Source: a virus | DNA: 64,000 nucleotides | Virus record (IMG/VR): IMGVR_UViG_3300025598_000024 | Span: 32,001-96,000 of that record | Reading direction: 5' to 3' (one strand) | Part shown: positions 1-64,000 of the stretch, piece by piece | How positions within the stretch are numbered: the first letter of the stretch is position 1 | How the letters are laid out: every line of letters starts with the position of its first letter | The notes under the pieces: model-generated | The model's input: the letters and a program-made list of their open reading frames with translations, nothing else | Database searches by the model: none | Told to the model about the DNA's origin: nothing | Program-made: the position numbers and the translations under genes

Positions 1-411
1 TGTTATGCCAAAAACTCTTTTTAATCTGTTCGAATGCCCCTCAACAGATCTGCACTCTTTACAGTACCCAGATGGCTTGCCTTTCCTGTAATGAAATTTT
101 GATACTGGCAAATATTCCTGGCATTTAGTGCAAAAATATTTTCCTGGTGGCATTTCCACTGACAAACGAGGATCAGATTTTTTTCTTCTTGTTTCATTAG
201 AGCTATCCATTGTGGCTCTACGTATATCTTCTCTGCATTTTAAACAATATTTACTTTTGCTAGATGATGATTTTTCACCACAGGAATAGCATTTGTCGTT
301 ACCAAAAGGCCTATGTCCCCTAATGTATTCAGCATTACGATTAGCAGGACTACCGCCACACCCACATGCACAAATGTTTTTAAAACCCTTAGCCTTTTGT
401 GGTGTTGTCAT
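1..411 (-). CDS. Cys-rich putative Endo VII-type homing endonuclease (partial, runs off window edge)
   Basis: Manually translated; absent from ORF track. MTTPQKAKGFKNICACGCGG...CYSC..YCLKC..FCTKC..YCKEC..RLKRVFGIT. The K/R-x-F/YGIT segment typically precedes the Endo VII domain, as in 23285..23770. AT-rich. Confidence 0.65.
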   Translation of the reverse strand, partial: MTTPQKAKGFKNICACGCGGSPANRNAEYIRGHRPFGNDKCYSCGEKSSSSKSKYCLKCREDIRRATMDSSNETRRKKSDPRLSVEMPPGKYFCTKCQEYLPVSKFHYRKGKPSGYCKECRSVEGHSNRLKRVFGIT

Positions 412-1159
412 TCTCGCTCCATCGTTCGCAGATGCTCTTGGCAGGGCATACAGTGAACTCTTCAGTGGTCGGACCATTGCAGCAGCTCTTCAGCTCTGAC
501 GGATCATTGTTACGGATTGCTACCCGTACTCTGCTCCACTTATCATATAACTTATTTAGTTCATCAGGATCAGGCTGTACTTCTATCGCACGCAGCCTGT
601 GAGGATAACTCTTCTCTACAAACAGCAGAGCCATGCGCTCGGGTGCATCCGGGTGAACGTCCTGGTAAACGCGCAGCTGCATGCTGTAGGTGTGGCTGGC
701 TTCCAGTGGCAGCTTGTTGCAGGTCTTGATATCAACCAGGAATCTCTCACCATTAGGCATGGTCAGTTCCAGGATATCAATAGCTCCGGCAATCATCCGC
801 TCTTCGTCACGGATGCGCACCTCTACACTGTCCTCACTGGTGAACCCCAGGTGGATAAGCATGCTCTGCATCATGCTGTGCAGTGCGCTGCCAATCTGGA
901 AGGTCATCTGCAGGGTGGGGCTGATGCGTTCTTCCTTGTAGAAAGCCCTGAGCTCCGGGTGAAACTTATAGTACAGGTGCATCTCACCCTTGGTGATGTC
1001 TGTGCTGGGGTGATACATGTTATCGAACTTGCGTTCTTTGTTGTACACCCGGATAGGGTATTCTTCTGGCCAGTCGGCATGGATCAATGCCTCTTCGATG
1101 TATGGGGTGATGATCTCATTGCGCTGGTAGCTGGCCAGTGTTCTCTCAAGAAATGTCAT
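389..1159 (-). CDS. Cas4-like / PD-(D/E)XK exonuclease
   Basis: HPS, GSALH, AGAID..LVDIKT, QLRVY motifs and C-terminal Cys cluster. Start set at MTFLERT. Confidence 0.8.
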   Translation of the reverse strand: MTFLERTLASYQRNEIITPYIEEALIHADWPEEYPIRVYNKERKFDNMYHPSTDITKGEMHLYYKFHPELRAFYKEERISPTLQMTFQIGSALHSMMQSMLIHLGFTSEDSVEVRIRDEERMIAGAIDILELTMPNGERFLVDIKTCNKLPLEASHTYSMQLRVYQDVHPDAPERMALLFVEKSYPHRLRAIEVQPDPDELNKLYDKWSRVRVAIRNNDPSELKSCCNGPTTEEFTVCPAKSICERWSENDNTTKG

Positions 1160-1301
1160 TGAGTGCCCTGTCGAACATCTCCGCGATTTCTTCTTCAGAA
1201 GCCATTGGGCCATCCTCCAGAAGGTTCGTTGAGCCGAGCACAACGGGACGCATCTCGTTGGGGTTGTCTACTTCAAACTCTAGTTCAATTTTCTTTTCCA
1301 T
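1146..1301 (-). CDS. small acidic hypothetical protein (51 aa)
   Basis: Manual translation MEKKIELEFEVDNP...; AGGAGA RBS. Confidence 0.55.
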   Translation of the reverse strand: MEKKIELEFEVDNPNEMRPVVLGSTNLLEDGPMASEEEIAEMFDRALNDIS

Positions 1302-1309
1302 GTCTCTCC

Positions 1310-1462
1310 TTAAAGGTCCACTCGGCGTTCGATGGCTTCGATCTGTCGGTCTGACAGCATCTTGTTTCTCATAAGCTTTTCAATCTTCAGCTGCAGATCC
1401 TCTACCTTGCGCTCGAGAACCTCAATACGCTTTTCAAAGTACTGCGGTGTGCTCTGCATCAT
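1310..1462 (-). CDS. small coiled-coil hypothetical protein (50 aa)
   Basis: MMQSTPQYFEKRIEVLERKVEDLQLK...; ATGA overlap with upstream gene. Confidence 0.55.
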   Translation of the reverse strand: MMQSTPQYFEKRIEVLERKVEDLQLKIEKLMRNKMLSDRQIEAIERRVDL

Positions 1463-1872
1463 GCTTCTCCTTTTAATCTAAGATATTCATCGTAGAACTC
1501 CAGCCAGTCATTCAGCTGCATCACCACAAGGTCTTCAACAACCTCTAGGGATTCAGGGGTATGGACTCGTGTACCCCAGCTTTCTTCAACTTCTGTTTGA
1601 CCATACAAACGCACTGCCAGTATTGGCCTGGCGTTCCAGGATCTGTCCTGGGCATGCTGCTTGATGGTATCCCACACTTCTTTTGTGATGCTGTACGACT
1701 TCTTTTGTGTGCACTTGCATTCGATATCAAAGGTGATATTGTAAAGCTCAGCTGTCTTTACATCACCCTTCTCGTACTTGGCACCGCTAGCGATGGTACG
1801 TTTGCCCGCTGGCCAGAGATCTTCGATATCTTTCTCGTGCCTGTTGCTCATCCTGCGCTGGAATTCACCCAT
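1459..1872 (-). CDS. Holliday junction resolvase (Hjc-like PD-(D/E)XK)
   Basis: E..(I)...GKRTIASGA..KGDV...IECK.T.KKSYSI pattern. Confidence 0.7.
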   Translation of the reverse strand: MGEFQRRMSNRHEKDIEDLWPAGKRTIASGAKYEKGDVKTAELYNITFDIECKCTQKKSYSITKEVWDTIKQHAQDRSWNARPILAVRLYGQTEVEESWGTRVHTPESLEVVEDLVVMQLNDWLEFYDEYLRLKGEA

Positions 1873-2059
1873 CTAGCATCGACTCCACCCAGTTGAGCAG
1901 CTTGATGGCATCACAATCTCCCTCGTACGAACTGATCTCAACAGACTTCTTATCTCCCCTGCCCTTGATCTCAAACTTACGGCACACAGGACAAGAATTG
2001 TTGCCGGTATGACGCTTGCGGATTCTATCACGTTCAGCTTTTGTGATTGCCTTGACCAC
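1865..2059 (-). CDS. hypothetical protein (CxxC)
   Basis: ORF tiles with neighbours. Confidence 0.5.
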   Translation of the reverse strand: MVKAITKAERDRIRKRHTGNNSCPVCRKFEIKGRGDKKSVEISSYEGDCDAIKLLNWVESMLDG

Positions 2060-2062
2060 TCT

Positions 2063-2389
2063 TTATCCTTTGCTGTACTTCTCTCTGAACAAACACAGTG
2101 CAATGATGCTGTACACAGCCATATCCATTAGTGAATCCTCAACGCTCTCGTTCTTGAGAGAGTCAGGACCCTGACGTGCAGCCTTCTGCAGCCTGCGCAT
2201 CTTGTCATTGGCACGAACGGTAGCTCCAACCCAACCGTCAATGCCAAAGTCTTCGCTGGCTCTTACGTTAGCGAACGGGTCACCCTGTTCAACTCTGCCG
2301 TAGTCTGCCTGCTTCTTGTCATGCAGTGCAGTGATCTCATCGATCACCTTCTGGAACTCAGTCTTCCCAGAACGAGAGTTGGCTGCCAT
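2063..2389 (-). CDS. DUF1599 / nucleotide modification associated domain 1 (MazG-like helical)
   Basis: KKQADYG..DPFAN..R.NDKMRRL..ESVEDSLMDMAVYSII. Confidence 0.75.
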   Translation of the reverse strand: MAANSRSGKTEFQKVIDEITALHDKKQADYGRVEQGDPFANVRASEDFGIDGWVGATVRANDKMRRLQKAARQGPDSLKNESVEDSLMDMAVYSIIALCLFREKYSKG

Positions 2390-2561
2390 CTTGCTTCACC
2401 TTTCTAGTCAGTCCTTCAAGAGACCAAACAGGGTCTGCAATGATCTTGAGATTTTTGTTCTCATAGTCAACCATGAATGTCTTGTCAGCAATCCTGACAC
2501 CAGCCAGCTCATCCGGCCAGTCTTCGACACTGATGTTAATTTCTACGCCCTCTTCTTCCAC
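2358..2561 (-). CDS. hypothetical protein
   Basis: ORF track; tiling. Confidence 0.5.
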   Translation of the reverse strand: MEEEGVEINISVEDWPDELAGVRIADKTFMVDYENKNLKIIADPVWSLEGLTRKVKQDGSQLSFWED

Positions 2562-2563
2562 AA

Positions 2564-2668
2564 TTAATCCTTATCAATCTCTCCGCAATGCTTGCAGTGG
2601 TCTTCTCCAAGTATATACCGTTTTCCACAGGTTGCGCAACGGTATTCAACAGGATTTTCTTCTACCAT
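2564..2668 (-). CDS. tiny Zn-ribbon protein (34 aa)
   Basis: Manual: MVEENPVEYRCATCGKRYILGEDHCKHCGEIDKD. Confidence 0.45.
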   Translation of the reverse strand: MVEENPVEYRCATCGKRYILGEDHCKHCGEIDKD

Positions 2669-2799
2669 TCTACACCAAATATTTTCTTACCCAGGTTAAT
2701 GTATACACCACGAGATCCAAAGATAGTTCTGTCATTAATGAACTCAAGACCGAACATGTAGCTATCCCGTGTTTCTCTTAACAGATTGATGGTAATCAT
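2662..2799 (-). CDS. small hypothetical protein (45 aa)
   Basis: Manual: MITINLLRETRDSYMFGLEF...; ATGA overlap. Confidence 0.45.
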   Translation of the reverse strand: MITINLLRETRDSYMFGLEFINDRTIFGSRGVYINLGKKIFGVEW

Positions 2800-3095
2800 A
2801 GCACGTCCGTAACACAAATACCCGAAACATAGTTTACCAAGATCGGCTTGGGGATCGCTCTGCCTTGTGGGTCAGCTCGCAAGATGAACTCAGTCTTTCC
2901 ATGCATCTGCTTGCTCGTAGTCTGAACATGACCGTTGGAATACCGGTACCAGGTGACCAGCTTTCCTGCATGACAGGACCGGACTCCATCATTAACCACA
3001 CGTGCTGGTGAACTAGCGCCCACACTGGATGCTGACAATAACATAGCAATTACTGTAACAATAATCTTCTTCATGACATCATCTTTCTCTTCCAT
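2796..3095 (-). CDS. putative secreted protein
   Basis: MKKIIVTVIAMLLSASSVGA signal-peptide-like segment (true start probably this second Met). Confidence 0.55.
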   Translation of the reverse strand: MEEKDDVMKKIIVTVIAMLLSASSVGASSPARVVNDGVRSCHAGKLVTWYRYSNGHVQTTSKQMHGKTEFILRADPQGRAIPKPILVNYVSGICVTDVL

Positions 3096-3265
3096 ACTTC
3101 CAGGTCAAGTCCAACAAACAACAGGCCAATCTGCAGACCAAAATGCCTGCGGCTGATGTGCAACTTCGCACCGAGAGTCAATGAGGTTAAGCTAGCCCAG
3201 AAAGTAAAGTCACTTGACCACTTGTTGTGCTGTGTGTACTTGCCCCACTCTAGTGGCTTTGCCAT
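3071..3265 (-). CDS. hypothetical protein
   Basis: Start at MAKPLEW, right after recA stop. Confidence 0.45.
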   Translation of the reverse strand: MAKPLEWGKYTQHNKWSSDFTFWASLTSLTLGAKLHISRRHFGLQIGLLFVGLDLEVWKRKMMS

Positions 3266-3266
3266 A

Positions 3267-4382
3267 TCATACCTCCGGGTCGTGGATGTCATCCGTATCG
3301 GCTGTAAGCGGCCTGCCGAAGAAACTGTCTGCGGTATCCGCTTCAACAATAGTATTGCCACGCTTGGTAGCTGTAATGATCTCCGCTTCGAACTCTTCAG
3401 TGCGTCCGCTATTCCATACCAGCTCAAAGAAACTGTCACGGCCCTGAGCTCTCAGGTCTTTCCAGCTGAACCATGATCCCTGACGCTGAACAACTCCCAG
3501 CAGGATACCCATCCTGGCAAGATCTCTACGGGTATCAACGCCTGGGTGATCCAGGAAGACACATGGCTGGTTGTAGAAGTCTGTCCAGCCCTCACGGAAT
3601 GGTGGGCCGTAGCTGTTCTTCACAGTCTTCATCACAACAGGGAAACCAACCTGAGTGTTCTCACCGTTGATCTTGTCAAAGTACTTGTCACTGCCAGGGC
3701 GAAGGTAGATGCGCACACTCATGGCATGCTTGACAGCGTGACCACCAGGGGTCATGGGTCTGTTGTATCCATCCATGTCAGCACGCAACTGGTTAAGATA
3801 GAAACAGGTGACACCGTACAGGTTGGCCAGCGGAGCAACGGTCTGAACGTTACGCTTCATCACTGCAGCGTTGCCACCAACTCGGTCACCCTTATCGGTC
3901 AGCTGTTGCATGCTGTGCTTGGTGGCTGCTGCACCAGTGCTATCCCATACGATTGAACAGATCTCTTTGCTCTTGATCAGGCTAACCATCATGTCAGTTC
4001 CTGTCTCAGCATCCGGTGGCTGTACAACAATAATGTCCTTATCGATTCTCAGCCCCAGCTTCTCTGCCCACTCAGGGTTGAATCGGTGCTCAAGATCGAT
4101 ATAAGCTACCATCTTCTCTCCACCGTAGTAGTCGTAGCAGTCTTTAAGAGCCAAAAGCCCAAAGCTACTCTTGCCACTGTGCTCCTTGCCAAAGAACTCA
4201 ATAAGCTTCCCCTCTGGCCAGCCACCGATAGCCAGCAGGTGTGCCAGCGAAGGTGTAAAGCATGGGATGGCAGTGATTCGCTCCAGCTGATCACCGCGCA
4301 GAACCACTGGCTTGTTGCTGCCCTCAGGAGTGAACTTGTTCAGGTCCTTGATCAGCTTATCGATTGCTTCTTGCTTACCCAT
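3267..4382 (-). CDS. recA: RecA recombinase
   Basis: GGWPEG..IEFFGKEHSGKS Walker A, YIDLEH, IVWDS, NQLR, TPGGHAVK. Confidence 0.95.
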   Translation of the reverse strand: MGKQEAIDKLIKDLNKFTPEGSNKPVVLRGDQLERITAIPCFTPSLAHLLAIGGWPEGKLIEFFGKEHSGKSSFGLLALKDCYDYYGGEKMVAYIDLEHRFNPEWAEKLGLRIDKDIIVVQPPDAETGTDMMVSLIKSKEICSIVWDSTGAAATKHSMQQLTDKGDRVGGNAAVMKRNVQTVAPLANLYGVTCFYLNQLRADMDGYNRPMTPGGHAVKHAMSVRIYLRPGSDKYFDKINGENTQVGFPVVMKTVKNSYGPPFREGWTDFYNQPCVFLDHPGVDTRRDLARMGILLGVVQRQGSWFSWKDLRAQGRDSFFELVWNSGRTEEFEAEIITATKRGNTIVEADTADSFFGRPLTADTDDIHDPEV

Positions 4383-4494
4383 ATGTTTCCTCTAGTATGT
4401 CGATGATTATTTCTTCTACGGTATATCTACTATTTACTGCTTGCTTCTCCAGGCTGTTGTATAGATAGTCTGGAATGTCAATCGTTATTTCCAT
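4375..4494 (-). CDS. ribbon-helix-helix-like small DNA-binding protein (39 aa)
   Basis: Manual: MEITIDIPDYLYNSLEKQAVNSRYTVEEIIIDILEETYG. Confidence 0.5.
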   Translation of the reverse strand: MEITIDIPDYLYNSLEKQAVNSRYTVEEIIIDILEETYG

Positions 4495-4771
4495 AGTGCT
4501 CTTCCTCTGTAGCAAAACGGATACAGCACGCATCACAATCGTGATCCATTACAAAGTCACTGATCATTGCATAAGGGTCATCCGGATCAGGGTGCTTGAT
4601 CTCATGCGAGCATACTCTTGCCATGATCTTCTTGTCAAACATATAAAACTGTCTGAAGTTCCTCATGTGGTGAGGTGTGCGCCTGTGAATAGCACACACA
4701 GGTTCAGTGCATTGGAATGATGTGTGAGTATTGATACTCACTTGCGAGTGTTCTAGCTGTGCGTAGCTCAT
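4478..4771 (-). CDS. His/Cys-rich metal-binding hypothetical protein (paralog of 18558..18974)
   Basis: C..VCAIH...HHMR.F...RVCSH..HPDPD...HDCDACC. Confidence 0.65.
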   Translation of the reverse strand: MSYAQLEHSQVSINTHTSFQCTEPVCAIHRRTPHHMRNFRQFYMFDKKIMARVCSHEIKHPDPDDPYAMISDFVMDHDCDACCIRFATEEEHYGNND

Positions 4772-4905
4772 ACCTCTTCCTCCCATTGAGTAAAACGGTT
4801 TCTATTCTTGATACATCTGTGAGAGACCTCACTAGCAATAGCCGTGATCTCTTGCTCACACTTAGGGCACTTCCATGTCTTTGGGTTTACAACTTGCTTG
4901 GCCAT
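4768..4905 (-). CDS. small Zn-ribbon protein (45 aa)
   Basis: Manual: MAKQVVNPKTWKCPKCEQE...HRC. Confidence 0.5.
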   Translation of the reverse strand: MAKQVVNPKTWKCPKCEQEITAIASEVSHRCIKNRNRFTQWEEEV

Positions 4906-4906
4906 G

Positions 4907-7900
4907 TCATGCACTTTCCTTTAGTAGATCCAGTCTGAACAGCCCACGCATGCTCAGCCCTTCCTTGAGCTTTTCTACCTCTGCGATCACTGGCTTTCCA
5001 GTCTCAAGATCTTTCTTGATCCTCTTGTAGGCCTCAGGGAACACAACGATCTGTACGCTCTCATCCTTGCTGGAGCTATCGCCATCTTCATCAGCGAAGT
5101 AGTCATCCTCTTCCTGGTGTAGCGGCAACTCTACCCAGACCTGGCACATCTCTGCGCCAGGGTTCTTGCCCTTCTTGGTGATCAGCTTCTTGATCTTGAC
5201 CACGATACCGCCCAGCATAGCACGCTCGCCCTGGAACATCAGCTTCTCTCCGGGGTAGTTGTGTTCGTCCTCAATCACTGCGATGTAGTCAGCGAGCGGG
5301 TCAACACTGACCATAGTACCAAGCAGCTCTTGCTCATGGTATCCACGGTCTTCAATCTTTTCTTGGTAATACGCGTAGCAATCATAGGTACTGACGGTGC
5401 TGCCACAGTGCTGGCATCCTATATTGCACCAGAATTCAGGGTTCTTGATCTCTTTCCTGATCGTACAGAACTCTTTGAGAGCTGTAGCACTATCACCACA
5501 GATGCTGTCAAACACTCCGCACTTGATCATTGCTAGCACAGCTCGCTTGTTCACCTTGCGAGCTGGCACGCGGTCAAGGAAGTCCTGCATGCTGGTGTAC
5601 GGACCCAGGTTACGGATCTCTACCGATGCACTGGCAACGTACTTGACACTGCTCAGGCCGTAGCGGATGCTACCACTCTTGGTGAGAGTGAAGTTGTCAC
5701 CGCTTTCGTTGATGTCAGGACCAAGAACCTTGATGCCCATGCGTCGTGCCTCACGGGTGTATACAACGTTCTCTGCGGGGTTGGTACGGAACAGTGCAGT
5801 CATGTACTCACGGGGGTAGTAGTGCTTCATCCAGGCTGTCCAGTAGGACAACATGCTGTAGCCATAGCCGTGGCTCTTGTTGAATCCATACATACCGAAC
5901 GCTCGCATGTCATCAAAGATTGACTGTGCTGTCTTCTCTTCAATGCCACGCTCCACACACTTGGAGATGAACACTGCTGCTTCTTCCAACATGTCTTCGT
6001 AGTTGGACTTGGATACTGCCTTGCGAACACGGTCAGTCTCAGGGATGGTGTAACCCGCCAGGATATGACAGGTCTCCATGATCTGCTCCTGGTACACAAA
6101 GCTGCCGTAGCTCACACCCAGGATCTTCTCCAGCTCCGGGTGCTTGTAGGTGACCTTCCTACGCCCCTCACGCTTCTGCATGTACATCTCGAGCAGGTTA
6201 AGACCTGTCTCAGGATCGAACGCTCTGGTGATACCCGGACGGTAGATGGCAATCATGGTACACAGGTCTTCGATGCTACGCGGCTGGAACCTCTTGACCA
6301 ATGCACGCAGACTGGATGTTTCGATCTGGAAGCAGCCGATGTTGTGACCAGTACAGATGCTGTCCCATACCGCTGGGTCATCGTAGTACTTGGCCCAGTG
6401 CTTGTTCCATTCATAGAAGTGATCGAACGGCAGTACGCCACCATTGTTCTCTTGAATCAAGCGTAGTGTCTCCATGAGTGTACTAAGAGTGCGCAGGCCC
6501 AACAGATCGATCTTGACAAAGCCCAGCTCATCTACCTCGTTCATATCAAACTGAGTGCGCACATCGTTCTTGGCAAAGCGCAGTGGCATAGAACCAATAA
6601 GTGACTCTTTACTAAGAACAATGCCAGCTGCATGAGCGCTGGTGTGGCGCAGATGGTTGACAAACTCTGGCAGGTTCTCGAACAGATCTGGATACTTGTT
6701 CATCCATGGTGTGTACTCACGGCTGTACTGCTTTACTACCTGTTCCCAGGTTGCACCACGGTTCTTAATGTTCCAATCATCATCGATAATGTCACACATC
6801 TTTTGTGTGTCATCACGATCAATCGCCAGGCCACGACAGATATCCTTGATGGCTTGCTTTGGGCCAAGGGTGTTGATGGTACCAATGCTGGCGATGTTGT
6901 ACTTGCCGTACTTGTTCTCCAGATGCTCACGCACCAGGTGACGCTCGTTCTTTGGCATGTCGATGTCAATATCGGGCATGCTAACCCGTTCGGGGTTCAG
7001 GAACCTCTCGAACAATAGGTTAGCAGGGATGGGATCAACAGTAGTAATGTCAAGACAATAAGCTAGTAGGCTACCACCAACACTGCCACGGCTGGGTCCT
7101 ACCAGGAAGCCTTCCCGCTTGCTCCATGAAATAATATCCTGCACTGTTAAGAAGTAACCAGGGAATCCTCGTGTGATAATAACATCCAGCTCGTAGTCCA
7201 AACGGTCACGGTACTGCTGCAGCATGTCTTCTGGCACACTGCCAACGATCTTCTCCTGAAAGCCAGCCTCTACATACTCTCGCAGCTTGCGCTCGTCCAT
7301 CTCAGGAGTAGAGAAGAACACTGGCATCTTTCTGGCACCAGGGATTCTTGCGTCACACATCTGTGCAATCTCATTGGTCCTGTTGATGGCCTGATCGACC
7401 AACACCTCTGGCAGGTACTCCAGCCGTTGGCGTGTCTCATGCTCTGAGAAGATGCACAGCTGGTTGGGGCCATAGTGGAAGCGTGTGGGATCATGTACAG
7501 TCTTACCCATCTGCACAGCTGTCATAAGTTCGTGTGCGAACCACTGCTCAGGGCGTGCGTAGTGACTGTCACTCACCGCCAGCAGTGGAACACTGAAGTC
7601 AACCGCTGCCTCAGCAACACGACGATTCCATTCAGCACTATCAGGATCCATGTAGGTGTGCAGCTCCAGGTGGAAACGCTCACCAAAGATAGCTTGAAAC
7701 CTGCCAATACGCTCTACTGCCTTCTCGTATCTGCCATCGGTTTGCAGGTGCTTTCCAATACATCCACCCATGCAACCACCGGTGACGATCAAGCCCTCCT
7801 GGTAACGCTCAATAAGTTCCCAGTCAAACCTGGGGTTACCGTAGTAGGTACCCTCGAGGTATGCCATACTGCTGAGTGCCCACAGGTTACGCAAGCCGGT

Positions 7901-8188
7901 GTCGTTTAGAGCGATCACCGTCATGTGATCGTAGAGCTCACCCTTCTTGCCACTCTTATCAAAGCGATCATCGGTGAAGTAACCTTCCATACCAAAGATT
8001 GGCTTGATGCCAGCCTTGTCAGCGGCGTGCTGCAGGCGAAGGTGGCCACCGCATTCTCCGTGGTCAGTGATGGCTACTGCTTCTTGATCAAGCTCAACTA
8101 CTCTGGCAATGACCTGGTCTACTGTGCTGAGCCCGTCCAGGGCTGAGTGCTCACTGTGGGTGTGCAGATGCACGAGCGAGTCTGACAT
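4907..8188 (-). CDS. dnaE: DNA polymerase III alpha subunit
   Basis: PHP HLHTHSEHS.LDG, AITDHG, DSHY; GPSRGS, FERFLNPER..MPDIDID, KIDLLGL, YGFNKSH. Confidence 0.97.
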   Translation of the reverse strand: MSDSLVHLHTHSEHSALDGLSTVDQVIARVVELDQEAVAITDHGECGGHLRLQHAADKAGIKPIFGMEGYFTDDRFDKSGKKGELYDHMTVIALNDTGLRNLWALSSMAYLEGTYYGNPRFDWELIERYQEGLIVTGGCMGGCIGKHLQTDGRYEKAVERIGRFQAIFGERFHLELHTYMDPDSAEWNRRVAEAAVDFSVPLLAVSDSHYARPEQWFAHELMTAVQMGKTVHDPTRFHYGPNQLCIFSEHETRQRLEYLPEVLVDQAINRTNEIAQMCDARIPGARKMPVFFSTPEMDERKLREYVEAGFQEKIVGSVPEDMLQQYRDRLDYELDVIITRGFPGYFLTVQDIISWSKREGFLVGPSRGSVGGSLLAYCLDITTVDPIPANLLFERFLNPERVSMPDIDIDMPKNERHLVREHLENKYGKYNIASIGTINTLGPKQAIKDICRGLAIDRDDTQKMCDIIDDDWNIKNRGATWEQVVKQYSREYTPWMNKYPDLFENLPEFVNHLRHTSAHAAGIVLSKESLIGSMPLRFAKNDVRTQFDMNEVDELGFVKIDLLGLRTLSTLMETLRLIQENNGGVLPFDHFYEWNKHWAKYYDDPAVWDSICTGHNIGCFQIETSSLRALVKRFQPRSIEDLCTMIAIYRPGITRAFDPETGLNLLEMYMQKREGRRKVTYKHPELEKILGVSYGSFVYQEQIMETCHILAGYTIPETDRVRKAVSKSNYEDMLEEAAVFISKCVERGIEEKTAQSIFDDMRAFGMYGFNKSHGYGYSMLSYWTAWMKHYYPREYMTALFRTNPAENVVYTREARRMGIKVLGPDINESGDNFTLTKSGSIRYGLSSVKYVASASVEIRNLGPYTSMQDFLDRVPARKVNKRAVLAMIKCGVFDSICGDSATALKEFCTIRKEIKNPEFWCNIGCQHCGSTVSTYDCYAYYQEKIEDRGYHEQELLGTMVSVDPLADYIAVIEDEHNYPGEKLMFQGERAMLGGIVVKIKKLITKKGKNPGAEMCQVWVELPLHQEEDDYFADEDGDSSSKDESVQIVVFPEAYKRIKKDLETGKPVIAEVEKLKEGLSMRGLFRLDLLKESA

Positions 8189-8239
8189 GTTGCTCCGTTC
8201 ATACTTACTTGTGGTTTACTAAACAGCATATCAACTAAA

Positions 8240-8310
8240 GGGTGGGTCAGTGGTAGCCAGCACCATTACTGGTTCAAAGTAACTGGCTACCACTGACGGA
8301 TAACCCACCC
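8240..8310 (-). terminator. long multi-stem hairpin between ssb-like gene and dnaE
   Basis: Perfect 15-bp IR gtcagtggtagccag (8246-8260)/ctggctaccactgac (8283-8297), with outer and inner stems; followed by TTT on minus strand. Confidence 0.55.
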
Positions 8311-8314
8311 AGTT

Positions 8315-9121
8315 CTACCTGTTGGCCATCTTTCGTGCAAGACGCTCAGCAGTAGTTTCCTCATCGATAGTAGCGTAGTCGTCGTCAGCGTACTCTTCAT
8401 CGTCAGAGATAGAAGCAGCCGTACTGGCAGTCTCCTTCTCCTTAACAATGCCGTGCAGCTGTGCGTCGTAATACTCTTGGCTACCAATGCGGTTCAGGAA
8501 CCCCTCAACGTCAGGGGCAAACTTGGCATAACGTTCAGCCATTCCTTCAATCGGCTTTTCCTGCATGGCAATAGCCATGTAGGTGGTGTCGGTGCCAGCA
8601 CCGGTACGCATGATCTCGATCTCACGATCAGCAAGACTACCGAACTTCTCATTGATCACTGCGATCTGGTTCCAGAAGTTGCGCATGCCCTGGCTGACAA
8701 TGCCGACCCAAGGCTTGCGCTTGGTAACAGTCTTGCCATCGACAACTGCTTCGTAGGTGCTGGTCACGTCACGGTATCCGGTGAGCTTGCGCTGACCGTC
8801 AACCTCTTCGTAGACCTCTTCACGCAGCACGGCAACGCCGTACCCCATGTCACGCTTGTATGCCTTGGCTGCACACAGCTCGCAGCTGGCATCGAATGCG
8901 CTACGGCAAACGAACGTCTTGTTCTTGCCATCAACTGCCTTGACATTCTCGTGCACTGGCACAACAAAGATGTCGTTGGCATCAGTCAGGAAGCGGAGAG
9001 CCTTAGTCTCTCCGGCTCGCCAGTAGAACCAGTTGGTTTCGGTGTATGTCTTCGGCCCGCTGCTCCGCTGTGAACGCTCAATGCTTTCACGAACAGCTGC
9101 CATGCCCTTTTTCAGTGCCAT
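8315..9121 (-). CDS. single-stranded DNA-binding protein (phage gp32-like)
   Basis: K.LRFL, H..C..CELC Zn motif, I.R.G.GTDTTY, acidic tail; replication-block position. Confidence 0.7.
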   Translation of the reverse strand: MALKKGMAAVRESIERSQRSSGPKTYTETNWFYWRAGETKALRFLTDANDIFVVPVHENVKAVDGKNKTFVCRSAFDASCELCAAKAYKRDMGYGVAVLREEVYEEVDGQRKLTGYRDVTSTYEAVVDGKTVTKRKPWVGIVSQGMRNFWNQIAVINEKFGSLADREIEIMRTGAGTDTTYMAIAMQEKPIEGMAERYAKFAPDVEGFLNRIGSQEYYDAQLHGIVKEKETASTAASISDDEEYADDDYATIDEETTAERLARKMANR

Positions 9122-9177
9122 TGTTTTGGTTTCCTTGTGTTGTAGGTGTGTTTTGGTTTGGCGGTTACTGCTCTACC

Positions 9178-9206
9178 ATTATAAACGACTGCTGTCGCTG
9201 TGTCAA
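9178..9206 (-). promoter_or_regulatory. consensus SigA/sigma70 promoter
   Basis: TTGACA-17 nt-TATAAT upstream of ssb-like gene; -35 overlaps primase stop codon. Confidence 0.9.
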
Positions 9207-10240
9207 GCACCAACCGAACTGATTTGCCAGGCCAGTGAACCCACTGATTCTGGCACCTGCTCCAGTGTAGCAGGGTCATGCCCATCGGGTGTGTCAATCA
9301 CTCGCACCCTGGTGTATGAGGATAGCTCACGCACCAAATTCCGTGTAGACTTTCTGCCTGCCTCGTCACCATCCATGAAGATGGTAACACTAGAGAACTT
9401 GCGCAACAAATCAATCTGCTTGCCTTCCACCTTAGCACCAAACGTTGCTACCACGTTGTTAATGCCTCGGCTCTTCAAGACTAGCACACTCATCGGGCTC
9501 TCTACCACATAGATATCTTCCATGCTTTGCACGTTATCCATGTTGTACAGCCATGCTCCGCGAGGGAATCCCTTGCTGTTGCGATACTTGGGCAAGCCTT
9601 CTACATCCTGGATCTTTCTAGCGACCCAGCCGATCAACTTGCCATTCATGAAGTGTGGCAAAACAACCCTGTCCACTCTCACGCTGTGCTCCCCAGCATA
9701 TGAACGAGATACCTCAATCCTGTCACGGTCAACGCCGGTACGCATCTCTGCTTGTACCTGCTCGCTCACGCCACGATCAGTAAGGTAATCACAGGGCATC
9801 ACCCATCTGTTGATAATGGTATCACTATAGACTGGGATTTCTTCGCGCTTAACCGGTTCCTTATCGAAGACCCCCTTGAGGCGATTGGTGAATTCTTCTG
9901 TAGGAACAAGCCTTGATCCTTGCGACTCATTCCGTAGTAGTGCAACGGCATCGCTACGTGGCATTCCGAGCACGTTTGACACCAGCCAAGCCAGATCCCC
10001 TCCTCCGCACGTAAAGCAGTTGAAGAGAAGGCTGGATAGGTTAAGACTAGCTGATGGATTTGTATCTCCGTTTCGGTGGTTACCGAATGGTAGTGGGCAA
10101 CTATGTACGAGCTCGTCTCCTGATGGCGTGATATTTTGAGCACCGATAATATTGACAAGCACACTGTATCCATCCAGACCCGAAAGGTCTTCTTTAGGTG
10201 CTTTATCATATCGGTTACTCGCTAGCGTCTTCATACTCAC
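9203..10240 (-). CDS. dnaG: DNA primase (Zn finger + TOPRIM)
   Basis: CPLP..H..D.NPS..FNCFTCG; KYRNS; VVES; DGDEAG. Confidence 0.88.
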   Translation of the reverse strand: MSMKTLASNRYDKAPKEDLSGLDGYSVLVNIIGAQNITPSGDELVHSCPLPFGNHRNGDTNPSASLNLSSLLFNCFTCGGGDLAWLVSNVLGMPRSDAVALLRNESQGSRLVPTEEFTNRLKGVFDKEPVKREEIPVYSDTIINRWVMPCDYLTDRGVSEQVQAEMRTGVDRDRIEVSRSYAGEHSVRVDRVVLPHFMNGKLIGWVARKIQDVEGLPKYRNSKGFPRGAWLYNMDNVQSMEDIYVVESPMSVLVLKSRGINNVVATFGAKVEGKQIDLLRKFSSVTIFMDGDEAGRKSTRNLVRELSSYTRVRVIDTPDGHDPATLEQVPESVGSLAWQISSVGA

Positions 10241-11498
10241 GAACCACTCTTAGTGCAGTGCTATCACGAAGCTCGAATGCCATCATCCAGCTCTTTAAGT
10301 TACTACGTCGACTCTTCAGGATATCCAGTACCAGTGCTTCGTTAGCCTTCATCTCCTTGGTGCATCCAATTCCGAATGCCCAGTCAACGATCTGCTCTAC
10401 CTGGCTGCTCAAACCAATGTTCGCCAGGCCACCACGGCCCTTCTTGCTCTTCATGGCTTCACGGTTGAACTGAGCCAGCCAGACACTGGCCATGCCCATC
10501 TCTCGATTCACACTAGCAACATCAGTGATTACCTCTGCCATCTGCAGGCTCTGGAAGTTGTTGGCTGTACCGTAGTTCTTCTCAGTTGTGATCCAACTTA
10601 GCTGGTCACCCACCATCAGGTCAGCTCCCCAGTGCTTGGCCTTGCTGTACAGCTCCATAACACTACGTTCGTTCTTCTTGCTGGGGCTGTCGATCAACAG
10701 GTACTCACCGTACTCCATGACCTCTTCTCGAGCTTCCTTAAGTAACTTAAGTTCAGCAGGAGTAAGTTGTCCTCGCTCGTATCGACCATAGGGTACACCA
10801 CTGGCCAGACAGTCCAATCGCATCAGGGTAAGCTCCTTGCGCAGCTCCAGGCTGGCAAAGTACACACGCTGCTTGCGTCGTGCTGCTTCCAGTGCAATCT
10901 GTGCACCCACCCAGCTCTTACCAACGTTCGGGATACCAACCACCACAGCCAGCTCACCCTTCTGGATGCCGTACATGTGGTCATTAAGTTCATCCCAGCC
11001 AAAGTAGATGCCACGCTTTTCGGTAGAAGAGTTAGCAACGTTGTCGATGTACTCGTTGACCCGTCGCTCGTATCCCTGACCGTAGATCTCAATGCGCTCA
11101 CGGGTGCTGGTGTCGCTCTGGATCTTGGTCAGGCTGCTGAGTGCAATGTTGATGCCCTCTTCTGGACTCTCTTCCAGCGCGTTAGCTGCCTTGAGCAGCA
11201 CGCTCTGTGTCATTGCCTTGCGGTACTTGGCCATTAGTTCTTCGATCAGAACACCCACCAGGTACTCCTGCTCTGGCCATTCGTTCCTGGCAAAGTAGTC
11301 AGCGAACTTGGTCTTTAGGAAATCTTCTGTGATGGTCTGCTTGAACTCGCTACGGATGTAGTAGTCCAGGCTGTAATCGAACAACTCCTTCACTCCTTCA
11401 TCGAAGAAGTGTTCACTGCGCACGCCCTTATTCCAGATATCGTTGAACGATTCCAGGTTGACAAAGTGTCTAACAAGGCTCTTCTCAATGTCTGCCAT
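10215..11498 (-). CDS. dnaB: DnaB-like replicative helicase
   Basis: GELAVVVGIPNVGKS, SLEL, DQL, AQFNR, EQIVD. Confidence 0.9.
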   Translation of the reverse strand: MADIEKSLVRHFVNLESFNDIWNKGVRSEHFFDEGVKELFDYSLDYYIRSEFKQTITEDFLKTKFADYFARNEWPEQEYLVGVLIEELMAKYRKAMTQSVLLKAANALEESPEEGINIALSSLTKIQSDTSTRERIEIYGQGYERRVNEYIDNVANSSTEKRGIYFGWDELNDHMYGIQKGELAVVVGIPNVGKSWVGAQIALEAARRKQRVYFASLELRKELTLMRLDCLASGVPYGRYERGQLTPAELKLLKEAREEVMEYGEYLLIDSPSKKNERSVMELYSKAKHWGADLMVGDQLSWITTEKNYGTANNFQSLQMAEVITDVASVNREMGMASVWLAQFNREAMKSKKGRGGLANIGLSSQVEQIVDWAFGIGCTKEMKANEALVLDILKSRRSNLKSWMMAFELRDSTALRVVREYEDASE

Positions 11499-12298
11499 CA
11501 GATAATCTTTCTTACTTGTCCGGTCTTAATCTCATCCAGCGTACGGTTGCGTGCAAACTCTCTGTAGTCCACACCATCCATGTTGTGTACGATCATGCGT
11601 TCCTTGAGCAAGGAGAAGATAGCACTACCATAGCCCTCGTTCAACTCTTCGATGGTCATGTTGGTGGTGATGAACGTTGGACGGTTGTCTAGCGCACGCT
11701 GACGCAACACATGATCAAAGGTTGCTTCGCTCAGGTTGTTCTTGGTACGAAACTCCTTACCAATGTCATCCAGGAAGAACACGTCGCTCTTGACCACCTT
11801 GGCCTCAAAACGCATCTTGTCCTCGTTGCTACCCCAACCACGTGTGAACTCGTCAACCATCTGAGTGAACGTGGCGAAGTATACATCATAGCCAAGCTTG
11901 ACCATCTCCTTGGCAATCAGGCTGCTGAGCAGTGTCTTGCCAGTGCCCCAGCTGCCGGTGTACATTACACCCATACCACCCTTGATGAAGTCACGGTGCT
12001 GGCTAAGGTAAACCTGTGCAAGATCACGTGCCTTCTGGTCACCGTGGAAGTCAGACCATCCCAGGCGCTGGTAGTTCAGGCCAATACCTGCCAGTAGATA
12101 GTGCTTGTACAACTGCAGCTGTGCCTTGCAATCGCCGCAGATTCTGTCCTCACAAGTAGGGCACCCAGCCTTACTAAAACTATCAAACTGTGGGTACTTT
12201 TGCTCTAGGTAATCCTTGTCACCATCGTTCAAGAACTGATACGTGAGATCCACGTAGTCCTTGCCCCAATCAAATAGCGAATCTGTTAAGGAACTCAT
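11498..12298 (-). CDS. DnaC/IstB-like helicase loader AAA+ ATPase
   Basis: GSWGTGKT, FLDDIGKE, PTFITTN; N-terminal Cys cluster. Confidence 0.85.
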   Translation of the reverse strand: MSSLTDSLFDWGKDYVDLTYQFLNDGDKDYLEQKYPQFDSFSKAGCPTCEDRICGDCKAQLQLYKHYLLAGIGLNYQRLGWSDFHGDQKARDLAQVYLSQHRDFIKGGMGVMYTGSWGTGKTLLSSLIAKEMVKLGYDVYFATFTQMVDEFTRGWGSNEDKMRFEAKVVKSDVFFLDDIGKEFRTKNNLSEATFDHVLRQRALDNRPTFITTNMTIEELNEGYGSAIFSLLKERMIVHNMDGVDYREFARNRTLDEIKTGQVRKII

Positions 12299-12734
12299 CG
12301 GTTGCCATTATCCCTTCTGTACTAACCCTGTTTTCTTTCTTGATCCGGTTCTGCTGCAGCTCGATGTACAGCTTGTCCTGAATCCACTTGCTGCCCTTGG
12401 TGAAAGCTGTGACTGTCAATACCATGTTGTCCAGTTTGCCAGCATGCTTGTCAAACAACAGCTCGATCATTGGCCCAGCGTCAGCGCCGTAGCGTTCGAT
12501 AAAGCTCTTGAAGATAGCGATCTCCTTCACCCACTCTACAATGTACTCGAAGCCGTGTGCTTCCTTGTAGCGGTTGGCAAAATATAGCAGCAGCTCTTTG
12601 GCTGTAGGCGCTGCCAGCGATACTTCAGTTACCAGCTGTTGGATGTTGTCGGGCTGTTCCAGCTCTTCATAGTCATCATAGCTGTCGCTGTCGTAATCGC
12701 CGGGCTGTCCATCAAACGTTTTCTCGCTTACCAC
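12270..12734 (-). CDS. hypothetical protein in replication block
   Basis: ORF tiling. Confidence 0.6.
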   Translation of the reverse strand: MVSEKTFDGQPGDYDSDSYDDYEELEQPDNIQQLVTEVSLAAPTAKELLLYFANRYKEAHGFEYIVEWVKEIAIFKSFIERYGADAGPMIELLFDKHAGKLDNMVLTVTAFTKGSKWIQDKLYIELQQNRIKKENRVSTEGIMATDEFLNRFAI

Positions 12735-13083
12735 GGTTCGTGCTCCTTACTGCGTTGAACTCACTTGACCTGCCTGCAAACGTACTGATCTTATCATTGA
12801 TCCAGTTGCGCGTCTCACTGTCATAGTCATCCAGGTCACGGCCTGTCGGACCAATCGCTGACACATTACCACGGCTGATCAGCATGAAGCGCCACTTTAC
12901 CTCAGGCACTTCACGGTCTAGCTCTTCGTGCCCATAGATCTGAATCCAGTTCTCGTCCAGCCCACACAAGAAACCCTCGTAGATGAAACCATCGCTGAAC
13001 ACTCTGATCTCTTTCTTGCGTGATGACATGATGGCCAGATTCCTTTCGAACATCTGATCATCGGGTTGTGCTAACTTACTCAT
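12712..13083 (-). CDS. putative Sm/Hfq-fold protein
   Basis: IRVFSDGFIYEGFLCGLDENWIQI (Sm1-like) and MLISRGNVSAIGP (Sm2-like). Confidence 0.5.
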   Translation of the reverse strand: MSKLAQPDDQMFERNLAIMSSRKKEIRVFSDGFIYEGFLCGLDENWIQIYGHEELDREVPEVKWRFMLISRGNVSAIGPTGRDLDDYDSETRNWINDKISTFAGRSSEFNAVRSTNRGKRENV

Positions 13084-13088
13084 GATAT

Positions 13089-13343
13089 TTACTTTCCTTC
13101 CGGGTTTTCCCAGTTGATGTTACCGAACCACTTGTCGAATACATCTGGACCAAGATCAAAGTCCAGCTTTTTTACTCTGCTGTTTGTTTGCTTTGGCTTG
13201 TAGATGTGCTCAACAAGATTGTATGCAGCTACAAATGGCAGCACAACAATGAACACTGGCAGAGTGATGATGAATAGCAACGTCATAACCACCACCAACC
13301 ATACCTTGATTATTGCACTGTTCTTTTCTAGCATCTTAAGCAT
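13089..13343 (-). CDS. membrane protein
   Basis: Long hydrophobic N-terminal stretch. Confidence 0.6.
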   Translation of the reverse strand: MLKMLEKNSAIIKVWLVVVMTLLFIITLPVFIVVLPFVAAYNLVEHIYKPKQTNSRVKKLDFDLGPDVFDKWFGNINWENPEGK

Positions 13344-14387
13344 CTATTCCTCCTCATATTTTACATAGATTTCAAAATCATCAACAATATCATACTGTTC
13401 AAAAAAGTCTGGGAACTGCATGTCACCGATCTCACAAACTCTTGGCAACATCATATCACACACCTCATCGAATGTATCGTCATCATCGTAGTGCACTGCA
13501 ACAGTGCTGATACTGTCCCTGTATTTTACAATGAACTCTTTGATTTCTTCAAGGTCATTCACCTGTACCAGCCTGACATCACCATATAGTGGTTCAAACA
13601 GATCCTTATCACTCAACCTGCTGACTCTCAAATAGTATGACGCATACTTGGAGTTAATATATTTTTCTGTGAAGTCGCTCTTACGAGTAAATGGCAGCTT
13701 ATCTCTGTACTCTTCTACAGCAGTAGAAAATACTGTGACCATACATCCGCTTATCATCTTGATAATATCTTTTGTTATGGGTCCAATGACAAAATAAAAC
13801 TTTGGAGCAAGACGACCATGGCCATAGTAAGCCACGAAATCAAAACAGATCTCAGCAGATAGAACGTAACTTATATCCTCAGACTTGATAATGCCAAACG
13901 AAAATCGCTCCGGGTATTCCCACACAGCTCTGTCAACTGTTTCATAATCACGGTACATGCTTACAGTATTTTCATTACCATAAACAATAATATCTGTCGC
14001 ACGCTGCAGAGCGTTGAACCATCTGTCACTCAGGGCCATGCCTTCGAAGAATGGTGTGTGAACATTATATTCTATTCCATCAGCATGATGCTCTAGAACA
14101 TTCTGTGCCAGGAACATATCATCCAGGTGAGGGCTTCTGATGTCAATGCTCTCAGCACCAGATAACTTAGCACAAAGAAAGATGCTCTTAGCGAATACGC
14201 CTGGGTTCTCGTCGCCACCAACAATAACAAATCTTCTGCCTGACGGGGTGAGGTCCTCTTCAAAGATGCTTGGTACTTCTAAGCTTTCAAAAAGCACGCG
14301 GTAGTCAGACGAAAGAAACCTGCCATACTGTTCTAAGACAGTTGCCATGTCTAGTGAAGGGTTGACGACCCAGCTGCTATTCAGCAT
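13344..14387 (-). CDS. LuxC-like acyl-CoA reductase fold protein lacking the catalytic Cys
   Basis: IIVYGNENTV, RFSFGII, DFVAYYGHGRLAPKFYFV, RVCEIGDMQFP. Confidence 0.6.
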   Translation of the reverse strand: MLNSSWVVNPSLDMATVLEQYGRFLSSDYRVLFESLEVPSIFEEDLTPSGRRFVIVGGDENPGVFAKSIFLCAKLSGAESIDIRSPHLDDMFLAQNVLEHHADGIEYNVHTPFFEGMALSDRWFNALQRATDIIVYGNENTVSMYRDYETVDRAVWEYPERFSFGIIKSEDISYVLSAEICFDFVAYYGHGRLAPKFYFVIGPITKDIIKMISGCMVTVFSTAVEEYRDKLPFTRKSDFTEKYINSKYASYYLRVSRLSDKDLFEPLYGDVRLVQVNDLEEIKEFIVKYRDSISTVAVHYDDDDTFDEVCDMMLPRVCEIGDMQFPDFFEQYDIVDDFEIYVKYEEE

Positions 14388-15360
14388 CCAGGTGGCCTAG
14401 CTCACGAAGGAACCGGTCACGTGACAGGTTCTTTGCCTTGCTCTCTGTCTGGATATCGAACTGTGGCATGAAGGTGCCAGCCCACTGGACCAGCGCACTG
14501 TTGGTGTAGTACTGGCTGTGTGCTCGCATTGCCATGCGGTTGTGACCATCGCTGAGCATTTGTGCGTGGTCTGGAAGAGCATCGGCACGGTAGTTATCAA
14601 GAATGTTTTCACGAGGCGAGCTGAAGTGGATCACTGGTCGTTGACCACGCCAGCTATCGATAACCATCTGCACACGTGGGTCATCCGGCTGAATGAACTC
14701 TGCTTCCTTGACCCAGTGGTGGTGGATATCCAGCACCAGTGCGCAGTGCTCTGCCAGCTTGAGCGATTCGTCAAGACCCCAGCTGATCTCGTCATTCTCG
14801 ATGGTGATCACGTTGCGTGCTTCTGTTGACAAACGTGGGAGAACATCGATAATGCCCTGTGCACCCTGCGCGCCGCTGATGTGCACGTTGCACTTGAAGT
14901 CCTGGAACTTTTGTCCGTATCCCATCCAGCGGATCATGTCACAGTGGTACTCGAACTCATGGATGGAACGCTCTACCACATCTTGCTTGTCACTGGCAAG
15001 CACGGTGAACTGACCTGGGTGGAATGACAGGCGAACGTCAAGCTCACGTGCCAGGTCACCGATCTGCTTGAACCTGTCAGCAAGAATGACTTGAATGTCT
15101 GGCTTCTGCCAGAACTTCTGCCAAACCTCGTGAGTATACATGGGCAGAATGTCACTGCCCAGGCGAACCATACGGGTGATCTCTGGCCCTGCGCCAACGT
15201 TACGGATCAGCTTCTCAATGGCTGCCAGGTTGTGGTGCATGATCTCACGCATACGGATCTCAGCATCACGCATGGTCTGGCGGTTAAGCCAGGCAACTGT
15301 GGTGGAGCGCATGTTGCACTCGTCGTCACCGATGTACTTACAACAGAATCCTACTCGCAT
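14377..15360 (-). CDS. uvsE: UV DNA damage endonuclease
   Basis: RLGSDILP, RLSFHPGQFTVLAS, IENDE, LDIHHH, RAHS, ESKAKN. Confidence 0.92.
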   Translation of the reverse strand: MRVGFCCKYIGDDECNMRSTTVAWLNRQTMRDAEIRMREIMHHNLAAIEKLIRNVGAGPEITRMVRLGSDILPMYTHEVWQKFWQKPDIQVILADRFKQIGDLARELDVRLSFHPGQFTVLASDKQDVVERSIHEFEYHCDMIRWMGYGQKFQDFKCNVHISGAQGAQGIIDVLPRLSTEARNVITIENDEISWGLDESLKLAEHCALVLDIHHHWVKEAEFIQPDDPRVQMVIDSWRGQRPVIHFSSPRENILDNYRADALPDHAQMLSDGHNRMAMRAHSQYYTNSALVQWAGTFMPQFDIQTESKAKNLSRDRFLRELGHLDAE

Positions 15361-15365
15361 GTCCT

Positions 15366-15716
15366 CTACTCCATCACGTTCCGGCCCTTGCGGTAACGCA
15401 GTCGGTGTTTCTTGACTGGTTCCTTGAAGGCATCTACTCTTAGCACTATCAGCCTGAGCTGTCTGTCCGTCATCTTATCAGCTCTTCGCAGAGCGTGTGC
15501 AATCCTGAGGATATCGTTCAGACTGTACCTACGGCGATTGCTTTCGGTGCGGTGAGCGACAATGGGATTGGCCTGATTATCAAACAGGTACTTCTCTTTC
15601 TTTCTGAGGGCGTTGGCTGTCATGTCAAAGAATGCAGCAGCCATCGTGGTGTTGAACAGCAGTTCATCATCCCGAATGGGGATGACCCTCTTTCTACTAC
15701 TTGAGCTTTCTGACAT
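15366..15716 (-). CDS. MerR-like HTH DNA-binding protein
   Basis: TTMAAAFFDMTANALR...RTESNRRRYSLNDI; start set at MSESS. Confidence 0.7.
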   Translation of the reverse strand: MSESSSSRKRVIPIRDDELLFNTTMAAAFFDMTANALRKKEKYLFDNQANPIVAHRTESNRRRYSLNDILRIAHALRRADKMTDRQLRLIVLRVDAFKEPVKKHRLRYRKGRNVME

Positions 15717-16371
15717 ACACAGCCGTCTTGATCTTGCCAGGCGTAGCTGCCTTGACAATCTGCTCCATGCCAACTGTGCCCAGGGCCAGTTGCTTTTCCA
15801 GAGCTTCTTCATTGAGCTCGTACGTGGTGGTCTTGCTCATCTCAACACTACCATCAGCGAACTCAGTGGTGGTGTGAGTAGTGACCATATTGGTCACGCT
15901 CTTGAACTGTTCTGCATCCAGCACGGTCTTGAGCAGATCAACATCCACAGTAAGCTTGCCACCGCTGACTTCCTTGCTGATCTTGATACCGTTATCAGGA
16001 CTGACCAGAAAGCCACTCTTCTCTGATGGGTCATCTCCGGTAGCACTGATGCGGTAGTTGATAATATCAGTGGCATACGCCTTGAGTGCGCTCTCACGGC
16101 CTTCGATTAAATCCTTGGCATTACGCACTGCGACAAGTTCTTCTGCCATGAGATCGATCTGCACTGGCGTGGCATTGCTGACAATGGTGGTATCAGTCAT
16201 GCCGATGATCTCGTACACGCTGGTAAGCACACCATCAATGTCAGCCAGGTTCACGTTCTCTTCGCTGAGCTTGCGGTTTGCAGCACGACTGGTGAGTGTT
16301 GATTCTTCTGGTACCAAGCTTGGGATCAGCGACAGCTTTTCGTCCTTGCGCTTTGGCATGATGTACTTCAT
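15697..16371 (-). CDS. hypothetical protein
   Basis: 224-aa ORF with GGAG RBS. Confidence 0.7.
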   Translation of the reverse strand: MKYIMPKRKDEKLSLIPSLVPEESTLTSRAANRKLSEENVNLADIDGVLTSVYEIIGMTDTTIVSNATPVQIDLMAEELVAVRNAKDLIEGRESALKAYATDIINYRISATGDDPSEKSGFLVSPDNGIKISKEVSGGKLTVDVDLLKTVLDAEQFKSVTNMVTTHTTTEFADGSVEMSKTTTYELNEEALEKQLALGTVGMEQIVKAATPGKIKTAVYVRKLK

Positions 16372-16381
16372 TGTTTTCTCC

Positions 16382-16951
16382 TTACTGGATTTGCTCTACT
16401 TGTAGAGACCTTGTAGTAGTAACCCACAACGGGCCACCAACTCCTAGTGCTGTCAGTGTAGCACGTCTTGCTGCTTCAATCACATCACCCTTGGTCCATG
16501 GCCCGGTGTTACCCAGGCTTCCAAGGGCTTCGCTGATGCCACTACCGATAGCATAGCGCCCACTGGCAGGGATTGCAACACCAAAGGAATCATCAATCAC
16601 TGCCAGGTTGTTTTGCCAGGCCATGATGATGCTACCATCAAAACTCTCGGTGCGCTTGCTCACTGACATAGCTCCATGATACTGCAGTGCTTCACGCATC
16701 CTGGTGACAACTTCTTTCACCATAAACTCTTCAACGTCATGGTCATCACGGAAGTGTGGCCAGTCTACCCAGTGCTTGATCACCTGCATGGAACGTACGT
16801 TACCACAGCCACCAAAGATAAACCGATGCTGCGGTGCTACCCACAGCTTGCTCGAACCATCATCATCCTTGGTGTAGTCCCAGGTTAGTTCGGAATCACC
16901 AACGATAACAACACCATCTTTACGCGTGATTGCAGCAGCGATAACAGTCAT
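16382..16951 (-). CDS. Ntn-hydrolase (HslV/proteasome beta-like) protease
   Basis: N-terminal Thr after Met, GDS, K33-equivalent (SSKLW), YAIGSG. Confidence 0.75.
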   Translation of the reverse strand: MTVIAAAITRKDGVVIVGDSELTWDYTKDDDGSSKLWVAPQHRFIFGGCGNVRSMQVIKHWVDWPHFRDDHDVEEFMVKEVVTRMREALQYHGAMSVSKRTESFDGSIIMAWQNNLAVIDDSFGVAIPASGRYAIGSGISEALGSLGNTGPWTKGDVIEAARRATLTALGVGGPLWVTTTRSLQVEQIQ

Positions 16952-17784
16952 AGGTATTCCTTCTTTAACCTTTCCAGGTATACTCTACAATAGTCTACGT
17001 TTTCTTCTTTAGCAGTCAGGCAACCGTACACCCTACGGTTATCAATGATCTGTGGTATGCCATAGATTCTCAGATTGTAAGCAAACGTTATGTACTCGCA
17101 ACCTTCGGGATGACCATTCTGGTAGCTGACTCTGTCAAACACATCACTGCGTATAAGATATGTACAGTGTACTATACCCACCTCGAACAGTCCAATAATC
17201 TGCCGTTGCAAAATAGTATAGTAAAACGTATCAAAGTCACCGTTTGTATTGTGGGTATCCCCACAGTCCATCACAGTTACATCAAAGTTGCTGTATGTAG
17301 AGTTACTGGGGAACGGGCCGGACGCTTCATTCTCATCGCATGCATAGCTTAGCATGGGAGCGATCACAGGCATGTTGGCTTCTACCATAGCATCCAGGGT
17401 TTCTGGAACCAGGAAATTGTCAACGTCGCTAGTAAAATAATAATCACAGCCTTCTTCTACAGCTGCGATAAAGCCTTTGGTACGCACGGCTCGCATAACA
17501 CGCTGCCTGTCAGCATTCCATTCATGAGTGGTGTATTTAGTTATAGGAGCTTGTAGATCATAGTCTTCAAATATAACTTTTTTGTACAGGTCAGACACTT
17601 TGGCTGTCCACTCTGACAGGATCTCACGACTTCTATCCTGGTTGTTATTAGTCTTAACATAGAGAATGATCCTATCCTTAGGATAGGACCACTGCTCTAA
17701 TGTTTCCAGGTAGAACGGTAGTGTATGTTCCTTGTCCTTCACTAGGACATGGACAAGCACTAACGGTTTAGTACTCATAGTCAT
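16948..17784 (-). CDS. GT-A glycosyltransferase, COLGALT/PLOD-like
   Basis: YPKDRI.LYV.TNNNQD, DYYFTSDVDNFL.PETL, PVIAPML, YSNF, VHCTYLI. Confidence 0.75.
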   Translation of the reverse strand: MTMSTKPLVLVHVLVKDKEHTLPFYLETLEQWSYPKDRIILYVKTNNNQDRSREILSEWTAKVSDLYKKVIFEDYDLQAPITKYTTHEWNADRQRVMRAVRTKGFIAAVEEGCDYYFTSDVDNFLVPETLDAMVEANMPVIAPMLSYACDENEASGPFPSNSTYSNFDVTVMDCGDTHNTNGDFDTFYYTILQRQIIGLFEVGIVHCTYLIRSDVFDRVSYQNGHPEGCEYITFAYNLRIYGIPQIIDNRRVYGCLTAKEENVDYCRVYLERLKKEYL

Positions 17785-18070
17785 CCGTCACTGGTGCCAG
17801 GTCACTGTCGGGGTTGCGTTCGACGGGAGCTGGTTCGCTAGCAACAGCTGGCTGCTGCTCACTTATAAGTTCTTTGACAACGCTGGCGAACTGTGGCCCA
17901 ACAACGTCATCCCACATGGCAGAGAACTGGTCTTGCAAAGCATCGACTACGATCTCACCATCAACCAGCTTGATCTCACAGCCAACCTCTGGCTTGATCC
18001 AGTCCCACTCACCTTTGGAGTTGCGCACCTGAAGAGTTGCGCCAATACTTACATTAAGCTTCAGTTCCAT
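17768..18070 (-). CDS. hypothetical protein (MELKLNVSIG..., 100 aa)
   Basis: Start at 18070 with GAGGA RBS; truncated paralog at 20420..20524. Confidence 0.7.
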   Translation of the reverse strand: MELKLNVSIGATLQVRNSKGEWDWIKPEVGCEIKLVDGEIVVDALQDQFSAMWDDVVGPQFASVVKELISEQQPAVASEPAPVERNPDSDLAPVTDDYEY

Positions 18071-18437
18071 TTTCTTCCTCTGTTCCTTTGACGTAGTTGA
18101 TGAGGCTAAGGGCATACAGTGCCCTGTCGATGATATCACCATCAGGGGTAGGACAGTGCTCAAGGTATCTATCCAACAGTTCTGAGAGTGAACTCTCCAG
18201 CTTTTGGATGCCTGCCTCATAGAAAACGTATTCGTTAACAGTAACTATCTGCTGGTCTTCTGGTAGTTCAGAAAAATCTTCTGGCTCTTCCAGAAGAAAT
18301 TCTTTTTGGTTCTTGCTCATCTTTCTGATCTTGTTGAATAAATAGATGCCAGCAATGCTTTTGCCAATGCCTTCCATCTTGCCCTTCACGTCAGCTGGCT
18401 TGTAATCCATGTCCAGCTCATACTTGTATGGTTCCAT
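18054..18437 (-). CDS. hypothetical protein
   Basis: AAGGAG RBS. Confidence 0.65.
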   Translation of the reverse strand: MEPYKYELDMDYKPADVKGKMEGIGKSIAGIYLFNKIRKMSKNQKEFLLEEPEDFSELPEDQQIVTVNEYVFYEAGIQKLESSLSELLDRYLEHCPTPDGDIIDRALYALSLINYVKGTEEENGTEA

Positions 18438-18462
18438 GTTGCTCCTTACTTGTTGTTAATGC

Positions 18463-18552
18463 TGGCGGAAGCAGTGGGATTCGAACCCACGGAGCGCTTG
18501 CACACTCAACGGTTTAGCAAACCGTCCCATTAGGCCACTCAGGCATGCTTCC
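18463..18552 (-). tRNA. tRNA-Ser(GCT), encoded CCA
   Basis: GGAAGCA/TGCTTCC acceptor, ACGGT-TTGCTAA-ACCGT, long variable arm. Confidence 0.93.
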
Positions 18553-18557
18553 AGACT

Positions 18558-18974
18558 TTAGTCGCAGCAGCTGTCCCGCCAGCCACATCCACCACACTTG
18601 TAGTGAGCATGCTCTGGCTTGAGGTCTGAACCACACTGTGGACAGTCCATGAAAACTGCGAGGGGGTTATGCTGCTGCTTGTCCCACTCTACACTACCAC
18701 AGCACCCATCGCAACCGTGCACGCTGGTCTCTTTGAGCTCTGTGATCCTGTACTCATCTGGATCAGGATGACCAATACCATGAGTGCAGATGCGTTCCAT
18801 GATACCACGGTCAGTTCTCCAGTGCTGTGGAAAAGACCGCATGGAATGATCAGACATGTTGTGAATGGTGCACTGTTGCCCATTGCACTGATCGCTGTCA
18901 TGAACCATCAAGTAGACATCAGAGTTTTCTAACTGAACACGTTCCATACTAATCCTTTTTACTGCAGTGGACAT
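18558..18974 (-). CDS. His/Cys-rich protein with C-terminal Zn ribbon
   Basis: CTIHN.SDH.MR.F..ERICTHGIGHPDPD..HGCDGCC plus CPQC..HYKC..C...DSCC; true start may be MERVQ. Confidence 0.65.
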   Translation of the reverse strand: MSTAVKRISMERVQLENSDVYLMVHDSDQCNGQQCTIHNMSDHSMRSFPQHWRTDRGIMERICTHGIGHPDPDEYRITELKETSVHGCDGCCGSVEWDKQQHNPLAVFMDCPQCGSDLKPEHAHYKCGGCGWRDSCCD

Positions 18975-19034
18975 TGAGGGACTCGAACCCCCGACCCTCT
19001 GGATGTAAGCCAGATGCTCTAACCAACTGAGCTA
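18966..19034. repeat. 69-bp perfect direct repeat, copy 1
   Basis: Identical to 20544..20612. Confidence 0.95.
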
Positions 19035-19041
19035 CCAAGGC
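18968..19041 (-). pseudogene. chimeric tRNA-Val(TAC) with unpaired acceptor stem
   Basis: Identical to the 20546 tRNA except the 5' acceptor strand GCCTTGG, which cannot pair with AATGTCC. Confidence 0.8.
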
Positions 19042-19051
19042 CTATAGTTCT

Positions 19052-19080
19052 AGTATAGTGGTTACCTTGTTCGAGTGCAA
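19052..19080 (-). promoter_or_regulatory. SigA-type promoter upstream of chimeric tRNA-Val
   Basis: TTGCAC-17 nt-TATACT. Confidence 0.75.
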
Positions 19081-19083
19081 CTC

Positions 19084-19143
19084 TTAGCAAGAGTAGAGAT
19101 TGACCACTATGCCATTGACCTTAAGGATTTCCACGGCCTTGTT
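19084..19143 (-). pseudogene. 3' remnant of a homolog of 22040..22279
   Basis: NKAVEILKVNGIVVNLYSC* vs YEAIEILRQNGISDNIYDT. Confidence 0.55.
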
Positions 19144-19154
19144 TGATGAAGCCG

Positions 19155-20423
19155 TTAAATCGACAGAATGCCACCTTGCCTCGGGCCATCCTTGATTGCG
19201 ATCAAGTTGGCGTTCACGTAGCTTATGTCGTGTTCACGGTGCCAATCATTCGGGAAGAACGTAATCAGGCGACTTACCTGGAATCGGCACGTGATCTGGG
19301 GCACGAAGTTGGCGTAGTTGCGATCCGTGAAGTACCAAAAGCTGTTCTCGTTGTAGAACGCTACGTGGGTGGGGTCTTGGAATGCACCACGACCGTCCGT
19401 GCTGGGAGTCAAGGAGAGCAGGATGCCACCGTGTGCGAGCACTCGGTAAAGCTCGTTGAACAACGTCACCTTGTCGGGAATGTGCTCGAGGAAGTCACGA
19501 GCTCGAATGACGCCGACCGAGTTATCAGGCAGCGGGATGCCCTTCGTCACATCAGCCACGATGTCGACACCCGGCCGCTCGTACTGATCCACACCGACGT
19601 ACTGGGGGTGCTTGTTGTGGGCCGCACCGAGGTCGAGGGCGAGCAGGCCCTCACGCTTCGCCCACGCCAGCGCATTGCCTTCGACGTAGGAGTCATACAG
19701 GGCAACCGTGTCGGTTTGGATCGCCTGGTTGATCGTGGGGTCAGACTGGGTATTCCTCGAGTGGACCCGCTGGAGGTAGAGGCACTGGTCGATGAGGTGG
19801 AACGCCGTGTGCTGGAACAGCCGGCACATCAGGTCTTGGTCGTCAAGCACCGTCAGCTCAGGGTTGTACCCACCAGCTGCGTCGTAGGTGGTCTTGCGAA
19901 AGGCTCGGAGGTGGTTCGGTGCGTACCAGATGTAACTAACGTTTTGTGGATACGGCAACATTGAGTTGCACTGCAACACTGATTGGCCGTTCACCTCGAC
20001 TTCGGTGTACTCCCAACCGTGGGCCGGGTTGAAACGCTGATCGTTTCGTGAACCATCTTCATTAATCTGTGCACATTGGCTATAGACGAAACCAACCGAT
20101 GGGTTGGCATCAAAAGCAGCGACCACTTCAGCCAAGGCTTCTTGAGCCAACAAGTCATCGTGGTCGAGTTCCAACAAGAACTCACCACGAGTTTGCTCGC
20201 AGGCATAACGCTTTGCTGCTCCAACACCATGCAGATCGTTGTTCTGCAACACTCGAACCCGAGGATCAGCAACCGGCGGACGCCAGTTGGCTCCATTGTT
20301 CATCACAACAACCCACTCCCAATCGGAGAAGGTCTGAGCTACGAGGCTGTCAAAACATTCATTCAGGAACGTTGGACGGTGGCTCGGCGTGAAGACGCTG
20401 ATGCGCGGTTCGGTGGGGCTCAC
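19155..20423 (-). CDS. GT2 glycosyltransferase fused to class I SAM methyltransferase-like domain
   Basis: ISVFTPS, ELDHDD, DDQDL; LDLGA, DFLEHI, AFQDPTH. Visibly GC-richer than flanks. Confidence 0.85.
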   Translation of the reverse strand: MSPTEPRISVFTPSHRPTFLNECFDSLVAQTFSDWEWVVVMNNGANWRPPVADPRVRVLQNNDLHGVGAAKRYACEQTRGEFLLELDHDDLLAQEALAEVVAAFDANPSVGFVYSQCAQINEDGSRNDQRFNPAHGWEYTEVEVNGQSVLQCNSMLPYPQNVSYIWYAPNHLRAFRKTTYDAAGGYNPELTVLDDQDLMCRLFQHTAFHLIDQCLYLQRVHSRNTQSDPTINQAIQTDTVALYDSYVEGNALAWAKREGLLALDLGAAHNKHPQYVGVDQYERPGVDIVADVTKGIPLPDNSVGVIRARDFLEHIPDKVTLFNELYRVLAHGGILLSLTPSTDGRGAFQDPTHVAFYNENSFWYFTDRNYANFVPQITCRFQVSRLITFFPNDWHREHDISYVNANLIAIKDGPRQGGILSI

Positions 20424-20524
20424 TTCTTCGGACGCAGAATGGCCGGCTTAATCCAGTCCCACTCTCCTTTGGCATTCTTGACCTGGAGAGTTGCTCCTAT
20501 ACTGACGCTGAGTTTAATTTCCAT
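20420..20524 (-). pseudogene. truncated paralog of 17768..18070 (34 aa)
   Basis: MEIKLSVSIGATLQVKNAKGEWDWIKP|AILRPKK*; its TGA overlaps the GTG of the GT gene. Confidence 0.8.
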
Positions 20525-20543
20525 GTTTTCCTTTCTTACTTGG

Positions 20544-20612
20544 AGTGGACATTGAGGGACTCGAACCCCCGACCCTCTGGATGTAAGCCAGATGCTCTAA
20601 CCAACTGAGCTA
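20544..20612. repeat. 69-bp perfect direct repeat, copy 2
   Basis: Identical to 18966..19034. Confidence 0.95.
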
Positions 20613-20619
20613 AATGTCC
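20546..20619 (-). tRNA. tRNA-Val(TAC)
   Basis: GGACATT/AATGTCC acceptor, TCTGG-CTTACAT-CCAGA. Confidence 0.92.
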
Positions 20620-20628
20620 TAAAAATTG

Positions 20629-20787
20629 CTACTCTTCAGGTGGAGAAAAGAGATACAATTCTTCTGTGTCATAAGCCTGTAAATCATCTGGGAATGATGA
20701 AAACTCTACTACTGCTTTACCATCAGAAGTAAAGCCAATAATCTTTCCAATTTCGATTGCTACGTAATCACCAGCTTTTAATGTCAT
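20629..20787 (-). CDS. small hypothetical protein (52 aa)
   Basis: Manual: MTLKAGDYVAIEIGKIIGF... Confidence 0.5.
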   Translation of the reverse strand: MTLKAGDYVAIEIGKIIGFTSDGKAVVEFSSFPDDLQAYDTEELYLFSPPEE

Positions 20788-20802
20788 TTGTTTGCCTTTC
20801 TT

Positions 20803-21027
20803 TTAGTTGACGTACGTGATCTTACCACGTTCTGCATCAGTGTCAAACTCTAGTGGGATCTCTGTGAGCAGGTCCCAGATCTGCACTGCATCGCATGGCC
20901 ATGAGATATTGTACACGCCGTTTGGCCCTGCGCAACCACGGCACAGGCTAACGCTAGTGCCAGCGCCTTGTGCCTGGATCATTGGTGAGTGCTTCATTAC
21001 CAGTTCGTATGGTGCATAGTTGTTCAT
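20803..21027 (-). CDS. hypothetical protein (H..CxxC..WPC)
   Basis: ATGA-coupled to thyX. Confidence 0.55.
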   Translation of the reverse strand: MNNYAPYELVMKHSPMIQAQGAGTSVSLCRGCAGPNGVYNISWPCDAVQIWDLLTEIPLEFDTDAERGKITYVN

Positions 21028-21701
21028 GGTGCGACCCTACCATTCTCGTTCCATGCCTCGTATGTTACCGGCATGGCTTGTTTAAAAAACTCTTCGACAG
21101 CACGAGCATAGTCCTGAATCTCCTGTTGTGCATGCCGCTCTGCTCTAAGGCTCAAGAACGCCATCAATGACCTGGCGTTCACTGTCCAGATCCATTCAGT
21201 GTATGCGTTCACTGGCAGTACAATGCGTGCCAGCTCTGGTGCTACCCCACATGCTAGCAGAGTTTTGTAGCCCTGGAATGCACTGCTTGACGCTGAGTCA
21301 ATCAGCCCTGCGATAGCAGGTTCATTCATGACTTCGTACTCGTAGGCTCCTGGCTTGCCAACACGCTTGCGGATGTGATCACGGTCAGGAACATAGTAGC
21401 CCATGTCGATCTCGGTGTAACGACCGCTCACCTCATTGAATGAGTTGCCAATACGATGACGGATCCATTCCCTGGCCACAAAGATTGGCAGGCGAACACA
21501 GAACTTGAAGTAGGTGTGTTCGAATGGTGAACCATGCCGGTTACGCATAAGGTAACCGATCAGTTTGTCATCGCCAGGTTCCATCTGTTCATGGCTGGTA
21601 TGGAAAGACACGCGTGCAGCGTTAACCACGTCCAGGTCACTGGCACTGCTGTCTAACAGTGTGACGAACCCATCGTTATGTACTTTGATTGTATTTTCCA
21701 T
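21024..21701 (-). CDS. thyX: flavin-dependent thymidylate synthase
   Basis: NAARVS, HGSPFEH, REWIRHR..SFNEVSGRY, NARSL..FL.LR, AQ.EI. Confidence 0.95.
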   Translation of the reverse strand: MENTIKVHNDGFVTLLDSSASDLDVVNAARVSFHTSHEQMEPGDDKLIGYLMRNRHGSPFEHTYFKFCVRLPIFVAREWIRHRIGNSFNEVSGRYTEIDMGYYVPDRDHIRKRVGKPGAYEYEVMNEPAIAGLIDSASSSAFQGYKTLLACGVAPELARIVLPVNAYTEWIWTVNARSLMAFLSLRAERHAQQEIQDYARAVEEFFKQAMPVTYEAWNENGRVAP

Positions 21702-21777
21702 GGAGCCGAGAGTGGGATTCGAACCCACGACATCTTTATTACAAGTAAAGCACTCTGACCAACTGAGCTATCTCGGC
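21701..21777 (-). tRNA. tRNA-Thr(TGT), encoded CCA
   Basis: GCCGAGA/TCTCGGC, CTTTA-CTTGTAA-TAAAG. Confidence 0.93.
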
Positions 21778-21782
21778 GGGTG

Positions 21783-21855
21783 TACCCCTGGCACGAATCG
21801 AACGCGCAACCTAGTGGGTAGAAACCACTTGCTCTATCCATTGAGCTACAGGGGC
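21783..21855 (-). tRNA. tRNA-Arg(TCT)
   Basis: GCCCCTG/CAGGGGT, AGTGG-TTTCTAC-CCACT. Confidence 0.88.
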
Positions 21856-21860
21856 ATATT

Positions 21861-22037
21861 CTAGTGGGTGATGTCATGCTCCTTGTCGAACTGCTTGTGA
21901 ATCTTCTGCCAGATCCGTTTACGACCCAGGTAGTAACCCAGTGTGAACACAATGATCTCTTCTATCACACTCACAATGCTTTCCGCAATCAGATGATTGG
22001 GATCGGTGAGAATGCTCCACCAGGTCTCGTGATGCAT
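21861..22037 (-). CDS. small membrane protein (58 aa)
   Basis: Manual: MHHETWWSILTDPNHLIAE..IIVFTLGYYLGRKR.. Confidence 0.55.
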   Translation of the reverse strand: MHHETWWSILTDPNHLIAESIVSVIEEIIVFTLGYYLGRKRIWQKIHKQFDKEHDITH

Positions 22038-22039
22038 GG

Positions 22040-22279
22040 CTAACTCCCTGTGTCGTAGATGTTATCGCTGATCCCGTTCTGCCGCAAGATCTCGATTGCC
22101 TCATAGTAGTACGGGTTGCTCATCACACTAGCAGCCGGTGCTGCTGTCTTCAACACACTCTTCACCCACATCTTGTTAGCGTCATAGTTTACGAATGCAT
22201 CGATCAGCTTGGGCTGTACCGGTACCTTGGCCAGTTCCAGGATGATCCTTGCTGCCCATCGTATATCTTTAGTTGTCAT
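22040..22279 (-). CDS. hypothetical protein
   Basis: GGAGG RBS. Confidence 0.6.
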   Translation of the reverse strand: MTTKDIRWAARIILELAKVPVQPKLIDAFVNYDANKMWVKSVLKTAAPAASVMSNPYYYEAIEILRQNGISDNIYDTGS

Positions 22280-22290
22280 TGTTACCTCCG

Positions 22291-22333
22291 TACCCTGAGG
22301 GGGACTTGAACCCCCACCCCATGGAGTATACCA
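22291..22333 (-). pseudogene. 3' half of a split Leu-type tRNA
   Basis: TGG (end of anticodon stem), variable arm, GGGGG-TTCAAGT-CCCCC, TCAGGGT-A; pairs with GCCCTGA at 22961. Confidence 0.85.
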
Positions 22334-22783
22334 TTATTTTTTCTTGTGTGCTGCTGTTTTCAATGCATGGCAGTTAGGGCACAAAATTTGTAAGTTCTCC
22401 AAAGAATTATCAAAATGATCACTGTTGATATGGTCTAGCTCTAGCGGTGCTGGTTGCCCCAACCATTCTGTTATCCCACAGACCTCACAAATGGCTTCTT
22501 TAATACCCTCCTTGATAAGTTTTAACCTTAACTTCCCAGAATGGATTGGCTGCCTATTAGATAGGTACTCTTCGATATCAACTTTATTCCTGGCTGGTCT
22601 TCCTTTTGTAAAGCTTTTGCCAACAAAATGTGAGTAATCAATACCTGCTTTTACAGCCCTATTTTTTAAATGGGTTTGTGACCCAGTCATTGGTTTTACG
22701 CCTATTTTTCTGCATGTATCAGCCCATGTAGTAGATGAAGCCACTGCATCAGCCAACTGTTGATCTGTATATCTATGTTTCAT
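22334..22783 (-). CDS. HNH homing endonuclease
   Basis: CEVCG..W.GQ..PLELDHIN.D..DN.LENLQILCPNCH; AT-rich. Confidence 0.9.
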   Translation of the reverse strand: MKHRYTDQQLADAVASSTTWADTCRKIGVKPMTGSQTHLKNRAVKAGIDYSHFVGKSFTKGRPARNKVDIEEYLSNRQPIHSGKLRLKLIKEGIKEAICEVCGITEWLGQPAPLELDHINSDHFDNSLENLQILCPNCHALKTAAHKKK

Positions 22784-22837
22784 GTATACTATAACACCAC
22801 GTATACACTTTTACATTGTTTACATTGTTTTATATTG

Positions 22838-22921
22838 TGCCCCCGGTCAGACTCGAACTGACAAGACCTTACGGTCATTACCTCCTAAGGGTAACGTGTT
22901 TACCTATTTCACCACGGGGGC
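22838..22921 (-). tRNA. tRNA-Leu(TAG), nested inside the split tRNA
   Basis: GCCCCCG/CGGGGGC, TTACC-CTTAGGA-GGTAA, long variable arm. Confidence 0.9.
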
Positions 22922-22926
22922 ATATC

Positions 22927-22961
22927 AAACCTGGCGCGTCTGCCTATTCCGCCATCAGGGC
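22927..22961 (-). pseudogene. 5' half of split Leu-type tRNA
   Basis: GCCCTGA-TG-GCGGAATAGGCAGACGC-G-CCAGG-TTT, then break. Confidence 0.85.
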
Positions 22962-22965
22962 TCTG

Positions 22966-23039
22966 TGCCCCAGGTGGGATTCGAACCCACACTACAAGGA
23001 TTTTAAGTCCTCCTCCTCTGCCTGTTGGGATACTAGGGC
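22966..23039 (-). tRNA. tRNA-Leu(TAA), short variable arm (actinobacterial type)
   Basis: GCCCTAG/CTGGGGC, GAGGA-CTTAAAA-TCCTT. Confidence 0.9.
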
Positions 23040-23044
23040 TTCTG

Positions 23045-23126
23045 TGGGCCAGGTAGGATTCGAACCTACGTAGCTTTACGCGGCGGTTTTACAGACCGCT
23101 TCCTTTGGCCGCTCGGACACTGACCC
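23045..23126 (-). tRNA. tRNA-Tyr(GTA)
   Basis: GGGTCAG/CTGGCCC, GCGGT-CTGTAAA-ACCGC. Confidence 0.93.
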
Positions 23127-23137
23127 ATTCTACTGCG

Positions 23138-23211
23138 TCGGAATGACAGGATTCGAACCTGCGACATCTGCGTCCCAAACGCAGCGCTCTACCAAGCTGA
23201 GCTACATTCCG
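23138..23211 (-). tRNA. tRNA-Pro(TGG)
   Basis: CGGAATG/CATTCCG, CTGCG-TTTGGGA-CGCAG. Confidence 0.93.
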
Positions 23212-23221
23212 TATACTGTTG

Positions 23222-23292
23222 TCCTCCTGGAGGGTACCGCCCCCTCTTTTCAGGATTAAAAGTCCCGTACATCACTTTAATGTTTCAGGAGG
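23222..23292 (-). tRNA. non-canonical tRNA-Lys(TTT)
   Basis: CCTCCTG/CAGGAGG; ACAT/ATGT D-stem; CGGGA-CTTTTAA-TCCTG; GAGGG-GGCGGTA-CCCTC (T-loop lacks TTC). Confidence 0.75.
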
Positions 23293-23770
23293 TTAAATAT
23301 TCTTCTATTGATTCTTTCTTTTTTTCATACCATCCTAGTCTGATGTTGCAACTATAGCACAGTAACCCTCTAACGCTACCAGTTTTGTGATCGTGATCAA
23401 CACAAAAGTTTTTACCAGTAGAGCACCTATCGATCTTGCATATTCCACAGCGATGGTTTTGACCCTCTAGCATACTGTAGTAATCAGCAATAGTCAAACC
23501 AAATTTTCTAGTAGCAGATTTTATATTAAAACAATTTCTACAATATGCATTTTTATTGTTATCACCTTTGTAGGCACCACAGTATAAACATGGTTTTGGT
23601 GATGGTACATAACTGGAGTACCTAACTGAATGCTGTGCTCTAGCTGCGCAGCTTTGAGAACAGTATAATCCTATATTCTTTTTTACTTGATAGGCATATC
23701 TTTTATATACATTGCTACAGTCAGTTCTACTGCATATTACTTGCTCTGATGTTCTAGTAGTCATAGTCAC
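23285..23770 (-). CDS. Endonuclease VII-family homing endonuclease
   Basis: KFGLT..DY..ML..Q..RCGIC...FCVDHDHKTG.VRGLLC..CN..LG. Confidence 0.9.
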   Translation of the reverse strand: MTMTTRTSEQVICSRTDCSNVYKRYAYQVKKNIGLYCSQSCAARAQHSVRYSSYVPSPKPCLYCGAYKGDNNKNAYCRNCFNIKSATRKFGLTIADYYSMLEGQNHRCGICKIDRCSTGKNFCVDHDHKTGSVRGLLCYSCNIRLGWYEKKKESIEEYLTS

Positions 23771-23810
23771 TCTCCTGTGGCTACTAGTGCAAGTACAAGT
23801 ATGAATTAAA

Positions 23811-23837
23811 TCACTCTACCAACTGAGTTACAGGGGC
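23811..23837 (-). pseudogene. 5' tRNA fragment (acceptor strand + D-arm)
   Basis: GCCCCTG-TA-ACTC-AGTTGGTA-GAGT-G, then non-tRNA sequence. Confidence 0.75.
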
Positions 23838-24154
23838 ATGTAATCGTACTCCCAATCATCCATGCTACCCAACCTTACCAGATGCATGCAAGGATCGTCA
23901 CCTCTATCCCAGGCCTGCTCTTCAGTGGGATGCACAGGGTACCCATCGTGTGTGTTGCAGAACTGCTCACTACAGTAGCCGTTCTCCACGCCATAGTTCA
24001 ACCACTGCTCAAAGTCCATCCTGGCATCTCGCTGCTCTTGACAGGTGCAGTACCAGTCAAAGTGAATACGGAATGCCTGTCGCCTGCAGTTCAGGCAGTG
24101 CTTGACGCCTTCGCTGTCTGTGTCTACTTCAGTCTTGTGTACCATTTCTACCAA
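23828..24154 (-). CDS. Cys/His-rich hypothetical protein
   Basis: F.QWL.YG..NGYCS..FC.THDG.P...DPC.H.VRL; stop lies in the tRNA fragment. Confidence 0.65.
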   Translation of the reverse strand: MVEMVHKTEVDTDSEGVKHCLNCRRQAFRIHFDWYCTCQEQRDARMDFEQWLNYGVENGYCSEQFCNTHDGYPVHPTEEQAWDRGDDPCMHLVRLGSMDDWEYDYMPL

Positions 24155-24783
24155 CGCCCCGGTTCATAATAGTTAAAAAGAACTGCGATATCATCACAGT
24201 ATATCACGTTCTCTTTGGTTTGATAAGCAATAACCTCATCTATAAATATACCATCACCCGATGGGTGAAGCGGTACCCTGAACTGTTTGAGAATCTTTCC
24301 AGTCAGAAAGATCTGTTCAATACTAACATGATCTCTCCTGGCCGACTCAGGGGTTGCGTTAAGACGTGTCGGAGGGTGAGCGCTCTCTGGTGCATGACCT
24401 TCAGGCAGCCTGTACCCTCTTTCCATTGCTGTGATAATAACGTCAGATGCTTTACCCTGTGACTTGACAAGATTTATTCTGTCTGCTAGGTCTTTGAAAA
24501 ACGTAGGGTCGTATGCATCATCATCATTTAAAAAGCACCAGTACTCATCGTCTTTAACATGATTAGCAATAAACCAATTTAATGACGTGTTGCTACGCGC
24601 CCAAAATTCTGTTGCATCATTGGGGCAACGATACGATATAATCCAGTCCTCATCGAACTGAAGACCAAATCCAAGATCATCATCAACTATTACGTGCCAG
24701 ATAACGTCATGCATACTGAGCATATGTTTTAGAAGAGGTATGTTTTTGAACCTCATCATTGGCGTTACAACATTAAAACGCAT
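24148..24783 (-). CDS. GT2-like glycosyltransferase
   Basis: FNVVTP.MR..N, W.VIVD, YWCFLNDDD, DG.FI. Confidence 0.75.
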   Translation of the reverse strand: MRFNVVTPMMRFKNIPLLKHMLSMHDVIWHVIVDDDLGFGLQFDEDWIISYRCPNDATEFWARSNTSLNWFIANHVKDDEYWCFLNDDDAYDPTFFKDLADRINLVKSQGKASDVIITAMERGYRLPEGHAPESAHPPTRLNATPESARRDHVSIEQIFLTGKILKQFRVPLHPSGDGIFIDEVIAYQTKENVIYCDDIAVLFNYYEPGRW

Positions 24784-26003
24784 CAGTGCCCGATGATCTC
24801 AAACTTTGGGCAAGGCACAATAAACTTGCCACCATCCCGCAAGTAATCCTGTTCACGCGCCACAAATTCATTGATGAAGTGCCATGGTAATACCAGCAGG
24901 TAGTCGGGCTTGGCTGCTCGCATCTCTTCTTCACTGTAGATAGGGATCTCAGTGCCTACCGTCTTCAGGCCAAACTTGTAGTGGCTACGCTCAGCGATAC
25001 CATCAATAAGAGTGTGATCTAGACCAAAGTATTGTAGAAGGGTGTTACCCTTGGTGCTTGCACCATAACCCCAGACGGTCTTGCCCTCAGCTTTTGCCTG
25101 CTTGATAAAGCTATAGGTCTGCTCCTTGAGATCCAGCAAACGCTGATAGAACTCGCTCCATACTTCAGGAGTGTTATACCCCTTTGCTTCTTCATACTCT
25201 AGCAATGAGTTGACACGGTAGTTGCACACATCACGGTATGGTTGAGTACCAAAGCGTGTGATATCAGCTCCACTCTTCATGGCATAAACACGGAAAGAAC
25301 CACCGTTGATATCATTCAGCTGAGTATCTATGATCTGAAAACCGTTCTCATTAAACAGTTTCTTTATCGATGCTAGCGAATGATAGTACAGGTGCTCATG
25401 ACAAATATTATCAAAAGCCATCTGCTCAATCATGAGTGGTGTGTAGCTCATCTGCACAACCAGCAGTCCATCATCATTCATGACGCTGGCAAGGTCCTGT
25501 AGAAATACGTCAGGGTGCTCCAGGTCATAAAACATTGCAATGATAGTAACCACGTCAGCCTTGGTGTGACCAAGGGGCGAGTTGCGATATGCTTCAGCAG
25601 AAAAATAATCCTGAATAATCAGATCAGCATGATGTGAGGACTCTGCCTTGAACGTGTCATCTACCGGATCGATACCAATTCGGGTATATCCACCAGGAAC
25701 AAAGCTGAGCAGGGTGCCATCATTACAAGCGATATCTAGCCACACAGGTGATTCAGGCATCTTGTATGTTGAATGAATAGACTCTACAATGCCCTTAAGC
25801 TCATTAGTCATTGTTGCATTAATGCCAGACCGGTACCAGTAGCGACCATACATAAACTCGCCGGGTGTTACTTCTTCCAGCCGTGCAGCCTTACGTTGTT
25901 CATCAAACACCATCTTTAGACCGACGCGACCAGCACGGTAGTCTTCACCAGGCTTGACGAAGTCTGATACGTACAATTCACCTAGGTCGAATAGTTCTTT
26001 CAT
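24783..26003 (-). CDS. NDP-hexose C-methyltransferase-like protein
   Basis: YWYRSG, LDIACNDGTLL, FDNICHEHLYY, NGGSFR, GYGASTKGNTLLQ, LVLPWHF, FIVPCP. Confidence 0.88.
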   Translation of the reverse strand: MKELFDLGELYVSDFVKPGEDYRAGRVGLKMVFDEQRKAARLEEVTPGEFMYGRYWYRSGINATMTNELKGIVESIHSTYKMPESPVWLDIACNDGTLLSFVPGGYTRIGIDPVDDTFKAESSHHADLIIQDYFSAEAYRNSPLGHTKADVVTIIAMFYDLEHPDVFLQDLASVMNDDGLLVVQMSYTPLMIEQMAFDNICHEHLYYHSLASIKKLFNENGFQIIDTQLNDINGGSFRVYAMKSGADITRFGTQPYRDVCNYRVNSLLEYEEAKGYNTPEVWSEFYQRLLDLKEQTYSFIKQAKAEGKTVWGYGASTKGNTLLQYFGLDHTLIDGIAERSHYKFGLKTVGTEIPIYSEEEMRAAKPDYLLVLPWHFINEFVAREQDYLRDGGKFIVPCPKFEIIGH

Positions 26004-26617
26004 ATGTTAACTTCTCCTAATATATCGGTACGAACGTACCAGTCTTCATACGGCTTCTGATAATATAGAGGGTTTGTATCCAGGCATGGTGCATCTTCTA
26101 CAACACGAGTAAACCCATTAGTGGTTAAAAGATCATATAGTTTATTTTTGTTTGTGTCTCCCCAGCAGTACAGATTGTGTTCTACCGTTAATGCTCCGAT
26201 CTTCCAGCGATAGAAGTCAAAGCACTTTAATATATCATACTCATGACCCTCTACGTCAATAGATAAATAGTCAATAAACTCAGGAGCATCATACTGTTCG
26301 AGTACAGTATTCAACATCATGCATGGAACTTCTGATCCATACTCAGAGATAGAATCACTACCAAAACGTATGGTGCCATCATAATCACTTACGGCTGCAA
26401 ACACATTTTGACTGGTTCTATTCCCAACAAGCCTGTCGTAGGCACCACGATTCGCTTCGATACAGATACCAGTCCAACCTAGTTCTTTTTCTAGGAAAGC
26501 TGTGTTGCTGCTCTGCAAACCATCATATGCACCAATGTCTAAGAACGTACCTCTACGTTTTCCATTGAATATCTTATTTACCCATTCATCCTGACCGGAC
26601 TGAGCGTAGTATGTCAT
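26000..26617 (-). CDS. FkbM family methyltransferase
   Basis: YAQ.GQD, FLDIGAYDG..SNT, WTGICIEAN, IDYLSIDVEGHE, TVEHN. Confidence 0.88.
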   Translation of the reverse strand: MTYYAQSGQDEWVNKIFNGKRRGTFLDIGAYDGLQSSNTAFLEKELGWTGICIEANRGAYDRLVGNRTSQNVFAAVSDYDGTIRFGSDSISEYGSEVPCMMLNTVLEQYDAPEFIDYLSIDVEGHEYDILKCFDFYRWKIGALTVEHNLYCWGDTNKNKLYDLLTTNGFTRVVEDAPCLDTNPLYYQKPYEDWYVRTDILGEVNI

Positions 26618-27534
26618 AATAGCTCCAGCACTCTGTTAACAGTAGAGCAGACAGACTCATCGCTCCACTCAGATTTTAGCACTTCGTTCACTGTCGTTCC
26701 CTGATTGATGATTGATTCAAGGCTGAAATTATCACAATTAATCTCTGGGAATCTGTTGTTGATATGCCTGAACATGTCAGAACTATTAACAGCAAATGGT
26801 GAAGTTGTCCTTGGCATATAATCAATAACTGATGACAATCCATTGCCAGGAAGTGGATGGTATGTGAATACATTAATATCATTAGCACATAGAAAATCCA
26901 TAAGCTGCTGATCTGTAACGAACTCAGTATTGATGTTTAGCTGAATGCCTGGTTTGATAATCGCAGCACGACAACTATCAATCACTGAAGAAAGCAGGCT
27001 ACCATTAGGATCAATAAATTCTGACCGTGTCATGTGTAAGTTAATAACTGCCTCATCGTACTGGTCTTGCACAAGATTGCATAGATCATTAAAGCCCTTG
27101 TGGTGGAACGCCAGACCAAAGCTACCAATATTTATAATGCTATTCTTTACTCTTCGGTTCTCTAATGTTACATCTGGCATTGGTCTTGGCAGTGCGAACT
27201 GCATGCTCGATTCGTTCGCAGTCATATCAGTCATCAAGAATGCATCATGCTTCAAGTGCACTGGCAGGCCAGCATCATGGTAAACATAGACCTGCTTGGC
27301 ATTGATCTGGTTTGTTAATGTGGTTGTTACCCAGTTAGCAGTAATATTGTTATAGTTATAGATGACCACATCAGGTTGATAAATATTTAATTCTTCAAGA
27401 AAAAAATCTTGCGACTGTGTCTCAATAAGATAGAAACGGTCTTCATCAGAGTTACACAGTATTTCAAAAAGCCTGTTTCCATACTGATATACACCACAAC
27501 CTTTCTGGTAGTGGTTGACTAGCATCACCTTCAT
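26614..27534 (-). CDS. GT-B (GT4-like) glycosyltransferase
   Basis: CGVYQYG, IGSFG...KGF, L..NDINVF.Y, GLSSVID. Confidence 0.65.
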   Translation of the reverse strand: MKVMLVNHYQKGCGVYQYGNRLFEILCNSDEDRFYLIETQSQDFFLEELNIYQPDVVIYNYNNITANWVTTTLTNQINAKQVYVYHDAGLPVHLKHDAFLMTDMTANESSMQFALPRPMPDVTLENRRVKNSIINIGSFGLAFHHKGFNDLCNLVQDQYDEAVINLHMTRSEFIDPNGSLLSSVIDSCRAAIIKPGIQLNINTEFVTDQQLMDFLCANDINVFTYHPLPGNGLSSVIDYMPRTTSPFAVNSSDMFRHINNRFPEINCDNFSLESIINQGTTVNEVLKSEWSDESVCSTVNRVLELL

Positions 27535-28298
27535 TACAAACCTTTAATAAGATGTTTTAATATGTGTTGATTATTACGAATGTACTCAGGGTATCTCTCA
27601 TCGATTGGCACAACCTCGAGAACATTGTTTCGACCAAAGATATCGGCATTGTTATTAATATTATCTTCTATACTGTTCAACACACCGTCATGGTTGAACT
27701 CACTATGGGCATAAGAAATGATCTTTTTTCTGACGAGATCTTTACCACCCAAAAATGACCAGTGCCAGCCAGCATCTTGCACCATAATCGGATGATAGTT
27801 AATGATACCCCAATCTCCTCGTAACGACTGCAGGTCTATAGAGTTATAGTTGCTTATGCTTAGAGCTCGAGTGCCTGACCACTGTTCTGTTGTATTCACA
27901 TTGTTTAAATAGTACTGATGCATGGTCTGTTCAAAAGCATAGTAATATTGTGGGTCCCAAAGCTCATCTCTGATAATCTTTAGCTTTACAGGGTCAGGCA
28001 CCTCATCAATATCACTGATCATAACCATATCATCATGGCTGTATTCACTAAGATCAACCTTGTATTGACGTTGATAGTTTTCTCTACCCCAGTTGTCCAG
28101 GCCGTCAGGGAATCTTATTGTAATCAGATGGACACGATCATCAGGGTATGATTGTAAGCATCCCTTATCATCACCCTGGTGAGTCTTATCTGCTTGGATG
28201 ATGTAAAAAGCATCAACGATATCATTCAATATATTAATCCTGAGATCAAGCATCTCAATCTCATTATTGAACATTGCAACATCAATGATCTTTGGCAT
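27534..28298 (-). CDS. GT17-like (MGAT3-type GlcNAc transferase) glycosyltransferase
   Basis: D..MFNNE.EML.LR..L...VD.F, THQG.K, RENYQR, ISDIDEVP, GWHWSFLG..KI.SYAH.E. Confidence 0.85.
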   Translation of the reverse strand: MPKIIDVAMFNNEIEMLDLRINILNDIVDAFYIIQADKTHQGDDKGCLQSYPDDRVHLITIRFPDGLDNWGRENYQRQYKVDLSEYSHDDMVMISDIDEVPDPVKLKIIRDELWDPQYYYAFEQTMHQYYLNNVNTTEQWSGTRALSISNYNSIDLQSLRGDWGIINYHPIMVQDAGWHWSFLGGKDLVRKKIISYAHSEFNHDGVLNSIEDNINNNADIFGRNNVLEVVPIDERYPEYIRNNQHILKHLIKGL

Positions 28299-28301
28299 GA
28301 T

Positions 28302-29573
28302 CTATCGCTTTTTAAGCAGGTTAGCAGTCTTTGACTTGTTTGCAGCACGGTTGAATACATCGATCCACTGCTTGCATACCTCTTGCCAGGTGTTATGCTT
28401 GACCCACTTGTATGCATTCTCCGCACGCTGCTTGGCTTGAGCAGGATTGTTCTTGATGAACTCGATTGCATCAGCTGCAGCCTGTACATCCATGAGCGGA
28501 CGCATGCGCTCGTTATCATTCTCCTTGATGATCCAGTGGCTGGGAGTATGTCCACTGGGTACTCGCCAGCCTCTGTCATCGCCCAAGATCTCAGGAACAC
28601 TGGTGTTATCTGGTGCTACTACTGGCAGCTTGGTTGCCATGGCCTCAGTGATTGTAAGGCCCCAACCCTCACCGTGTGTTGTAGTCAAGAAAACATCACT
28701 GGAATTATAGATGCTGTTCAACATCTCTATAGGGAAACCACTGTGCGCACTGAACTGCTGAGGGTTAGGGATTGTGAAGTCCTGCTCGAACTGAACACCA
28801 ATAGACCTTGCCATCTCCAGCACGCTACCGCCAAAGTCTGTCTCCTGCATGTGCATGTAGAAGTAGATATCTTCGTGTCCACGATCCTTTAGCTCCTTTA
28901 AGATCATGAGGGTTCGTGAGATGTCCTTGCGCCCCTGGTTGCGGTTCACGTTTGTAACAATAAACTTGTCCTGAAGCTGTGGTGGGAACACTGTGCTGCG
29001 GGCTGTGCGCTTTTGGACATCATGCAGAACGTAGAAGTCGCTGATGTTGGTGCCATGGTAGATTACATCCTGCTTGTCCGCCAGACTGCCAATGAACTTT
29101 CTGCTCTCTTCCTTGGCATACTCTGTGTATGCGACTGGGAAGTCAAAGGCAGCGACACACTGAGTTACCCACTCTTCCCTGGGAGCACAGTCAAACGGGT
29201 AGTAGAAGATGGTGCTGAACGAATGTTGCTTGGTGCGCTGCAGCTCGAGTAGGTGCTGTACGATTGGTAGCACAATGAATGTATCCTGAACAATGAACAC
29301 AACATCGTAGTCGCCCTGGTTCAACAGGTCCAGGAACACCTGTCGGCCAAACACATCGCCGTATGGTCCCTGAGTGCGTAGTGCACTGATTGCTGGCCAC
29401 AAACGGCCTGGCCACTTGTTTGTGTCATAAGGTCCACCATCATAGTTAACACCAACCACATCGATATCGTACTTGCCCGTAGCGTTAAGGTTGGTCATGA
29501 TGTTACGCATGACCGTACCAAACCCGGTGCCACATGCATAGTCACCCCATGCAAGCACTCGTGTTTTACTCAT
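28302..29573 (-). CDS. GT4 glycosyltransferase
   Basis: TGFG.V, VIYHG, NVNRNQGRK, YNSSDVFL...GEGWGL...EAMA..PVVAP. Confidence 0.88.
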   Translation of the reverse strand: MSKTRVLAWGDYACGTGFGTVMRNIMTNLNATGKYDIDVVGVNYDGGPYDTNKWPGRLWPAISALRTQGPYGDVFGRQVFLDLLNQGDYDVVFIVQDTFIVLPIVQHLLELQRTKQHSFSTIFYYPFDCAPREEWVTQCVAAFDFPVAYTEYAKEESRKFIGSLADKQDVIYHGTNISDFYVLHDVQKRTARSTVFPPQLQDKFIVTNVNRNQGRKDISRTLMILKELKDRGHEDIYFYMHMQETDFGGSVLEMARSIGVQFEQDFTIPNPQQFSAHSGFPIEMLNSIYNSSDVFLTTTHGEGWGLTITEAMATKLPVVAPDNTSVPEILGDDRGWRVPSGHTPSHWIIKENDNERMRPLMDVQAAADAIEFIKNNPAQAKQRAENAYKWVKHNTWQEVCKQWIDVFNRAANKSKTANLLKKR

Positions 29574-30280
29574 AGTTGTCTCCATTCAATCGGGCTAAGG
29601 TCAGGACTATTATATGGTGTTTTGTATAGCTCATTCAAGTTCTTGTTAGCACTACCCCATTTTTGGATGTAGTAGTTACCACTTTTGATTGAGTTGACAG
29701 GCTGTGTCAGCTTCTTGGTTGTCTGGTGTCTGCGGTGAACGTATGGGATCTGTGTCTGCACAGCGTTCAACCCCAGCAGGTGAATACGGTACTTCATGTC
29801 CGTGTCTTCCCACCAGGCTGGATCAAAGTTCTCATCAAAGGCTCCGCACCTATCAAAGAAATCGCTCTTGATGATAAAGCAAGAGTAACTCTGATCTTCG
29901 ATGGCCTGAGTGGTGAACTCTTGACCTTCTACAAACAAAATATCATAGTCATCTGTCAGGTCATCTTTCACATCCACCGGGTACATCATCACAGTGGATC
30001 TATCGACGTGCTTTGTGAACCTGTCAACCAGATCATCTATGGTTTGTGGAGCAAATATAACGTCATCATTGCTCACAATGATATAGTCACAAGAGCCATC
30101 CAGTGCCTGGCGGATGCCATTGTTCCAGGCTGCTGCTAGTGGGACCTGGAACAGATACTGTGGCTGAATATAGATCCTTAGATCATGTCGTGTCTTGGCA
30201 GAGTAGATCAGATCTATCGCCTGATCAAAGTTATTCAGCACTGGTACTACCAGGCCAACGCGCAGTGCTCCGTCAGTCAT
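29570..30280 (-). CDS. GT2 glycosyltransferase
   Basis: LVVPVLN, AAAWNNGI, VSNDDV, GAFDENF.PAWWEDTD. Confidence 0.85.
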   Translation of the reverse strand: MTDGALRVGLVVPVLNNFDQAIDLIYSAKTRHDLRIYIQPQYLFQVPLAAAWNNGIRQALDGSCDYIIVSNDDVIFAPQTIDDLVDRFTKHVDRSTVMMYPVDVKDDLTDDYDILFVEGQEFTTQAIEDQSYSCFIIKSDFFDRCGAFDENFDPAWWEDTDMKYRIHLLGLNAVQTQIPYVHRRHQTTKKLTQPVNSIKSGNYYIQKWGSANKNLNELYKTPYNSPDLSPIEWRQL

Positions 30281-30773
30281 AGTAAAACATATCCTCAAAA
30301 GTTATTTCATCAGGATAGTAATAGTTACTAACCAATTCGCTAGTGTTCATTATAGTTGGTAGCGCCGAACGAGTCAAGGACTGTTGCAACATAGCTTTTT
30401 CTAGCAGGTTCTGACGCTCCAGGAAATCAAAGTTAATTGGCTGAAGTTGTACGCCTGTCTCCTTGCGGATCTTTTCACGCTGTACAGGGTTAGTGCCAGC
30501 CCAGTATCCGTACTCTTCATGCTCAAGCGCATGCTGAAGGCAATCAGGCTTTACCGGGCAAGATAAGCATGCATCAACAACTTGCTGGCATACCTTCTGA
30601 CCACGACCAACATAGAACTTGTCGGTATCAAGATCCTTACAGGCTGACAGATCGTGCCAGTCGTAATCAATGGAGCTGGAAGGGCCTCGGGAGGAGTCTA
30701 GGTCAGACGCCGACTGCAACTCCCGAGGAAGACCAGGCCCTTCGAGGAGGGGGAACCCCTCGTTACTTGGCAC
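30273..30773 (-). CDS. whiB: WhiB family transcription factor
   Basis: W..LSAC..D...F...C.SCPV..DCL.HAL....GYWAGT...R; start uncertain. Confidence 0.85.
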   Translation of the reverse strand: MPSNEGFPLLEGPGLPRELQSASDLDSSRGPSSSIDYDWHDLSACKDLDTDKFYVGRGQKVCQQVVDACLSCPVKPDCLQHALEHEEYGYWAGTNPVQREKIRKETGVQLQPINFDFLERQNLLEKAMLQQSLTRSALPTIMNTSELVSNYYYPDEITFEDMFYYD

Positions 30774-30981
30774 GGGTCTTACCCATCTTTACATTGCTGC
30801 GCCGGTAATTTTCAGCAGATTTAATCAGGTCAACAATGTACTCTGCGTACTGTCTTGCCTTATGCTCATCATCAGGCTTGTGACCAACAGTGAACTGCAT
30901 GCCTACCAGAGTACTGTGTGTTTGACCACTGGTGATGTACTCCGTGATGTCATCAACGATCTGCTGCTGTGTCTTGTTCAT
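30763..30981 (-). CDS. hypothetical protein
   Basis: AAGGAG RBS. Confidence 0.55.
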   Translation of the reverse strand: MNKTQQQIVDDITEYITSGQTHSTLVGMQFTVGHKPDDEHKARQYAEYIVDLIKSAENYRRSNVKMGKTRAK

Positions 30982-30991
30982 TGCACTCTCC

Positions 30992-32884
30992 TTAGAACAG
31001 TAAACCTTGTGGGGTCATGTCAACTGTATCATCCATGTCTACCAGCTCGTCAACCACCCCACGGATGGCTGCTGCTTCTGCTCTGCGACGCAGCACCTTG
31101 CTGTCAACACGCTCTTCAATGGTATCACTCGCAACTGCACGGTATGTCCAGGTGTGACTGATGCCTTTGCTCTTGCTGTCTGCACGATTGATCCTGTCCT
31201 TGCGCTGCTTGTATTCAGCATAAGTCCTGGGAATCTCAATGTTCCACAGATATGGTGCATACAGGTTAGCACCCTCTTGTAGAACATCACTGGTGATCAG
31301 GATAGCACCACCACGGGTCTCATTAAACGTCTTGATATTTCTGGCAGCTGTTTCAGTATCCATACCAACTCCCCAGATTGCCAGCACCGGGATGTCACCA
31401 CCAAAACGACGCTTGAGCTCTTCATAGTAGGGGAACAGTGTGCCGTTGGTCCAGAAGCTGAACAGCACTGCCTTTTCACCATTCTCGATATAGCTCTCCA
31501 TGCTGTTCTCAATCAACTGGTACTTGGCACTGTGCTGAATATCCAGCTGATCACCAAACTGTGCATGAATCTCTTTGGCAAACTTGCCATCACTGGTCTT
31601 TAGTCCAGCTGTGGTGTTACAGATCATTCTGAGCGTATCAATGCTGGACCAGCTGGCAGCAACGTTATCAGGGTTGTAACGCTCACGTGCAACACGTTCT
31701 GCCCAGTCGTAAATCTCGCGGTCACTATCGCTGAGATCGTAAATAACACGCTTGGCAATGTTTTCTGGGAACTGAGCACGGATTGTTGGATCACTCTTCA
31801 TTGCGATGTGTGTCCAGTCTTCATGCTTTTTACCGAGCAATGGAAGCTTGGCACGATCCCATTCCTTTACGTACATCTCATTAACATAACCATTTCGGTA
31901 ATAGCTGATTTCTTTACCGTAAAAGAGTTTGAAAGCATCTCTTGAGAGGTTACTAACGTCTGGAATACCAGGAGCGATAACTTCAAAAATGTTCCTGATG
32001 TTCAAAGGGCTGGTGGTGTATGGAGTAGCAGTAAGTGCCAGAACCATTGAGCTGTGTTCCGGTGAGTTAATCAGCTGAGCAAACCCCTCGCTCATTAGAC
32101 TCTTACCAGTATTAATCTTTTGAGCTTCATCTATAATGATTAATACTCTTTTATCTTTAATCATAGATAGAATCTGTAGTAAATCAGTTCTATCATAAGA
32201 CTTAACTTTTTTCTTTTGACCCTTGACTTTTGAAAGATTACCCTCTCGGATCTTTTCATAGTTAAGAACCATAACATTGCTGGTGTCATTTTGGTATAAA
32301 TCATGACGTTTTTGACGGGTCAATTTGTCACTAACACGAGTGACAGAAAGGTACGTCATTCTTCTAAATTCCTGCTCCCAGTCATGCTGTTTGATCTTCT
32401 TACAGAACACGAGAACCATGTCGATATCGCCAGCATCAAAAAGCTTCTGGCTGGTCAAACAGCTGAGTAGTGTCTTACCGGCTCCCGTATCCCACTGCAC
32501 CAGCACGTTGGGGTTAACGGTATGCAGCTGTTCCCATACGTAGTTCAAACCAACATGCTGGAATGGGAACAGTTCATGATCGTCCAGGAACGGGCTGCGA
32601 ACATCATAAGGGTCTGATGCACAAGATACTAGCGTTCGGTAGCGGGCCTCGGTCTCATCGTCATCAAACACAACAGAGATGCCGTTTTCTCTAGCAATGC
32701 TGTCAAACTGTGCAATGCTGTCACGGTTGCGTAGTGTGCCCAGGCTGTCCCAATTGAATAACGATTCGATGCTCTTGTCCAGGGTGCTAAAGCGCAGGAC
32801 GCCATTGAGCAGATTGCTCTTCTGTACGAAAACGGTCTTACTGGTCACGCCATAGAGTGTAGCACCTGGTGACCAGCCTGTCAA
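30992..32884 (-). CDS. SNF2-like SF2 helicase
   Basis: LFPFQ, DTGAGKT, IIDEAQ, LTATP, EGANL, QRKDRINR. Confidence 0.85.
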   Translation of the reverse strand: MTGWSPGATLYGVTSKTVFVQKSNLLNGVLRFSTLDKSIESLFNWDSLGTLRNRDSIAQFDSIARENGISVVFDDDETEARYRTLVSCASDPYDVRSPFLDDHELFPFQHVGLNYVWEQLHTVNPNVLVQWDTGAGKTLLSCLTSQKLFDAGDIDMVLVFCKKIKQHDWEQEFRRMTYLSVTRVSDKLTRQKRHDLYQNDTSNVMVLNYEKIREGNLSKVKGQKKKVKSYDRTDLLQILSMIKDKRVLIIIDEAQKINTGKSLMSEGFAQLINSPEHSSMVLALTATPYTTSPLNIRNIFEVIAPGIPDVSNLSRDAFKLFYGKEISYYRNGYVNEMYVKEWDRAKLPLLGKKHEDWTHIAMKSDPTIRAQFPENIAKRVIYDLSDSDREIYDWAERVARERYNPDNVAASWSSIDTLRMICNTTAGLKTSDGKFAKEIHAQFGDQLDIQHSAKYQLIENSMESYIENGEKAVLFSFWTNGTLFPYYEELKRRFGGDIPVLAIWGVGMDTETAARNIKTFNETRGGAILITSDVLQEGANLYAPYLWNIEIPRTYAEYKQRKDRINRADSKSKGISHTWTYRAVASDTIEERVDSKVLRRRAEAAAIRGVVDELVDMDDTVDMTPQGLLF

Positions 32885-35800
32885 TCACATGTTTACGTAC
32901 GACACAGTGGTGTTGGCGACCTGCTCGATGCTGAACCTGGTGGGGTATACCTCTTTGTTCAACAGGAACAACTTCTTGCGGCTGGCTGGCGTGCGGCTGG
33001 ACAGCTCGTTGGTCTTGCTATCACCGATGTAATCGATGTTGGCACTAATGTAGTAGGGGTTGCCAGTGTACCTGGGAACTATGCTCAGGCTGGTAATGAA
33101 CACATTGGGGTCAAGAGCAGTCAGCCTGACCTGGATACCACTGGCTGCTGTGCCAGGTGATGTTGTACTGACAACTGAGTTGATGTTGTTGATGCCAGTT
33201 ATGATTGGCTTCCAGTTGCCGGACCCACTCTGTGTGGTGTACTCGTACCTGACTGGGTGGTAGAATGGTGAAAGCATGCTCATGTACATGATTTCATTCA
33301 CCTTGCTGTCAGTCTGGGATATCCGTGCAGAGAATGACTGGTAGTTGTTTCCCGAATATCCAGGCACCTCAATGTTGATCCAGGTTCCTATCGGAAGCGA
33401 GTTGCTTCTAAACTGCTTGTATGTGATCTCTGTAATGTTGCCAGAGTAGTCTGTACCCATCAAGCTAACACGATAGGTCCCATTGTTAGTTGATGGTAGG
33501 TACACTCTTGCAACAGCGCTGACTCTCATGCTGTTCCGGTCAGATGGGCTGACCCATGCGGTAACAGGTGTTGTGCTAACGCTTAGATCAAACAGGCTGA
33601 ACGGCGAACCAGATCCACTGATTACCATCTGAACAGTGTTGCTGGGGATACTGGATGACCAAATCCCGCCAGTCGCTGTAACAACATTGCTGCCGATACC
33701 AGAGGTCACTGTTGCCACGGTTCCAGTTACGGTTGTACCAGCAATTGGTTGACCTGTGGATGGGTTGATGAATTGTGTATACATTGTCAGGGTTGTATTG
33801 ACCTGAGGAACTCCACTGATCCCAGCGACCTGTATGTTGTTAAGGAAGTAGTAGTTAAGCCCACCACTAGGGACAGCATAGCCACCAAAACCAGCTACTG
33901 CATACGGGCTAGCACCAAACTGATCCATCCAGGCCTGTGTTCCGCTGGGGCTGTACACACCCGGGAGTGTGAATTTGTAAGCGGCTGAGAACTGGCCGCC
34001 ACTAACGCTGATGCCGCTAGAAGTGGCTCCAGACCATACAGTCACTGTTGTGTTACTTATAGTTGTACTGCCGAGAGCTGTCCATGAGCTTGTTCCGTTC
34101 AAGAAGTTGGCATCAAGGTAGTTAACAATATTAGAGCTCAAAGTATACAGTCCGGTCTGCACAGAATAAGAACCGGATACGGTTCCGGACAGTGCAATGA
34201 CATTGCTGGTGCTTCCAAAGTTAGATACCACATTTAATGGATAGGTTATATTAGACCCTGTTAGATTGCTTGTGTCTTTAAGAAGAACCTGATTATCAGG
34301 AAGAAAGCTCTGCCAGTCAGTTGTAAGGCCAGCTATGCTAAATCCTGTGAATTTATCAATGGTAGATACCCAGGGTGTTGTTGCAGTGTCATCAGGGTTC
34401 AGCATGATGTAACTGTTGTTATCCTGACCAGCAAAAGTGTTGTTGTTGTTTCTTGAGATCAAACTACCCAGAGATGGTTGTATGTTGTCATAGGATGTAT
34501 TCTCATAGAAAGCTGCTATATAGTACAACCCTACAAAGTATGCCTGATGCCATGTTTGATTTATTGTAATCTGTGTGTAGTTATGCACACGAGTGTCTGG
34601 GAACTTGCGCTGCAAAAACTGTGTGTATGTTTGATTGTTATATCTTCCATCAGTGCCAATCAGTTTGTAGCTGATGGTAGGATCAATCACCTGAGTTGAG
34701 CTGTTTGGCATTTGATTTGTTGTGCCACCAGTTGTTGAAGAGTTGAGCACACCAATAGCTGGCCAGGATGATGCATCAACACTATTAGCAGCACCAAACA
34801 TTGTAGAATATGTGCTGGTATAGATTGGCTGCTGGTTGTTGTTCGACCCAAAGAACGAATAGGTTTTTGTGTTGCCATCTATGATCGATGACTCTAGGCC
34901 AGTGAAGTACTCTTCTACATCATATGGGAATGCATTGATGGTCTTTGTAACCATATCGAATGGCAGGTCATAGATCTCAGGAACTAGCTGAACAAACTCT
35001 AGCTTGAGATACGTGCATTGCACTGTCGGTATCTCATAGATGCCACTGCGCAGAGAGAAATCTCTTTGTACAGGTGTCCAGGTAAACTGTGATGCATCTG
35101 TTCCAGTATTAGTGGTGTAGTAAAGATTAAATCTGCACCCATCATATACAGGGTTTATGTACAGCCTGTTCAGGGTTGTTATTGTTACACCATCACTAAC
35201 CTGCATGTAGAAGTTTACAATGGCATCACCAACGGGTTGTGGTTCACTCTTCCAGTAAGAGTGGCTATTGTTGTTTAGTGCGTTGCTAAGGCTATAAACC
35301 TTTTCATTGTATGTTTCAATAAAACCAAACTTGTTCTGTACAACAAATGGTTGTGGTACGCCGGATGCTGATACCGGCACATCGCTATAAGACTGTATAT
35401 TAAGCCTTATACTCAAGTTCTTTACACCGATAGAGTACGGTATATCAACAAGAGTATTTGTTAAGGCACTCTGTCGCTGTACTGTTTTCTGTCGAGTGAT
35501 TCTTATCTGGATGTAAGAACCTGACTGAATACTCAGAGTGCTGGTTGCAGCGTACTTTATATTTACCCAATCAGTAGTGGTATTGATGTCCGGACCACCA
35601 GTGATTACGAACGTAGAAGCATCAGAGATTGGGGTGCCATCACTCCATAGCAGTTCTACATAGCAGGGTACGTTAAGAACATTGAAGTTGATTGCATTAA
35701 AGTATGTTGTGTTAGAAACATAGAAATTTAATACAACTGGTGCGCTATTAGGACCACCAAAATCTTGCGATGAGATCCATTCTGTCTGCGTTGCAGGGTT

Positions 35801-36004
35801 AAACTGTATATAGTTGCTGTTGTTGATTAAGCTGATCGTTGGGTCATTATAAGGGCTCGTATTGTTTGAAGCAGGCAGTGCATCGACCACCCCAGTATGA
35901 GCATAAATCTTGTTGTAGACAAGACCATCACTGGATATGCCGGGTGTTGGCCCTGGCGTAACGTAGTCTTTTAATGGGTCAGTATTTCTTGGAATGATTG
36001 GCAT
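32885..36004 (-). CDS. large baseplate/tail structural protein
   Basis: Beta-rich S/T/G/N composition at end of baseplate module. Confidence 0.6.
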   Translation of the reverse strand: MPIIPRNTDPLKDYVTPGPTPGISSDGLVYNKIYAHTGVVDALPASNNTSPYNDPTISLINNSNYIQFNPATQTEWISSQDFGGPNSAPVVLNFYVSNTTYFNAINFNVLNVPCYVELLWSDGTPISDASTFVITGGPDINTTTDWVNIKYAATSTLSIQSGSYIQIRITRQKTVQRQSALTNTLVDIPYSIGVKNLSIRLNIQSYSDVPVSASGVPQPFVVQNKFGFIETYNEKVYSLSNALNNNSHSYWKSEPQPVGDAIVNFYMQVSDGVTITTLNRLYINPVYDGCRFNLYYTTNTGTDASQFTWTPVQRDFSLRSGIYEIPTVQCTYLKLEFVQLVPEIYDLPFDMVTKTINAFPYDVEEYFTGLESSIIDGNTKTYSFFGSNNNQQPIYTSTYSTMFGAANSVDASSWPAIGVLNSSTTGGTTNQMPNSSTQVIDPTISYKLIGTDGRYNNQTYTQFLQRKFPDTRVHNYTQITINQTWHQAYFVGLYYIAAFYENTSYDNIQPSLGSLISRNNNNTFAGQDNNSYIMLNPDDTATTPWVSTIDKFTGFSIAGLTTDWQSFLPDNQVLLKDTSNLTGSNITYPLNVVSNFGSTSNVIALSGTVSGSYSVQTGLYTLSSNIVNYLDANFLNGTSSWTALGSTTISNTTVTVWSGATSSGISVSGGQFSAAYKFTLPGVYSPSGTQAWMDQFGASPYAVAGFGGYAVPSGGLNYYFLNNIQVAGISGVPQVNTTLTMYTQFINPSTGQPIAGTTVTGTVATVTSGIGSNVVTATGGIWSSSIPSNTVQMVISGSGSPFSLFDLSVSTTPVTAWVSPSDRNSMRVSAVARVYLPSTNNGTYRVSLMGTDYSGNITEITYKQFRSNSLPIGTWINIEVPGYSGNNYQSFSARISQTDSKVNEIMYMSMLSPFYHPVRYEYTTQSGSGNWKPIITGINNINSVVSTTSPGTAASGIQVRLTALDPNVFITSLSIVPRYTGNPYYISANIDYIGDSKTNELSSRTPASRKKLFLLNKEVYPTRFSIEQVANTTVSYVNM

Positions 36005-36951
36005 TACTGTGCACCATATACTGTGGCGGTAACTTGTAGTGATGGTGACGCCATAGCCTCATAAGGAACACCTGTGGGGTCACTACTGTAAACATTTATT
36101 ATGTTTCCAGTCATATCAATCGATACTTCCTGTGTCTGCAGATGAGCAAAGAAAGGTGCTGGGTTGGCCTGGCCTGGAGTAAGCCAGTATCGTGTGTCTG
36201 AACCGTTCTGGATGTTCATTGGAGTGACCAGGCGATTGGACATAACCGTTGGCTGCATAAAAAAGTATTGTGAACTGTCAGTCGAGCTGGCAACAGACAC
36301 TGGCACATTGGTAAGATTCTTTATTGGGGTACCAAAGCTAACGATCAGGTTTGTTCCTATGATCTTTGTAGCTGCGTCCAAAATTGCTCTCGCCTTGCTT
36401 TGGTCCCATGTGAATACTGTTCCGCTGGTGTCCAGAATAGGTATAAGAACAATCTCACGGCTTGAATCAACACCAGATCTACCCAGCCCAGGAGTCCTCC
36501 AAGATTCAGTCACATAGAACTTTATGCCCGTCATGGCCTGGCATAGCGTCATCAATGACCATACAGTGGCACCGGTCTGGAAAGCTTCAGCAGCTCCCAG
36601 TAAACGCTCACGGTACTTGCCATCTTTTGAACTTACCTCATCCCACTGGTCAGCACCCAGTTGATCAATAAATGGGTTGCTAGAAAAACTGTAGATCTCT
36701 GGAGAAATTCTTGCTATGTTAAGTATCTCTCCAAGGATTAAATCAAGGTTGCTAAACTCTATGTGTTGCTGAGTAAGACGCGCTACTGTCTGGATGTTTC
36801 TAAGCTGGCCAGTGCCGCTATTGCCCAGCAATATTTGCATTAGCGTAGTGATGTTATGGTTCTCATCAAAGCTGTAGATGTTGTCAGGAAAGTTCCTAAC
36901 CTTTTCTAAAAAGGTTATATGAGGATTATTTGCTACGATGTTACCAGCCAT
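36004..36951 (-). CDS. baseplate wedge protein
   Basis: LD..LG....R, D.KYRERL...F..GAT; follows baseplate J. Confidence 0.6.
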   Translation of the reverse strand: MAGNIVANNPHITFLEKVRNFPDNIYSFDENHNITTLMQILLGNSGTGQLRNIQTVARLTQQHIEFSNLDLILGEILNIARISPEIYSFSSNPFIDQLGADQWDEVSSKDGKYRERLLGAAEAFQTGATVWSLMTLCQAMTGIKFYVTESWRTPGLGRSGVDSSREIVLIPILDTSGTVFTWDQSKARAILDAATKIIGTNLIVSFGTPIKNLTNVPVSVASSTDSSQYFFMQPTVMSNRLVTPMNIQNGSDTRYWLTPGQANPAPFFAHLQTQEVSIDMTGNIINVYSSDPTGVPYEAMASPSLQVTATVYGAQ

Positions 36952-39452
36952 TAGAAGTTCGTCGCTCCCTTGTAGGTATAGTTAATACCATATAGTGAAG
37001 GCAACTGATTGCTGGCAAGTACGAAATCGCTAGCCTTTGTTGACTGAACTGTGCCATCTATTGAAACAATATTAACGCTGTCTATTCTAACGTTTAGAAC
37101 GCTTGCTGACGATATGACACTGGATGCAAGAGAAGCAAAAGAAACCAGCTGATTATAACCAAATCCTGCAAAATACTGACTGATAGCAGAGTTTATATTT
37201 GATTGTACCGTTGATTGTGAAGAGCCAGCGCTGATCACCAGAGTCATATTCACAACCAGGTTGATAAATATAGCTTGATGTACTAGAACATTCGTACCTA
37301 CAGGTCTGCTCTGTTGTACCAGTGCGTCTACATCCGTAACATCCATGTTATAACTGTGAGGATAAACAACGAATGCAGAGTTGCCAACAGATGGTAATGA
37401 GGACCAACCCGTTGGTGCTGATCCAGAACACAGAGCCAGTGCAGAGATTGAATTTACAGACCCAGCAAGATCGGTAACGTCATACAAAGGATATGCGAGT
37501 GATTTACCACTCATTGTGATGTTAGTGGTGGTGTTATATGTTCCGGTGATGTTGTAGTTCAGGTAGATACCACTGCTTGTAACGCTGGTGATATAGTAAT
37601 TATTACCAGATGTTGCGACACCGCTAGCAAGAGCCAAACCAGGATACAAGAAAAGATTGGCATTCGCAACAGGCATGAAGTTTGTACTAGACGAAGTATA
37701 ACCAGAGGTTACCGTTCCTGTAAATGTGATATATGAATACTTGTTCAATGTGATTGGAACATTAACAACAGTTCCGGTTGTGTTGTTGTACAGTGTGAAG
37801 TAGTCAGCAATTCCATTGGTAGATATGCTTGTTTGTGATGGGAAGTTGATAAGCGGTTGCTGATTAAGCCAGATGTAATAATCACCATTTGCATTAACAG
37901 TACCACTGCATGCTGTAGCACCATCAGCAAAAATGTAGTTGGTAGTGTTCAAGTAACTACTAGCGTTGCCTGAAGAAAGAACAAGATTATTCAAGTCTAG
38001 TGAAGTTTGTTCAGTAATACTATTAGCAGTTGTACCATCGATGAAAACATCAACGTAGTTGCCACTGGATAGTGTCAAAGATCTGTTTGATGAAGGGCAG
38101 TACTCCGAAATCATTTCAACAGTGTTTCCGGCAAACAGTGCTGAGTATCCTGAGTTGTTAGATATGTTCACTGTAAGCGGAATAGATGGCTGACCAACAG
38201 GATAATAATAATCACTGGTGTTTGTGTATACCTGCTGAGCACTAGTATTCAATGAACTACCAATCAGTTCATTCCCCTGTGGGAACATGAATCCAGCGTT
38301 GCCTGAAATTTGTGCGTTAATGTATGACATTGTTCCAGAGGTTCCAATATCTGGGTTGGCACTCTGAATCCACTCCCAGTATTTAGTGCCACTAATTGTT
38401 GTAACACCACTAACAGAAACACTGGTCCCAGGGATATTTGTTCCACTGCCAAGTATCAATCGATATGGCAAAGCAGAAGAAAATGATAGAGTTATTCCGC
38501 CGCTAATAGTGTTTGAAGTTGGACTGGCTGATACTGTTATCGTATTCCCAGGAGCATAGGTATCAATCATTGTGTTGAGACCATTGGCAACAGAAGTACC
38601 TGTAGATGATGCGTTGAACGCACTGCTTGCTATGACTGTGGTGGCATTGATTCCAGAGTTAGTAAGTAGGTTTGTCATGCCAGAGTAGGCTACTAGTAGG
38701 AACGTAACCCCATTGTTGGATCCGTTGCTGCCACTAACTGTTGCAGAGATCTGACATTGCTCATCCCAATAGTTTTGTTGCCCGACAGCGTTAGCTCTGG
38801 TAACATTCTGGTCCTGTAGAGCTGTTACAACATACTTCCCGTACGTACCAGTTGTGTTATTGAATGCTGTGTTCTGCCAGCGGTTCCTGAGCTCTGAGTC
38901 GCTTTCAGGGTCTGTACCACCAGTGATAGGGTAGTTGTTAGTAACGCTCGTTACGTTCATAACTGAGCCAACTGTTTGTGAGATTGTGCTAGCGGGAACG
39001 TTACCGTATACGCCTGGCAGTACAGCCATCACTGGGGCGTCAGCAGATACAGCACCGGGTGGGATCACAGTTGCAGCAGTAGTGGTATAGTAGATTGCGC
39101 TAGGGTTGTTGTTGCTACTGCCAATAGGGATAGCCACCTGGGTGCCAACAGGTATGACTGTTAAAACTGTAGCCGTACCAGTTGTGCTGAAGGTTACTGT
39201 GCCAGATGCCCGCTTGCCCAGCTGACGATACACGCCAAAAAGGTTGCAGAATACGTCTAGCTCCTGCCCGGACTTGGTGTTAACATCATAACTATAAGTC
39301 TGCAGAGTTGCGTTGTTGTTAGCTGTACTGATCTCTTGAGCAACTGCTTCAAGGATCTTGTAGGTTGCGCTGCCAACGCTGACATCCCATGAGGGGTCAT
39401 AGACAGATAGAGATGCCTGCAATCTCGCCAGTACTGTTCCTGCATCAGCCAT
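36951..39452 (-). CDS. baseplate J-like protein
   Basis: G.ELD....FG..R...RASGTVTF, IP.GT, GN....I, ITGGTDPESDSELR.R. Confidence 0.88.
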   Translation of the reverse strand: MADAGTVLARLQASLSVYDPSWDVSVGSATYKILEAVAQEISTANNNATLQTYSYDVNTKSGQELDVFCNLFGVYRQLGKRASGTVTFSTTGTATVLTVIPVGTQVAIPIGSSNNNPSAIYYTTTAATVIPPGAVSADAPVMAVLPGVYGNVPASTISQTVGSVMNVTSVTNNYPITGGTDPESDSELRNRWQNTAFNNTTGTYGKYVVTALQDQNVTRANAVGQQNYWDEQCQISATVSGSNGSNNGVTFLLVAYSGMTNLLTNSGINATTVIASSAFNASSTGTSVANGLNTMIDTYAPGNTITVSASPTSNTISGGITLSFSSALPYRLILGSGTNIPGTSVSVSGVTTISGTKYWEWIQSANPDIGTSGTMSYINAQISGNAGFMFPQGNELIGSSLNTSAQQVYTNTSDYYYPVGQPSIPLTVNISNNSGYSALFAGNTVEMISEYCPSSNRSLTLSSGNYVDVFIDGTTANSITEQTSLDLNNLVLSSGNASSYLNTTNYIFADGATACSGTVNANGDYYIWLNQQPLINFPSQTSISTNGIADYFTLYNNTTGTVVNVPITLNKYSYITFTGTVTSGYTSSSTNFMPVANANLFLYPGLALASGVATSGNNYYITSVTSSGIYLNYNITGTYNTTTNITMSGKSLAYPLYDVTDLAGSVNSISALALCSGSAPTGWSSLPSVGNSAFVVYPHSYNMDVTDVDALVQQSRPVGTNVLVHQAIFINLVVNMTLVISAGSSQSTVQSNINSAISQYFAGFGYNQLVSFASLASSVISSASVLNVRIDSVNIVSIDGTVQSTKASDFVLASNQLPSLYGINYTYKGATNF

Positions 39453-39897
39453 TTTGAACCGTTATCCCACTGTTGCCTACGTATACGCTTAAACTTATTG
39501 TGCTATTGTCAAGAGTCACCATCTGTATATTTGATACGATTGATGTGCCCTGTATGCTAGAGTTAACTGATAGGATGCTCTGTATTATTTCGCTCTTGTT
39601 CCAGTTGGATAGCATAGCAGCATTCTGAGCAGCCTTCAAGGATAGCATCTGCTGCCCCTGATACAATTGTATTACTCTTAATATTTCATTATCAACAGAG
39701 TTAATATTTACACCAGCAGCATTAGATCCAATGAAAGAATTCAGCAGGCTACCAAACCCTGGGGTAGTAAATCCCGTACCAAGTGGCTCCTCTAGCCAAC
39801 GCTGCAAGTCTTCAATCAGTTTTTTCTGACCTGTAGAGAACTGTATTTTACCACTGTTCATCTGAATGTCGCCATTGCTTACTGTGATGGTTTTCAT
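39445..39897 (-). CDS. gp25-like baseplate wedge / sheath initiator
   Basis: GDI..G..KL..DL.RWL.EPLG.G...P.FGS.L. Confidence 0.7.
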   Translation of the reverse strand: MKTITVSNGDIQMNSGKIQFSTGQKKLIEDLQRWLEEPLGTGFTTPGFGSLLNSFIGSNAAGVNINSVDNEILRVIQLYQGQQMLSLKAAQNAAMLSNWNKSEIIQSILSVNSSIQGTSIVSNIQMVTLDNSTISLSVYVGNSGITVQNG

Positions 39898-39929
39898 ATT
39901 ATCTCGTACAAAATAAGGGCTCTAGTACA

Positions 39930-40736
39930 CTATGCTTGGCATACAGTCATAGTCCATGATGGAATGCTTGTGCCGTATGGCGGCTTGGGCCAGGCTGGCG
40001 AATAGCCATTAGCAACTGAAGGTTGCGCAGCAACATAGATTTGGTTAGCTGTATCCACGGCCCATACTAGTTCTACGTAATCACCAGCGTTCATCTGCTG
40101 AACAAAGTTCCAGCTGGGTAGAGCGTATGGAGACTTTGCGTAGATGCTGATTTCCCCACCAGTCCAAGGCAAGTCAACTCCATTCTGCCGCATCCATACG
40201 CTTGTATTATAAGTAGCTGTACCACCAGCATTTGTGAGGGCGAACTGTGCTGTAAACTGAAAGTTATATACTCCAGCGGCTAAGGCAGTAATCTGTGAAC
40301 CAGACACGAGAGTGAAACCGCTCTGGCCTACGACAGTATTAAAACTTACTACGTATGGTTGATTAGCTGACGTAGCAATCTGATTAGTAGTGTCATAGTA
40401 GCTCGCCCATGTTGGAGGAAATTGTGGAAGAAGCCCTGTACTATCAATGCGACGAGTGATTGGATCATATATACCAGCGAATAGATACAAGCGGTAAAGC
40501 GTTGTTCGCTTCTCTACCCACCAGACCTGGTTGGGTTGAATCTGTGTATAATTAACTCCAGGAGGTAGAGCTTGTAGGTCTACTTCTACCTGGAAACCCT
40601 TCATGTCTACTGCTTTACAGTAGTAATTCTGAGCAGCATTCGGTGCTTGGCTTAGTGGATGCAGAGCAGCAGCAGTGGTAATGATAACTCTGAGCACCCC
40701 GTCTTTTCCAGGGCTGTTCTTGATGATCGCGCTCAT
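39930..40736 (-). CDS. tail/baseplate protein with C-terminal beta-sandwich
   Basis: AGVYNFQFTAQ..VWMRQNG..D..WNFV...AGDYVELVW. Confidence 0.55.
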   Translation of the reverse strand: MSAIIKNSPGKDGVLRVIITTAAALHPLSQAPNAAQNYYCKAVDMKGFQVEVDLQALPPGVNYTQIQPNQVWWVEKRTTLYRLYLFAGIYDPITRRIDSTGLLPQFPPTWASYYDTTNQIATSANQPYVVSFNTVVGQSGFTLVSGSQITALAAGVYNFQFTAQFALTNAGGTATYNTSVWMRQNGVDLPWTGGEISIYAKSPYALPSWNFVQQMNAGDYVELVWAVDTANQIYVAAQPSVANGYSPAWPKPPYGTSIPSWTMTVCQA

Positions 40737-43465
40737 ATTAGTGTGAGTCCATAGTCAAGAATCGTACCATTCTTTACAGGCGCTGTGAATGTTGCTTGGG
40801 TTGTAAAACCACTACTTCTGCTGCACTGGTGCGTAACAGTTGTACAATAGAACTGGTACTCATCTGAGCCACCAGTATCATTGTCTATTGTCATGGTAAC
40901 TCTCATGCCTGGGAACAGCTCTGGCATGAACGTAAGAGAGATCGTGCTGGCATACTGGTTAACCCATTGGTTCATAAAACCTGTCAGGGCGTACATATAT
41001 TCCATGGCATGACTGTGGATCATGTTCTGCTCTTGCGCCATTGGCCTCATGCCATACCTCTGCAAGAAATTACTGGCACTTGTAGAATAGCTCTGCCCTT
41101 GAGAAAGTTTGCCAAACAGCAGATTCATGGTGCTTCCATCCTCTATACTTACAATGCCATTGGTTGTATAGTAGTCACCCTCTGTGACCTGTTGGCCAAT
41201 ACCGTTAGTATCTCCAATAATTCCATAGTGAGTAACCAGCTGATTATCATCATGATAGATCTGGAAATCAACTATCTCTACCGGGCTGATATCCAGAACT
41301 GGATCAGTACCATAAAAGCCATAGTAGTCTGGGAACCAAGCTATAAAATCTCCATTAGGAGCACTCATAAAGCTTCTAAGACCTGTGCCAATAATCTGCT
41401 GAAAGTCCGATAGAACGTTGTTGTCTAACAGGAAAGCTCGTGGCGTGCCAACCATAACGCTAGCTCGAGGATCAAACGTTGGTGGATTAAACAACATGCT
41501 AAAGCTTCCAGCAAGGCTGAGGAATTGAGATCCAGATGCAGTGGGGTTTGTGCCCTGGCTTTTGTCCATGACATCTGTTGTCTGCGAGAATGTATAGGTT
41601 TTGCCAGGAGTCAAAAGGTCTAGAGGTCTACGAGCTCCCATGTAGCTCATACCCCAGCCTGGCATTTCATTGCCACCCTTGATATCATTCCAGTTCAAAG
41701 CATCTTGACCAGCCTTGGTAGTACCACCATGAGCACCCATCATCATTCCATGACCATCTCCTCCAAAGCGTTGTGAAAGCATGGTTACGTGACCGGGCTG
41801 AGGAGTTCCGTCACTCGGAACGTTCCAGAAGAGCAAGTCACCAGGCTGTGGCTGTACACTTGGCGGGATAAACGTACCAAAAATATTATTGTTCGAACTT
41901 GTTCCACCGCCCCACATACTCTGTACAGCGGTCTTTGCACCAGGGTTATGATCCCAGTGGACAATATTCAAATTGATTTTTGAATAGGCCCACTGCATAA
42001 GACCAGCACAGTCAAACCATCCAGGATTTTTTGCACTACCTGGAGTGACTCTGTAATGAGGGCCGCTTAAGTCCTGACTATATCCAGCACCAGTCTGACT
42101 AATTGCATATGAAATAACTGCTTGTTGAGCAGTTAAATATTCTTTAGGTGTGCTTGGCAGAGCATTAGATCCTGTTAGTTGAGCATTCACAGAAGCATTA
42201 GCATTCTGTGATATTTGGTCCTGTGGACCAGGTGATCTAATAGTGTTTTCATCAGCCCAGTTTGCATAAATCGGTACAGATGGTGGCTTTGCAGCATGCT
42301 GTAAATCGAACTTCTTTGGATCATCTACGTCGCCAGCAAGGTACGCAGCAACTCCAGGGTGTACTTGAATATAATTAATGTTAGCAATATCTGTATCAAT
42401 GACAGCTTGATTTTTCTTATCAACAACGTTTGGTTTTTGTATAAGGCTTGTCGCTCTAAGAGCTACTGCTCTGTTTGTTTCCATGTTGGTTACAAGTAAT
42501 AACCTACCATTCCAGTTGGCGTCTTTATCTTTCTTATTCCCTAGTGGCCAATCCTGTGCTATCCAGCGTTTTGCGTTATCTATCTGTCCACCACTATTTG
42601 TGGTAAATGCTGAATAGGAGAAAGGGATGCTTGCCCAGTATTCATCAAGTTGAATTCGATCAATCGTTACAGCATTATTAGGGTTACTTCCTGGTGAGTT
42701 GGATTTACCGTTAGCACCTAGCGGATGTGTATAAAAAGCTTGAGCATAATTGGCAGTGAATTCAGTGCCAGCAGGCGAACCGCTAGCACCAGTAACTTTT
42801 TGAGTAGTGCTATTATTGCTTGAGCCTGTGCTAGTACTATTGCCTGCTATATATGGCGCTGAACTCAATATCTGAGCTAGCTCACTTATGGAGTTCTGAG
42901 GTAACCCATTGTAAACACCATTATATGCTTTAGTAGCAAGAGATAGTAATCCGTTAGGGATACCCTGGATGTGTATCTTGGATGGATCCCATCCACAAAC
43001 ACTAACCAGTAGGTTTATGACGGCTTGCGCCACTCCACCATCGTTCAATGTTGCATTCGAGCTGGAGGCTGCATAGTCCATGTTATTGAGCAGAAGCTGT
43101 TGAAACTGTTGTAGAGTGTCATCCCAATATGTATTTTGCAGTATTCTTATGGTGCAGTCCGCAGCAATGCTAACTGATGTTGGGATGAGCGTTTCAACTG
43201 GTGCAAATGTTACATAGCCAGTAAATACCTGTACCCAGTCAGTACGCTTTAAGAATACAACTATGCGGTCCATGGTATTGATAACACGATTGTATTTCTT
43301 GCCAGGGTTTGCCAGGTCCATATTAAGCTGACTAACTGCATTGATATTCCTGGTAATAGTAATATCAATTATATCTTCGGATACATCAAGGATGCCGCTA
43401 TTGGTATAGATAGAGCAAGCTATGTCCGGAGCGTATGAGAATGTACCTGATTGGTTAGCTGGCAT
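40733..43465 (-). CDS. baseplate hub with NlpC/P60 peptidase domain
   Basis: DVSEDI, VFTGYV; FDCAGLMQWAY, QPGDLLFW, GHV; RSF.SAPNGDFIAWFPDY, FMPELFPGMR. Confidence 0.8.
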   Translation of the reverse strand: MPANQSGTFSYAPDIACSIYTNSGILDVSEDIIDITITRNINAVSQLNMDLANPGKKYNRVINTMDRIVVFLKRTDWVQVFTGYVTFAPVETLIPTSVSIAADCTIRILQNTYWDDTLQQFQQLLLNNMDYAASSSNATLNDGGVAQAVINLLVSVCGWDPSKIHIQGIPNGLLSLATKAYNGVYNGLPQNSISELAQILSSAPYIAGNSTSTGSSNNSTTQKVTGASGSPAGTEFTANYAQAFYTHPLGANGKSNSPGSNPNNAVTIDRIQLDEYWASIPFSYSAFTTNSGGQIDNAKRWIAQDWPLGNKKDKDANWNGRLLLVTNMETNRAVALRATSLIQKPNVVDKKNQAVIDTDIANINYIQVHPGVAAYLAGDVDDPKKFDLQHAAKPPSVPIYANWADENTIRSPGPQDQISQNANASVNAQLTGSNALPSTPKEYLTAQQAVISYAISQTGAGYSQDLSGPHYRVTPGSAKNPGWFDCAGLMQWAYSKINLNIVHWDHNPGAKTAVQSMWGGGTSSNNNIFGTFIPPSVQPQPGDLLFWNVPSDGTPQPGHVTMLSQRFGGDGHGMMMGAHGGTTKAGQDALNWNDIKGGNEMPGWGMSYMGARRPLDLLTPGKTYTFSQTTDVMDKSQGTNPTASGSQFLSLAGSFSMLFNPPTFDPRASVMVGTPRAFLLDNNVLSDFQQIIGTGLRSFMSAPNGDFIAWFPDYYGFYGTDPVLDISPVEIVDFQIYHDDNQLVTHYGIIGDTNGIGQQVTEGDYYTTNGIVSIEDGSTMNLLFGKLSQGQSYSTSASNFLQRYGMRPMAQEQNMIHSHAMEYMYALTGFMNQWVNQYASTISLTFMPELFPGMRVTMTIDNDTGGSDEYQFYCTTVTHQCSRSSGFTTQATFTAPVKNGTILDYGLTLI

Positions 43466-43474
43466 TCTTGATCT

Positions 43475-44122
43475 CTATTGTACTATTGATGTATTTGGTA
43501 TATGACTTGCCAGAGAAGTTGAGCTTACCCAGCTATCCCCATACAAGTTTTGATCATATGCAGTAGGAGCATAGGTGATGTTGTCAGTCAGACCAGTGAC
43601 TACTGGGGTGCTATCCGCCGCTGGATAAGTAAGAATATTCATATAGTAATTAGTATAAAATACATTCTTTTTTTTGTCAAACTGTTTCTCAACACTCTTG
43701 ATCCAACCGGTATAGATCAATGGAGTAAGCTGCCCAGGCTTGCTGATCAAACTATTGAATATAGGTGACTGTGCATTGTTGTTCCAGTAGTGCAGTGTCA
43801 TTGGTGTAGTGGTCTGACCGCCAATCAGATAGGTTTGATGCACTCTGATAGCGTCTTGCAAATGGTTCATTCGACCAAATCCATCGTGTGGGTCAAGGCC
43901 TTCATAACCAGTATTTAATCTTGATGAGCTTCCTACCAGTGGCCAAATGCAGGTGAACTGTAGAAACATCTCTGCTCTACGGATAGGCGACCACCATAGT
44001 GCGCCATGCGTCTGCTGAGTGGTGAACTGGTTATTAGTAGACGTGCTAAAGCTGACCATCCAGATATCATAATCCAGACTGGTGCTGCCATTATATAAAG
44101 TTAAGGTTGCGTTCCCAGCCAT
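43475..44122 (-). CDS. tail/baseplate protein
   Basis: Position between TMP and hub. Confidence 0.55.
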   Translation of the reverse strand: MAGNATLTLYNGSTSLDYDIWMVSFSTSTNNQFTTQQTHGALWWSPIRRAEMFLQFTCIWPLVGSSSRLNTGYEGLDPHDGFGRMNHLQDAIRVHQTYLIGGQTTTPMTLHYWNNNAQSPIFNSLISKPGQLTPLIYTGWIKSVEKQFDKKKNVFYTNYYMNILTYPAADSTPVVTGLTDNITYAPTAYDQNLYGDSWVSSTSLASHIPNTSIVQ

Positions 44123-44283
44123 ACTGTCCAGTCCTGTTGATCGGTAGAACTCATCTGATGAATCATTCCCATATTTCCACTAAAGGCAAAACCATTCATT
44201 AGTACATCTTGCTTGTCAGGATAAAGAATTGGTTGTGAAATTCTACAGTTTGCAGTTGTTAAATTCTTATAGTCTTTTGTCAT
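44101..44283 (-). CDS. small tail-module protein
   Basis: ATGA-coupled ORF. Confidence 0.45.
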   Translation of the reverse strand: MTKDYKNLTTANCRISQPILYPDKQDVLMNGFAFSGNMGMIHQMSSTDQQDWTVWLGTQP

Positions 44284-44903
44284 GATTTTACTCCATATGC
44301 TTTAAGAATATTAGCAAAGTTTTGTACGTCTTTATACTGTAAATTAATGTCAGTCTTATTCATTCCATTCCACTTGGTATTATACCCAAGATTTGCACTT
44401 ATTCTATCAAGAGCTATAGATACAGCTGCTTGTACAGGACCCTTTGTTGCACTAAGATCATGTTGTATTTCAAAAGACATAGCATAAGGATATGTAATGG
44501 TTGTTACATCCCAAGCAATGCTCATCTGCTCGAGATAGACAACATATGATAAGTTCCTGCTAGGTACGTTCAAGCGCATTGGTACCTTGTACTGGTTCTG
44601 ATCATTCTGTACAGCTTTAAAGTTACCGTACAGATCTAACAAGTTCTTTCTGCTACCGGCCTCACCTTGTAAATTCATCGTGGTTGCCATGGCTGAAAGT
44701 ATCTGTGTTACACGACCACCATATGTATCGTAGCTCTGTGTGTTTATCTGATAGTTCCAGTTTAAACTATTAATATTAAATGGAAAATTATATGTTTTAT
44801 TGCTAACGCTGTCAAATATAGATGCAACAGGTGTATGCAATGGCCTGTCTATAGCGCTGTGTTCATAGCCATATCCGAATTGATTTGTTTGGTTGATAAG
44901 CAT
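44280..44903 (-). CDS. tail tube initiator-like protein
   Basis: F..N.NS..W.Y..NT...DTYGGRV.QILS; directly after TMP. Confidence 0.6.
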   Translation of the reverse strand: MLINQTNQFGYGYEHSAIDRPLHTPVASIFDSVSNKTYNFPFNINSLNWNYQINTQSYDTYGGRVTQILSAMATTMNLQGEAGSRKNLLDLYGNFKAVQNDQNQYKVPMRLNVPSRNLSYVVYLEQMSIAWDVTTITYPYAMSFEIQHDLSATKGPVQAAVSIALDRISANLGYNTKWNGMNKTDINLQYKDVQNFANILKAYGVKS

Positions 44904-44918
44904 TGTATTATCTATCTG

Positions 44919-47375
44919 TTATCCAAAAGAAGCACGGCTTGTAGTGGTCTGTGGTGCAGAGTTCCCATTCGTACTATCATTCTTGTTCTTTACAAGGATT
45001 GACAATAATTTATCAAGATGAGGTTGCTTGAATGCAACTTCTACAGCAAGTGCTGCTGCTTGGCCACCAACTGCTCCTGCTGTCTGACTTGATAAAGATG
45101 TTAATGCCTGAGTGCTAGCGCTAGCCATTGCTTGTGCTGATGCATGGTTAGAAGAAGTTGCAGAAGGGGATGGCACTGTTGTTGTCCCACCACTGGATGA
45201 ACCTGTTGTCCCACCACTGGATGAACCATATGAACCATCTGCTCTAGTTGGGTGGTTGCTAGCACTCATCGGTGCACCGTTATAAGTACCATTACCTGTA
45301 ACAGATCCACTAACTGTATTAAACTTACCTTTAGCCTGTTGGATCTGCTCAAATACATACTGTGTTGCTTCATATGGCCCCTGGATATTAATACCCATAC
45401 CCTGCAACACACCCATAAGAACATTGGCGTACTGATCAAGCTCATGCACGCTCTTAACAGTCATGAGATCTCTGCCAACACTGTTTGAAAGCATCTTGAT
45501 AATGCTGCCACTGTACATATCAATAAATTTGTTGGCACCAGAAGCAGTGCCCATCATCTTCTCACGGTAAGCATACATCTGATTATAACTTATACCAAGC
45601 TGTTGTGACATCATTGCCATTCCGAACTGACTGTTCATCAGGTCCTGACCAGTCAGACCAGTTCCGGCAAGAGCTGGGTTGCTGCCAGTAAATTTATTAG
45701 CTATCCTGCCAGCTGCTCCACTGGCACTAGTGCTACCACCCCACTGCATAAAACTACCCTGTGCAGCAATTCCAGCAGTTTGTCCTGCAGCAGTGTTAAA
45801 GTATGAGCCATTCGAGTTAGCTGTATTCCGCATTGATTGAATCATTGCAGCAGTTTGTGCTGGGTTCATGCCAACCTGCTGTAGTGCACCGATTGCCTGC
45901 GCTGTCTGACCCTGTGTCATACCATTCTGTATTTGCAGAGACTGAGCGGCATTCTGATACTGACCTAGCAGGTCTCCACGATAACCCAAGCCAATGCCAG
46001 CATTCTGTGCTTGCTGAGCATTACCAAAGCTGTATGTTGGGTTTAAACCACCCCATGAACGTACTACATTATCCATGAAGTTTCCTGCACTCCTACCATA
46101 GTCAACGTTTCCGTATCCCTGGGCTTGGTTCTGTGCGTAGCCTGTCCCTACCCTCACCATGCCTGCAACCTGATTGGCTAGCTGGTATGCATTGTAGGCT
46201 GTTCCAAGACCACCACCTATCTGGCCAAGAGTTAGGCCACCCTCTCTTTTACCAGTGTCAGGGTTTACTATTCCACCTATAGAATAGCCACTAATGCTAT
46301 TAGCTATGCTCAGATTTCGATCTAGCTTTTTCATAACATTATAGATTAATTCTTCTGAGCTACCTTTTTGTAGCGGCCCACCACTACGGTCCCTACCAGC
46401 ATATGCATTAGCAAATCCGGCTGCTGCTTTATCTCCGGTACCCATTATTTCTTTAATGGCTGCTCTGACATCATCACGATTACCGAACATCTCTTTTTTC
46501 ATGAAGCTGCCGAGTGAGCCACCAAAGCCACGGGTACCCAGTATCCTATCGATCTGTCGTGTACCCTGATCGTATGCATCCAGAGCTGACATGTGGACGC
46601 CAGTGTTTCTGAATCCATACTTGTTTTGTATGTTAGAGAAGTTTTCTTTTAGTGCTTGCCTTGCGTTGTTGAATGCATCGGTAGCAGGGTATATCATTGT
46701 TGATGTAGCAGTTCGTCCACCGCCTTCTACAAGATGTAGCGCATGGCTGCCAGGCTCTGGTATGCGAATATCTCCATAGCCAGGTGCTTTACGCGGACCG
46801 TGCTCAGCGTCATCATAGTGTATTTCTTCAGGAGGAACTGATGTCCTACCCGCAGCGTCTCTGGTCGCTGCTCGTGCTCTTGCCTTGAGATCCTTTAAAG
46901 GGTCATTGATACTAAGGTCTACAGCGTTCTGTTCAGAACGGGTTGAAGCATGCTGACTTTCAAATGATTGCCTCTTCCTTGCATCAGCAAGGAAGTCGTA
47001 TACCATGCTGCCGGTGGACCCACCAAACGTTGAAGTGGCAGATGATAGGGCTCTGTTAACATCGTTGAAAGTTCCACCCTGTTTGATGATACTTGTGGTC
47101 ATCTCACGTATAGCCTGTAGGTTATTATTCAGAGCAGACTGGTTAGCTTCATTCATTGCACCAATAAGGCCAAGGATCTCTTTCATCTGACCCAGAAGGT
47201 TTACGTTCTCTTGGAAGAACTCAGCAAGTTTTGAAGCACGATCAAGCACGCCGCCAAGAGCATCGCCCATAGCCTGGAAGTCTTTTGCTGTTTGAGAAGC
47301 AGCAGACTCCAGGCTCGACATAGCATCAGCTGCACCGTTGGCATTAACAGTGATGTTAAAGACAATCTCTGGCAC
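44919..47375 (-). CDS. tape measure protein
   Basis: Long helical A/G/Q/M-rich ORF directly after the frameshifted chaperone pair. Confidence 0.7.
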   Translation of the reverse strand: MPEIVFNITVNANGAADAMSSLESAASQTAKDFQAMGDALGGVLDRASKLAEFFQENVNLLGQMKEILGLIGAMNEANQSALNNNLQAIREMTTSIIKQGGTFNDVNRALSSATSTFGGSTGSMVYDFLADARKRQSFESQHASTRSEQNAVDLSINDPLKDLKARARAATRDAAGRTSVPPEEIHYDDAEHGPRKAPGYGDIRIPEPGSHALHLVEGGGRTATSTMIYPATDAFNNARQALKENFSNIQNKYGFRNTGVHMSALDAYDQGTRQIDRILGTRGFGGSLGSFMKKEMFGNRDDVRAAIKEIMGTGDKAAAGFANAYAGRDRSGGPLQKGSSEELIYNVMKKLDRNLSIANSISGYSIGGIVNPDTGKREGGLTLGQIGGGLGTAYNAYQLANQVAGMVRVGTGYAQNQAQGYGNVDYGRSAGNFMDNVVRSWGGLNPTYSFGNAQQAQNAGIGLGYRGDLLGQYQNAAQSLQIQNGMTQGQTAQAIGALQQVGMNPAQTAAMIQSMRNTANSNGSYFNTAAGQTAGIAAQGSFMQWGGSTSASGAAGRIANKFTGSNPALAGTGLTGQDLMNSQFGMAMMSQQLGISYNQMYAYREKMMGTASGANKFIDMYSGSIIKMLSNSVGRDLMTVKSVHELDQYANVLMGVLQGMGINIQGPYEATQYVFEQIQQAKGKFNTVSGSVTGNGTYNGAPMSASNHPTRADGSYGSSSGGTTGSSSGGTTTVPSPSATSSNHASAQAMASASTQALTSLSSQTAGAVGGQAAALAVEVAFKQPHLDKLLSILVKNKNDSTNGNSAPQTTTSRASFG
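45180..45227. repeat. 24-bp tandem duplication (GSSSGGTT x2) in TMP
   Basis: tgttgtcccaccactggatgaacc twice. Confidence 0.9.
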
Positions 47376-47377
47376 GG

Positions 47378-47815
47378 CTAATCACCAATCAGGTCAATAT
47401 CGATATCATCAAACATGTCTATAGACTGTATCTGCTTGATGAATTCCATATCTTCTTGCTTTTCCTTTTCTGACTTTGTTGACTTAACCTGTTCATCAAT
47501 ATCTGAGAACAGCTTTAGCAGCTCGTTGGCTTCTTCAACACTCTCTGGTGTTACCCAGGTAACTCCGCTGTTGCCGCTGTCAGCTTCATCCTGCTTTTGC
47601 TTGATGTACTCATTGTACATAGCAGGATTATTGATCATCATCATCTGTTCGAACTTTCGCAGTTCATCTTCAGAATCTTTAACCTTATTGCGGTGTATAA
47701 CAGCAAACAGCAACTGCTCTTGAACCATATTAAGATCAGTCTGGTTCAATATGCCACGCAGATATGCTACCTCTGCACGCTCAATAACATAAGGATCTAA
47801 TTCCCATCTTTTGGG
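47378..47815 (-). CDS. tail assembly chaperone -1 frameshift extension (GT-like)
   Basis: Open -1 frame from the slippery site: KRWELDPYVIERAEVAYLRGILNQ... Confidence 0.8.
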   Translation of the reverse strand, partial: PKRWELDPYVIERAEVAYLRGILNQTDLNMVQEQLLFAVIHRNKVKDSEDELRKFEQMMMINNPAMYNEYIKQKQDEADSGNSGVTWVTPESVEEANELLKLFSDIDEQVKSTKSEKEKQEDMEFIKQIQSIDMFDDIDIDLIGD

Positions 47816-48288
47816 ATATCATTAGTTTCCTCATCAGCAAAGATACTGTTGGTGGCGACTGTCTGCAAGATACCCAGTTCGCCCAAAACGACTATTGCCT
47901 TATCCTCTAGCCGCTGAATCTCATCGTACAGTATCTCTACAACAACGTCATACCAGTTTTGCGTGACATAATCAAACTTTTGCTTTAATGAGTTGACACT
48001 CTTAAGTGAAGGAATAAGAGGCCGATCATCAACGCTAACTAGACCTGCTGCTACCGTAGCTGATTTCCAGGCACGGTTAAAACCAACACTATCAAGATAT
48101 GGTTTTGTGATCAGGCTGACTTCAATCTTTTCGTTGATAGTAAGAGTCTTAACAACGAACTTATGAAAGGGGATCTGGGTTACCTCACTCTGTAGGTAAC
48201 CCAGGAACAGCAACCCCTCGAATTCATCCTTCCAGGCGTCTGGGAAGGTTGAAATATTTTCTGTCTCTTCAGTGAAACTATTTTCCAT
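47797..48288 (-). CDS. tail assembly chaperone (G-like)
   Basis: F.GLLFLGYL...HKFVVKTL; position upstream of TMP. Confidence 0.8.
   Translation of the reverse strand: MENSFTEETENISTFPDAWKDEFEGLLFLGYLQSEVTQIPFHKFVVKTLTINEKIEVSLITKPYLDSVGFNRAWKSATVAAGLVSVDDRPLIPSLKSVNSLKQKFDYVTQNWYDVVVEILYDEIQRLEDKAIVVLGELGILQTVATNSIFADEETNDIPKDGN
47809..47815 (-). promoter_or_regulatory. -1 programmed frameshift heptamer C CCA AAA
   Basis: X XXY YYZ in the zero frame three codons before the chaperone stop; -1 slip enters the next ORF frame. Confidence 0.82.
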
Positions 48289-48343
48289 GATTCCTCTGGT
48301 CTAGGGTGCGATACACTATTATATCGCACCTACCCTGGGCGTA

Positions 48344-49351
48344 CTAGTTCTTGTTGAGGACTCGTACGTATGGCTTCTTTACTCTGCGGCTACGGATGTC
48401 AACACTGGCGTAGTACTGACCATTAGTTCCGCTGACAGCAGTGGTAAGAGTGGTACCGAACACGTTGTTGGCCAGTGCACTGCCAGTGACAACGTTGCTG
48501 CTACTTACAACAGTGGCTTGTGGTGCGAACGTCTTGGCTGCACCAACACCACTGGTCATGTCAACACCGACTGTGCTACCAGCTGCAGTGCCGCTTGGTA
48601 CAACAACGTTGGGGCAAACACCCTCGATCTGTACCCAACCAAAGTTACCTGTTGGGATACTGACCAGAGCAACTCCAGAGAATCCACCCTGCTTGGTACC
48701 GATAGCAGTAACGTAGCCACCCTGCGTGCTGGTTCCACTTACGTTGCTGCTGACGTTGTATGGTGTACCGATAGCATCTTGTGTGACCAGGTAGGTAGCC
48801 CCACTTGCAACCGTGATGTAACGGTTCTGCTCGTCGTACCATACTGTTGCCCAGCCACCGCTAATGGTGCTGGCAGTTCCGTTGTAAGTCAGTGCATAGC
48901 GAGCACCGTCAGGACCAACCAGTGTCTGGTTTGCTGCAGCACCGCTAAGCGTGGCTGCTGGCAGACCAATACCAGTGTTGCTACCAGCTGTACCACCAGC
49001 GTCATACCCCTGAGCGGCAAAGCCTGCGATGCTGAACGAGCTCAGGTTAGGACTTACCTGGGTGAGCAGGTTATTGAAGCTGATTCCGCTGCCAGCAGCC
49101 TGCAGGTTAAGACCATTAGAGGATTGTGCGAGCACGAATGTGCCACTAGCAGTAGTTACGCTACCGGTTCCAGTGTCGTCCAGGTTGACGTTAACAACCT
49201 TGATGATATTCTGGCGAGCACCCAGGCTGATCTTGCTGAATGTCTCTGCGTCTACTGTGTACTGAACACCTGGAAGCATCTTTCTGTGGTCAGGCAGGAT
49301 AGCTTGACCGACTCCAGGTTGTAGCTGAATTACAAATGAACGAGCAGCCAT
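48344..49351 (-). CDS. virion structural protein
   Basis: Between tube and chaperone; GWVQIEG; SG-rich. Confidence 0.55.
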   Translation of the reverse strand: MAARSFVIQLQPGVGQAILPDHRKMLPGVQYTVDAETFSKISLGARQNIIKVVNVNLDDTGTGSVTTASGTFVLAQSSNGLNLQAAGSGISFNNLLTQVSPNLSSFSIAGFAAQGYDAGGTAGSNTGIGLPAATLSGAAANQTLVGPDGARYALTYNGTASTISGGWATVWYDEQNRYITVASGATYLVTQDAIGTPYNVSSNVSGTSTQGGYVTAIGTKQGGFSGVALVSIPTGNFGWVQIEGVCPNVVVPSGTAAGSTVGVDMTSGVGAAKTFAPQATVVSSSNVVTGSALANNVFGTTLTTAVSGTNGQYYASVDIRSRRVKKPYVRVLNKN

Positions 49352-49367
49352 TTTATGTTACCTTTCC

Positions 49368-49841
49368 TTAGAGGAGTTCTTTTCTTGAACGATATACGAT
49401 ACGGATAGTCTTTGGGATTGTCATGCTCTGGATGTTGATCTGCTCATCGATAGTTACGTTGGTTACAACACAACCCTGATAAACAATCTTACGTTGTGTG
49501 CCATCTGGCTTGTTGATAACCTTTACACAGGTTACTTCACCCTGGGCCAGCTGAGCTTTGAATACATCCAGAAGGTCACTAGCAGTAGAGAAATTCCCAC
49601 CGAGCTGTGCCCATACTTCGGCATTCCATTGTTCCAGGAACATGATTTCTAGAGTCCCAGCACTCAAAGCGATTGGGAACGCAATCTCGATTGGGTATGG
49701 GCTGTCTAGAGGTTGAATAGGCTGAGGTTGCTGAACAGGCTGTGGTCCAACCTCACTGATCATCTGTGCATAAATCAGTGGCTGACCATTGTATACAAAG
49801 GCTGTATACCCACCACCTACACGGAATTTTGAATTAGCCAT
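49368..49841 (-). CDS. tail tube protein
   Basis: RVGG.GYT.F..G..L, IQPLD..YP.EI, E.WN..VW, Y.GCV; follows sheath. Confidence 0.8.
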   Translation of the reverse strand: MANSKFRVGGGYTAFVYNGQPLIYAQMISEVGPQPVQQPQPIQPLDSPYPIEIAFPIALSAGTLEIMFLEQWNAEVWAQLGGNFSTASDLLDVFKAQLAQGEVTCVKVINKPDGTQRKIVYQGCVVTNVTIDEQINIQSMTIPKTIRIVYRSRKELL

Positions 49842-49849
49842 GTGTTCTC

Positions 49850-51385
49850 CTAGTAGACTACGAAGTTGCTCTGAGCGTTACCATAAACTACTTGACCGGT
49901 CTGCGTGTTAAGGCTGACATTGGCCTGGATGTAATTGATTGGGAACGTCGGTGCATATTGGAAGCTGACAGTAATTGTTGTAGGCGTAGCTGGATTGACT
50001 GCGAAGCTAAGGTTCTGATAGCCCTGAATCAGGCCATTGCTCAGAGCATTAGTAAGAGTCGCCTGTACAGTAGCCAGTGCAGCAGCACTTGTATTCTTTG
50101 TGAGAGGCCCACCAACCAGATAACTGTTGATCAGGTCAGTCCTTACAAGCTGTGCCAGTCTGTCACCAATTGCACTGATGGAAATCTCTTGTGTCAACCA
50201 GTTTTGTACATTGGTGGTTAGCCCATGCAGTACCCAGAAGTTTCCATCTGTCTTCTTGCGAACAACAAGAACTCCATAAGGCAAATAACTTGTCTGTGCA
50301 TCTGTCAGGTTGATCTGGTTGGGGATGTCATTGAAACCAAGCACCTGCTTGTTGGTGATTGGCGTGCTGATGTCCGGCTGCTGGCCTACAAACAAACCAG
50401 CTAGTGCGGCAGCAACATAGTAACCAGCAATGTTAATTGTAGCGTTGCTCAAACCGTTTGTGGTGTTAAGACCAGGATTAAAGTTAACTACAGGAGGGTA
50501 GATAACGCTAACTCTGGAACTGTTAAAACCATTGGCAAGAGCCTGGTAACTAGCTACTGTGGTCTGAGCATTGGTGCCATCTACACCCAGGAAAGCTCTC
50601 TGATAGATACCATTGTTAGCCTGAGTGTTGATGTAAGAGTTGATAGCATAAGCTACAGTACCTGCAGTTACACCGGTGATAACACCACTGGATGTAAGTG
50701 AGTTGAGAGGTACAATAACATCAGCAGCAGTGTTGGACAGGTAGATTGGGTTGCTACCGCTAGTGGCTACAGTCAATGTGTTAGCCCAGTCACTGGGTTG
50801 AGCAGAGCCACTGTTCGATACACGAGCTACTGGTACGATACTTACAATACTAGCGCCGTTCTGGAACGCTAACTGGCTTGCAAGAACTGCTGGGTTGACG
50901 ATAGTTGTACCACTGATTGCTGGCCCAATAGCACTGGATACAGCGTTCTGGCTGGTGTACCTACCGTATGCCCCCCAATTGTGACCGTACTGTAAGGTTA
51001 GCGTGCCACTGGGAAGTGCGTTAACTCCAGTTGCTGTAACACCAACTGTTGTAAGGGTGCTGATGCCGTTAGCAGTACTAATATTAAAGTTGTATCCGTA
51101 TGTTCCTGTTACAGTCGTACCGCTAATGCCGCTAGCCCAGGTGAGAGTAAACCCTGAATAGCTAGCATAAGTACCGGTCGATGTGGTGTTTACCGTGGGA
51201 ACAGTCAACTGACCTAGTGGGATACCACTGGTTGGAACTGGTGCATAGAAAGTATCAGTCTGACTACCTGGAGTGGGCTGGTCAGCTACAATAGCGATGC
51301 TAAGGCTGGTGGGGCTAACGCTGGTCAGCGCAGATGTTGTCTGCGTTACATACACACCAGGCACTTGGTAGTTAGAAATAGGCAT
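49850..51385 (-). CDS. tail sheath protein
   Basis: Y..PGVYV, AFQNGA, AAALAG, HGLTT..EISI, F.YAP.FPINYI. Confidence 0.9.
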   Translation of the reverse strand: MPISNYQVPGVYVTQTTSALTSVSPTSLSIAIVADQPTPGSQTDTFYAPVPTSGIPLGQLTVPTVNTTSTGTYASYSGFTLTWASGISGTTVTGTYGYNFNISTANGISTLTTVGVTATGVNALPSGTLTLQYGHNWGAYGRYTSQNAVSSAIGPAISGTTIVNPAVLASQLAFQNGASIVSIVPVARVSNSGSAQPSDWANTLTVATSGSNPIYLSNTAADVIVPLNSLTSSGVITGVTAGTVAYAINSYINTQANNGIYQRAFLGVDGTNAQTTVASYQALANGFNSSRVSVIYPPVVNFNPGLNTTNGLSNATINIAGYYVAAALAGLFVGQQPDISTPITNKQVLGFNDIPNQINLTDAQTSYLPYGVLVVRKKTDGNFWVLHGLTTNVQNWLTQEISISAIGDRLAQLVRTDLINSYLVGGPLTKNTSAAALATVQATLTNALSNGLIQGYQNLSFAVNPATPTTITVSFQYAPTFPINYIQANVSLNTQTGQVVYGNAQSNFVVY

Positions 51386-51457
51386 ACAATCTCCTTCAAT
51401 GCTTTGTACAACAAACAGCTGCTTTTACAGTGTTGGTTGAGAGATATTTGGTTAAAC

Positions 51458-52126
51458 TTATGATGTAGTCGTCTTGGTAGAGTCGTAAAACAGCTCGCTT
51501 GGCACATAGGCAGTGCCGCTTGTAACAACCTCTGTAATCTGTGGCACTTGGTAGTCATATTTACTAGTGTAGAAGTCACCAATGCAGCTTATTCTTACGC
51601 TAGCCTCATAGGTGATATCATCAGTGCTCCAAGGAGTACCGCTTGTGATGCTGTCACCCAGCGGGGTATAGGTATCGGGCTGCAGTGTCATACCAACAAG
51701 GTCATTGTTGTATATGCTGTTGTAGAATGCTGAGCTTGCCGGACTGCTACCGTTCATTAGTATAAGGTTTGTTATACTATCCCACAGTCTGTCTCGCTCT
51801 TCGCTATGCATGGCCATGATCTGTAGATCTATGCTGCCTTCAAAATAACCAGTACGAGTTACATTGTCTGCGGGATATGTTTGACCATTGATGACAATTC
51901 CATTTGTATCTGTGCTGTATACATCTGGCTGCAGACCAGACCACTGGACTTTCCCAGGTCTGAACTGCACAAGCACTGCTGGCCACTGAATAACTTCCAG
52001 CGGATAATTAATCGTGATGCTGTTGGGCACAAGATCCAGGCTGGTATTAACAGGAGAGCTCGCCAGTTGCTGGAACCCAGCATTAAGTGCTTCTACTATT
52101 GCTGTTTTAACGGCTGTTACAAACAT
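51458..52126 (-). CDS. tail completion/terminator protein
   Basis: Upstream of sheath; YP....WPA..VQF, F.G...L.I.A..S.ERDRL.D. Confidence 0.6.
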   Translation of the reverse strand: MFVTAVKTAIVEALNAGFQQLASSPVNTSLDLVPNSITINYPLEVIQWPAVLVQFRPGKVQWSGLQPDVYSTDTNGIVINGQTYPADNVTRTGYFEGSIDLQIMAMHSEERDRLWDSITNLILMNGSSPASSAFYNSIYNNDLVGMTLQPDTYTPLGDSITSGTPWSTDDITYEASVRISCIGDFYTSKYDYQVPQITEVVTSGTAYVPSELFYDSTKTTTS

Positions 52127-52647
52127 TAGTAGGTCTTTCGCCCAGCATTGATAATATTATTAATGGTTTCACCAAGCTTGGTTTCTTGAATAATCCTGAC
52201 GGGGTCATCCACAGTCATGCCGCGTTCCCACTCTTGTGTGCTTCTTTCTACAGCACGCTCGATAAAGAATTGACCAGGCTCAGCCTGTTTTATCCATAGT
52301 GGCTTGCCATCTGTCAGGCTGCCATCGTCGGCAGATCTGGTTATGATGGGTAGCCTACCGACATCATTGCGGTTTATTCTTCTAAACGCCAGGCTGCCAT
52401 CAGCTTCACGAATAGGAATAACACGATCAGAAACAGTTGTGATAGGCCGCTCTGGCTCTCCCTGATCGTACTTTAAAATGTACTGTGCGCTCTCTGGCAC
52501 AACAATATCTACGATGCCATCCTGCCAGCTGGGCATGATCTGGTTGACTGCGTTAGCAGTCTTTTTAGGTGCAGTTGTTTTGATGATCTCAACAGCACGC
52601 CTGGATATTTTCTGTGTTTCACTGGCTGGTAATGGTATGTTGTTCAT
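52126..52647 (-). CDS. neck / head-tail joining protein
   Basis: APKKT, PGQFFIERAV; position. Confidence 0.5.
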   Translation of the reverse strand: MNNIPLPASETQKISRRAVEIIKTTAPKKTANAVNQIMPSWQDGIVDIVVPESAQYILKYDQGEPERPITTVSDRVIPIREADGSLAFRRINRNDVGRLPIITRSADDGSLTDGKPLWIKQAEPGQFFIERAVERSTQEWERGMTVDDPVRIIQETKLGETINNIINAGRKTY

Positions 52648-53327
52648 ATTATCGGCACGTTATAGTATGGGTGTGTGGTTGGCAGATTGTAAAGCGTAGT
52701 GAACTGATTGACTATTTTTGTTGTGTCATAGCTGATCCCTGGACCAGTCCTGACAGTTTGAACGTTAACTGAGCTCACTTCAAAACGGTCACCCAGCGCG
52801 GTTGGTGTGTCACCATCCCAGGAGAGCACTCTGACCAGCAGATCGCCAACCCGGATCTCTGGATACCATGACATCTGAACAGTTGGATTGTCTCGCCAGA
52901 ACTGACCGGTGCTGATGTTGGCGCGGATCTGTGGAGTATCCGCAGCCAGTGTGTACAGGTGGTAGCAGGTTGTTTTGAAACCACCATTGAATGTGGTGCC
53001 ATAGCAGTTCGGGCAAAAGCTATTGCCTGACTGCTTATAAACATTGCTCACACGAGACTGTACAGAAGCATTGGGATTGGTAGGATCAACACTGTCCTGG
53101 CACTGCTGACAGTAGCCAACCAGACCCAGCGCAGCATCTTCTGCACGCCAGAGCTGTCTTACAATAATCTGTTCACCGAACCACTGCAGAGTCTCGTCAT
53201 GAAAGCGCTGCTGATTAATCTCAGCATAGATATCTCTTTGCTTTACTACAAGCAAAGGGCTTTCTTTCTGGTAGTAAAGATCTCCCTGCTGCACTGGTGG
53301 CAGTGGAGATGGGTCAATACCAGACAT
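52644..53327 (-). CDS. head-tail adaptor/closure protein
   Basis: C..C...CPNCYGTTF.GGF, P.IR.GD. Confidence 0.6.
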   Translation of the reverse strand: MSGIDPSPLPPVQQGDLYYQKESPLLVVKQRDIYAEINQQRFHDETLQWFGEQIIVRQLWRAEDAALGLVGYCQQCQDSVDPTNPNASVQSRVSNVYKQSGNSFCPNCYGTTFNGGFKTTCYHLYTLAADTPQIRANISTGQFWRDNPTVQMSWYPEIRVGDLLVRVLSWDGDTPTALGDRFEVSSVNVQTVRTGPGISYDTTKIVNQFTTLYNLPTTHPYYNVPII

Positions 53328-53330
53328 TGT

Positions 53331-53957
53331 TTATACGCCACCCATGTTAGCTGCGAACTCAGCGACTTCATTTTCCCAAACCACGCGGGCGGACCAACCC
53401 TGCTCTGCATACCAATCAATAAGATCTTGCGGGTTCTCGCCGCGATGCCAGTAGGTTCCCCAAACTTCTACAATCTCACGGGTGTCACGTTTAACATAAT
53501 CGGGAATATGTACGCCAACTTTAGGGTTACCAATAAAGTAACGTTTATCCTGTGTGCTAACGTAGCCAAGTGGTTCTAATACCGGCTTTAGAGAAAGCTC
53601 TACTTTAGAAGATTTGTTGTTCGAGCCATAGACATTAAGAAACTTACCTTCCTTATGAAGGCGAACATTCTTTTCAGACATCTTCTTGCGAAAACTATAA
53701 TCATATTTATGCTTTGCTAGGCGCTTAAGGTTGCGTGCACGCTGTTCTTCAAACGTAACTGTGCGGATATAATGCCCTGCAACGAAACGATTTTGGCGAT
53801 ACTTATTTGTTCTAACAGTTTCACCACAACCACAACCGCATAAAACTTCACGGTCCTGGCATCCTGGGCATGTTTTACGGTCTGGACCACCACGAGTTTT
53901 AATCTGTTCTTTTTTTTCTTTACAAACACGGCACACATATTGGAGAGTAACTGGCAT
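53331..53957 (-). CDS. Vsr/DUF559-like (EDxHD) homing endonuclease
   Basis: CGCGCG..FVAGH; SKVE..L, PDY..IVEVWGTYWH, VVWENE. Start MPVTL with GGAGG RBS; AT-rich. Confidence 0.8.
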   Translation of the reverse strand: MPVTLQYVCRVCKEKKEQIKTRGGPDRKTCPGCQDREVLCGCGCGETVRTNKYRQNRFVAGHYIRTVTFEEQRARNLKRLAKHKYDYSFRKKMSEKNVRLHKEGKFLNVYGSNNKSSKVELSLKPVLEPLGYVSTQDKRYFIGNPKVGVHIPDYVKRDTREIVEVWGTYWHRGENPQDLIDWYAEQGWSARVVWENEVAEFAANMGGV

Positions 53958-53958
53958 A

Positions 53959-54849
53959 TTAAACTCCTCCAAGGTTGGCTGAAGCGTACTGAAAATGCGG
54001 CCTTGCTGGATTGATAAACATTCGTGGGATAAGACCACCAGCAACCAGCAGGCTTCGCTTGCTTCCTACCATGAAGCTACGCTTCATCTGACGCAGCTGC
54101 TTGTCAGCGATTTCCTTGTCGAACAGATATAGCTGCCACCAGCGTTGGTAGTAGTCACGACGATCCATCCAGGCAGCATTCATACCGTTGGGTGTGGGCT
54201 GCTCGATGTAGTTACGAGCGATGTGTTTCAGAAAGTGAGCATAGGTCTGGCTGGCCAGAACGCCGTACCAGTTACTGGGGAAGATCACCGCAGCATTAGC
54301 ACCTATCTCATAGGCTGGATTGAATACTGGTTGAAACTCAAAATTGATATAGTCAATGGCTTCTGTGCTCATTACCATGGCAACTTCTTCGTACATCAAG
54401 AAACCACTCTGCTGCATCTCCTGCAGGTAAGGGCCACCACTGGTGCTGTCAAAACTTTTGTCCAGTCGGTGTACTATTCCTGCTGCCAGCTGACGCTCAT
54501 CATAACTCAGATTGCTCCAGTATGGCATCTGATCTGTTATGACCAGTTGATCAGTGTACTGCCTGTCACTGCCATTCACTGTGTATTGCCAGTTGACGTT
54601 ATAGTTGCCCTGGATAGCAGTCTGTGAGCTGTCCAACATATACTGGAAGGTCCCAGTAGATTCTTGAGTAGCGTATGTGCCACTGGGAACTATTGTCAGA
54701 CTACCGTCAGTGCTGGTTATGCTCAGACTTACATCAGGAAAAGTATTACCGCTCACCGTGATAAGATCAGGGTCAGTTAGAACCCCGTTAGAATAGGTCA
54801 TTATACCAACGGGTTCTACTGCATACTGTGGGAACGGACGTACTCTCAT
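53959..54849 (-). CDS. head-tail connector/neck protein
   Basis: DS..GGPYL, HIARNYIEQP, DRRDY.QRW. Confidence 0.6.
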   Translation of the reverse strand: MRVRPFPQYAVEPVGIMTYSNGVLTDPDLITVSGNTFPDVSLSITSTDGSLTIVPSGTYATQESTGTFQYMLDSSQTAIQGNYNVNWQYTVNGSDRQYTDQLVITDQMPYWSNLSYDERQLAAGIVHRLDKSFDSTSGGPYLQEMQQSGFLMYEEVAMVMSTEAIDYINFEFQPVFNPAYEIGANAAVIFPSNWYGVLASQTYAHFLKHIARNYIEQPTPNGMNAAWMDRRDYYQRWWQLYLFDKEIADKQLRQMKRSFMVGSKRSLLVAGGLIPRMFINPARPHFQYASANLGGV

Positions 54850-55745
54850 CAGCCTATGCCAGTCACTTGTAGAACTGCATATGCTGACCCTATATTGGTA
54901 GCAGGTTGACCAGGTGTATTGCTTATAAGAAAGCTAAACAATACTGGATTTCTAGAACTAGCTATATAAGTAGCCATTTGGCTGTATTCGTTGGCGGTCT
55001 GGTAAGTAGTTGCTTGTATTATACTCGGATAAGATGTGCTAAATGTTATTCCACCAGCCTGTAAAGCTATAGTAGCTACTCCACCGGATGCAGCAGCGAA
55101 CACAGCTACTCTACCCCATACTTGATAGGTTAGATGTCCTGACATTGTTATAGTCACGATAGCATTGCTATTTGTTCCAGCATTATTGTTATAAACTGGA
55201 CCGTTACCATACGCACCAGATGTAGTTATTGATAAAGGAACTATATTACTGCCACTTATCGCTAGTATCTGACCATCAGCTCCACCAACGATTGAGTTGT
55301 TAGCAGCAAAAGTACTGCCACTTATTGTAATTCCACTGATAGTGTTGGTGAATGCTGCACCACTGGCGCTAGTACCAACCAATAACTGACCAGATGCTGG
55401 AGTGGGGAAATCACCATTGGCGATCTGGTTGCTGATGCCAAAGTCACTGGATAGTGGACCAGCGACCCATTGCGTTCCTGCGCTGCCGCTGGTAGCAGTG
55501 GTTCCTTCGCGGCCTCTGCCACCGCTGATTGTAATAACGTTTACTGTACCAGTGGTGCTGACGTTGGTTACATAAATGATCTCGCCACTAGCAGTAACAC
55601 CGTTATAACCAGGATTAATAACAACAGGCAGATAGGTTCCAGTGGTCAGCTGGCTGGGGAAGCCAGTGCCAGTGAATGTAGTCTGAGTGGTGTTGAAACC
55701 ACTAAGCGTACCGTATAGAAAATTACCGCGATAACGAGATGCCAT
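54849..55745 (-). CDS. virion fibre-like protein
   Basis: GEIIYVT..RGREGT..W; S/T/G-rich. Confidence 0.55.
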   Translation of the reverse strand: MASRYRGNFLYGTLSGFNTTQTTFTGTGFPSQLTTGTYLPVVINPGYNGVTASGEIIYVTNVSTTGTVNVITISGGRGREGTTATSGSAGTQWVAGPLSSDFGISNQIANGDFPTPASGQLLVGTSASGAAFTNTISGITISGSTFAANNSIVGGADGQILAISGSNIVPLSITTSGAYGNGPVYNNNAGTNSNAIVTITMSGHLTYQVWGRVAVFAAASGGVATIALQAGGITFSTSYPSIIQATTYQTANEYSQMATYIASSRNPVLFSFLISNTPGQPATNIGSAYAVLQVTGIG

Positions 55746-55753
55746 GCTTTATC

Positions 55754-56260
55754 CTAGGCTAGCTTCCAGGCTGGACGTACTTTTGTTGTGTTGAAACGCA
55801 GGAAGGTTTGTGGCTGACGGCCATCTACTCCATAGCCCTGCTGAGCGGTGTGAACAGGATGGTTTACCCAGGTGTAGCTGGGGTCACCCTGTTGACCGTG
55901 GCTGATGGTAAGGATGTCACCGTTGGTGTTGGATACAACCAGAGCTACGTGCTCACCGGTTCCAGGACCATATACAACTGCGTCACCCGGCATGGCCTGT
56001 GCGGCTGGAACATGAATACCGTGCTGCAATAGTGTGCCGGTATATCCCCAGCCAGCATAGTTAGCGCCGTTGGGGTCATTGGCTCCTGCACTGTAGTAGC
56101 ATAGTGTGAAGAAGCCGCTGCAGTCGGTATTGACAGGCCAGACTGGCTTGCTCAGATGCTCGTAGGCCATACGGCCTGCGCCCTCGGTGTAGTTGAAGTG
56201 AGCCTTGTTGGCCAAGAACCACTTGCCATTTTGTACGATATCATATCTTGCGTCAGTCAT
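55754..56260 (-). CDS. NlpC/P60 cell-wall peptidase (lysin candidate)
   Basis: DCSGF, GYTGTL, PGDAVVYG..HVALV, SHG. Confidence 0.8.
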   Translation of the reverse strand: MTDARYDIVQNGKWFLANKAHFNYTEGAGRMAYEHLSKPVWPVNTDCSGFFTLCYYSAGANDPNGANYAGWGYTGTLLQHGIHVPAAQAMPGDAVVYGPGTGEHVALVVSNTNGDILTISHGQQGDPSYTWVNHPVHTAQQGYGVDGRQPQTFLRFNTTKVRPAWKLA

Positions 56261-56315
56261 TGTTTTCTCCTGTTTGGTCTGTATTACCTAGTGTAAAAGC
56301 AACGGGGTTTTACAT

Positions 56316-56840
56316 TCAAGTTGGGACAGTATCCCCACCAGCAGGACGATCTGGCTCGGCATAATCCTCTGGCACGGTCATTTCTGGTTCTGACCGCTCT
56401 TGCGAATCAGTTATTTGTTCTATTACGTAATCAGCTGCTGGTTGATCAAACTCATTGGTTATATTACCAACCGTGTCAACATTATTCTGGACTGTATAAC
56501 CACCAACAGGAACGGCAAGTTTGTAAATGCTTATCGTTGGGTTGGTAGTACTGATCTTGAATGAGAAGATGACAGTCTTGTTAGCCAGATCAGACAGCTT
56601 GAAAAGCTCATTCAGCTTTATATGAAGGCTTGTTCTAGTTCTAACACTGTCTAGCAGGACTAGTTCATCGCTGGTAAAAGTATGCAAATAATGTATTTTT
56701 ATAAAGCTGGCAGAGTCAGGCACTGGTATGGTGAATCGCTGACCGCCAAGCTTGAATGATCCCAGTCTGGTTAGTCCTACCTGTGGTGTGATAGGTCTGC
56801 CACCAGTCAGATAGTCATTAGTTCTTCTGCTAGCACTCAT
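56316..56840 (-). CDS. hypothetical virion-module protein
   Basis: ORF track. Confidence 0.5.
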   Translation of the reverse strand: MSASRRTNDYLTGGRPITPQVGLTRLGSFKLGGQRFTIPVPDSASFIKIHYLHTFTSDELVLLDSVRTRTSLHIKLNELFKLSDLANKTVIFSFKISTTNPTISIYKLAVPVGGYTVQNNVDTVGNITNEFDQPAADYVIEQITDSQERSEPEMTVPEDYAEPDRPAGGDTVPT

Positions 56841-56861
56841 AATTTTCTACCAGAATGACCA

Positions 56862-57128
56862 TTAGTAATTACCAGTTAGAGTCATATAAACTTGGGGCGA
56901 CCAATCAGATACTGTAAAGCTTGTGCTGAAAGCACCAAGTGCGGCTCCCGGCAGAGATGAACCAGCACTAGGTGCGCTAGTATATATGCACGAACCAATC
57001 GGTGTGCCAGCAGAGTCAAAGTTAGGTATGATTGGATCAATACCGGTTAGTGCTGCCACTCTCATGTTAGTTGAAGTTGTTGCTGTGCCATGTCTCTAGC
57101 CTAGGTCAGTGGTGGGGTCCGAGGCCAT
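56862..57128 (-). pseudogene. ORF with in-frame TAG at codon 11 (pseudogene or read-through)
   Basis: ATG 2 nt after fibre stop: MASDPTTDLG*RHGTATTSTNMRVAAL... Confidence 0.45.
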
Positions 57129-57130
57129 GA

Positions 57131-58666
57131 TTAGTACCAGATCTCAATAATGCCAGCGGCACCGGCACCACCGGCTCCACCGGCACCTGAACCTGAGCCA
57201 CCGTTGTAGGAACCGCCACCGCCGCCACCGCCACCGCAACCGGGTGTCGTTGCCGTTGCGCCTGTGCCGCCATTGACGGTTGGATTTGAGCCGGGATTTG
57301 TTATTTGGTAAGTGACCAATGCAGCATTCGCAGCGGCTGATGCAAGACCACCAAGACCGCCAGTAGTGGCCGTTGCCGCAGTGCCACCGGAGCCGCCGAC
57401 TACGCCTTGATTAGGTGGTGCGGAGTTGGTGTTTGAGGGTCCGCCACTGCCGGGGTTGTTCTGTGACGATGAACTGTTGCCGCCGCTGCTTAGTCCGGCT
57501 GCTGCGTACATACCACCATTGGAGTTTGTTGTGGCGTTGGCGTTGCTTCCCGGTGCCGGTGCACCACCGTTGGCTTGTGCCAGCACTGTCGAAGTATTAG
57601 TGTCGGTCAGTTTAGTGGTACTACTACTATTACCACCGAACCCACCATTGTTGCCACCAGCAGCACCACCGGCTCCACCGGCTCCACCGGCTCCAATCGT
57701 GGCGGTCAACGTATGCCCAGCAGTCACGGCAACGTTGACGATTTTGACTTCACCGCCACCGCCACCGCCGGCTCCCACTTGGAGAACATTGGTACTCGGT
57801 GAGCCGCCACCACCGCCACCGGCTCCACCGCCGACTAGTCGAACAATGACGTTGCTAATGCCACTCGGGACAACCCATGTGCTACCAGTGGTGGTAAGAG
57901 CAACGTAAGCGGTACCGGAAACACCTTGGAACCCTTGGTTGCCCTGCGTACCCTGCGTCCCCTGATTACCTTGGAAGCCTTGGTTCCCCTGGAAACCTTG
58001 AAAGCCTTGGAAACCTTGATAGCCCTGAGTCCCTTGATAGCCTTGATTGCCTTGTACTCCCTGGTAACCCTGATATCCCTGATTTCCTTGATAACCTTGG
58101 TATCCCTGTGTACCTTTAAGACCTTGATAGCCCTGACTGCCCTGGTAACCTTGATTTCCTTGGGTTCCCTGCGGTCCAGGAATAGGCACAAAGATTGCTG
58201 TCTTGTCGATATACCAGGTATTGCTAACTGCAGTGAACGCAGCTGTCCCAGGCACATAGATCTCACCAATAAGCATGGTGCCAGCCGGTACAGCTGGCTT
58301 GACCGGAGGATCAGTGATGCTACCATTGTTCCATCCAGCCAGTGTTATAGCAGTGCCCTGAACGACTGATACTGTTGTGCCACTGACAACTACAATGTCA
58401 CGACGGTCTCCCGTGCTAGCAGCAACGGTTGTAAAGCTTGCTGCTGAGACACTGGTATTTGTTCCACTGATGGAATATGTTCCAGGCGTTAGATTGCCAC
58501 TGATCACAGTGCCACTGGGGTTGGTCAGGTTCCCTGACAGCTGGAAGCCACTGATAACACCGGTTGCCTGGCCGAGCAGGTACAAAGAGCTAAGGTCGGT
58601 ATTATCCAGTACAGCCTGAGCTGGCCAGGTTGGATTGTTCTGTGATTCGGGAATGATCAAAGCCAT
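57131..58666 (-). CDS. collagen-like / glycine-rich tail fibre protein
   Basis: RRDIVV N-terminal anchor, 28 G-X-Y triplets, W.VPSG...V..VGGGAGGGG glycine-rich domain ending GIIEIWY. Confidence 0.85.
   Translation of the reverse strand: MALIIPESQNNPTWPAQAVLDNTDLSSLYLLGQATGVISGFQLSGNLTNPSGTVISGNLTPGTYSISGTNTSVSAASFTTVAASTGDRRDIVVVSGTTVSVVQGTAITLAGWNNGSITDPPVKPAVPAGTMLIGEIYVPGTAAFTAVSNTWYIDKTAIFVPIPGPQGTQGNQGYQGSQGYQGLKGTQGYQGYQGNQGYQGYQGVQGNQGYQGTQGYQGFQGFQGFQGNQGFQGNQGTQGTQGNQGFQGVSGTAYVALTTTGSTWVVPSGISNVIVRLVGGGAGGGGGGSPSTNVLQVGAGGGGGGEVKIVNVAVTAGHTLTATIGAGGAGGAGGAAGGNNGGFGGNSSSTTKLTDTNTSTVLAQANGGAPAPGSNANATTNSNGGMYAAAGLSSGGNSSSSQNNPGSGGPSNTNSAPPNQGVVGGSGGTAATATTGGLGGLASAAANAALVTYQITNPGSNPTVNGGTGATATTPGCGGGGGGGGSYNGGSGSGAGGAGGAGAAGIIEIWY
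57926..58177 (-). repeat. collagen G-X-Q repeat, 28 triplets
   Basis: GPQGTQGNQGYQGSQGYQGLKGTQ...GFQ. Confidence 0.9.
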
Positions 58667-58668
58667 GG

Positions 58669-59397
58669 TTATGGTCCAGTGATCTGCTCGGTTACTGTTA
58701 TCTGGTCACCAATCGAGCTCAGTGTAGCACTGGTGCTAAACGGAGTGGCGAACATAAGCCCGGTATAGCCAGTTCCAGAAACAGTTCCACGTGTATTAAA
58801 GATGCCAACACCATTGATGGTCGATGGGATCGTGTCTGATGCACCAACTGTGAACACACTGGTAAGAGTTACAACAGTGCTACCACTGGTTGCTGTGGTT
58901 GTCGGTGCAGCACTGATGGCTACAACACTGGGTTTGCGCATAAGACCGCTGGTAGTGATCTCACCCGGCAAATTGATAGTGGAGTTGGTAACAGCATTCA
59001 TGTTGCCACTGCCCAGTGCCATGTACCAACTGGGTGTTGTACCGGTGAACAGCATGTAGTTGCTAGCTGTTCCTGGAACACTGCCCGGAGTGCTACCATC
59101 GGTTCCTGGTGTGTACCACTGGTCTACAGTGACATTGCATGGACCAAATGCAGCAGCTGGGTTGTTAATAACATTTGCATATACAACTGCACCGGTGCCA
59201 GATGTAACTACTACAAGTGTGTAACCTTGTAGTGCTCCACTGGTAACAACAATGTTATTAATGGTATAGCTGTTAGAGGTTGCGGTGCTACCGGCACCAG
59301 CCCATGAAACAGGAGTGCCACCGGATACAGTTGTACTCCAGCTACCGGCACCAAACAGGCCACGGGCCCACATCAAACGCCCCTGGTTAACAATCAT
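58669..59397 (-). CDS. virion protein
   Basis: IVNQGR, YMALG, L.GEITTSGL.RK, GIFN, GD.ITVT. Confidence 0.55.
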   Translation of the reverse strand: MIVNQGRLMWARGLFGAGSWSTTVSGGTPVSWAGAGSTATSNSYTINNIVVTSGALQGYTLVVVTSGTGAVVYANVINNPAAAFGPCNVTVDQWYTPGTDGSTPGSVPGTASNYMLFTGTTPSWYMALGSGNMNAVTNSTINLPGEITTSGLMRKPSVVAISAAPTTTATSGSTVVTLTSVFTVGASDTIPSTINGVGIFNTRGTVSGTGYTGLMFATPFSTSATLSSIGDQITVTEQITGP

Positions 59398-59759
59398 TGT
59401 TGCTCCTCTGGGATGTCATTAAGCGTGTAGTGGGTCTGCTCGTAGTCGTCAGGGCGGCCACCAACGCCATAGAAATCTTGTAGCTGCTTTTGCAGGATGG
59501 CATTATCGCTCCACACCCAGAGAGGTGTGCCATAGCCATGAGAGTCCCAAGCACCACTGCCATGAACAACGGCGATAAAGGCCTCGTGACCTGGTAGCTG
59601 GGTGATATCCGGACGGCGAGCGAACTCGAGTGCTATTTCCCGAACGTCTTCATCAGTGACAGTATAGCTGTCAGGTATGGTTATGTAAGTTACTGTTGGC
59701 GCAGAATCGTCAGGGATGGCGGCGAGCTTTGGGTACTGATTGCCTAGTTGTACCTGCAT
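59394..59759 (-). CDS. hypothetical protein
   Basis: ORF tiling. Confidence 0.55.
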   Translation of the reverse strand: MQVQLGNQYPKLAAIPDDSAPTVTYITIPDSYTVTDEDVREIALEFARRPDITQLPGHEAFIAVVHGSGAWDSHGYGTPLWVWSDNAILQKQLQDFYGVGGRPDDYEQTHYTLNDIPEEQQ

Positions 59760-59767
59760 TTTTTACC

Positions 59768-60391
59768 TTAAATAAACTGGATACTAGCACTTACCAACAT
59801 CGTATCGCCGGGATTAAGAATCACACCATCAGCAAAGCTGGACTTCAAGAACATCTTGCCATTCGCAGTGTTGTTCCCACCTACTATGCGAGTTCCAGCG
59901 GGTATTACATTGGTACTGATAGGGCTGCCGTTGGCATGGCGAGTAATAGTAAGAGTATTCCCCGTGCCAGATACAACTGTCATTACCTCACTGAGCACCT
60001 GTACATCAAAAGGATATGTACCAGGAAAAACACTGGCATCTGAGACACTAACCGTTGTGGCACCAGGATTAAGCTGAGCTGTTAGTACAGTGTCAGCAGA
60101 GCTGGTTGATCCGTTAAAAAGCCCCAGGTTGGTTATAACCTGTGGGCCACTACTGGTTAGAGCAGCGGTGAGAACCAGAGTATCGTTAGTTGTGAACGTG
60201 GTCTGGAAACTACCAGACACCGCAACTCTTGGTCCAGATGGATTGCTAATGCTTTCATCTGTTCCCAGGGCTGGCGCTGCTCCAGTACCCCATTGCATGT
60301 ATCTAGGCTGGGCAGCAGAGTATCCGCTCCCAACTAACACTGCAGTCAGGTTACTTCTCACCTGACTGGTCAAGGCTGTGGTTATCATCAT
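59768..60391 (-). CDS. virion protein
   Basis: PRYMQWGTG, ITNLGLFN, EVMTV..LTITR; start set at MMITT. Confidence 0.55.
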   Translation of the reverse strand: MMITTALTSQVRSNLTAVLVGSGYSAAQPRYMQWGTGAAPALGTDESISNPSGPRVAVSGSFQTTFTTNDTLVLTAALTSSGPQVITNLGLFNGSTSSADTVLTAQLNPGATTVSVSDASVFPGTYPFDVQVLSEVMTVVSGTGNTLTITRHANGSPISTNVIPAGTRIVGGNNTANGKMFLKSSFADGVILNPGDTMLVSASIQFI

Positions 60392-60491
60392 CTTCCTTTG
60401 ATGAAGTAACGGCACCCAGGAACTCCTGAGTACCGTCGCTTCTTATTATTTGTATTGATACGACACTTACGTTCGCAATAACTTCGTTCAT
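60351..60491 (-). CDS. small hypothetical protein (46 aa)
   Basis: Manual: MNEVIANVSVVSIQIIRSDGTQEFLG...; TGATG-coupled. Confidence 0.5.
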   Translation of the reverse strand: MNEVIANVSVVSIQIIRSDGTQEFLGAVTSSKEDDDNHSLDQSGEK

Positions 60492-61234
60492 CAGCTGTTC
60501 TGGCGCCAGGTTCTCTTCTGAGCAGTCTGGTACAGGTTGCCACTGTATGTGGCAAAGTAACCATCATACTCTTGTGTTTCGCTGGGGATGGTGTTGATCT
60601 GACGAACCTGCTGCTGCTGTGTGAGCGTGCCAGTGGTTGTGATCGTGGTGCCACCGGTAAGGATGGTGCTGTTAGAGATCATACCACCAAAGCCAACAGG
60701 GTAGTAGTGAACCGTTGCGTCATCGATCCAGTTGGGAGTAGCGTTAGGCGTGCCTACATAGCTGGGGTAGCTTGTGCCCAGAGCACCGGATAGTGATACA
60801 GCCGTAAGAGTTGGAGGAGTACCTGTACCGCTGACCACTGATAGAATAATACCGCTGGGTACAATAATGTCAACAACAGCACCACCATTAGCTGCACCGG
60901 TGTTACCCTTGAGCAGCTGAGCAGGGCCAGCATTAACAAAGAAGTTGCTTGCACTCAGAGGACCAGCAGCAAGAGCAGAAACCAGGTCACTTACCTTGGC
61001 TGTTCCAGTGATGGTGGTGGTCTTAACACCGGTACCAGTACCACTGATGGTGAAGCTGCCAGTACTGAGCACACCGGTCAAGCGCAGGATACCACTGGCC
61101 TGAGCAAATGCATTGACCAGGTTGGCCTCGTCAATTGGAGGGTTAGGGTTTGCAGGAGTAACGCCACCACGTGTTTGAGCACGCAGCGTGGCTTTGTTGG
61201 CCTGCTCCTGAGAAACGTTTGGGGTTATTGGCAT
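60491..61234 (-). CDS. virion protein
   Basis: T/S/G-rich; in head-tail region. Confidence 0.55.
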   Translation of the reverse strand: MPITPNVSQEQANKATLRAQTRGGVTPANPNPPIDEANLVNAFAQASGILRLTGVLSTGSFTISGTGTGVKTTTITGTAKVSDLVSALAAGPLSASNFFVNAGPAQLLKGNTGAANGGAVVDIIVPSGIILSVVSGTGTPPTLTAVSLSGALGTSYPSYVGTPNATPNWIDDATVHYYPVGFGGMISNSTILTGGTTITTTGTLTQQQQVRQINTIPSETQEYDGYFATYSGNLYQTAQKRTWRQNS

Positions 61235-61287
61235 TATATGTCACCTATTCTTTTAAAAGATTTACTGGATAGTGAGTGCACAGAACT

Positions 61288-61566
61288 CTAGAAGCCTCTG
61301 TTGGTAGTGTTGTACTGGTCGTTCTGGAATACAAATCCAGTATTATTCTGACCAGCCCAACCAGTTCCGCTAAGAACTGGGCTTGCAAAGCCGCTTACAA
61401 CAGCTCCAGGGAATGTTTGTGGTAGCCAGACATTGAACCAGGGCTGGTTAGAGTACGTGGTACCGCTAAGCACAGTACCGCTAGGAATTACTGCCTTTAG
61501 CGATCCACTGTCGGCAACGAAGGTCTCTTCTACAGGGGCTGCTGCTTTTTCTGTTTTGTCGCTCAT
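61288..61566 (-). CDS. small SG-rich virion protein
   Basis: AAGGAG RBS. Confidence 0.55.
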   Translation of the reverse strand: MSDKTEKAAAPVEETFVADSGSLKAVIPSGTVLSGTTYSNQPWFNVWLPQTFPGAVVSGFASPVLSGTGWAGQNNTGFVFQNDQYNTTNRGF

Positions 61567-61605
61567 GCGTGCTCCTTATGATATGTAGAGCAACAGCCCT
61601 ACTAT

Positions 61606-62172
61606 CTACTTGTTCGGTTTAGGCTTTGGGTTACTAGTGCTATTATTCCAAACTTGCTCCCAACTCTGGCTTGGGCCCTTGGGCTCTGCCTCGTCTGGAA
61701 GATCAATCTTGTACATGCCATTGTTATCGCTAGCACCAACAGACAGGCTCTCGCGAAGTCGATCCAGGTGGCTTTCACTAGAATCGCTCTCATCAACGAG
61801 AGTTGAGATCTTTTCCATGGCATCATCTTCACTCAGAAAAGCGATTCTGCCACGTTGTACAGCCCGCAGAACGTATGGGTCCTGACGGATGTCTGCAGAA
61901 ATAGGTTGAATACTGCCATGATAACCAGCAGCGGACAACTTAAAACTGCCCTTATCACTGCGGAAAAGCGTGCTGCCTGTCATCAGGTTCTCAATCCAGT
62001 CATTGGTCTGGATGTTCTTGAGTCCCTGAAAGTTTACAGCACCACTACTTCTTGCAGCGCTAAGGTCTGATGGATCTGGACGATGCTCTTCAAAGTGACC
62101 GCCAAGATCCGTTACCGGAAGGCTGACGCTCTCGCTGCTGACATCGCTGGATCGTGATACGCTTCTTGCCAT
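61606..62172 (-). CDS. hypothetical head-module protein
   Basis: AAGGAG RBS; follows MCP. Confidence 0.6.
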   Translation of the reverse strand: MARSVSRSSDVSSESVSLPVTDLGGHFEEHRPDPSDLSAARSSGAVNFQGLKNIQTNDWIENLMTGSTLFRSDKGSFKLSAAGYHGSIQPISADIRQDPYVLRAVQRGRIAFLSEDDAMEKISTLVDESDSSESHLDRLRESLSVGASDNNGMYKIDLPDEAEPKGPSQSWEQVWNNSTSNPKPKPNK

Positions 62173-62245
62173 TTTTATTCTCCTTGTTTCAAGGGGCTTG
62201 GCTGCCCTAACAGATCTAGGAATTCTAGAAGTGTTTTATATAACA

Positions 62246-62299
62246 CAGCAAGTGCCGGGGCGATTTGCTTTCGCAGGGATCGCTCCCCGGCTAATGCTG
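62246..62299 (-). terminator. multi-stem hairpin with GAAA tetraloop after MCP
   Basis: CAGCA/TGCTG, GCCGGG/CCCGGC, GCGAT/ATCGC, TGC-GAAA-GCA. Confidence 0.55.
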
Positions 62300-62308
62300 C
62301 AGGTACTA

Positions 62309-63319
62309 CTAGGCCTTGACGATCTTGCCGAGGCCACGTGGGTTAAGAACAATCTCGCTGACGAGCTCATCCATGACCCAACCCTTGTGGAACTTCTCAG
62401 GGGTGTTGTTCTCTTCAACGTCGAGGCTGTACATGACGGGGAAGACACCGAGGAACTCGGGACTTGGGGTCATGTAAACGGTACCCTGGGGAACCTCGAT
62501 ACTACGCTGAACCTGGAAACCACCGAACTGAACAATGCGCTCACCGGCTACAACGCGGTCCTTGAAGGCCCAACCGGTCTGGTTGATGTCCCACTTGTAG
62601 AGGTCACGGTAGTCGATGGGATTGAACAGCAGACGGCTGGCCTCCAACTGGTGGACCTCGATGAGGGCGACCAGGTCGTACATCGAGTCAGGGGTTACGT
62701 AACCCGAAAGCTCGTTGACAATGTGGTTTGGGCTGACCGTGTGGTTGGGGTCAACGGCGTAGTTGTTGATAGCGGCTTCAAGAACAGTGATAAGACGGGC
62801 GTCTTCCTGCATCATGATGGCCTGCTTGCTCATGTCCTGAGCGTATTCTACGATGTTGACTCTGAGGTACCAGAGGTCTTCCTTCTTGATCTGTGGGAAG
62901 GTGGCAATACGGAACAGGCGGACCGGAACCTTCTTACCTTCGAAGGGGGTTACGCGAACCTCACCCTCGTTACCCGACAAGATGTAGGCCTGGCCGTACT
63001 CGTCAAGGACGTCGTACATGACAGGTACACCAGGGGTCAATGGGTCTTCCAGTAGAACGTTACGGGTCATACCCTGATAACGAAGCTTGAGCTGGATAGG
63101 ACCAATCATACCCTGGCCCAGACGGACCATGTAGTTGTCCTTGTCAGCAAGGATGCCAGCTAGACGACGCTGCTTTTCCTCACGCGTAGCAGTCTTACGA
63201 CCAGTGGCGGAAGCAAGACGCTCTTGAGCCTCTACGATTCCAGAAACATAGTCGTCCGACTTCTTGGCTGTGCGCGGTGCCAGGTGGTCCGCTACAGCGC
63301 CATTAGGGGAAATACTCAT
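62309..63319 (-). CDS. major capsid protein (cluster C / Bxz1-like)
   Basis: RLGQ.MIGPIQL.LRYQG..RNVLLED.LTPGVP..YDVLD, FRIA.FPQIKKEDL.YLR.NIVEY, NPRG. Confidence 0.9.
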   Translation of the reverse strand: MSISPNGAVADHLAPRTAKKSDDYVSGIVEAQERLASATGRKTATREEKQRRLAGILADKDNYMVRLGQGMIGPIQLKLRYQGMTRNVLLEDPLTPGVPVMYDVLDEYGQAYILSGNEGEVRVTPFEGKKVPVRLFRIATFPQIKKEDLWYLRVNIVEYAQDMSKQAIMMQEDARLITVLEAAINNYAVDPNHTVSPNHIVNELSGYVTPDSMYDLVALIEVHQLEASRLLFNPIDYRDLYKWDINQTGWAFKDRVVAGERIVQFGGFQVQRSIEVPQGTVYMTPSPEFLGVFPVMYSLDVEENNTPEKFHKGWVMDELVSEIVLNPRGLGKIVKA

Positions 63320-63340
63320 GATTAATTTACCTTTCCTTAA

Positions 63341-63859
63341 CTAGTTGGCCAAGCCAGCGGCTAGACGGACAACAATTTGTGTTGGGCTGACAACATCGAT
63401 CAGCTCAGCGACTGGAACGGATGCTAGTGTGCCTGCAGCACCACTGGTTGTGGTAAGCTGGCCAGTGCCACTAGTTGTGTACAGAATTGTACGGGTACCG
63501 TTCGTTGGGACCGTGTAAGACTGAGTGGTGTCAAAGGCAGGAGCCGTGATGGTGAAGAAGGCGTTAACGCCACCCAGCCATACGGCCCAGGCATTGATAC
63601 CAACCTGGGTTACGTCATCAATGTTAGGGTTACGGTCAAGAGCACTCAAACCGAAAGGCTTGGCATTGGCCGTACTGGTAGCACTACCAGCGTTGGCAAC
63701 CGTGTCAGGTCCACTGCGGTACATAACCATGCCCGAGTAGATGTTGGTCGTGTCACTGGGGTCCAGGAACGTGTTGTATGGAGTAGCCTCATACTTTTCG
63801 TACAGTGGGGTGCACGTACGGTGGACCCCAACATTAGCTACGCTATTGAGTTGCAGCAT
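63341..63859 (-). CDS. capsid decoration/minor head protein
   Basis: R.C.PLY...EATP...FLDP, IYSGMVM, PFGLS; directly upstream of MCP. Confidence 0.6.
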   Translation of the reverse strand: MLQLNSVANVGVHRTCTPLYEKYEATPYNTFLDPSDTTNIYSGMVMYRSGPDTVANAGSATSTANAKPFGLSALDRNPNIDDVTQVGINAWAVWLGGVNAFFTITAPAFDTTQSYTVPTNGTRTILYTTSGTGQLTTTSGAAGTLASVPVAELIDVVSPTQIVVRLAAGLAN

Positions 63860-63886
63860 CTTTCTTTCTCCTTGTAGGGGATTCTG

Positions 63887-64000
63887 TTAAAGTGTCATCA
63901 GCCAGTCGTCAGCAGAAAGCTGCTCACGGCTAGTTGTTGAGGCCGTTGTCAACCGACCCATCTCTGGCAGGCGGCTGTTACCACTTGCCACTTTTTGGCT
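63887..64000 (-). CDS. C-terminus of upstream head gene (scaffold/protease-like; partial)
   Basis: ...SQKVASGNSRLPEMGR...DDWLMTL*. Confidence 0.45.
   Translation of the reverse strand, partial: SQKVASGNSRLPEMGRLTTASTTSREQLSADDWLMTL

Follow-up and report, generated by a model that had tools for sequence, protein, structure and literature searches.

Analysis of a 64,000-nucleotide stretch of viral DNA (bases 32001-96000 of the 105-kb uncultured-virus record IMGVR_UViG_3300025598_000024, hereafter the window) revealed a tRNA-Leu(TAG) gene that is interrupted in its anticodon loop by a second, complete tRNA-Leu(TAG) gene and by a gene coding for a free-standing HNH homing endonuclease. This arrangement is very probably the product of a break-and-replace insertion, by which a free-standing homing-endonuclease unit (tRNA-Leu, hairpin spacer and HNH gene) entered the resident tRNA-Leu(TAG) gene. 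Three stages of the locus are preserved in the natural population, namely an empty allele, a filled allele and an allele from which the nuclease has been lost.

Layout and alleles of the split tRNA-Leu(TAG) locus

The locus is located on the minus strand, in a tRNA cluster where a tRNA-Pro, a tRNA-Tyr and a 75-nt tRNA-Leu(TAA) are followed by the six pieces of the split locus, all in the same orientation. The first piece is the 5' half of the resident tRNA-Leu(TAG) (22927..22961; 35 nt; tRNA positions 1-34), now a pseudogene fragment, which comprises the acceptor strand GCCCTGA, a D stem of 3 bp, the 5' side of the anticodon stem and TT-T, and which ends exactly after T34. It is followed by (i) a junction filler of 5 nt, GATAT (22922..22926), which is absent from the empty-site alleles and possibly represents the last bases of the donor's upstream sequence, (ii) a nested, complete class II tRNA-Leu(TAG) of 85 nt (22837..22921), detected by ARAGORN and by the Rfam tRNA model (59 bits), with A73 and a long variable arm, (iii) a spacer of 53 nt with an 8-bp hairpin (22784..22836), between the nested tRNA and the HNH gene, and (iv) the free-standing HNH homing-endonuclease gene (22334..22783), an intact ORF coding for 149 aa and matching PF01844 (E=1e-7). 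The sixth piece, the 3' half of the resident gene (22291..22333; 43 nt; positions 41-73), begins right behind the HNH stop codon and contains TGG, the variable arm, the T arm, TCAGGGT and A73. The insert between the halves, made up of the filler, the nested tRNA, the spacer and the HNH gene, thus measures 593 bp. The original prediction had placed both halves accurately to the base, and its description of about 590 bp holding a complete, divergent tRNA-Leu(TAG) and an HNH gene, whose stop (ORF 22783-22334) abuts the 3' half (from 22333), is borne out. Downstream of the element, and outside it, lies a 79-aa ORF (22040..22279, minus strand), which served as a synteny anchor for the empty-site alleles.

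The 3' arm of the spacer hairpin covers the HNH start codon; the hairpin is present in the minimum-free-energy structure and is not significant (z -1.16). No Shine-Dalgarno sequence was visible in the 53-nt spacer before the HNH gene, and a promoter and terminator scan returned sites no more frequently than in shuffled sequence. The tRNA with anticodon TAA (Leu) that lies 3 nt upstream of the split gene (22965-23039, minus strand, 75 nt) is devoid of a long variable arm. A possible second nuclease cassette was also observed in the same tRNA cluster (23222-23837, minus strand). It begins with a 25-nt 5' fragment of a tRNA-Lys(TTT) (23837-23811), which is identical at 23 of 25 positions to the intact tRNA-Lys of locus L015 and stops after the D arm; an ORF coding for an Endo VII-type nuclease (23770-23285; PF02945, E=6e-19) comes next, and behind it an unusual tRNA-like sequence whose anticodon arm carries TTT. 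A 3' half corresponding to the truncated tRNA-Lys was not seen there.

Relatives of the locus were found via the 79-aa ORF, whose homologs were aligned, the alignment then being used as a query for related loci; a single-sequence locus search with this ORF led to the sister allele only, and the alignment query was needed for the rest. Homologs of the ORF (64-100% identity) flank an intact or a split tRNA-Leu(TAG) in the relatives, and a closer homolog, P0002, is on record with 95% identity. Exact DNA pattern searches of IMG/VR with the 5' half and with the nested tRNA each matched the sister allele only, and the same search with the 3' half gave no matches.

Five metagenome contigs (L012-L016) carry at the syntenic site an uninterrupted tRNA-Leu with the same acceptor stem and the anticodon TAG, and no HNH gene. 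These are the relatives with a continuous GCCCTGA...TCAGGGT tRNA that the original prediction had proposed to look for, and the anticodon that they display is the one it had considered compatible with the TT-T remnant. In L015, the intact tRNA-Leu(TAG) is located directly upstream of the 79-aa ORF. In L012 (2708-2996), L013, L014 and L016, the tRNA gene and the 79-aa ORF are separated by an ORF of about 95 aa coding for a GroES-like protein, which is absent from L015 and from the window (22280-22290).

Alignment with the intact alleles defined both junctions unambiguously: the window matches them through T34, departs for 593 bp and rejoins them at T41. Exactly 6 nt, AGG(A/T)CC (positions 35-40), have been replaced by the insert, and they include the anticodon bases 35-36; the earlier estimate of about 6 nt missing from the anticodon arm was therefore exact. 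The 5' half is identical at 34 of 35 positions to the intact tRNA-Leu(TAG) of L012 and L016, and the T arm and acceptor strand of the 3' half are identical to those of L016, so that the two halves are not a chance match. The G1-U72 wobble pair is native and not a sign of decay, since the intact alleles have it too. When the 6 nt were restored in silico, a canonical tRNA-Leu(tag) of 84 nt was obtained.

Two loci from other assemblies, L003 and L011, match the window at 99.4-99.9% identity in this region. The two halves and the nested tRNA are still present in them, but a deletion of 435 bp (window 22366-22800) leaves just the last 32 nt of the HNH ORF. Relatives carrying the nested tRNA without the nuclease had been named beforehand as evidence that would weigh against the cassette interpretation; L003 and L011 do lack the whole HNH gene, but because the last 32 nt of the ORF remain, its loss is a secondary deletion and not an independent HNH-free state. 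Over 2711 aligned nt, L003 differs from the window by 9 substitutions, four of which lie within the 43-nt 3' half; two of these four break the T stem. The 5' half is identical in L003 and in the window. As the same layout is found in independent assemblies (L003, L011) and an HNH protein of identical sequence is on record from 10 contigs, the arrangement is real, and an assembly artefact is excluded.

The locus is consequently polymorphic for the presence of HNH, being filled in the window, filled with the HNH gene deleted in L003 and L011, and empty in L012-L016. The filled state is limited to one terminal lineage (window, L003 and L011), and several relatives at a greater distance have the empty site, which argues for an insertion and not for a loss.

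The nested gene shares 54-61% identity with the resident tRNA-Leu(TAG) and 76% identity with a tRNA-Leu(tag) of a Streptomyces phage. Being divergent from the resident gene and closer to the Streptomyces phage tRNA, it arrived together with the nuclease and did not arise by local duplication. The nested tRNA and the HNH gene are missing together from the empty alleles. In the 105-kb record the nested gene is the sole tRNA-Leu(TAG), which fits a functional replacement, as had been supposed for a cassette that rescues the function of its target; the HNH gene is also single-copy there. On these sequence grounds, the nested tRNA is likely the functional replacement of the outer tRNA-Leu(TAG) gene, which is most likely dead. 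The anticodon stem of the nested copy differs from that of the resident gene at all ten positions. No shared anticodon-arm signature that would explain immunity was seen among the intron-less tRNA-Leu partners linked to HNH genes.

The HNH endonuclease and its association with tRNA-Leu genes

In addition to PF01844, the HNH protein matches phrog_10822 (E=6e-42), and the family invariants C99, C102, H118, N130, C135, N137, C138 and H139 are all present. Its AF2 model (pLDDT 89) predicts an N-terminal three-helix domain followed by a C-terminal zinc-bound HNH domain. Foldseek with this model returned weak matches to the McrA/Gme/GVE2 HNH fold only, and a sequence search of the PDB with the protein gave no match. 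The ORF is free-standing, with its own start and stop, outside any intron (none was detected in 21500-23800 at E<=10). Hundreds of homologs exist, among them P0012 with 69% identity. The donor context of the cassette was not found among the HNH loci compared, which are at most 50% identical to the window HNH.

The closest characterised sequence relative is F-TflIV (hegA) of phage T5, the catalytic domain of which is 51% identical to that of the window HNH (E=1e-26). Like the window gene, hegA is a free-standing gene within a tRNA array; unlike it, hegA encodes a different N-terminal domain, follows a tRNA-Ile and splits no tRNA. F-TflIV (hegA) and F-TflI/II are reportedly HNH site-specific endonucleases encoded in the T5 tRNA region (Akulenko 2004, PMID 15456135, as cited in PMC2330249 and PMC5714182). 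The HNH genes of Streptomyces phage JimJam and hegC of phage T5, which also lie beside tRNA-Leu(UAG), were set aside as members of other HNH families. In JimJam (L103, 814-1278), a 93-aa HNH is flanked by two different tRNA-Leu(tag) genes; in phage T5 (L104, 1023-1709), tRNA-Leu1(UAG) is separated by 17 nt from the start of hegC, which extends into tRNA-Ser2.

The family was sampled with an alignment query, which yielded 80 of its roughly 440 IMG/VR loci (78 with a complete ORF; 29 HNH clusters at 80% identity). In 70 of these 78 loci and in 23 of the 29 clusters, an immediate neighbour of the HNH homolog is a tRNA-Leu gene encoded on the same strand. This partner mostly lies 24-52 nt upstream of the HNH gene (typically about 45 nt), with a hairpin in the spacer. 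At about 25 loci it was missed by ARAGORN and was revealed by an orphan T arm behind a recognisable intron 3' end. The association extends to cultured phages of unrelated hosts, since an HNH homolog is located in a tRNA array next to a tRNA-Leu in GodonK, S-CRM01, phiPsa347, mistaenkt and Slocum; in GodonK, a Leu(TAG) gene lies 3 nt upstream of it. A tRNA-Leu, a hairpin spacer and an HNH gene constitute the standard unit of this family, and the nested unit of the window has the same layout.

Several further features of these loci were observed. Short 'Leu(TAA)' genes resembling the one at window 22965-23039 are the HNH partners in many IMG/VR loci (e.g. L038-L040). The spacers in L023-L102 (45-50 nt) have a conserved structure, in which the arms of an inverted repeat (GGTAAAC...GTTTACC, for example) enclose a TATAAATA-like motif, and they end at the start codon without a Shine-Dalgarno sequence; this architecture resembles the control of T4 homing-endonuclease genes by a late promoter and a hairpin. 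The stop codons of HNH homologs also repeatedly fall within the beginning of the next tRNA gene, 10-11 nt from its 5' end (23 nt in L100), as in GodonK (L005, 1932-1941), Slocum (L001, 3970-3979), S-CRM01 (L007, about 1937-1947), L075, L096-L098 and L100. With the stop codon inside the next tRNA, 5' processing of this tRNA would cut the nuclease mRNA just before its stop.

Group I introns were identified in many of the partner tRNA genes. Indeed, the RF00028 model scored above its gathering threshold at 8 of the 20 loci tested (59-69 bits), in tRNA-Leu(UAA) genes of L026, L047, L057, L061, L067, L078, L082 and L084 that lie about 110-330 nt upstream of the HNH start. Behind each of the eight intron-bearing genes, a free-standing HNH homolog begins at a distance of about 45-50 nt. 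As the 5' exons end at CTT, the intron is placed at U34|A35 of tRNA-Leu(UAA), which is the same bond as the 5' junction of the window. Partners with and without the intron were found inside single HNH clusters. Collaborative homing has been described for a free-standing nuclease beside an ORF-less intron, the target of the nuclease being the intron insertion site (PMC3984707), and the intron in a tRNA-Leu beside a free-standing HNH gene corresponds to this pattern. In L102 (625-1380), the HNH ORF ends about 30 nt before the intron 3' end and the 3' exon, so that this HNH appears to be intron-encoded.

A second broken tRNA gene is present in L050 (1337-2256), where a complete tRNA-Leu(TAA) is followed after 40 nt by an HNH gene (243 aa) and then directly by the 3' part, from T34 on, of another tRNA-Leu(UAA). 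The anticodon of this second tRNA is formed by the HNH stop codon, and the break lies at 33|34, one bond upstream of that in the window. This 3' part is 92% identical to a 3' exon that lies upstream of the HNH gene in L052. No corresponding 5' half was found in the approximately 1.3 kb of the locus upstream of the complete tRNA-Leu, and L050 is therefore only a partial second example.

Probable route of insertion and competing explanations

The following sequence of events most likely accounts for the locus. The HNH, or a close relative encoded by a co-infecting phage, would have introduced a cut or a nick into the resident tRNA-Leu(TAG) gene, within the anticodon loop or adjacent to it. The donor tRNA-Leu would have been too different for ordinary homologous repair; the break would have lost 6 nt (positions 35-40), and the whole unit would have been sealed in by illegitimate joining. 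The resident gene would thereby have been left as two dead halves, and the unit's own tRNA-Leu(TAG) would have taken over decoding. The filled allele could then spread by ordinary homing, since the two halves supply flanking homology. The sister allele illustrates the next stage of the homing cycle, with the nuclease gene deleted and the 3' half decaying.

In this scheme we infer the identity of the cutter, the position of the cut, its nature (break or nick), the way in which the ends were joined and the immunity of the nested copy. A double-strand break is an assumption, since small HNH enzymes related to this one are nickases. The tight junctions (5 nt before the tRNA and 0 nt after the stop) are not explained by random end joining. 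Furthermore, the cleavage site of a free-standing endonuclease may be distant from the place where its gene is inserted, which counts against a break-and-replace insertion.

A broader proposal is that tRNA-Leu genes are cut by this HNH family in the anticodon loop, either at U34|A35 or beside it, that the scar in the window is a natural footprint of the cleavage site, and that phage tRNA genes are a major overlooked arena of collaborative homing. We put it forward tentatively, with chances somewhat short of even.

Among the competing explanations, the one that survives best, though it is unlikely, is a general illegitimate recombination in a recombination-prone tRNA array, the enzyme targeting another site and the anticodon position being unrelated to its specificity. 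For free-standing endonucleases like SegB of T4, the recognition sequence lies in the T-arm region and conversion can be promoted at a distance (PMC2330249), the Endo VII-type nuclease gene beside the truncated tRNA-Lys suggests that the region is generally unstable, and the partner tRNAs display no immunity signature. However, the 5' junction falls on exactly the bond at which introns are inserted in the partner tRNA-Leu genes of the family, the gene broken in L050 is interrupted one bond upstream, likewise within the anticodon loop, the anticodon TAG is common to the destroyed gene and the cargo tRNA, and the HNH family is tied to tRNA-Leu across very different phages.

It is very improbable that the outer tRNA is still functional, the insert being removed from the RNA by a degenerate ribozyme or by RNase P/Z processing followed by ligation. 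The halves in the window do keep perfect acceptor, D and T arms, and the nested tRNA would be excised by RNase P/Z. Nevertheless, a search with Rfam models in E-value mode detected no group I or group II intron in 21500-23800, even at E<=10, the only matches being tRNAs and noise; the RF00028 core was undetected in the window; and the exons lack positions 35-40, with the two anticodon bases 35-36 absent from the DNA itself. The reading as a group I or II intron, including a group I intron of the tRNA anticodon loop, was accordingly rejected, and the claim that the insert does not splice stands. A single trait of a group I intron was found, as the 5' junction after T34 corresponds to the canonical U34|A35 bond of tRNA-Leu; only the 5' junction matches, and nothing tRNA-like is present at the 3' boundary. 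Whether the halves were fused end to end or with the 5' half extended to the RNase P site (half plus GATAT), ARAGORN gave only non-canonical loops with ambiguous anticodons. Repair at the RNA level was also discarded, since the joined halves yield no canonical tRNA unless the 6 nt are restored. The T-stem-breaking mutations of the sister allele likewise argue against a functional outer tRNA. A functional split or permuted tRNA of the archaeal type was rejected as well: the 6 nt are missing, the sequences adjacent to the junctions do not pair, and the 3' half of the sister allele is decaying.

Finally, it is hardly to be expected that the halves have been retained to pair across the insert as a tRNA-like acceptor/T-arm domain that recruits RNase P/Z and thereby determines where the HNH mRNA ends or how abundant it is. 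In its favour, the expression of segB in T4 is believed to be limited by the processing of the neighbouring tRNA (PMC2330249), the HNH stop codons of the family often overlap the next tRNA by about 10 nt, and the halves are intact in the allele bearing HNH and decayed in the one that lost it. However, this is purely structural speculation, with two alleles only and a hypothetical pairing over about 600 nt, and a recent insertion followed by neutral decay explains the state of the halves equally well.

Comparison with known systems and significance

In its behaviour, the closest known system is SegB of T4, a nuclease encoded among phage tRNA genes that recognises tRNA-gene DNA (the T arm), drags neighbouring tRNA genes along in homing and is absent from relatives (PMC2330249; for SegB amplification, see PMC13096335). 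The combination of a nuclease and an adjacent tRNA in one unit is common to SegB and to the present family (70/78 loci, 23/29 clusters). The catalytic domain in the window is an HNH and not a GIY-YIG domain, so that the enzyme works like SegB and is not a member of the SegB family. Moreover, SegB is located between intact tRNA genes, whereas the HNH gene of the window lies inside a target gene that has been destroyed and replaced by a co-travelling copy.

Compared with collaborative homing, the same bond is broken, but the window has no intron, and protection apparently comes from a substitute gene copy and not from a splicing intron. Splicing mobile elements are also known at the anticodon loops of tRNA genes, where the endonuclease recognises anticodon-arm DNA, as may be the case for the window HNH. 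These elements leave the tRNA functional, whereas that of the window cannot splice because 6 nt are missing and no ribozyme is present.

In Aeromonas phage Aeh1, nrdA is split by mobE, and the protein pieces reassemble or are trans-spliced. Genes split by the insertion of an endonuclease have been termed 'fractured genes' (PMC2677866). As in these cases, a free-standing homing-endonuclease gene of the window divides a host gene in two; here, by contrast, the pieces are RNA pieces without an anticodon, and the function would be carried by a linked spare gene.

In the literature searched, no nuclease-plus-tRNA cassette nested in a tRNA gene was described. According to the current view, a homing endonuclease can last in an essential gene only where an intron or intein takes it out of the product, or else it stays in intergenic DNA. 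The locus described here points to a third route, available to RNA genes, which consists in destroying the target and carrying a substitute. What is new is an intron-less homing that would break its target and replace it, a reading supported at the level of the sequence.

The empty, filled and nuclease-deleted alleles offer an unusually clean view of the homing cycle and predict the cut site of the enzyme. An enzyme with a recognition site of the size of a tRNA gene may also serve as a rare cutter. The context of the HNH family links the nuclease to group I introns in phage tRNA-Leu genes, although a review of 2014 reported phage introns only in protein-coding genes and none in phage tRNA genes (PMC3984707). 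According to papers cited in PMC10644984, phage tRNA sets are now seen as a counter-defence against host anticodon nucleases. The context of the HNH family also suggests that endonucleases are a main force in the reshuffling of such sets.

Follow-up and report, generated by a model that had tools for sequence, protein, structure and literature searches.

The window analysed here, a stretch of 64,000 nt of DNA from an uncultured phage (IMG/VR record IMGVR_UViG_3300025598_000024, positions 32,001 to 96,000), carries within a cluster of tRNA genes a unit of roughly 590 bp that consists of a leader, a free-standing nuclease gene and a divergent tRNA-Lys(UUU) gene. Comparison with syntenic phages suggests that this unit is a mobile cassette, and that it probably sits where the lineage once had a canonical tRNA-Lys(UUU) gene. 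The features of the locus are as follows.

23828 to 24154, minus strand: 108-aa ORF of no known function, the left flank common to relatives
23813 to 23837, minus strand: 5' stub (positions 1-25) of a canonical tRNA gene, most likely a relic of the resident tRNA-Lys(UUU)
23765 to 23812, minus strand: cassette leader, the left end of the putative mobile unit (leader alignment A4)
23285 to 23764, minus strand: free-standing nuclease gene with an Endo VII motif (DHHRN type), 159 aa (PF02945)
23222 to 23292, minus strand: cargo tRNA-Lys(UUU) with a rewired elbow, 71 nt (fold, Rfam, family model R1)
23212 to 23221, minus strand: spacer of 10 nt that bounds the cassette on the right (in cassette-free relatives, a Lys-Pro spacer of 58-64 nt)
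23137 to 23211, minus strand: canonical tRNA-Pro(UGG), the right flank common to all syntenic relatives

The cassette (23222-23812) stands in for everything from position 26 of the broken tRNA gene to a point 10 nt short of tRNA-Pro, and its composition is foreign, with a GC content of 37.1% against 47.9% for the genome. An earlier note on this DNA had described a canonical tRNA fragment that breaks off after the D arm, followed by an Endo VII gene and a full cloverleaf with a UUU anticodon. All three are present in that order; 25 nt of the fragment are certain, and the adjoining GA at 23811-23812 may belong to the tRNA or to the leader of the cassette. The stub retains the 5' strand of the acceptor stem, U8 and A9, and a complete D arm with its GG. 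The last codons and TAA stop (23828-23830) of the upstream 108-aa ORF overlap it; in the relatives L010-14 and L036, the homologues of this ORF stop 6-18 nt 5' of a canonical tRNA-Lys. Pfam and PHROG searches with the upstream ORF returned no match, and a variant of it (P0014) is 97% identical.

Alignment of the leader with those of loci L031 and L033-L036 (A4) revealed a conserved motif, GAT[T/G]TAATTC[A/T]TACT ... TAGTA ..., which has no exact match elsewhere in the window, the sole other match lying at 35119-35133 with two mismatches. The leader holds a GGAG ribosome-binding site 7 nt 5' of the nuclease ATG, and a search of it for a sigma-70-like promoter found none. We took the ATG after GGAG as the start of the nuclease, which gives a protein of 159 aa; the program-made ORF list starts at a GTG at 23770. 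At the other end of the gene, nucleotides 1-8 of the tRNA (23292-23285) read CC TCC TGA and are also the final bases of the ORF, whose stop codon forms nucleotides 6-8 of the tRNA, just as the earlier note had it in assigning the last codons of the nuclease to the 5' strand of the tRNA.

We examined what occupies this site in relatives. All five nuclease-free syntenic relatives (L010-12, L014 and L036) have a canonical tRNA-Lys(ttt) at the position of the cassette, in the order upstream-ORF homologue, canonical tRNA-Lys(ttt), 58-64 nt spacer and tRNA-Pro, although the upstream ORF of the empty-site phages is just 59-72% identical to that of the window. A canonical tRNA, perhaps Lys, at the nuclease-free site was what the earlier note had predicted. 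Among syntenic relatives, the odd tRNA is seen only together with the nuclease (the window, L002, L030 and L035) and the canonical gene only without it; contigs that carry the odd tRNA and lack the nuclease do exist, and none of them is syntenic, so the pattern by which the note would have abandoned its reading did not appear. No relative more than 90% identical to the window phage was found with an empty Lys site, and a search of the GenBank phage collection gave nothing closely related to this region.

L035 provides a second filled Lys site. Its Lys locus, readable from inside the nuclease ORF onward, encodes a nuclease 43% identical to that of the window, with its stop 1 nt before a homologous odd tRNA-Lys. 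The tRNA-Pro that follows 8 nt after this tRNA is identical to the tRNA-Pro of L036, a close relative of L035 in which the Lys gene is canonical. The nuclease tree is poorly resolved and does not group the two Lys-site nucleases (window and L035) together, and it therefore does not show a single origin of the nuclease-plus-Lys unit. As a separate marker of such an origin we considered the A12:U23 pair of the D stem that the window and L035 share; it was set aside, the variant being present in at least 118 other viral loci.

A parallel arrangement is found at tRNA-Val, a site that is filled in L033-36 and empty in the window. In L034, nucleotides 1-24 of the old tRNA-Val are followed by a leader and nuclease gene, a new tRNA-Val whose nucleotides 8-10 are the TAG stop codon of the nuclease, and then the final 30 nt of the old tRNA-Val; neither relic differs from the corresponding part of the intact tRNA-Val in the window. 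The new tRNA-Val of L035 and L036 likewise overlaps the nuclease stop. The stubs differ between loci: that of L035 is shortened and Val-like, L036 has none, and that of L033, a Val stub, runs into the anticodon loop, on a contig that ends before any cargo tRNA could show. A downstream tRNA is not universal, since L031/32 and L037 have only a 3' tRNA relic after the nuclease.

The sequence of the stub by itself names no parent. In other IMG/VR phages, tRNA-Thr(UGU) genes match it at 25 of 25 nt and tRNA-Asn(GUU) genes at 24 of 25, which marks it as the genuine 5' part of a tRNA gene rather than a chance resemblance; against the canonical tRNA-Lys of L036 at the same site, which starts GCCCCTA, it scores 23 of 25. 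As Thr and Asn genes match equally well or better, assignment of a Lys parent rests on synteny and on the like-for-like Val sites, and on these grounds the parent was most likely tRNA-Lys(UUU). Were the stub instead left by a tRNA-Thr or tRNA-Asn gene upstream of an odd tRNA-Lys that was already resident, a gene that the nuclease gene had merely entered or deleted, there would have been no like-for-like replacement. Beyond the stub matches themselves, this account can draw on the presence in some of these phages of tRNA-Pro directly after Asn, and on the odd tRNA-Lys being often resident in nuclease-free phage clusters. We nevertheless consider it unlikely: a Lys gene, and not Thr or Asn, stands at the site in every one of the five nuclease-free syntenic relatives, none of which has the odd Lys; the L036 Lys gene falls short of the stub at only two positions; nuclease and odd tRNA-Lys adjoin in L035 as well, even with nucleases as far apart as these two; and stub and cargo share one identity at the Val sites.

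The cargo element departs strongly from the canonical tRNA. The minimum-free-energy fold of its 71 nt is a cloverleaf (-27.5 kcal/mol, z -3.05), and in a 106-nt search it matches the Rfam tRNA model RF00005 over model positions 1-71 with 37.3 bits, above the gathering score of 29; a search over 7 kb passed it by on account of its speed filters. The bacterial mode of ARAGORN never called it, even with thresholds relaxed to 80%, and the mitochondrial mode reported Lys|Asn (ttt). It has A8 and A9, the D loop UAAAGUG, a 4-nt variable loop, the T loop GGCGGUA, A73 and no encoded CCA; A8, U14, A18, G54, G55 and G58 replace the canonical core bases, of which just G19 and C56 are kept, and the first pair is an unusual C1:G72. 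The anticodon loop is regular: it reads CUUUUAA, with 7 nt, U33, a purine at 37 and the anticodon UUU, and goes with the discriminator base A73.

Searches for similar genes placed this element in a large family of phage tRNA-Lys. We delimited the family by A8 and A9, a D loop UAA[A/G]GUG, a 4-nt variable loop ending in AA, a T loop R-N-C-R-K-U-A, A73, and an 18:55 combination of G:U or A:G/C, all of which the window copy displays. About 100 distinct phage copies were found, usually without any nuclease. In the family alignment (A3), 99.6% of cells are paired, double changes occur at 16 of 21 pairs, a level that none of 500 shuffles reached, and all four stems covary. Over 97 distinct copies, positions 18:55 are A:G in 52, G:U in 41, A:C in 3 and A:U in 1; G:G and G:C do not occur, and 96 copies have C56. 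This covariation at 18:55, which unlike that at 54:58 is free of bias from the search pattern, suggests that the L shape is kept by other bases than in canonical tRNAs. A perfect covariation at 54:58 in 30 sequences was discarded, because the search pattern for viral copies had fixed those bases; in a larger set most combinations there are A:U or G:G, the exceptions numbering 8. With A18:G55 and G54:G58, the window copy shows combinations that are frequent among the 97, and it scores 88.5 bits against family model R1, of whose seed it is itself a member. Elsewhere among phages, a locus with the odd type seldom has another Lys(UUU) gene (113 of 117 have none). ARAGORN misses about half of the family copies, the odd tRNA-Lys is unannotated in both of the complete cyanophage genome records that we checked, and a literature search found no description either of this tRNA-Lys type or of a unit of nuclease plus replacement tRNA.

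The rewired-elbow tRNA occurs without a nuclease on well over 100 unrelated phage contigs, which makes it a type of phage tRNA that existed beforehand; the cassette carries it but did not create it. The break-and-replace event proposed in the earlier note accordingly has to be divided: a break and replacement at this site is supported by synteny and by the Val parallels, but the odd tRNA is not a product of the cassette, nor does the stub point to Lys specifically.

As judged from its sequence, the cargo tRNA is probably in working order. A cloverleaf at this position might instead be a decaying tRNA copy, or a 3' processing or stability signal of the nuclease mRNA, and the lack of U8, G18, T54, psi55 and an encoded CCA, the rejection by ARAGORN in bacterial mode and the C1:G72 pair could all be read in that way. 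Such a view seems improbable to us, given that the element keeps every conserved position and covariation rule of a family of some 100 copies and that dead tRNA relics at these loci are soon truncated or lost, as the differences among L033, L035 and L036 show. It is, moreover, the only tRNA-Lys found in a search of the whole 105-kb record, and the other tRNAs of the cluster also lack an encoded CCA.

The nuclease most likely belongs with the DHHRN homing endonucleases that bear an Endo VII motif. Its residues 87-159 match Pfam family PF02945 (Endonuclease_7; E 5.9e-19), and PHROG matches are to endonuclease VII families. A Cys-rich N-terminal half precedes a C-terminal catalytic domain (core residues 97-150), in which D123, H124, H126, R132 and N140, together with C106, C109, C136 and C139, are invariant (alignments A1 and A5); these catalytic and zinc residues align to residues 13-71 of T4 Endo VII (1e7d). 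An AF2 model (pLDDT 83) has T4 Endo VII and Hpy99I as its top fold matches. The identical protein (P0001) is present on 23 contigs; a 60%-identical nuclease, P0002, is absent from IMG/VR. All eight loci of this nuclease subfamily lie inside tRNA clusters, as against none of 48 loci with distant Endo VII homologues; no tRNAs were seen near the distant homologues L016, L017 and L052-L099. As in homing endonucleases of this type, the catalytic and zinc residues are complete and the gene is sporadic at sites, here Lys and Val, that are otherwise conserved.

A housekeeping role, as junction resolvase or packaging nuclease in an incidental position, would suit the naming of the PF02945 and PHROG families after the T4 resolvase and the many phages whose Endo VII genes lie away from tRNAs. 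We regard it as very improbable, as only residues 13-71 of the 157 in T4 gp49 align, and the core is C-terminal here, so that the layout of the T4 resolvase, an N-terminal catalytic core with a helical dimerisation domain at the C-terminus, is not reproduced; a C-terminal domain behind a Cys-rich region is instead how F-CphI is described (PMC6083498). The gene, low in GC, is also sporadic in relatives, and always lies in tRNA clusters beside tRNA relics. Finally, group I introns with a nuclease ORF are known from bacterial tRNA genes, and the break in the stub falls cleanly behind the D arm, but a single tRNA gene split by such an intron, whose first exon would be the stub and whose second the 3' portion of the cloverleaf, is scarcely credible when no intron family matched 18000-25000 at E values up to 10, the acceptor strand of the stub pairs with the 3' end at 5 of 7 positions against 7 of 7 for the local 5' strand, the downstream cloverleaf is complete alone and a family member, and stubs vary or are absent in relatives.

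For the mobile cassette that we favour, we propose that in co-infected cells the nuclease would cut the canonical tRNA gene of phages without the cassette, and that repair of the break from a cassette-bearing genome would copy nuclease and tRNA into the site, an intron-less form of homing as for SegB of T4. The cargo gene, with a D arm and T loop unlike those of the canonical gene, would for that reason not be a substrate of the nuclease, and the cargo tRNA would maintain the phage's supply of tRNA-Lys(UUU). On a transcript of both genes, RNase P would be expected to remove the stop codon along with the tRNA of which it is part and to leave a non-stop nuclease mRNA, which could hold nuclease levels low. 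A bolder version, possible though we lean against it, would have the cargo be no random choice but a counter-defence tRNA, its rewired D and T loops making it uncuttable as DNA by a nuclease that recognises canonical tRNA genes and as RNA by host defence nucleases against tRNA-Lys(UUU), for example PrrC or the AriB nuclease of PARIS, and spread among phages by a selfish nuclease; the whole family would then be an escape form of tRNA-Lys, and, given the overlap, one transcript could serve for nuclease translation or for tRNA maturation but not for both.

Homing nucleases usually spare their hosts by means of self-splicing introns or inteins, or by sitting beside their target. The filled and empty alleles at this locus suggest a third way, suited to RNA genes, in which the target tRNA gene is broken and a divergent spare of the same identity is carried along, physically fused to the stop codon of the nuclease. 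The arrangement recurs for Lys and Val within one nuclease subfamily, and an unrelated HNH nuclease appears to do likewise for Leu in the same genome. It offers a testable system, comprising a small nuclease, defined candidate substrates, and tRNA alleles predicted to be immune or sensitive. The rewired-elbow tRNA-Lys(UUU) is in its own right very common in phages, which matters for phage tRNA counts, and may be relevant to defence systems that cut tRNA-Lys.

Among known systems, SegB of phages T4 and T6 is a free-standing GIY-YIG homing endonuclease encoded in a tRNA gene cluster; it cuts within tRNA genes of phages that lack segB, and when it homes, adjacent tRNA genes travel with it and the tRNA region of the rival is excluded (PMC2330249; PMC13096335). 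The cassette resembles it in placing a free-standing nuclease gene, sporadic in relatives, inside a phage tRNA cluster, but its predicted nuclease has the Endo VII, or beta-beta-alpha-Me, fold, and whereas segB lies between intact tRNA genes, the cassette splits its target tRNA gene and carries a replacement of the same identity that overlaps the nuclease stop. F-CphI of cyanophage S-PM2 is presented in its description as the founder of the DHHRN homing endonucleases with an Endo VII motif, with the intron-insertion site of psbA as its target (PMC6083498). By that description the two nucleases are alike in being free-standing, in having the Endo VII motif C-terminal to an N-terminal region, and in the conserved D/H/H/R/N residues; they differ in that F-CphI is directed to psbA, whereas the subfamily described here keeps to tRNA genes and brings a tRNA with it.

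In Aeromonas phage Aeh1, insertion of the homing endonuclease gene mobE splits the protein gene nrdA into working pieces. There too a free-standing nuclease lies inside an essential-type gene, with neither intron nor intein and with function kept; in that case, however, the gene halves still make a working enzyme, whereas the cassette appears to abandon the broken RNA gene and supply a full spare. The HNH/tRNA-Leu module of the window's own genome (22291-22961) likewise combines a free-standing nuclease gene with the relic of a tRNA and an intact tRNA that matches the relic in identity, but is built from another nuclease family (PF01844) and another tRNA; L002 and L030, two near-identical contigs, lack positions 22369-22800 of it. 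For the cargo itself, a possible parallel is found in phage T5, whose tRNA-Lys(UUU) variant escapes the AriB nuclease of PARIS, two changes in the anticodon stem being sufficient (PMC11464382; PMC12409363). Both are phage-encoded tRNA-Lys(UUU) genes that depart from the host-type sequence, in T5 through the anticodon stem and in the cargo tRNA through a rewired D loop, position 8 and T loop.

Within the tRNA cluster of the window, the minus strand carries a canonical tRNA gene that breaks off after its D arm, a nuclease gene and a complete cloverleaf, arranged as follows:

23828-24154, minus strand: 108-aa ORF, matching no family
23813-23837, minus strand: canonical tRNA stub, positions 1-25 (25 nt)
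between stub and nuclease ORF, minus strand: 48-nt leader with GGAG
23285-23764, minus strand: nuclease ORF, 159 aa, with C-terminal Endonuclease_7 (PF02945, E 5.9e-19)
23222-23292, minus strand: 71-nt cloverleaf, anticodon loop CUUUUAA
between cloverleaf and tRNA-Pro, minus strand: 10-nt spacer
23137-23211, minus strand: tRNA-Pro, right neighbour of the cloverleaf

The earlier note had described this succession of tRNA fragment, Endo VII gene and UUU cloverleaf, and had held that the nuclease's 3' end doubles as the tRNA's 5' strand; all three elements are present, and the final codons of the nuclease together with its TGA form the first 8 nt of the cloverleaf. At the other end, U8 A9 A10 of the stub form the TAA stop of the 108-aa ORF. 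The cassette is AT-rich (GC 37.1% vs 47.9% genome-wide), and no second tRNA-Lys was found anywhere in the source IMG/VR virus record (105 kb; completeness estimate 71%).

Using the 108-aa ORF as query, we found 13 IMG/VR loci. L002 and a metagenome contig, L030, are near-identical to the window and carry the same nuclease and cloverleaf. At loci L010-12 and L014, the upstream ORF is 61-63% identical, the nuclease is absent, and the ORF is followed by 6 nt, a canonical tRNA-Lys(ttt), a 64-nt spacer and tRNA-Pro; a further locus, L036, is laid out likewise, the gap measuring 18 nt and the spacer 58 nt. Relatives lacking the Endo VII gene therefore do carry the canonical tRNA, a tRNA-Lys, that the earlier note had anticipated at this site. 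The window stub matches the L036 tRNA-Lys at 23 of 25 positions; because tRNA-Thr(UGU) of unrelated phages has a 5' part identical to it, and tRNA-Asn(GUU) of such phages agrees with it at 24/25, its parent is assigned by position, not by sequence. At the Lys site, locus L035 has another nuclease gene, its second, which shares the architecture of the window's gene at 43% identity and whose TAA stops 1 nt short of a cloverleaf homologous to the window's (58/71 identical), with tRNA-Pro 8 nt further; the L035 sequence starts inside this ORF, which places the upstream end of the cassette outside the locus. L035 and L036 have identical tRNA-Pro genes and nearly identical nucleases at a second, tRNA-Val site.

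A profile built from the window nuclease and the three proteins nearest to it in the database (60, 52 and 49% identical) recovered eight metagenome loci, all eight in tRNA clusters; none of 48 loci holding remoter Endo VII homologues contained a tRNA. In L034, nt 1-24 of a tRNA-Val run into the conserved leader and nuclease, after which come a new tRNA-Val, 3 nt, and the 3'-terminal 30 nt of the old gene; both relics are identical to the intact tRNA-Val of the window. The new tRNA-Val is canonical yet different from the old one, and its nt 8-10 are the TAG of the nuclease. L034 is thus a clean scar. The same nuclease and tRNA-Val occupy this site in L035, where the stub is shortened, and in L036, where it is absent; in L033 the Val stub extends into the anticodon loop. 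L031/32 and L037 have nothing but a 3' tRNA relic, made up of T arm and acceptor strand, after the nuclease (regions L031:2872-3530 and L037:3001-3570). An intact compact tRNA-Thr lies immediately upstream of the leader in L031, so the spare tRNA may sit on the opposite side in this layout. The leader, GAT[T/G]TAATTC[A/T]TACT ... TAGTA ... GGAG ... ATG, is common to the window, L031 and L033-36, and begins directly after the stubs.

The window has two tRNA-Val copies, flanking a 422-aa ORF:

18969-19042: tRNA-Val(tac), first copy, with a foreign 5' acceptor strand (Rfam alignment gap, nt 3-7)
20545-20619: tRNA-Val(tac), second copy

The intact window tRNA-Val is the empty form of the site that the Endo VII cassette fills in L033-36. 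The Lys site is filled and the Val site empty in the window, the reverse holds in L036, and both are filled in L035; homing elements are expected to come and go among genomes in just this way.

Other modules of the cluster also vary, among them:

22369-22800, minus strand: HNH gene (PF01844), a presence/absence difference

L002 and L030, otherwise 97-99.9% identical, lack exactly these 432 bp, and the junction shows a 4-nt overlap; the piece resembling a tRNA 3' part that lies after the HNH stop (about 22290-22325) is kept with and without the gene. A 211-aa ORF adjoining the 108-aa ORF (24145-24781) is replaced in near-identical L002 by a different segment of ~1.6 kb (2400-4001), a further exchanged module at the tRNA-cluster edge.

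The cloverleaf is the minimum-free-energy fold of 23222-23292 (-27.5 kcal/mol, z -3.05). It scores 37.3 bits across the whole Rfam tRNA model (gathering score 29) when a short stretch is searched; in a 7-kb search it was dropped by the filters. ARAGORN reports it in mitochondrial mode but finds no tRNA there in bacterial mode, relaxed thresholds included, because its core bases are non-canonical: A8, U14, A18 and T loop GGCGGUA, as compared to U8, A14, G18 and T-psi-C-R-A.

Pattern scans place this tRNA in a family with a rewired elbow. The odd T arm occurs at 14 further IMG/VR loci. Most are large tRNA clusters, the contigs reach 260 kb, and two of the loci lack any other called tRNA; at none of the 14 does a nuclease adjoin the odd tRNA. 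A D-arm variant pattern added at least 118 loci, 69 of them distinct, among which the closest Endo VII homologue lies 2 kb from the tRNA and no syntenic relatives of the window phage were found. Prokaryote genomes yielded 22 metagenome-bin contigs (L103-L124), nearly all with the tRNA in or beside tRNA arrays; the bins span many phyla, with 13 contigs assigned to Verrucomicrobiota, one of them a 4.26-Mb chromosome (OY970277.1), and one bin labelled Methanosarcinales. Two cyanophage GenBank records leave the odd tRNA unannotated. ARAGORN detects 57 of 117 copies, and the odd tRNA is the sole Lys(ttt) gene in 113 of 117 loci. The cargo tRNA is an old, common phage type.

Across 13 copies, 99.6% of cells in the family cloverleaf are paired and 16 of 21 pairs show two-sided changes, levels that no shuffle or slid register of the alignment approached. 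Among 97 distinct copies, A8 never varies, including where the pattern did not specify it; 96 copies have C56, and 54:58 is mostly A:U (59) or G:G (30). These figures should not be read as probabilities, because the copies are related and the patterns dictated some bases (U14 and G19 in all scans; 54, 56 and 58 in one). No scan constrained the 18:55 association: G:U occurs in 41 copies and A:G/C/U in 56, with G:G and G:C never seen. The window copy conforms to all of these rules. The simplest reading of these sequences is that the tRNA keeps its L shape through an elbow built from other bases, and so is a working tRNA-Lys(UUU). Two related cloverleaves were also observed. One, missed by ARAGORN (L040:3136-3206; anticodon loop CUUUGAC, Gln, UUG; odd T loop GGCAGUA), scores 56 bits against the odd-Lys model, so tRNA-Lys is not the only type with the rewired T loop. 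The other, a tRNA-Lys(CUU) at L039:7083-7153, combines the odd A8 A9 and D arm (GCUU-UAAGGUG-AAGC) with a near-canonical T loop (UUCAAUA), indicating that the D-arm and T-loop changes are separable.

In the nuclease, D123, H124, H126, R132 and N140 are invariant and align to the T4 Endo VII catalytic core (residues 13-71), and four invariant cysteines align to its zinc site. The top fold matches of an AlphaFold model (pLDDT 83) are T4 Endo VII and Hpy99I, an enzyme of the beta-beta-alpha-Me type. The N-terminal half, for which the model gave no clear structural match, has eight further cysteines, six invariant across the subfamily alignment. Lysine is encoded by AAA in 11 of 14 codons of the gene, as compared to 70% AAG in the phage's long ORFs; AAA is also the codon read by the cargo tRNA.

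Direct observation covers layout, scars, filled and empty sites, family memberships and covariation; beyond these, we propose that the nuclease would cut canonical tRNA-Lys genes of cassette-free relatives, and that repair would copy in both nuclease and tRNA. The cargo's divergent D arm and T loop may keep the nuclease from cutting the genome that encodes it; SegB offers an analogy, as its recognition site takes in the conserved T-loop motif (PMC2330249). The cargo would compensate for the lost tRNA-Lys gene, such that deleting the nuclease 3' end would remove the phage's only tRNA-Lys. More speculatively, an RNase P cut at tRNA nt 1 would strip the stop codon from the nuclease mRNA, and the rewired tRNA might resist host nucleases targeting tRNA-Lys(UUU) (PMC11464382; PMC12409363).

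F-CphI, founder of the DHHRN homing family, is reported to carry its catalytic domain C-terminally, after a distinct N-terminal region (PMC6083498), a layout that the window nuclease shares. T4 SegB, free-standing in a tRNA cluster, cuts the tRNA genes of rival phages and carries adjacent tRNA genes along (PMC2330249; PMC13096335). On the strength of this layout and precedent, we read the window enzyme as a homing-type nuclease whose predicted targets are canonical tRNA genes. Homing enzymes with the Endo VII motif, variant tRNA-Lys genes of phages and nucleases located among phage tRNA genes are all known singly. Our literature search returned no account of a free-standing nuclease gene that interrupts the tRNA gene it targets and supplies, joined to its own stop codon, a spare tRNA of the same identity, an arrangement that here recurs for two tRNA identities; nor did it return any treatment of the rewired-elbow tRNA-Lys as a family.
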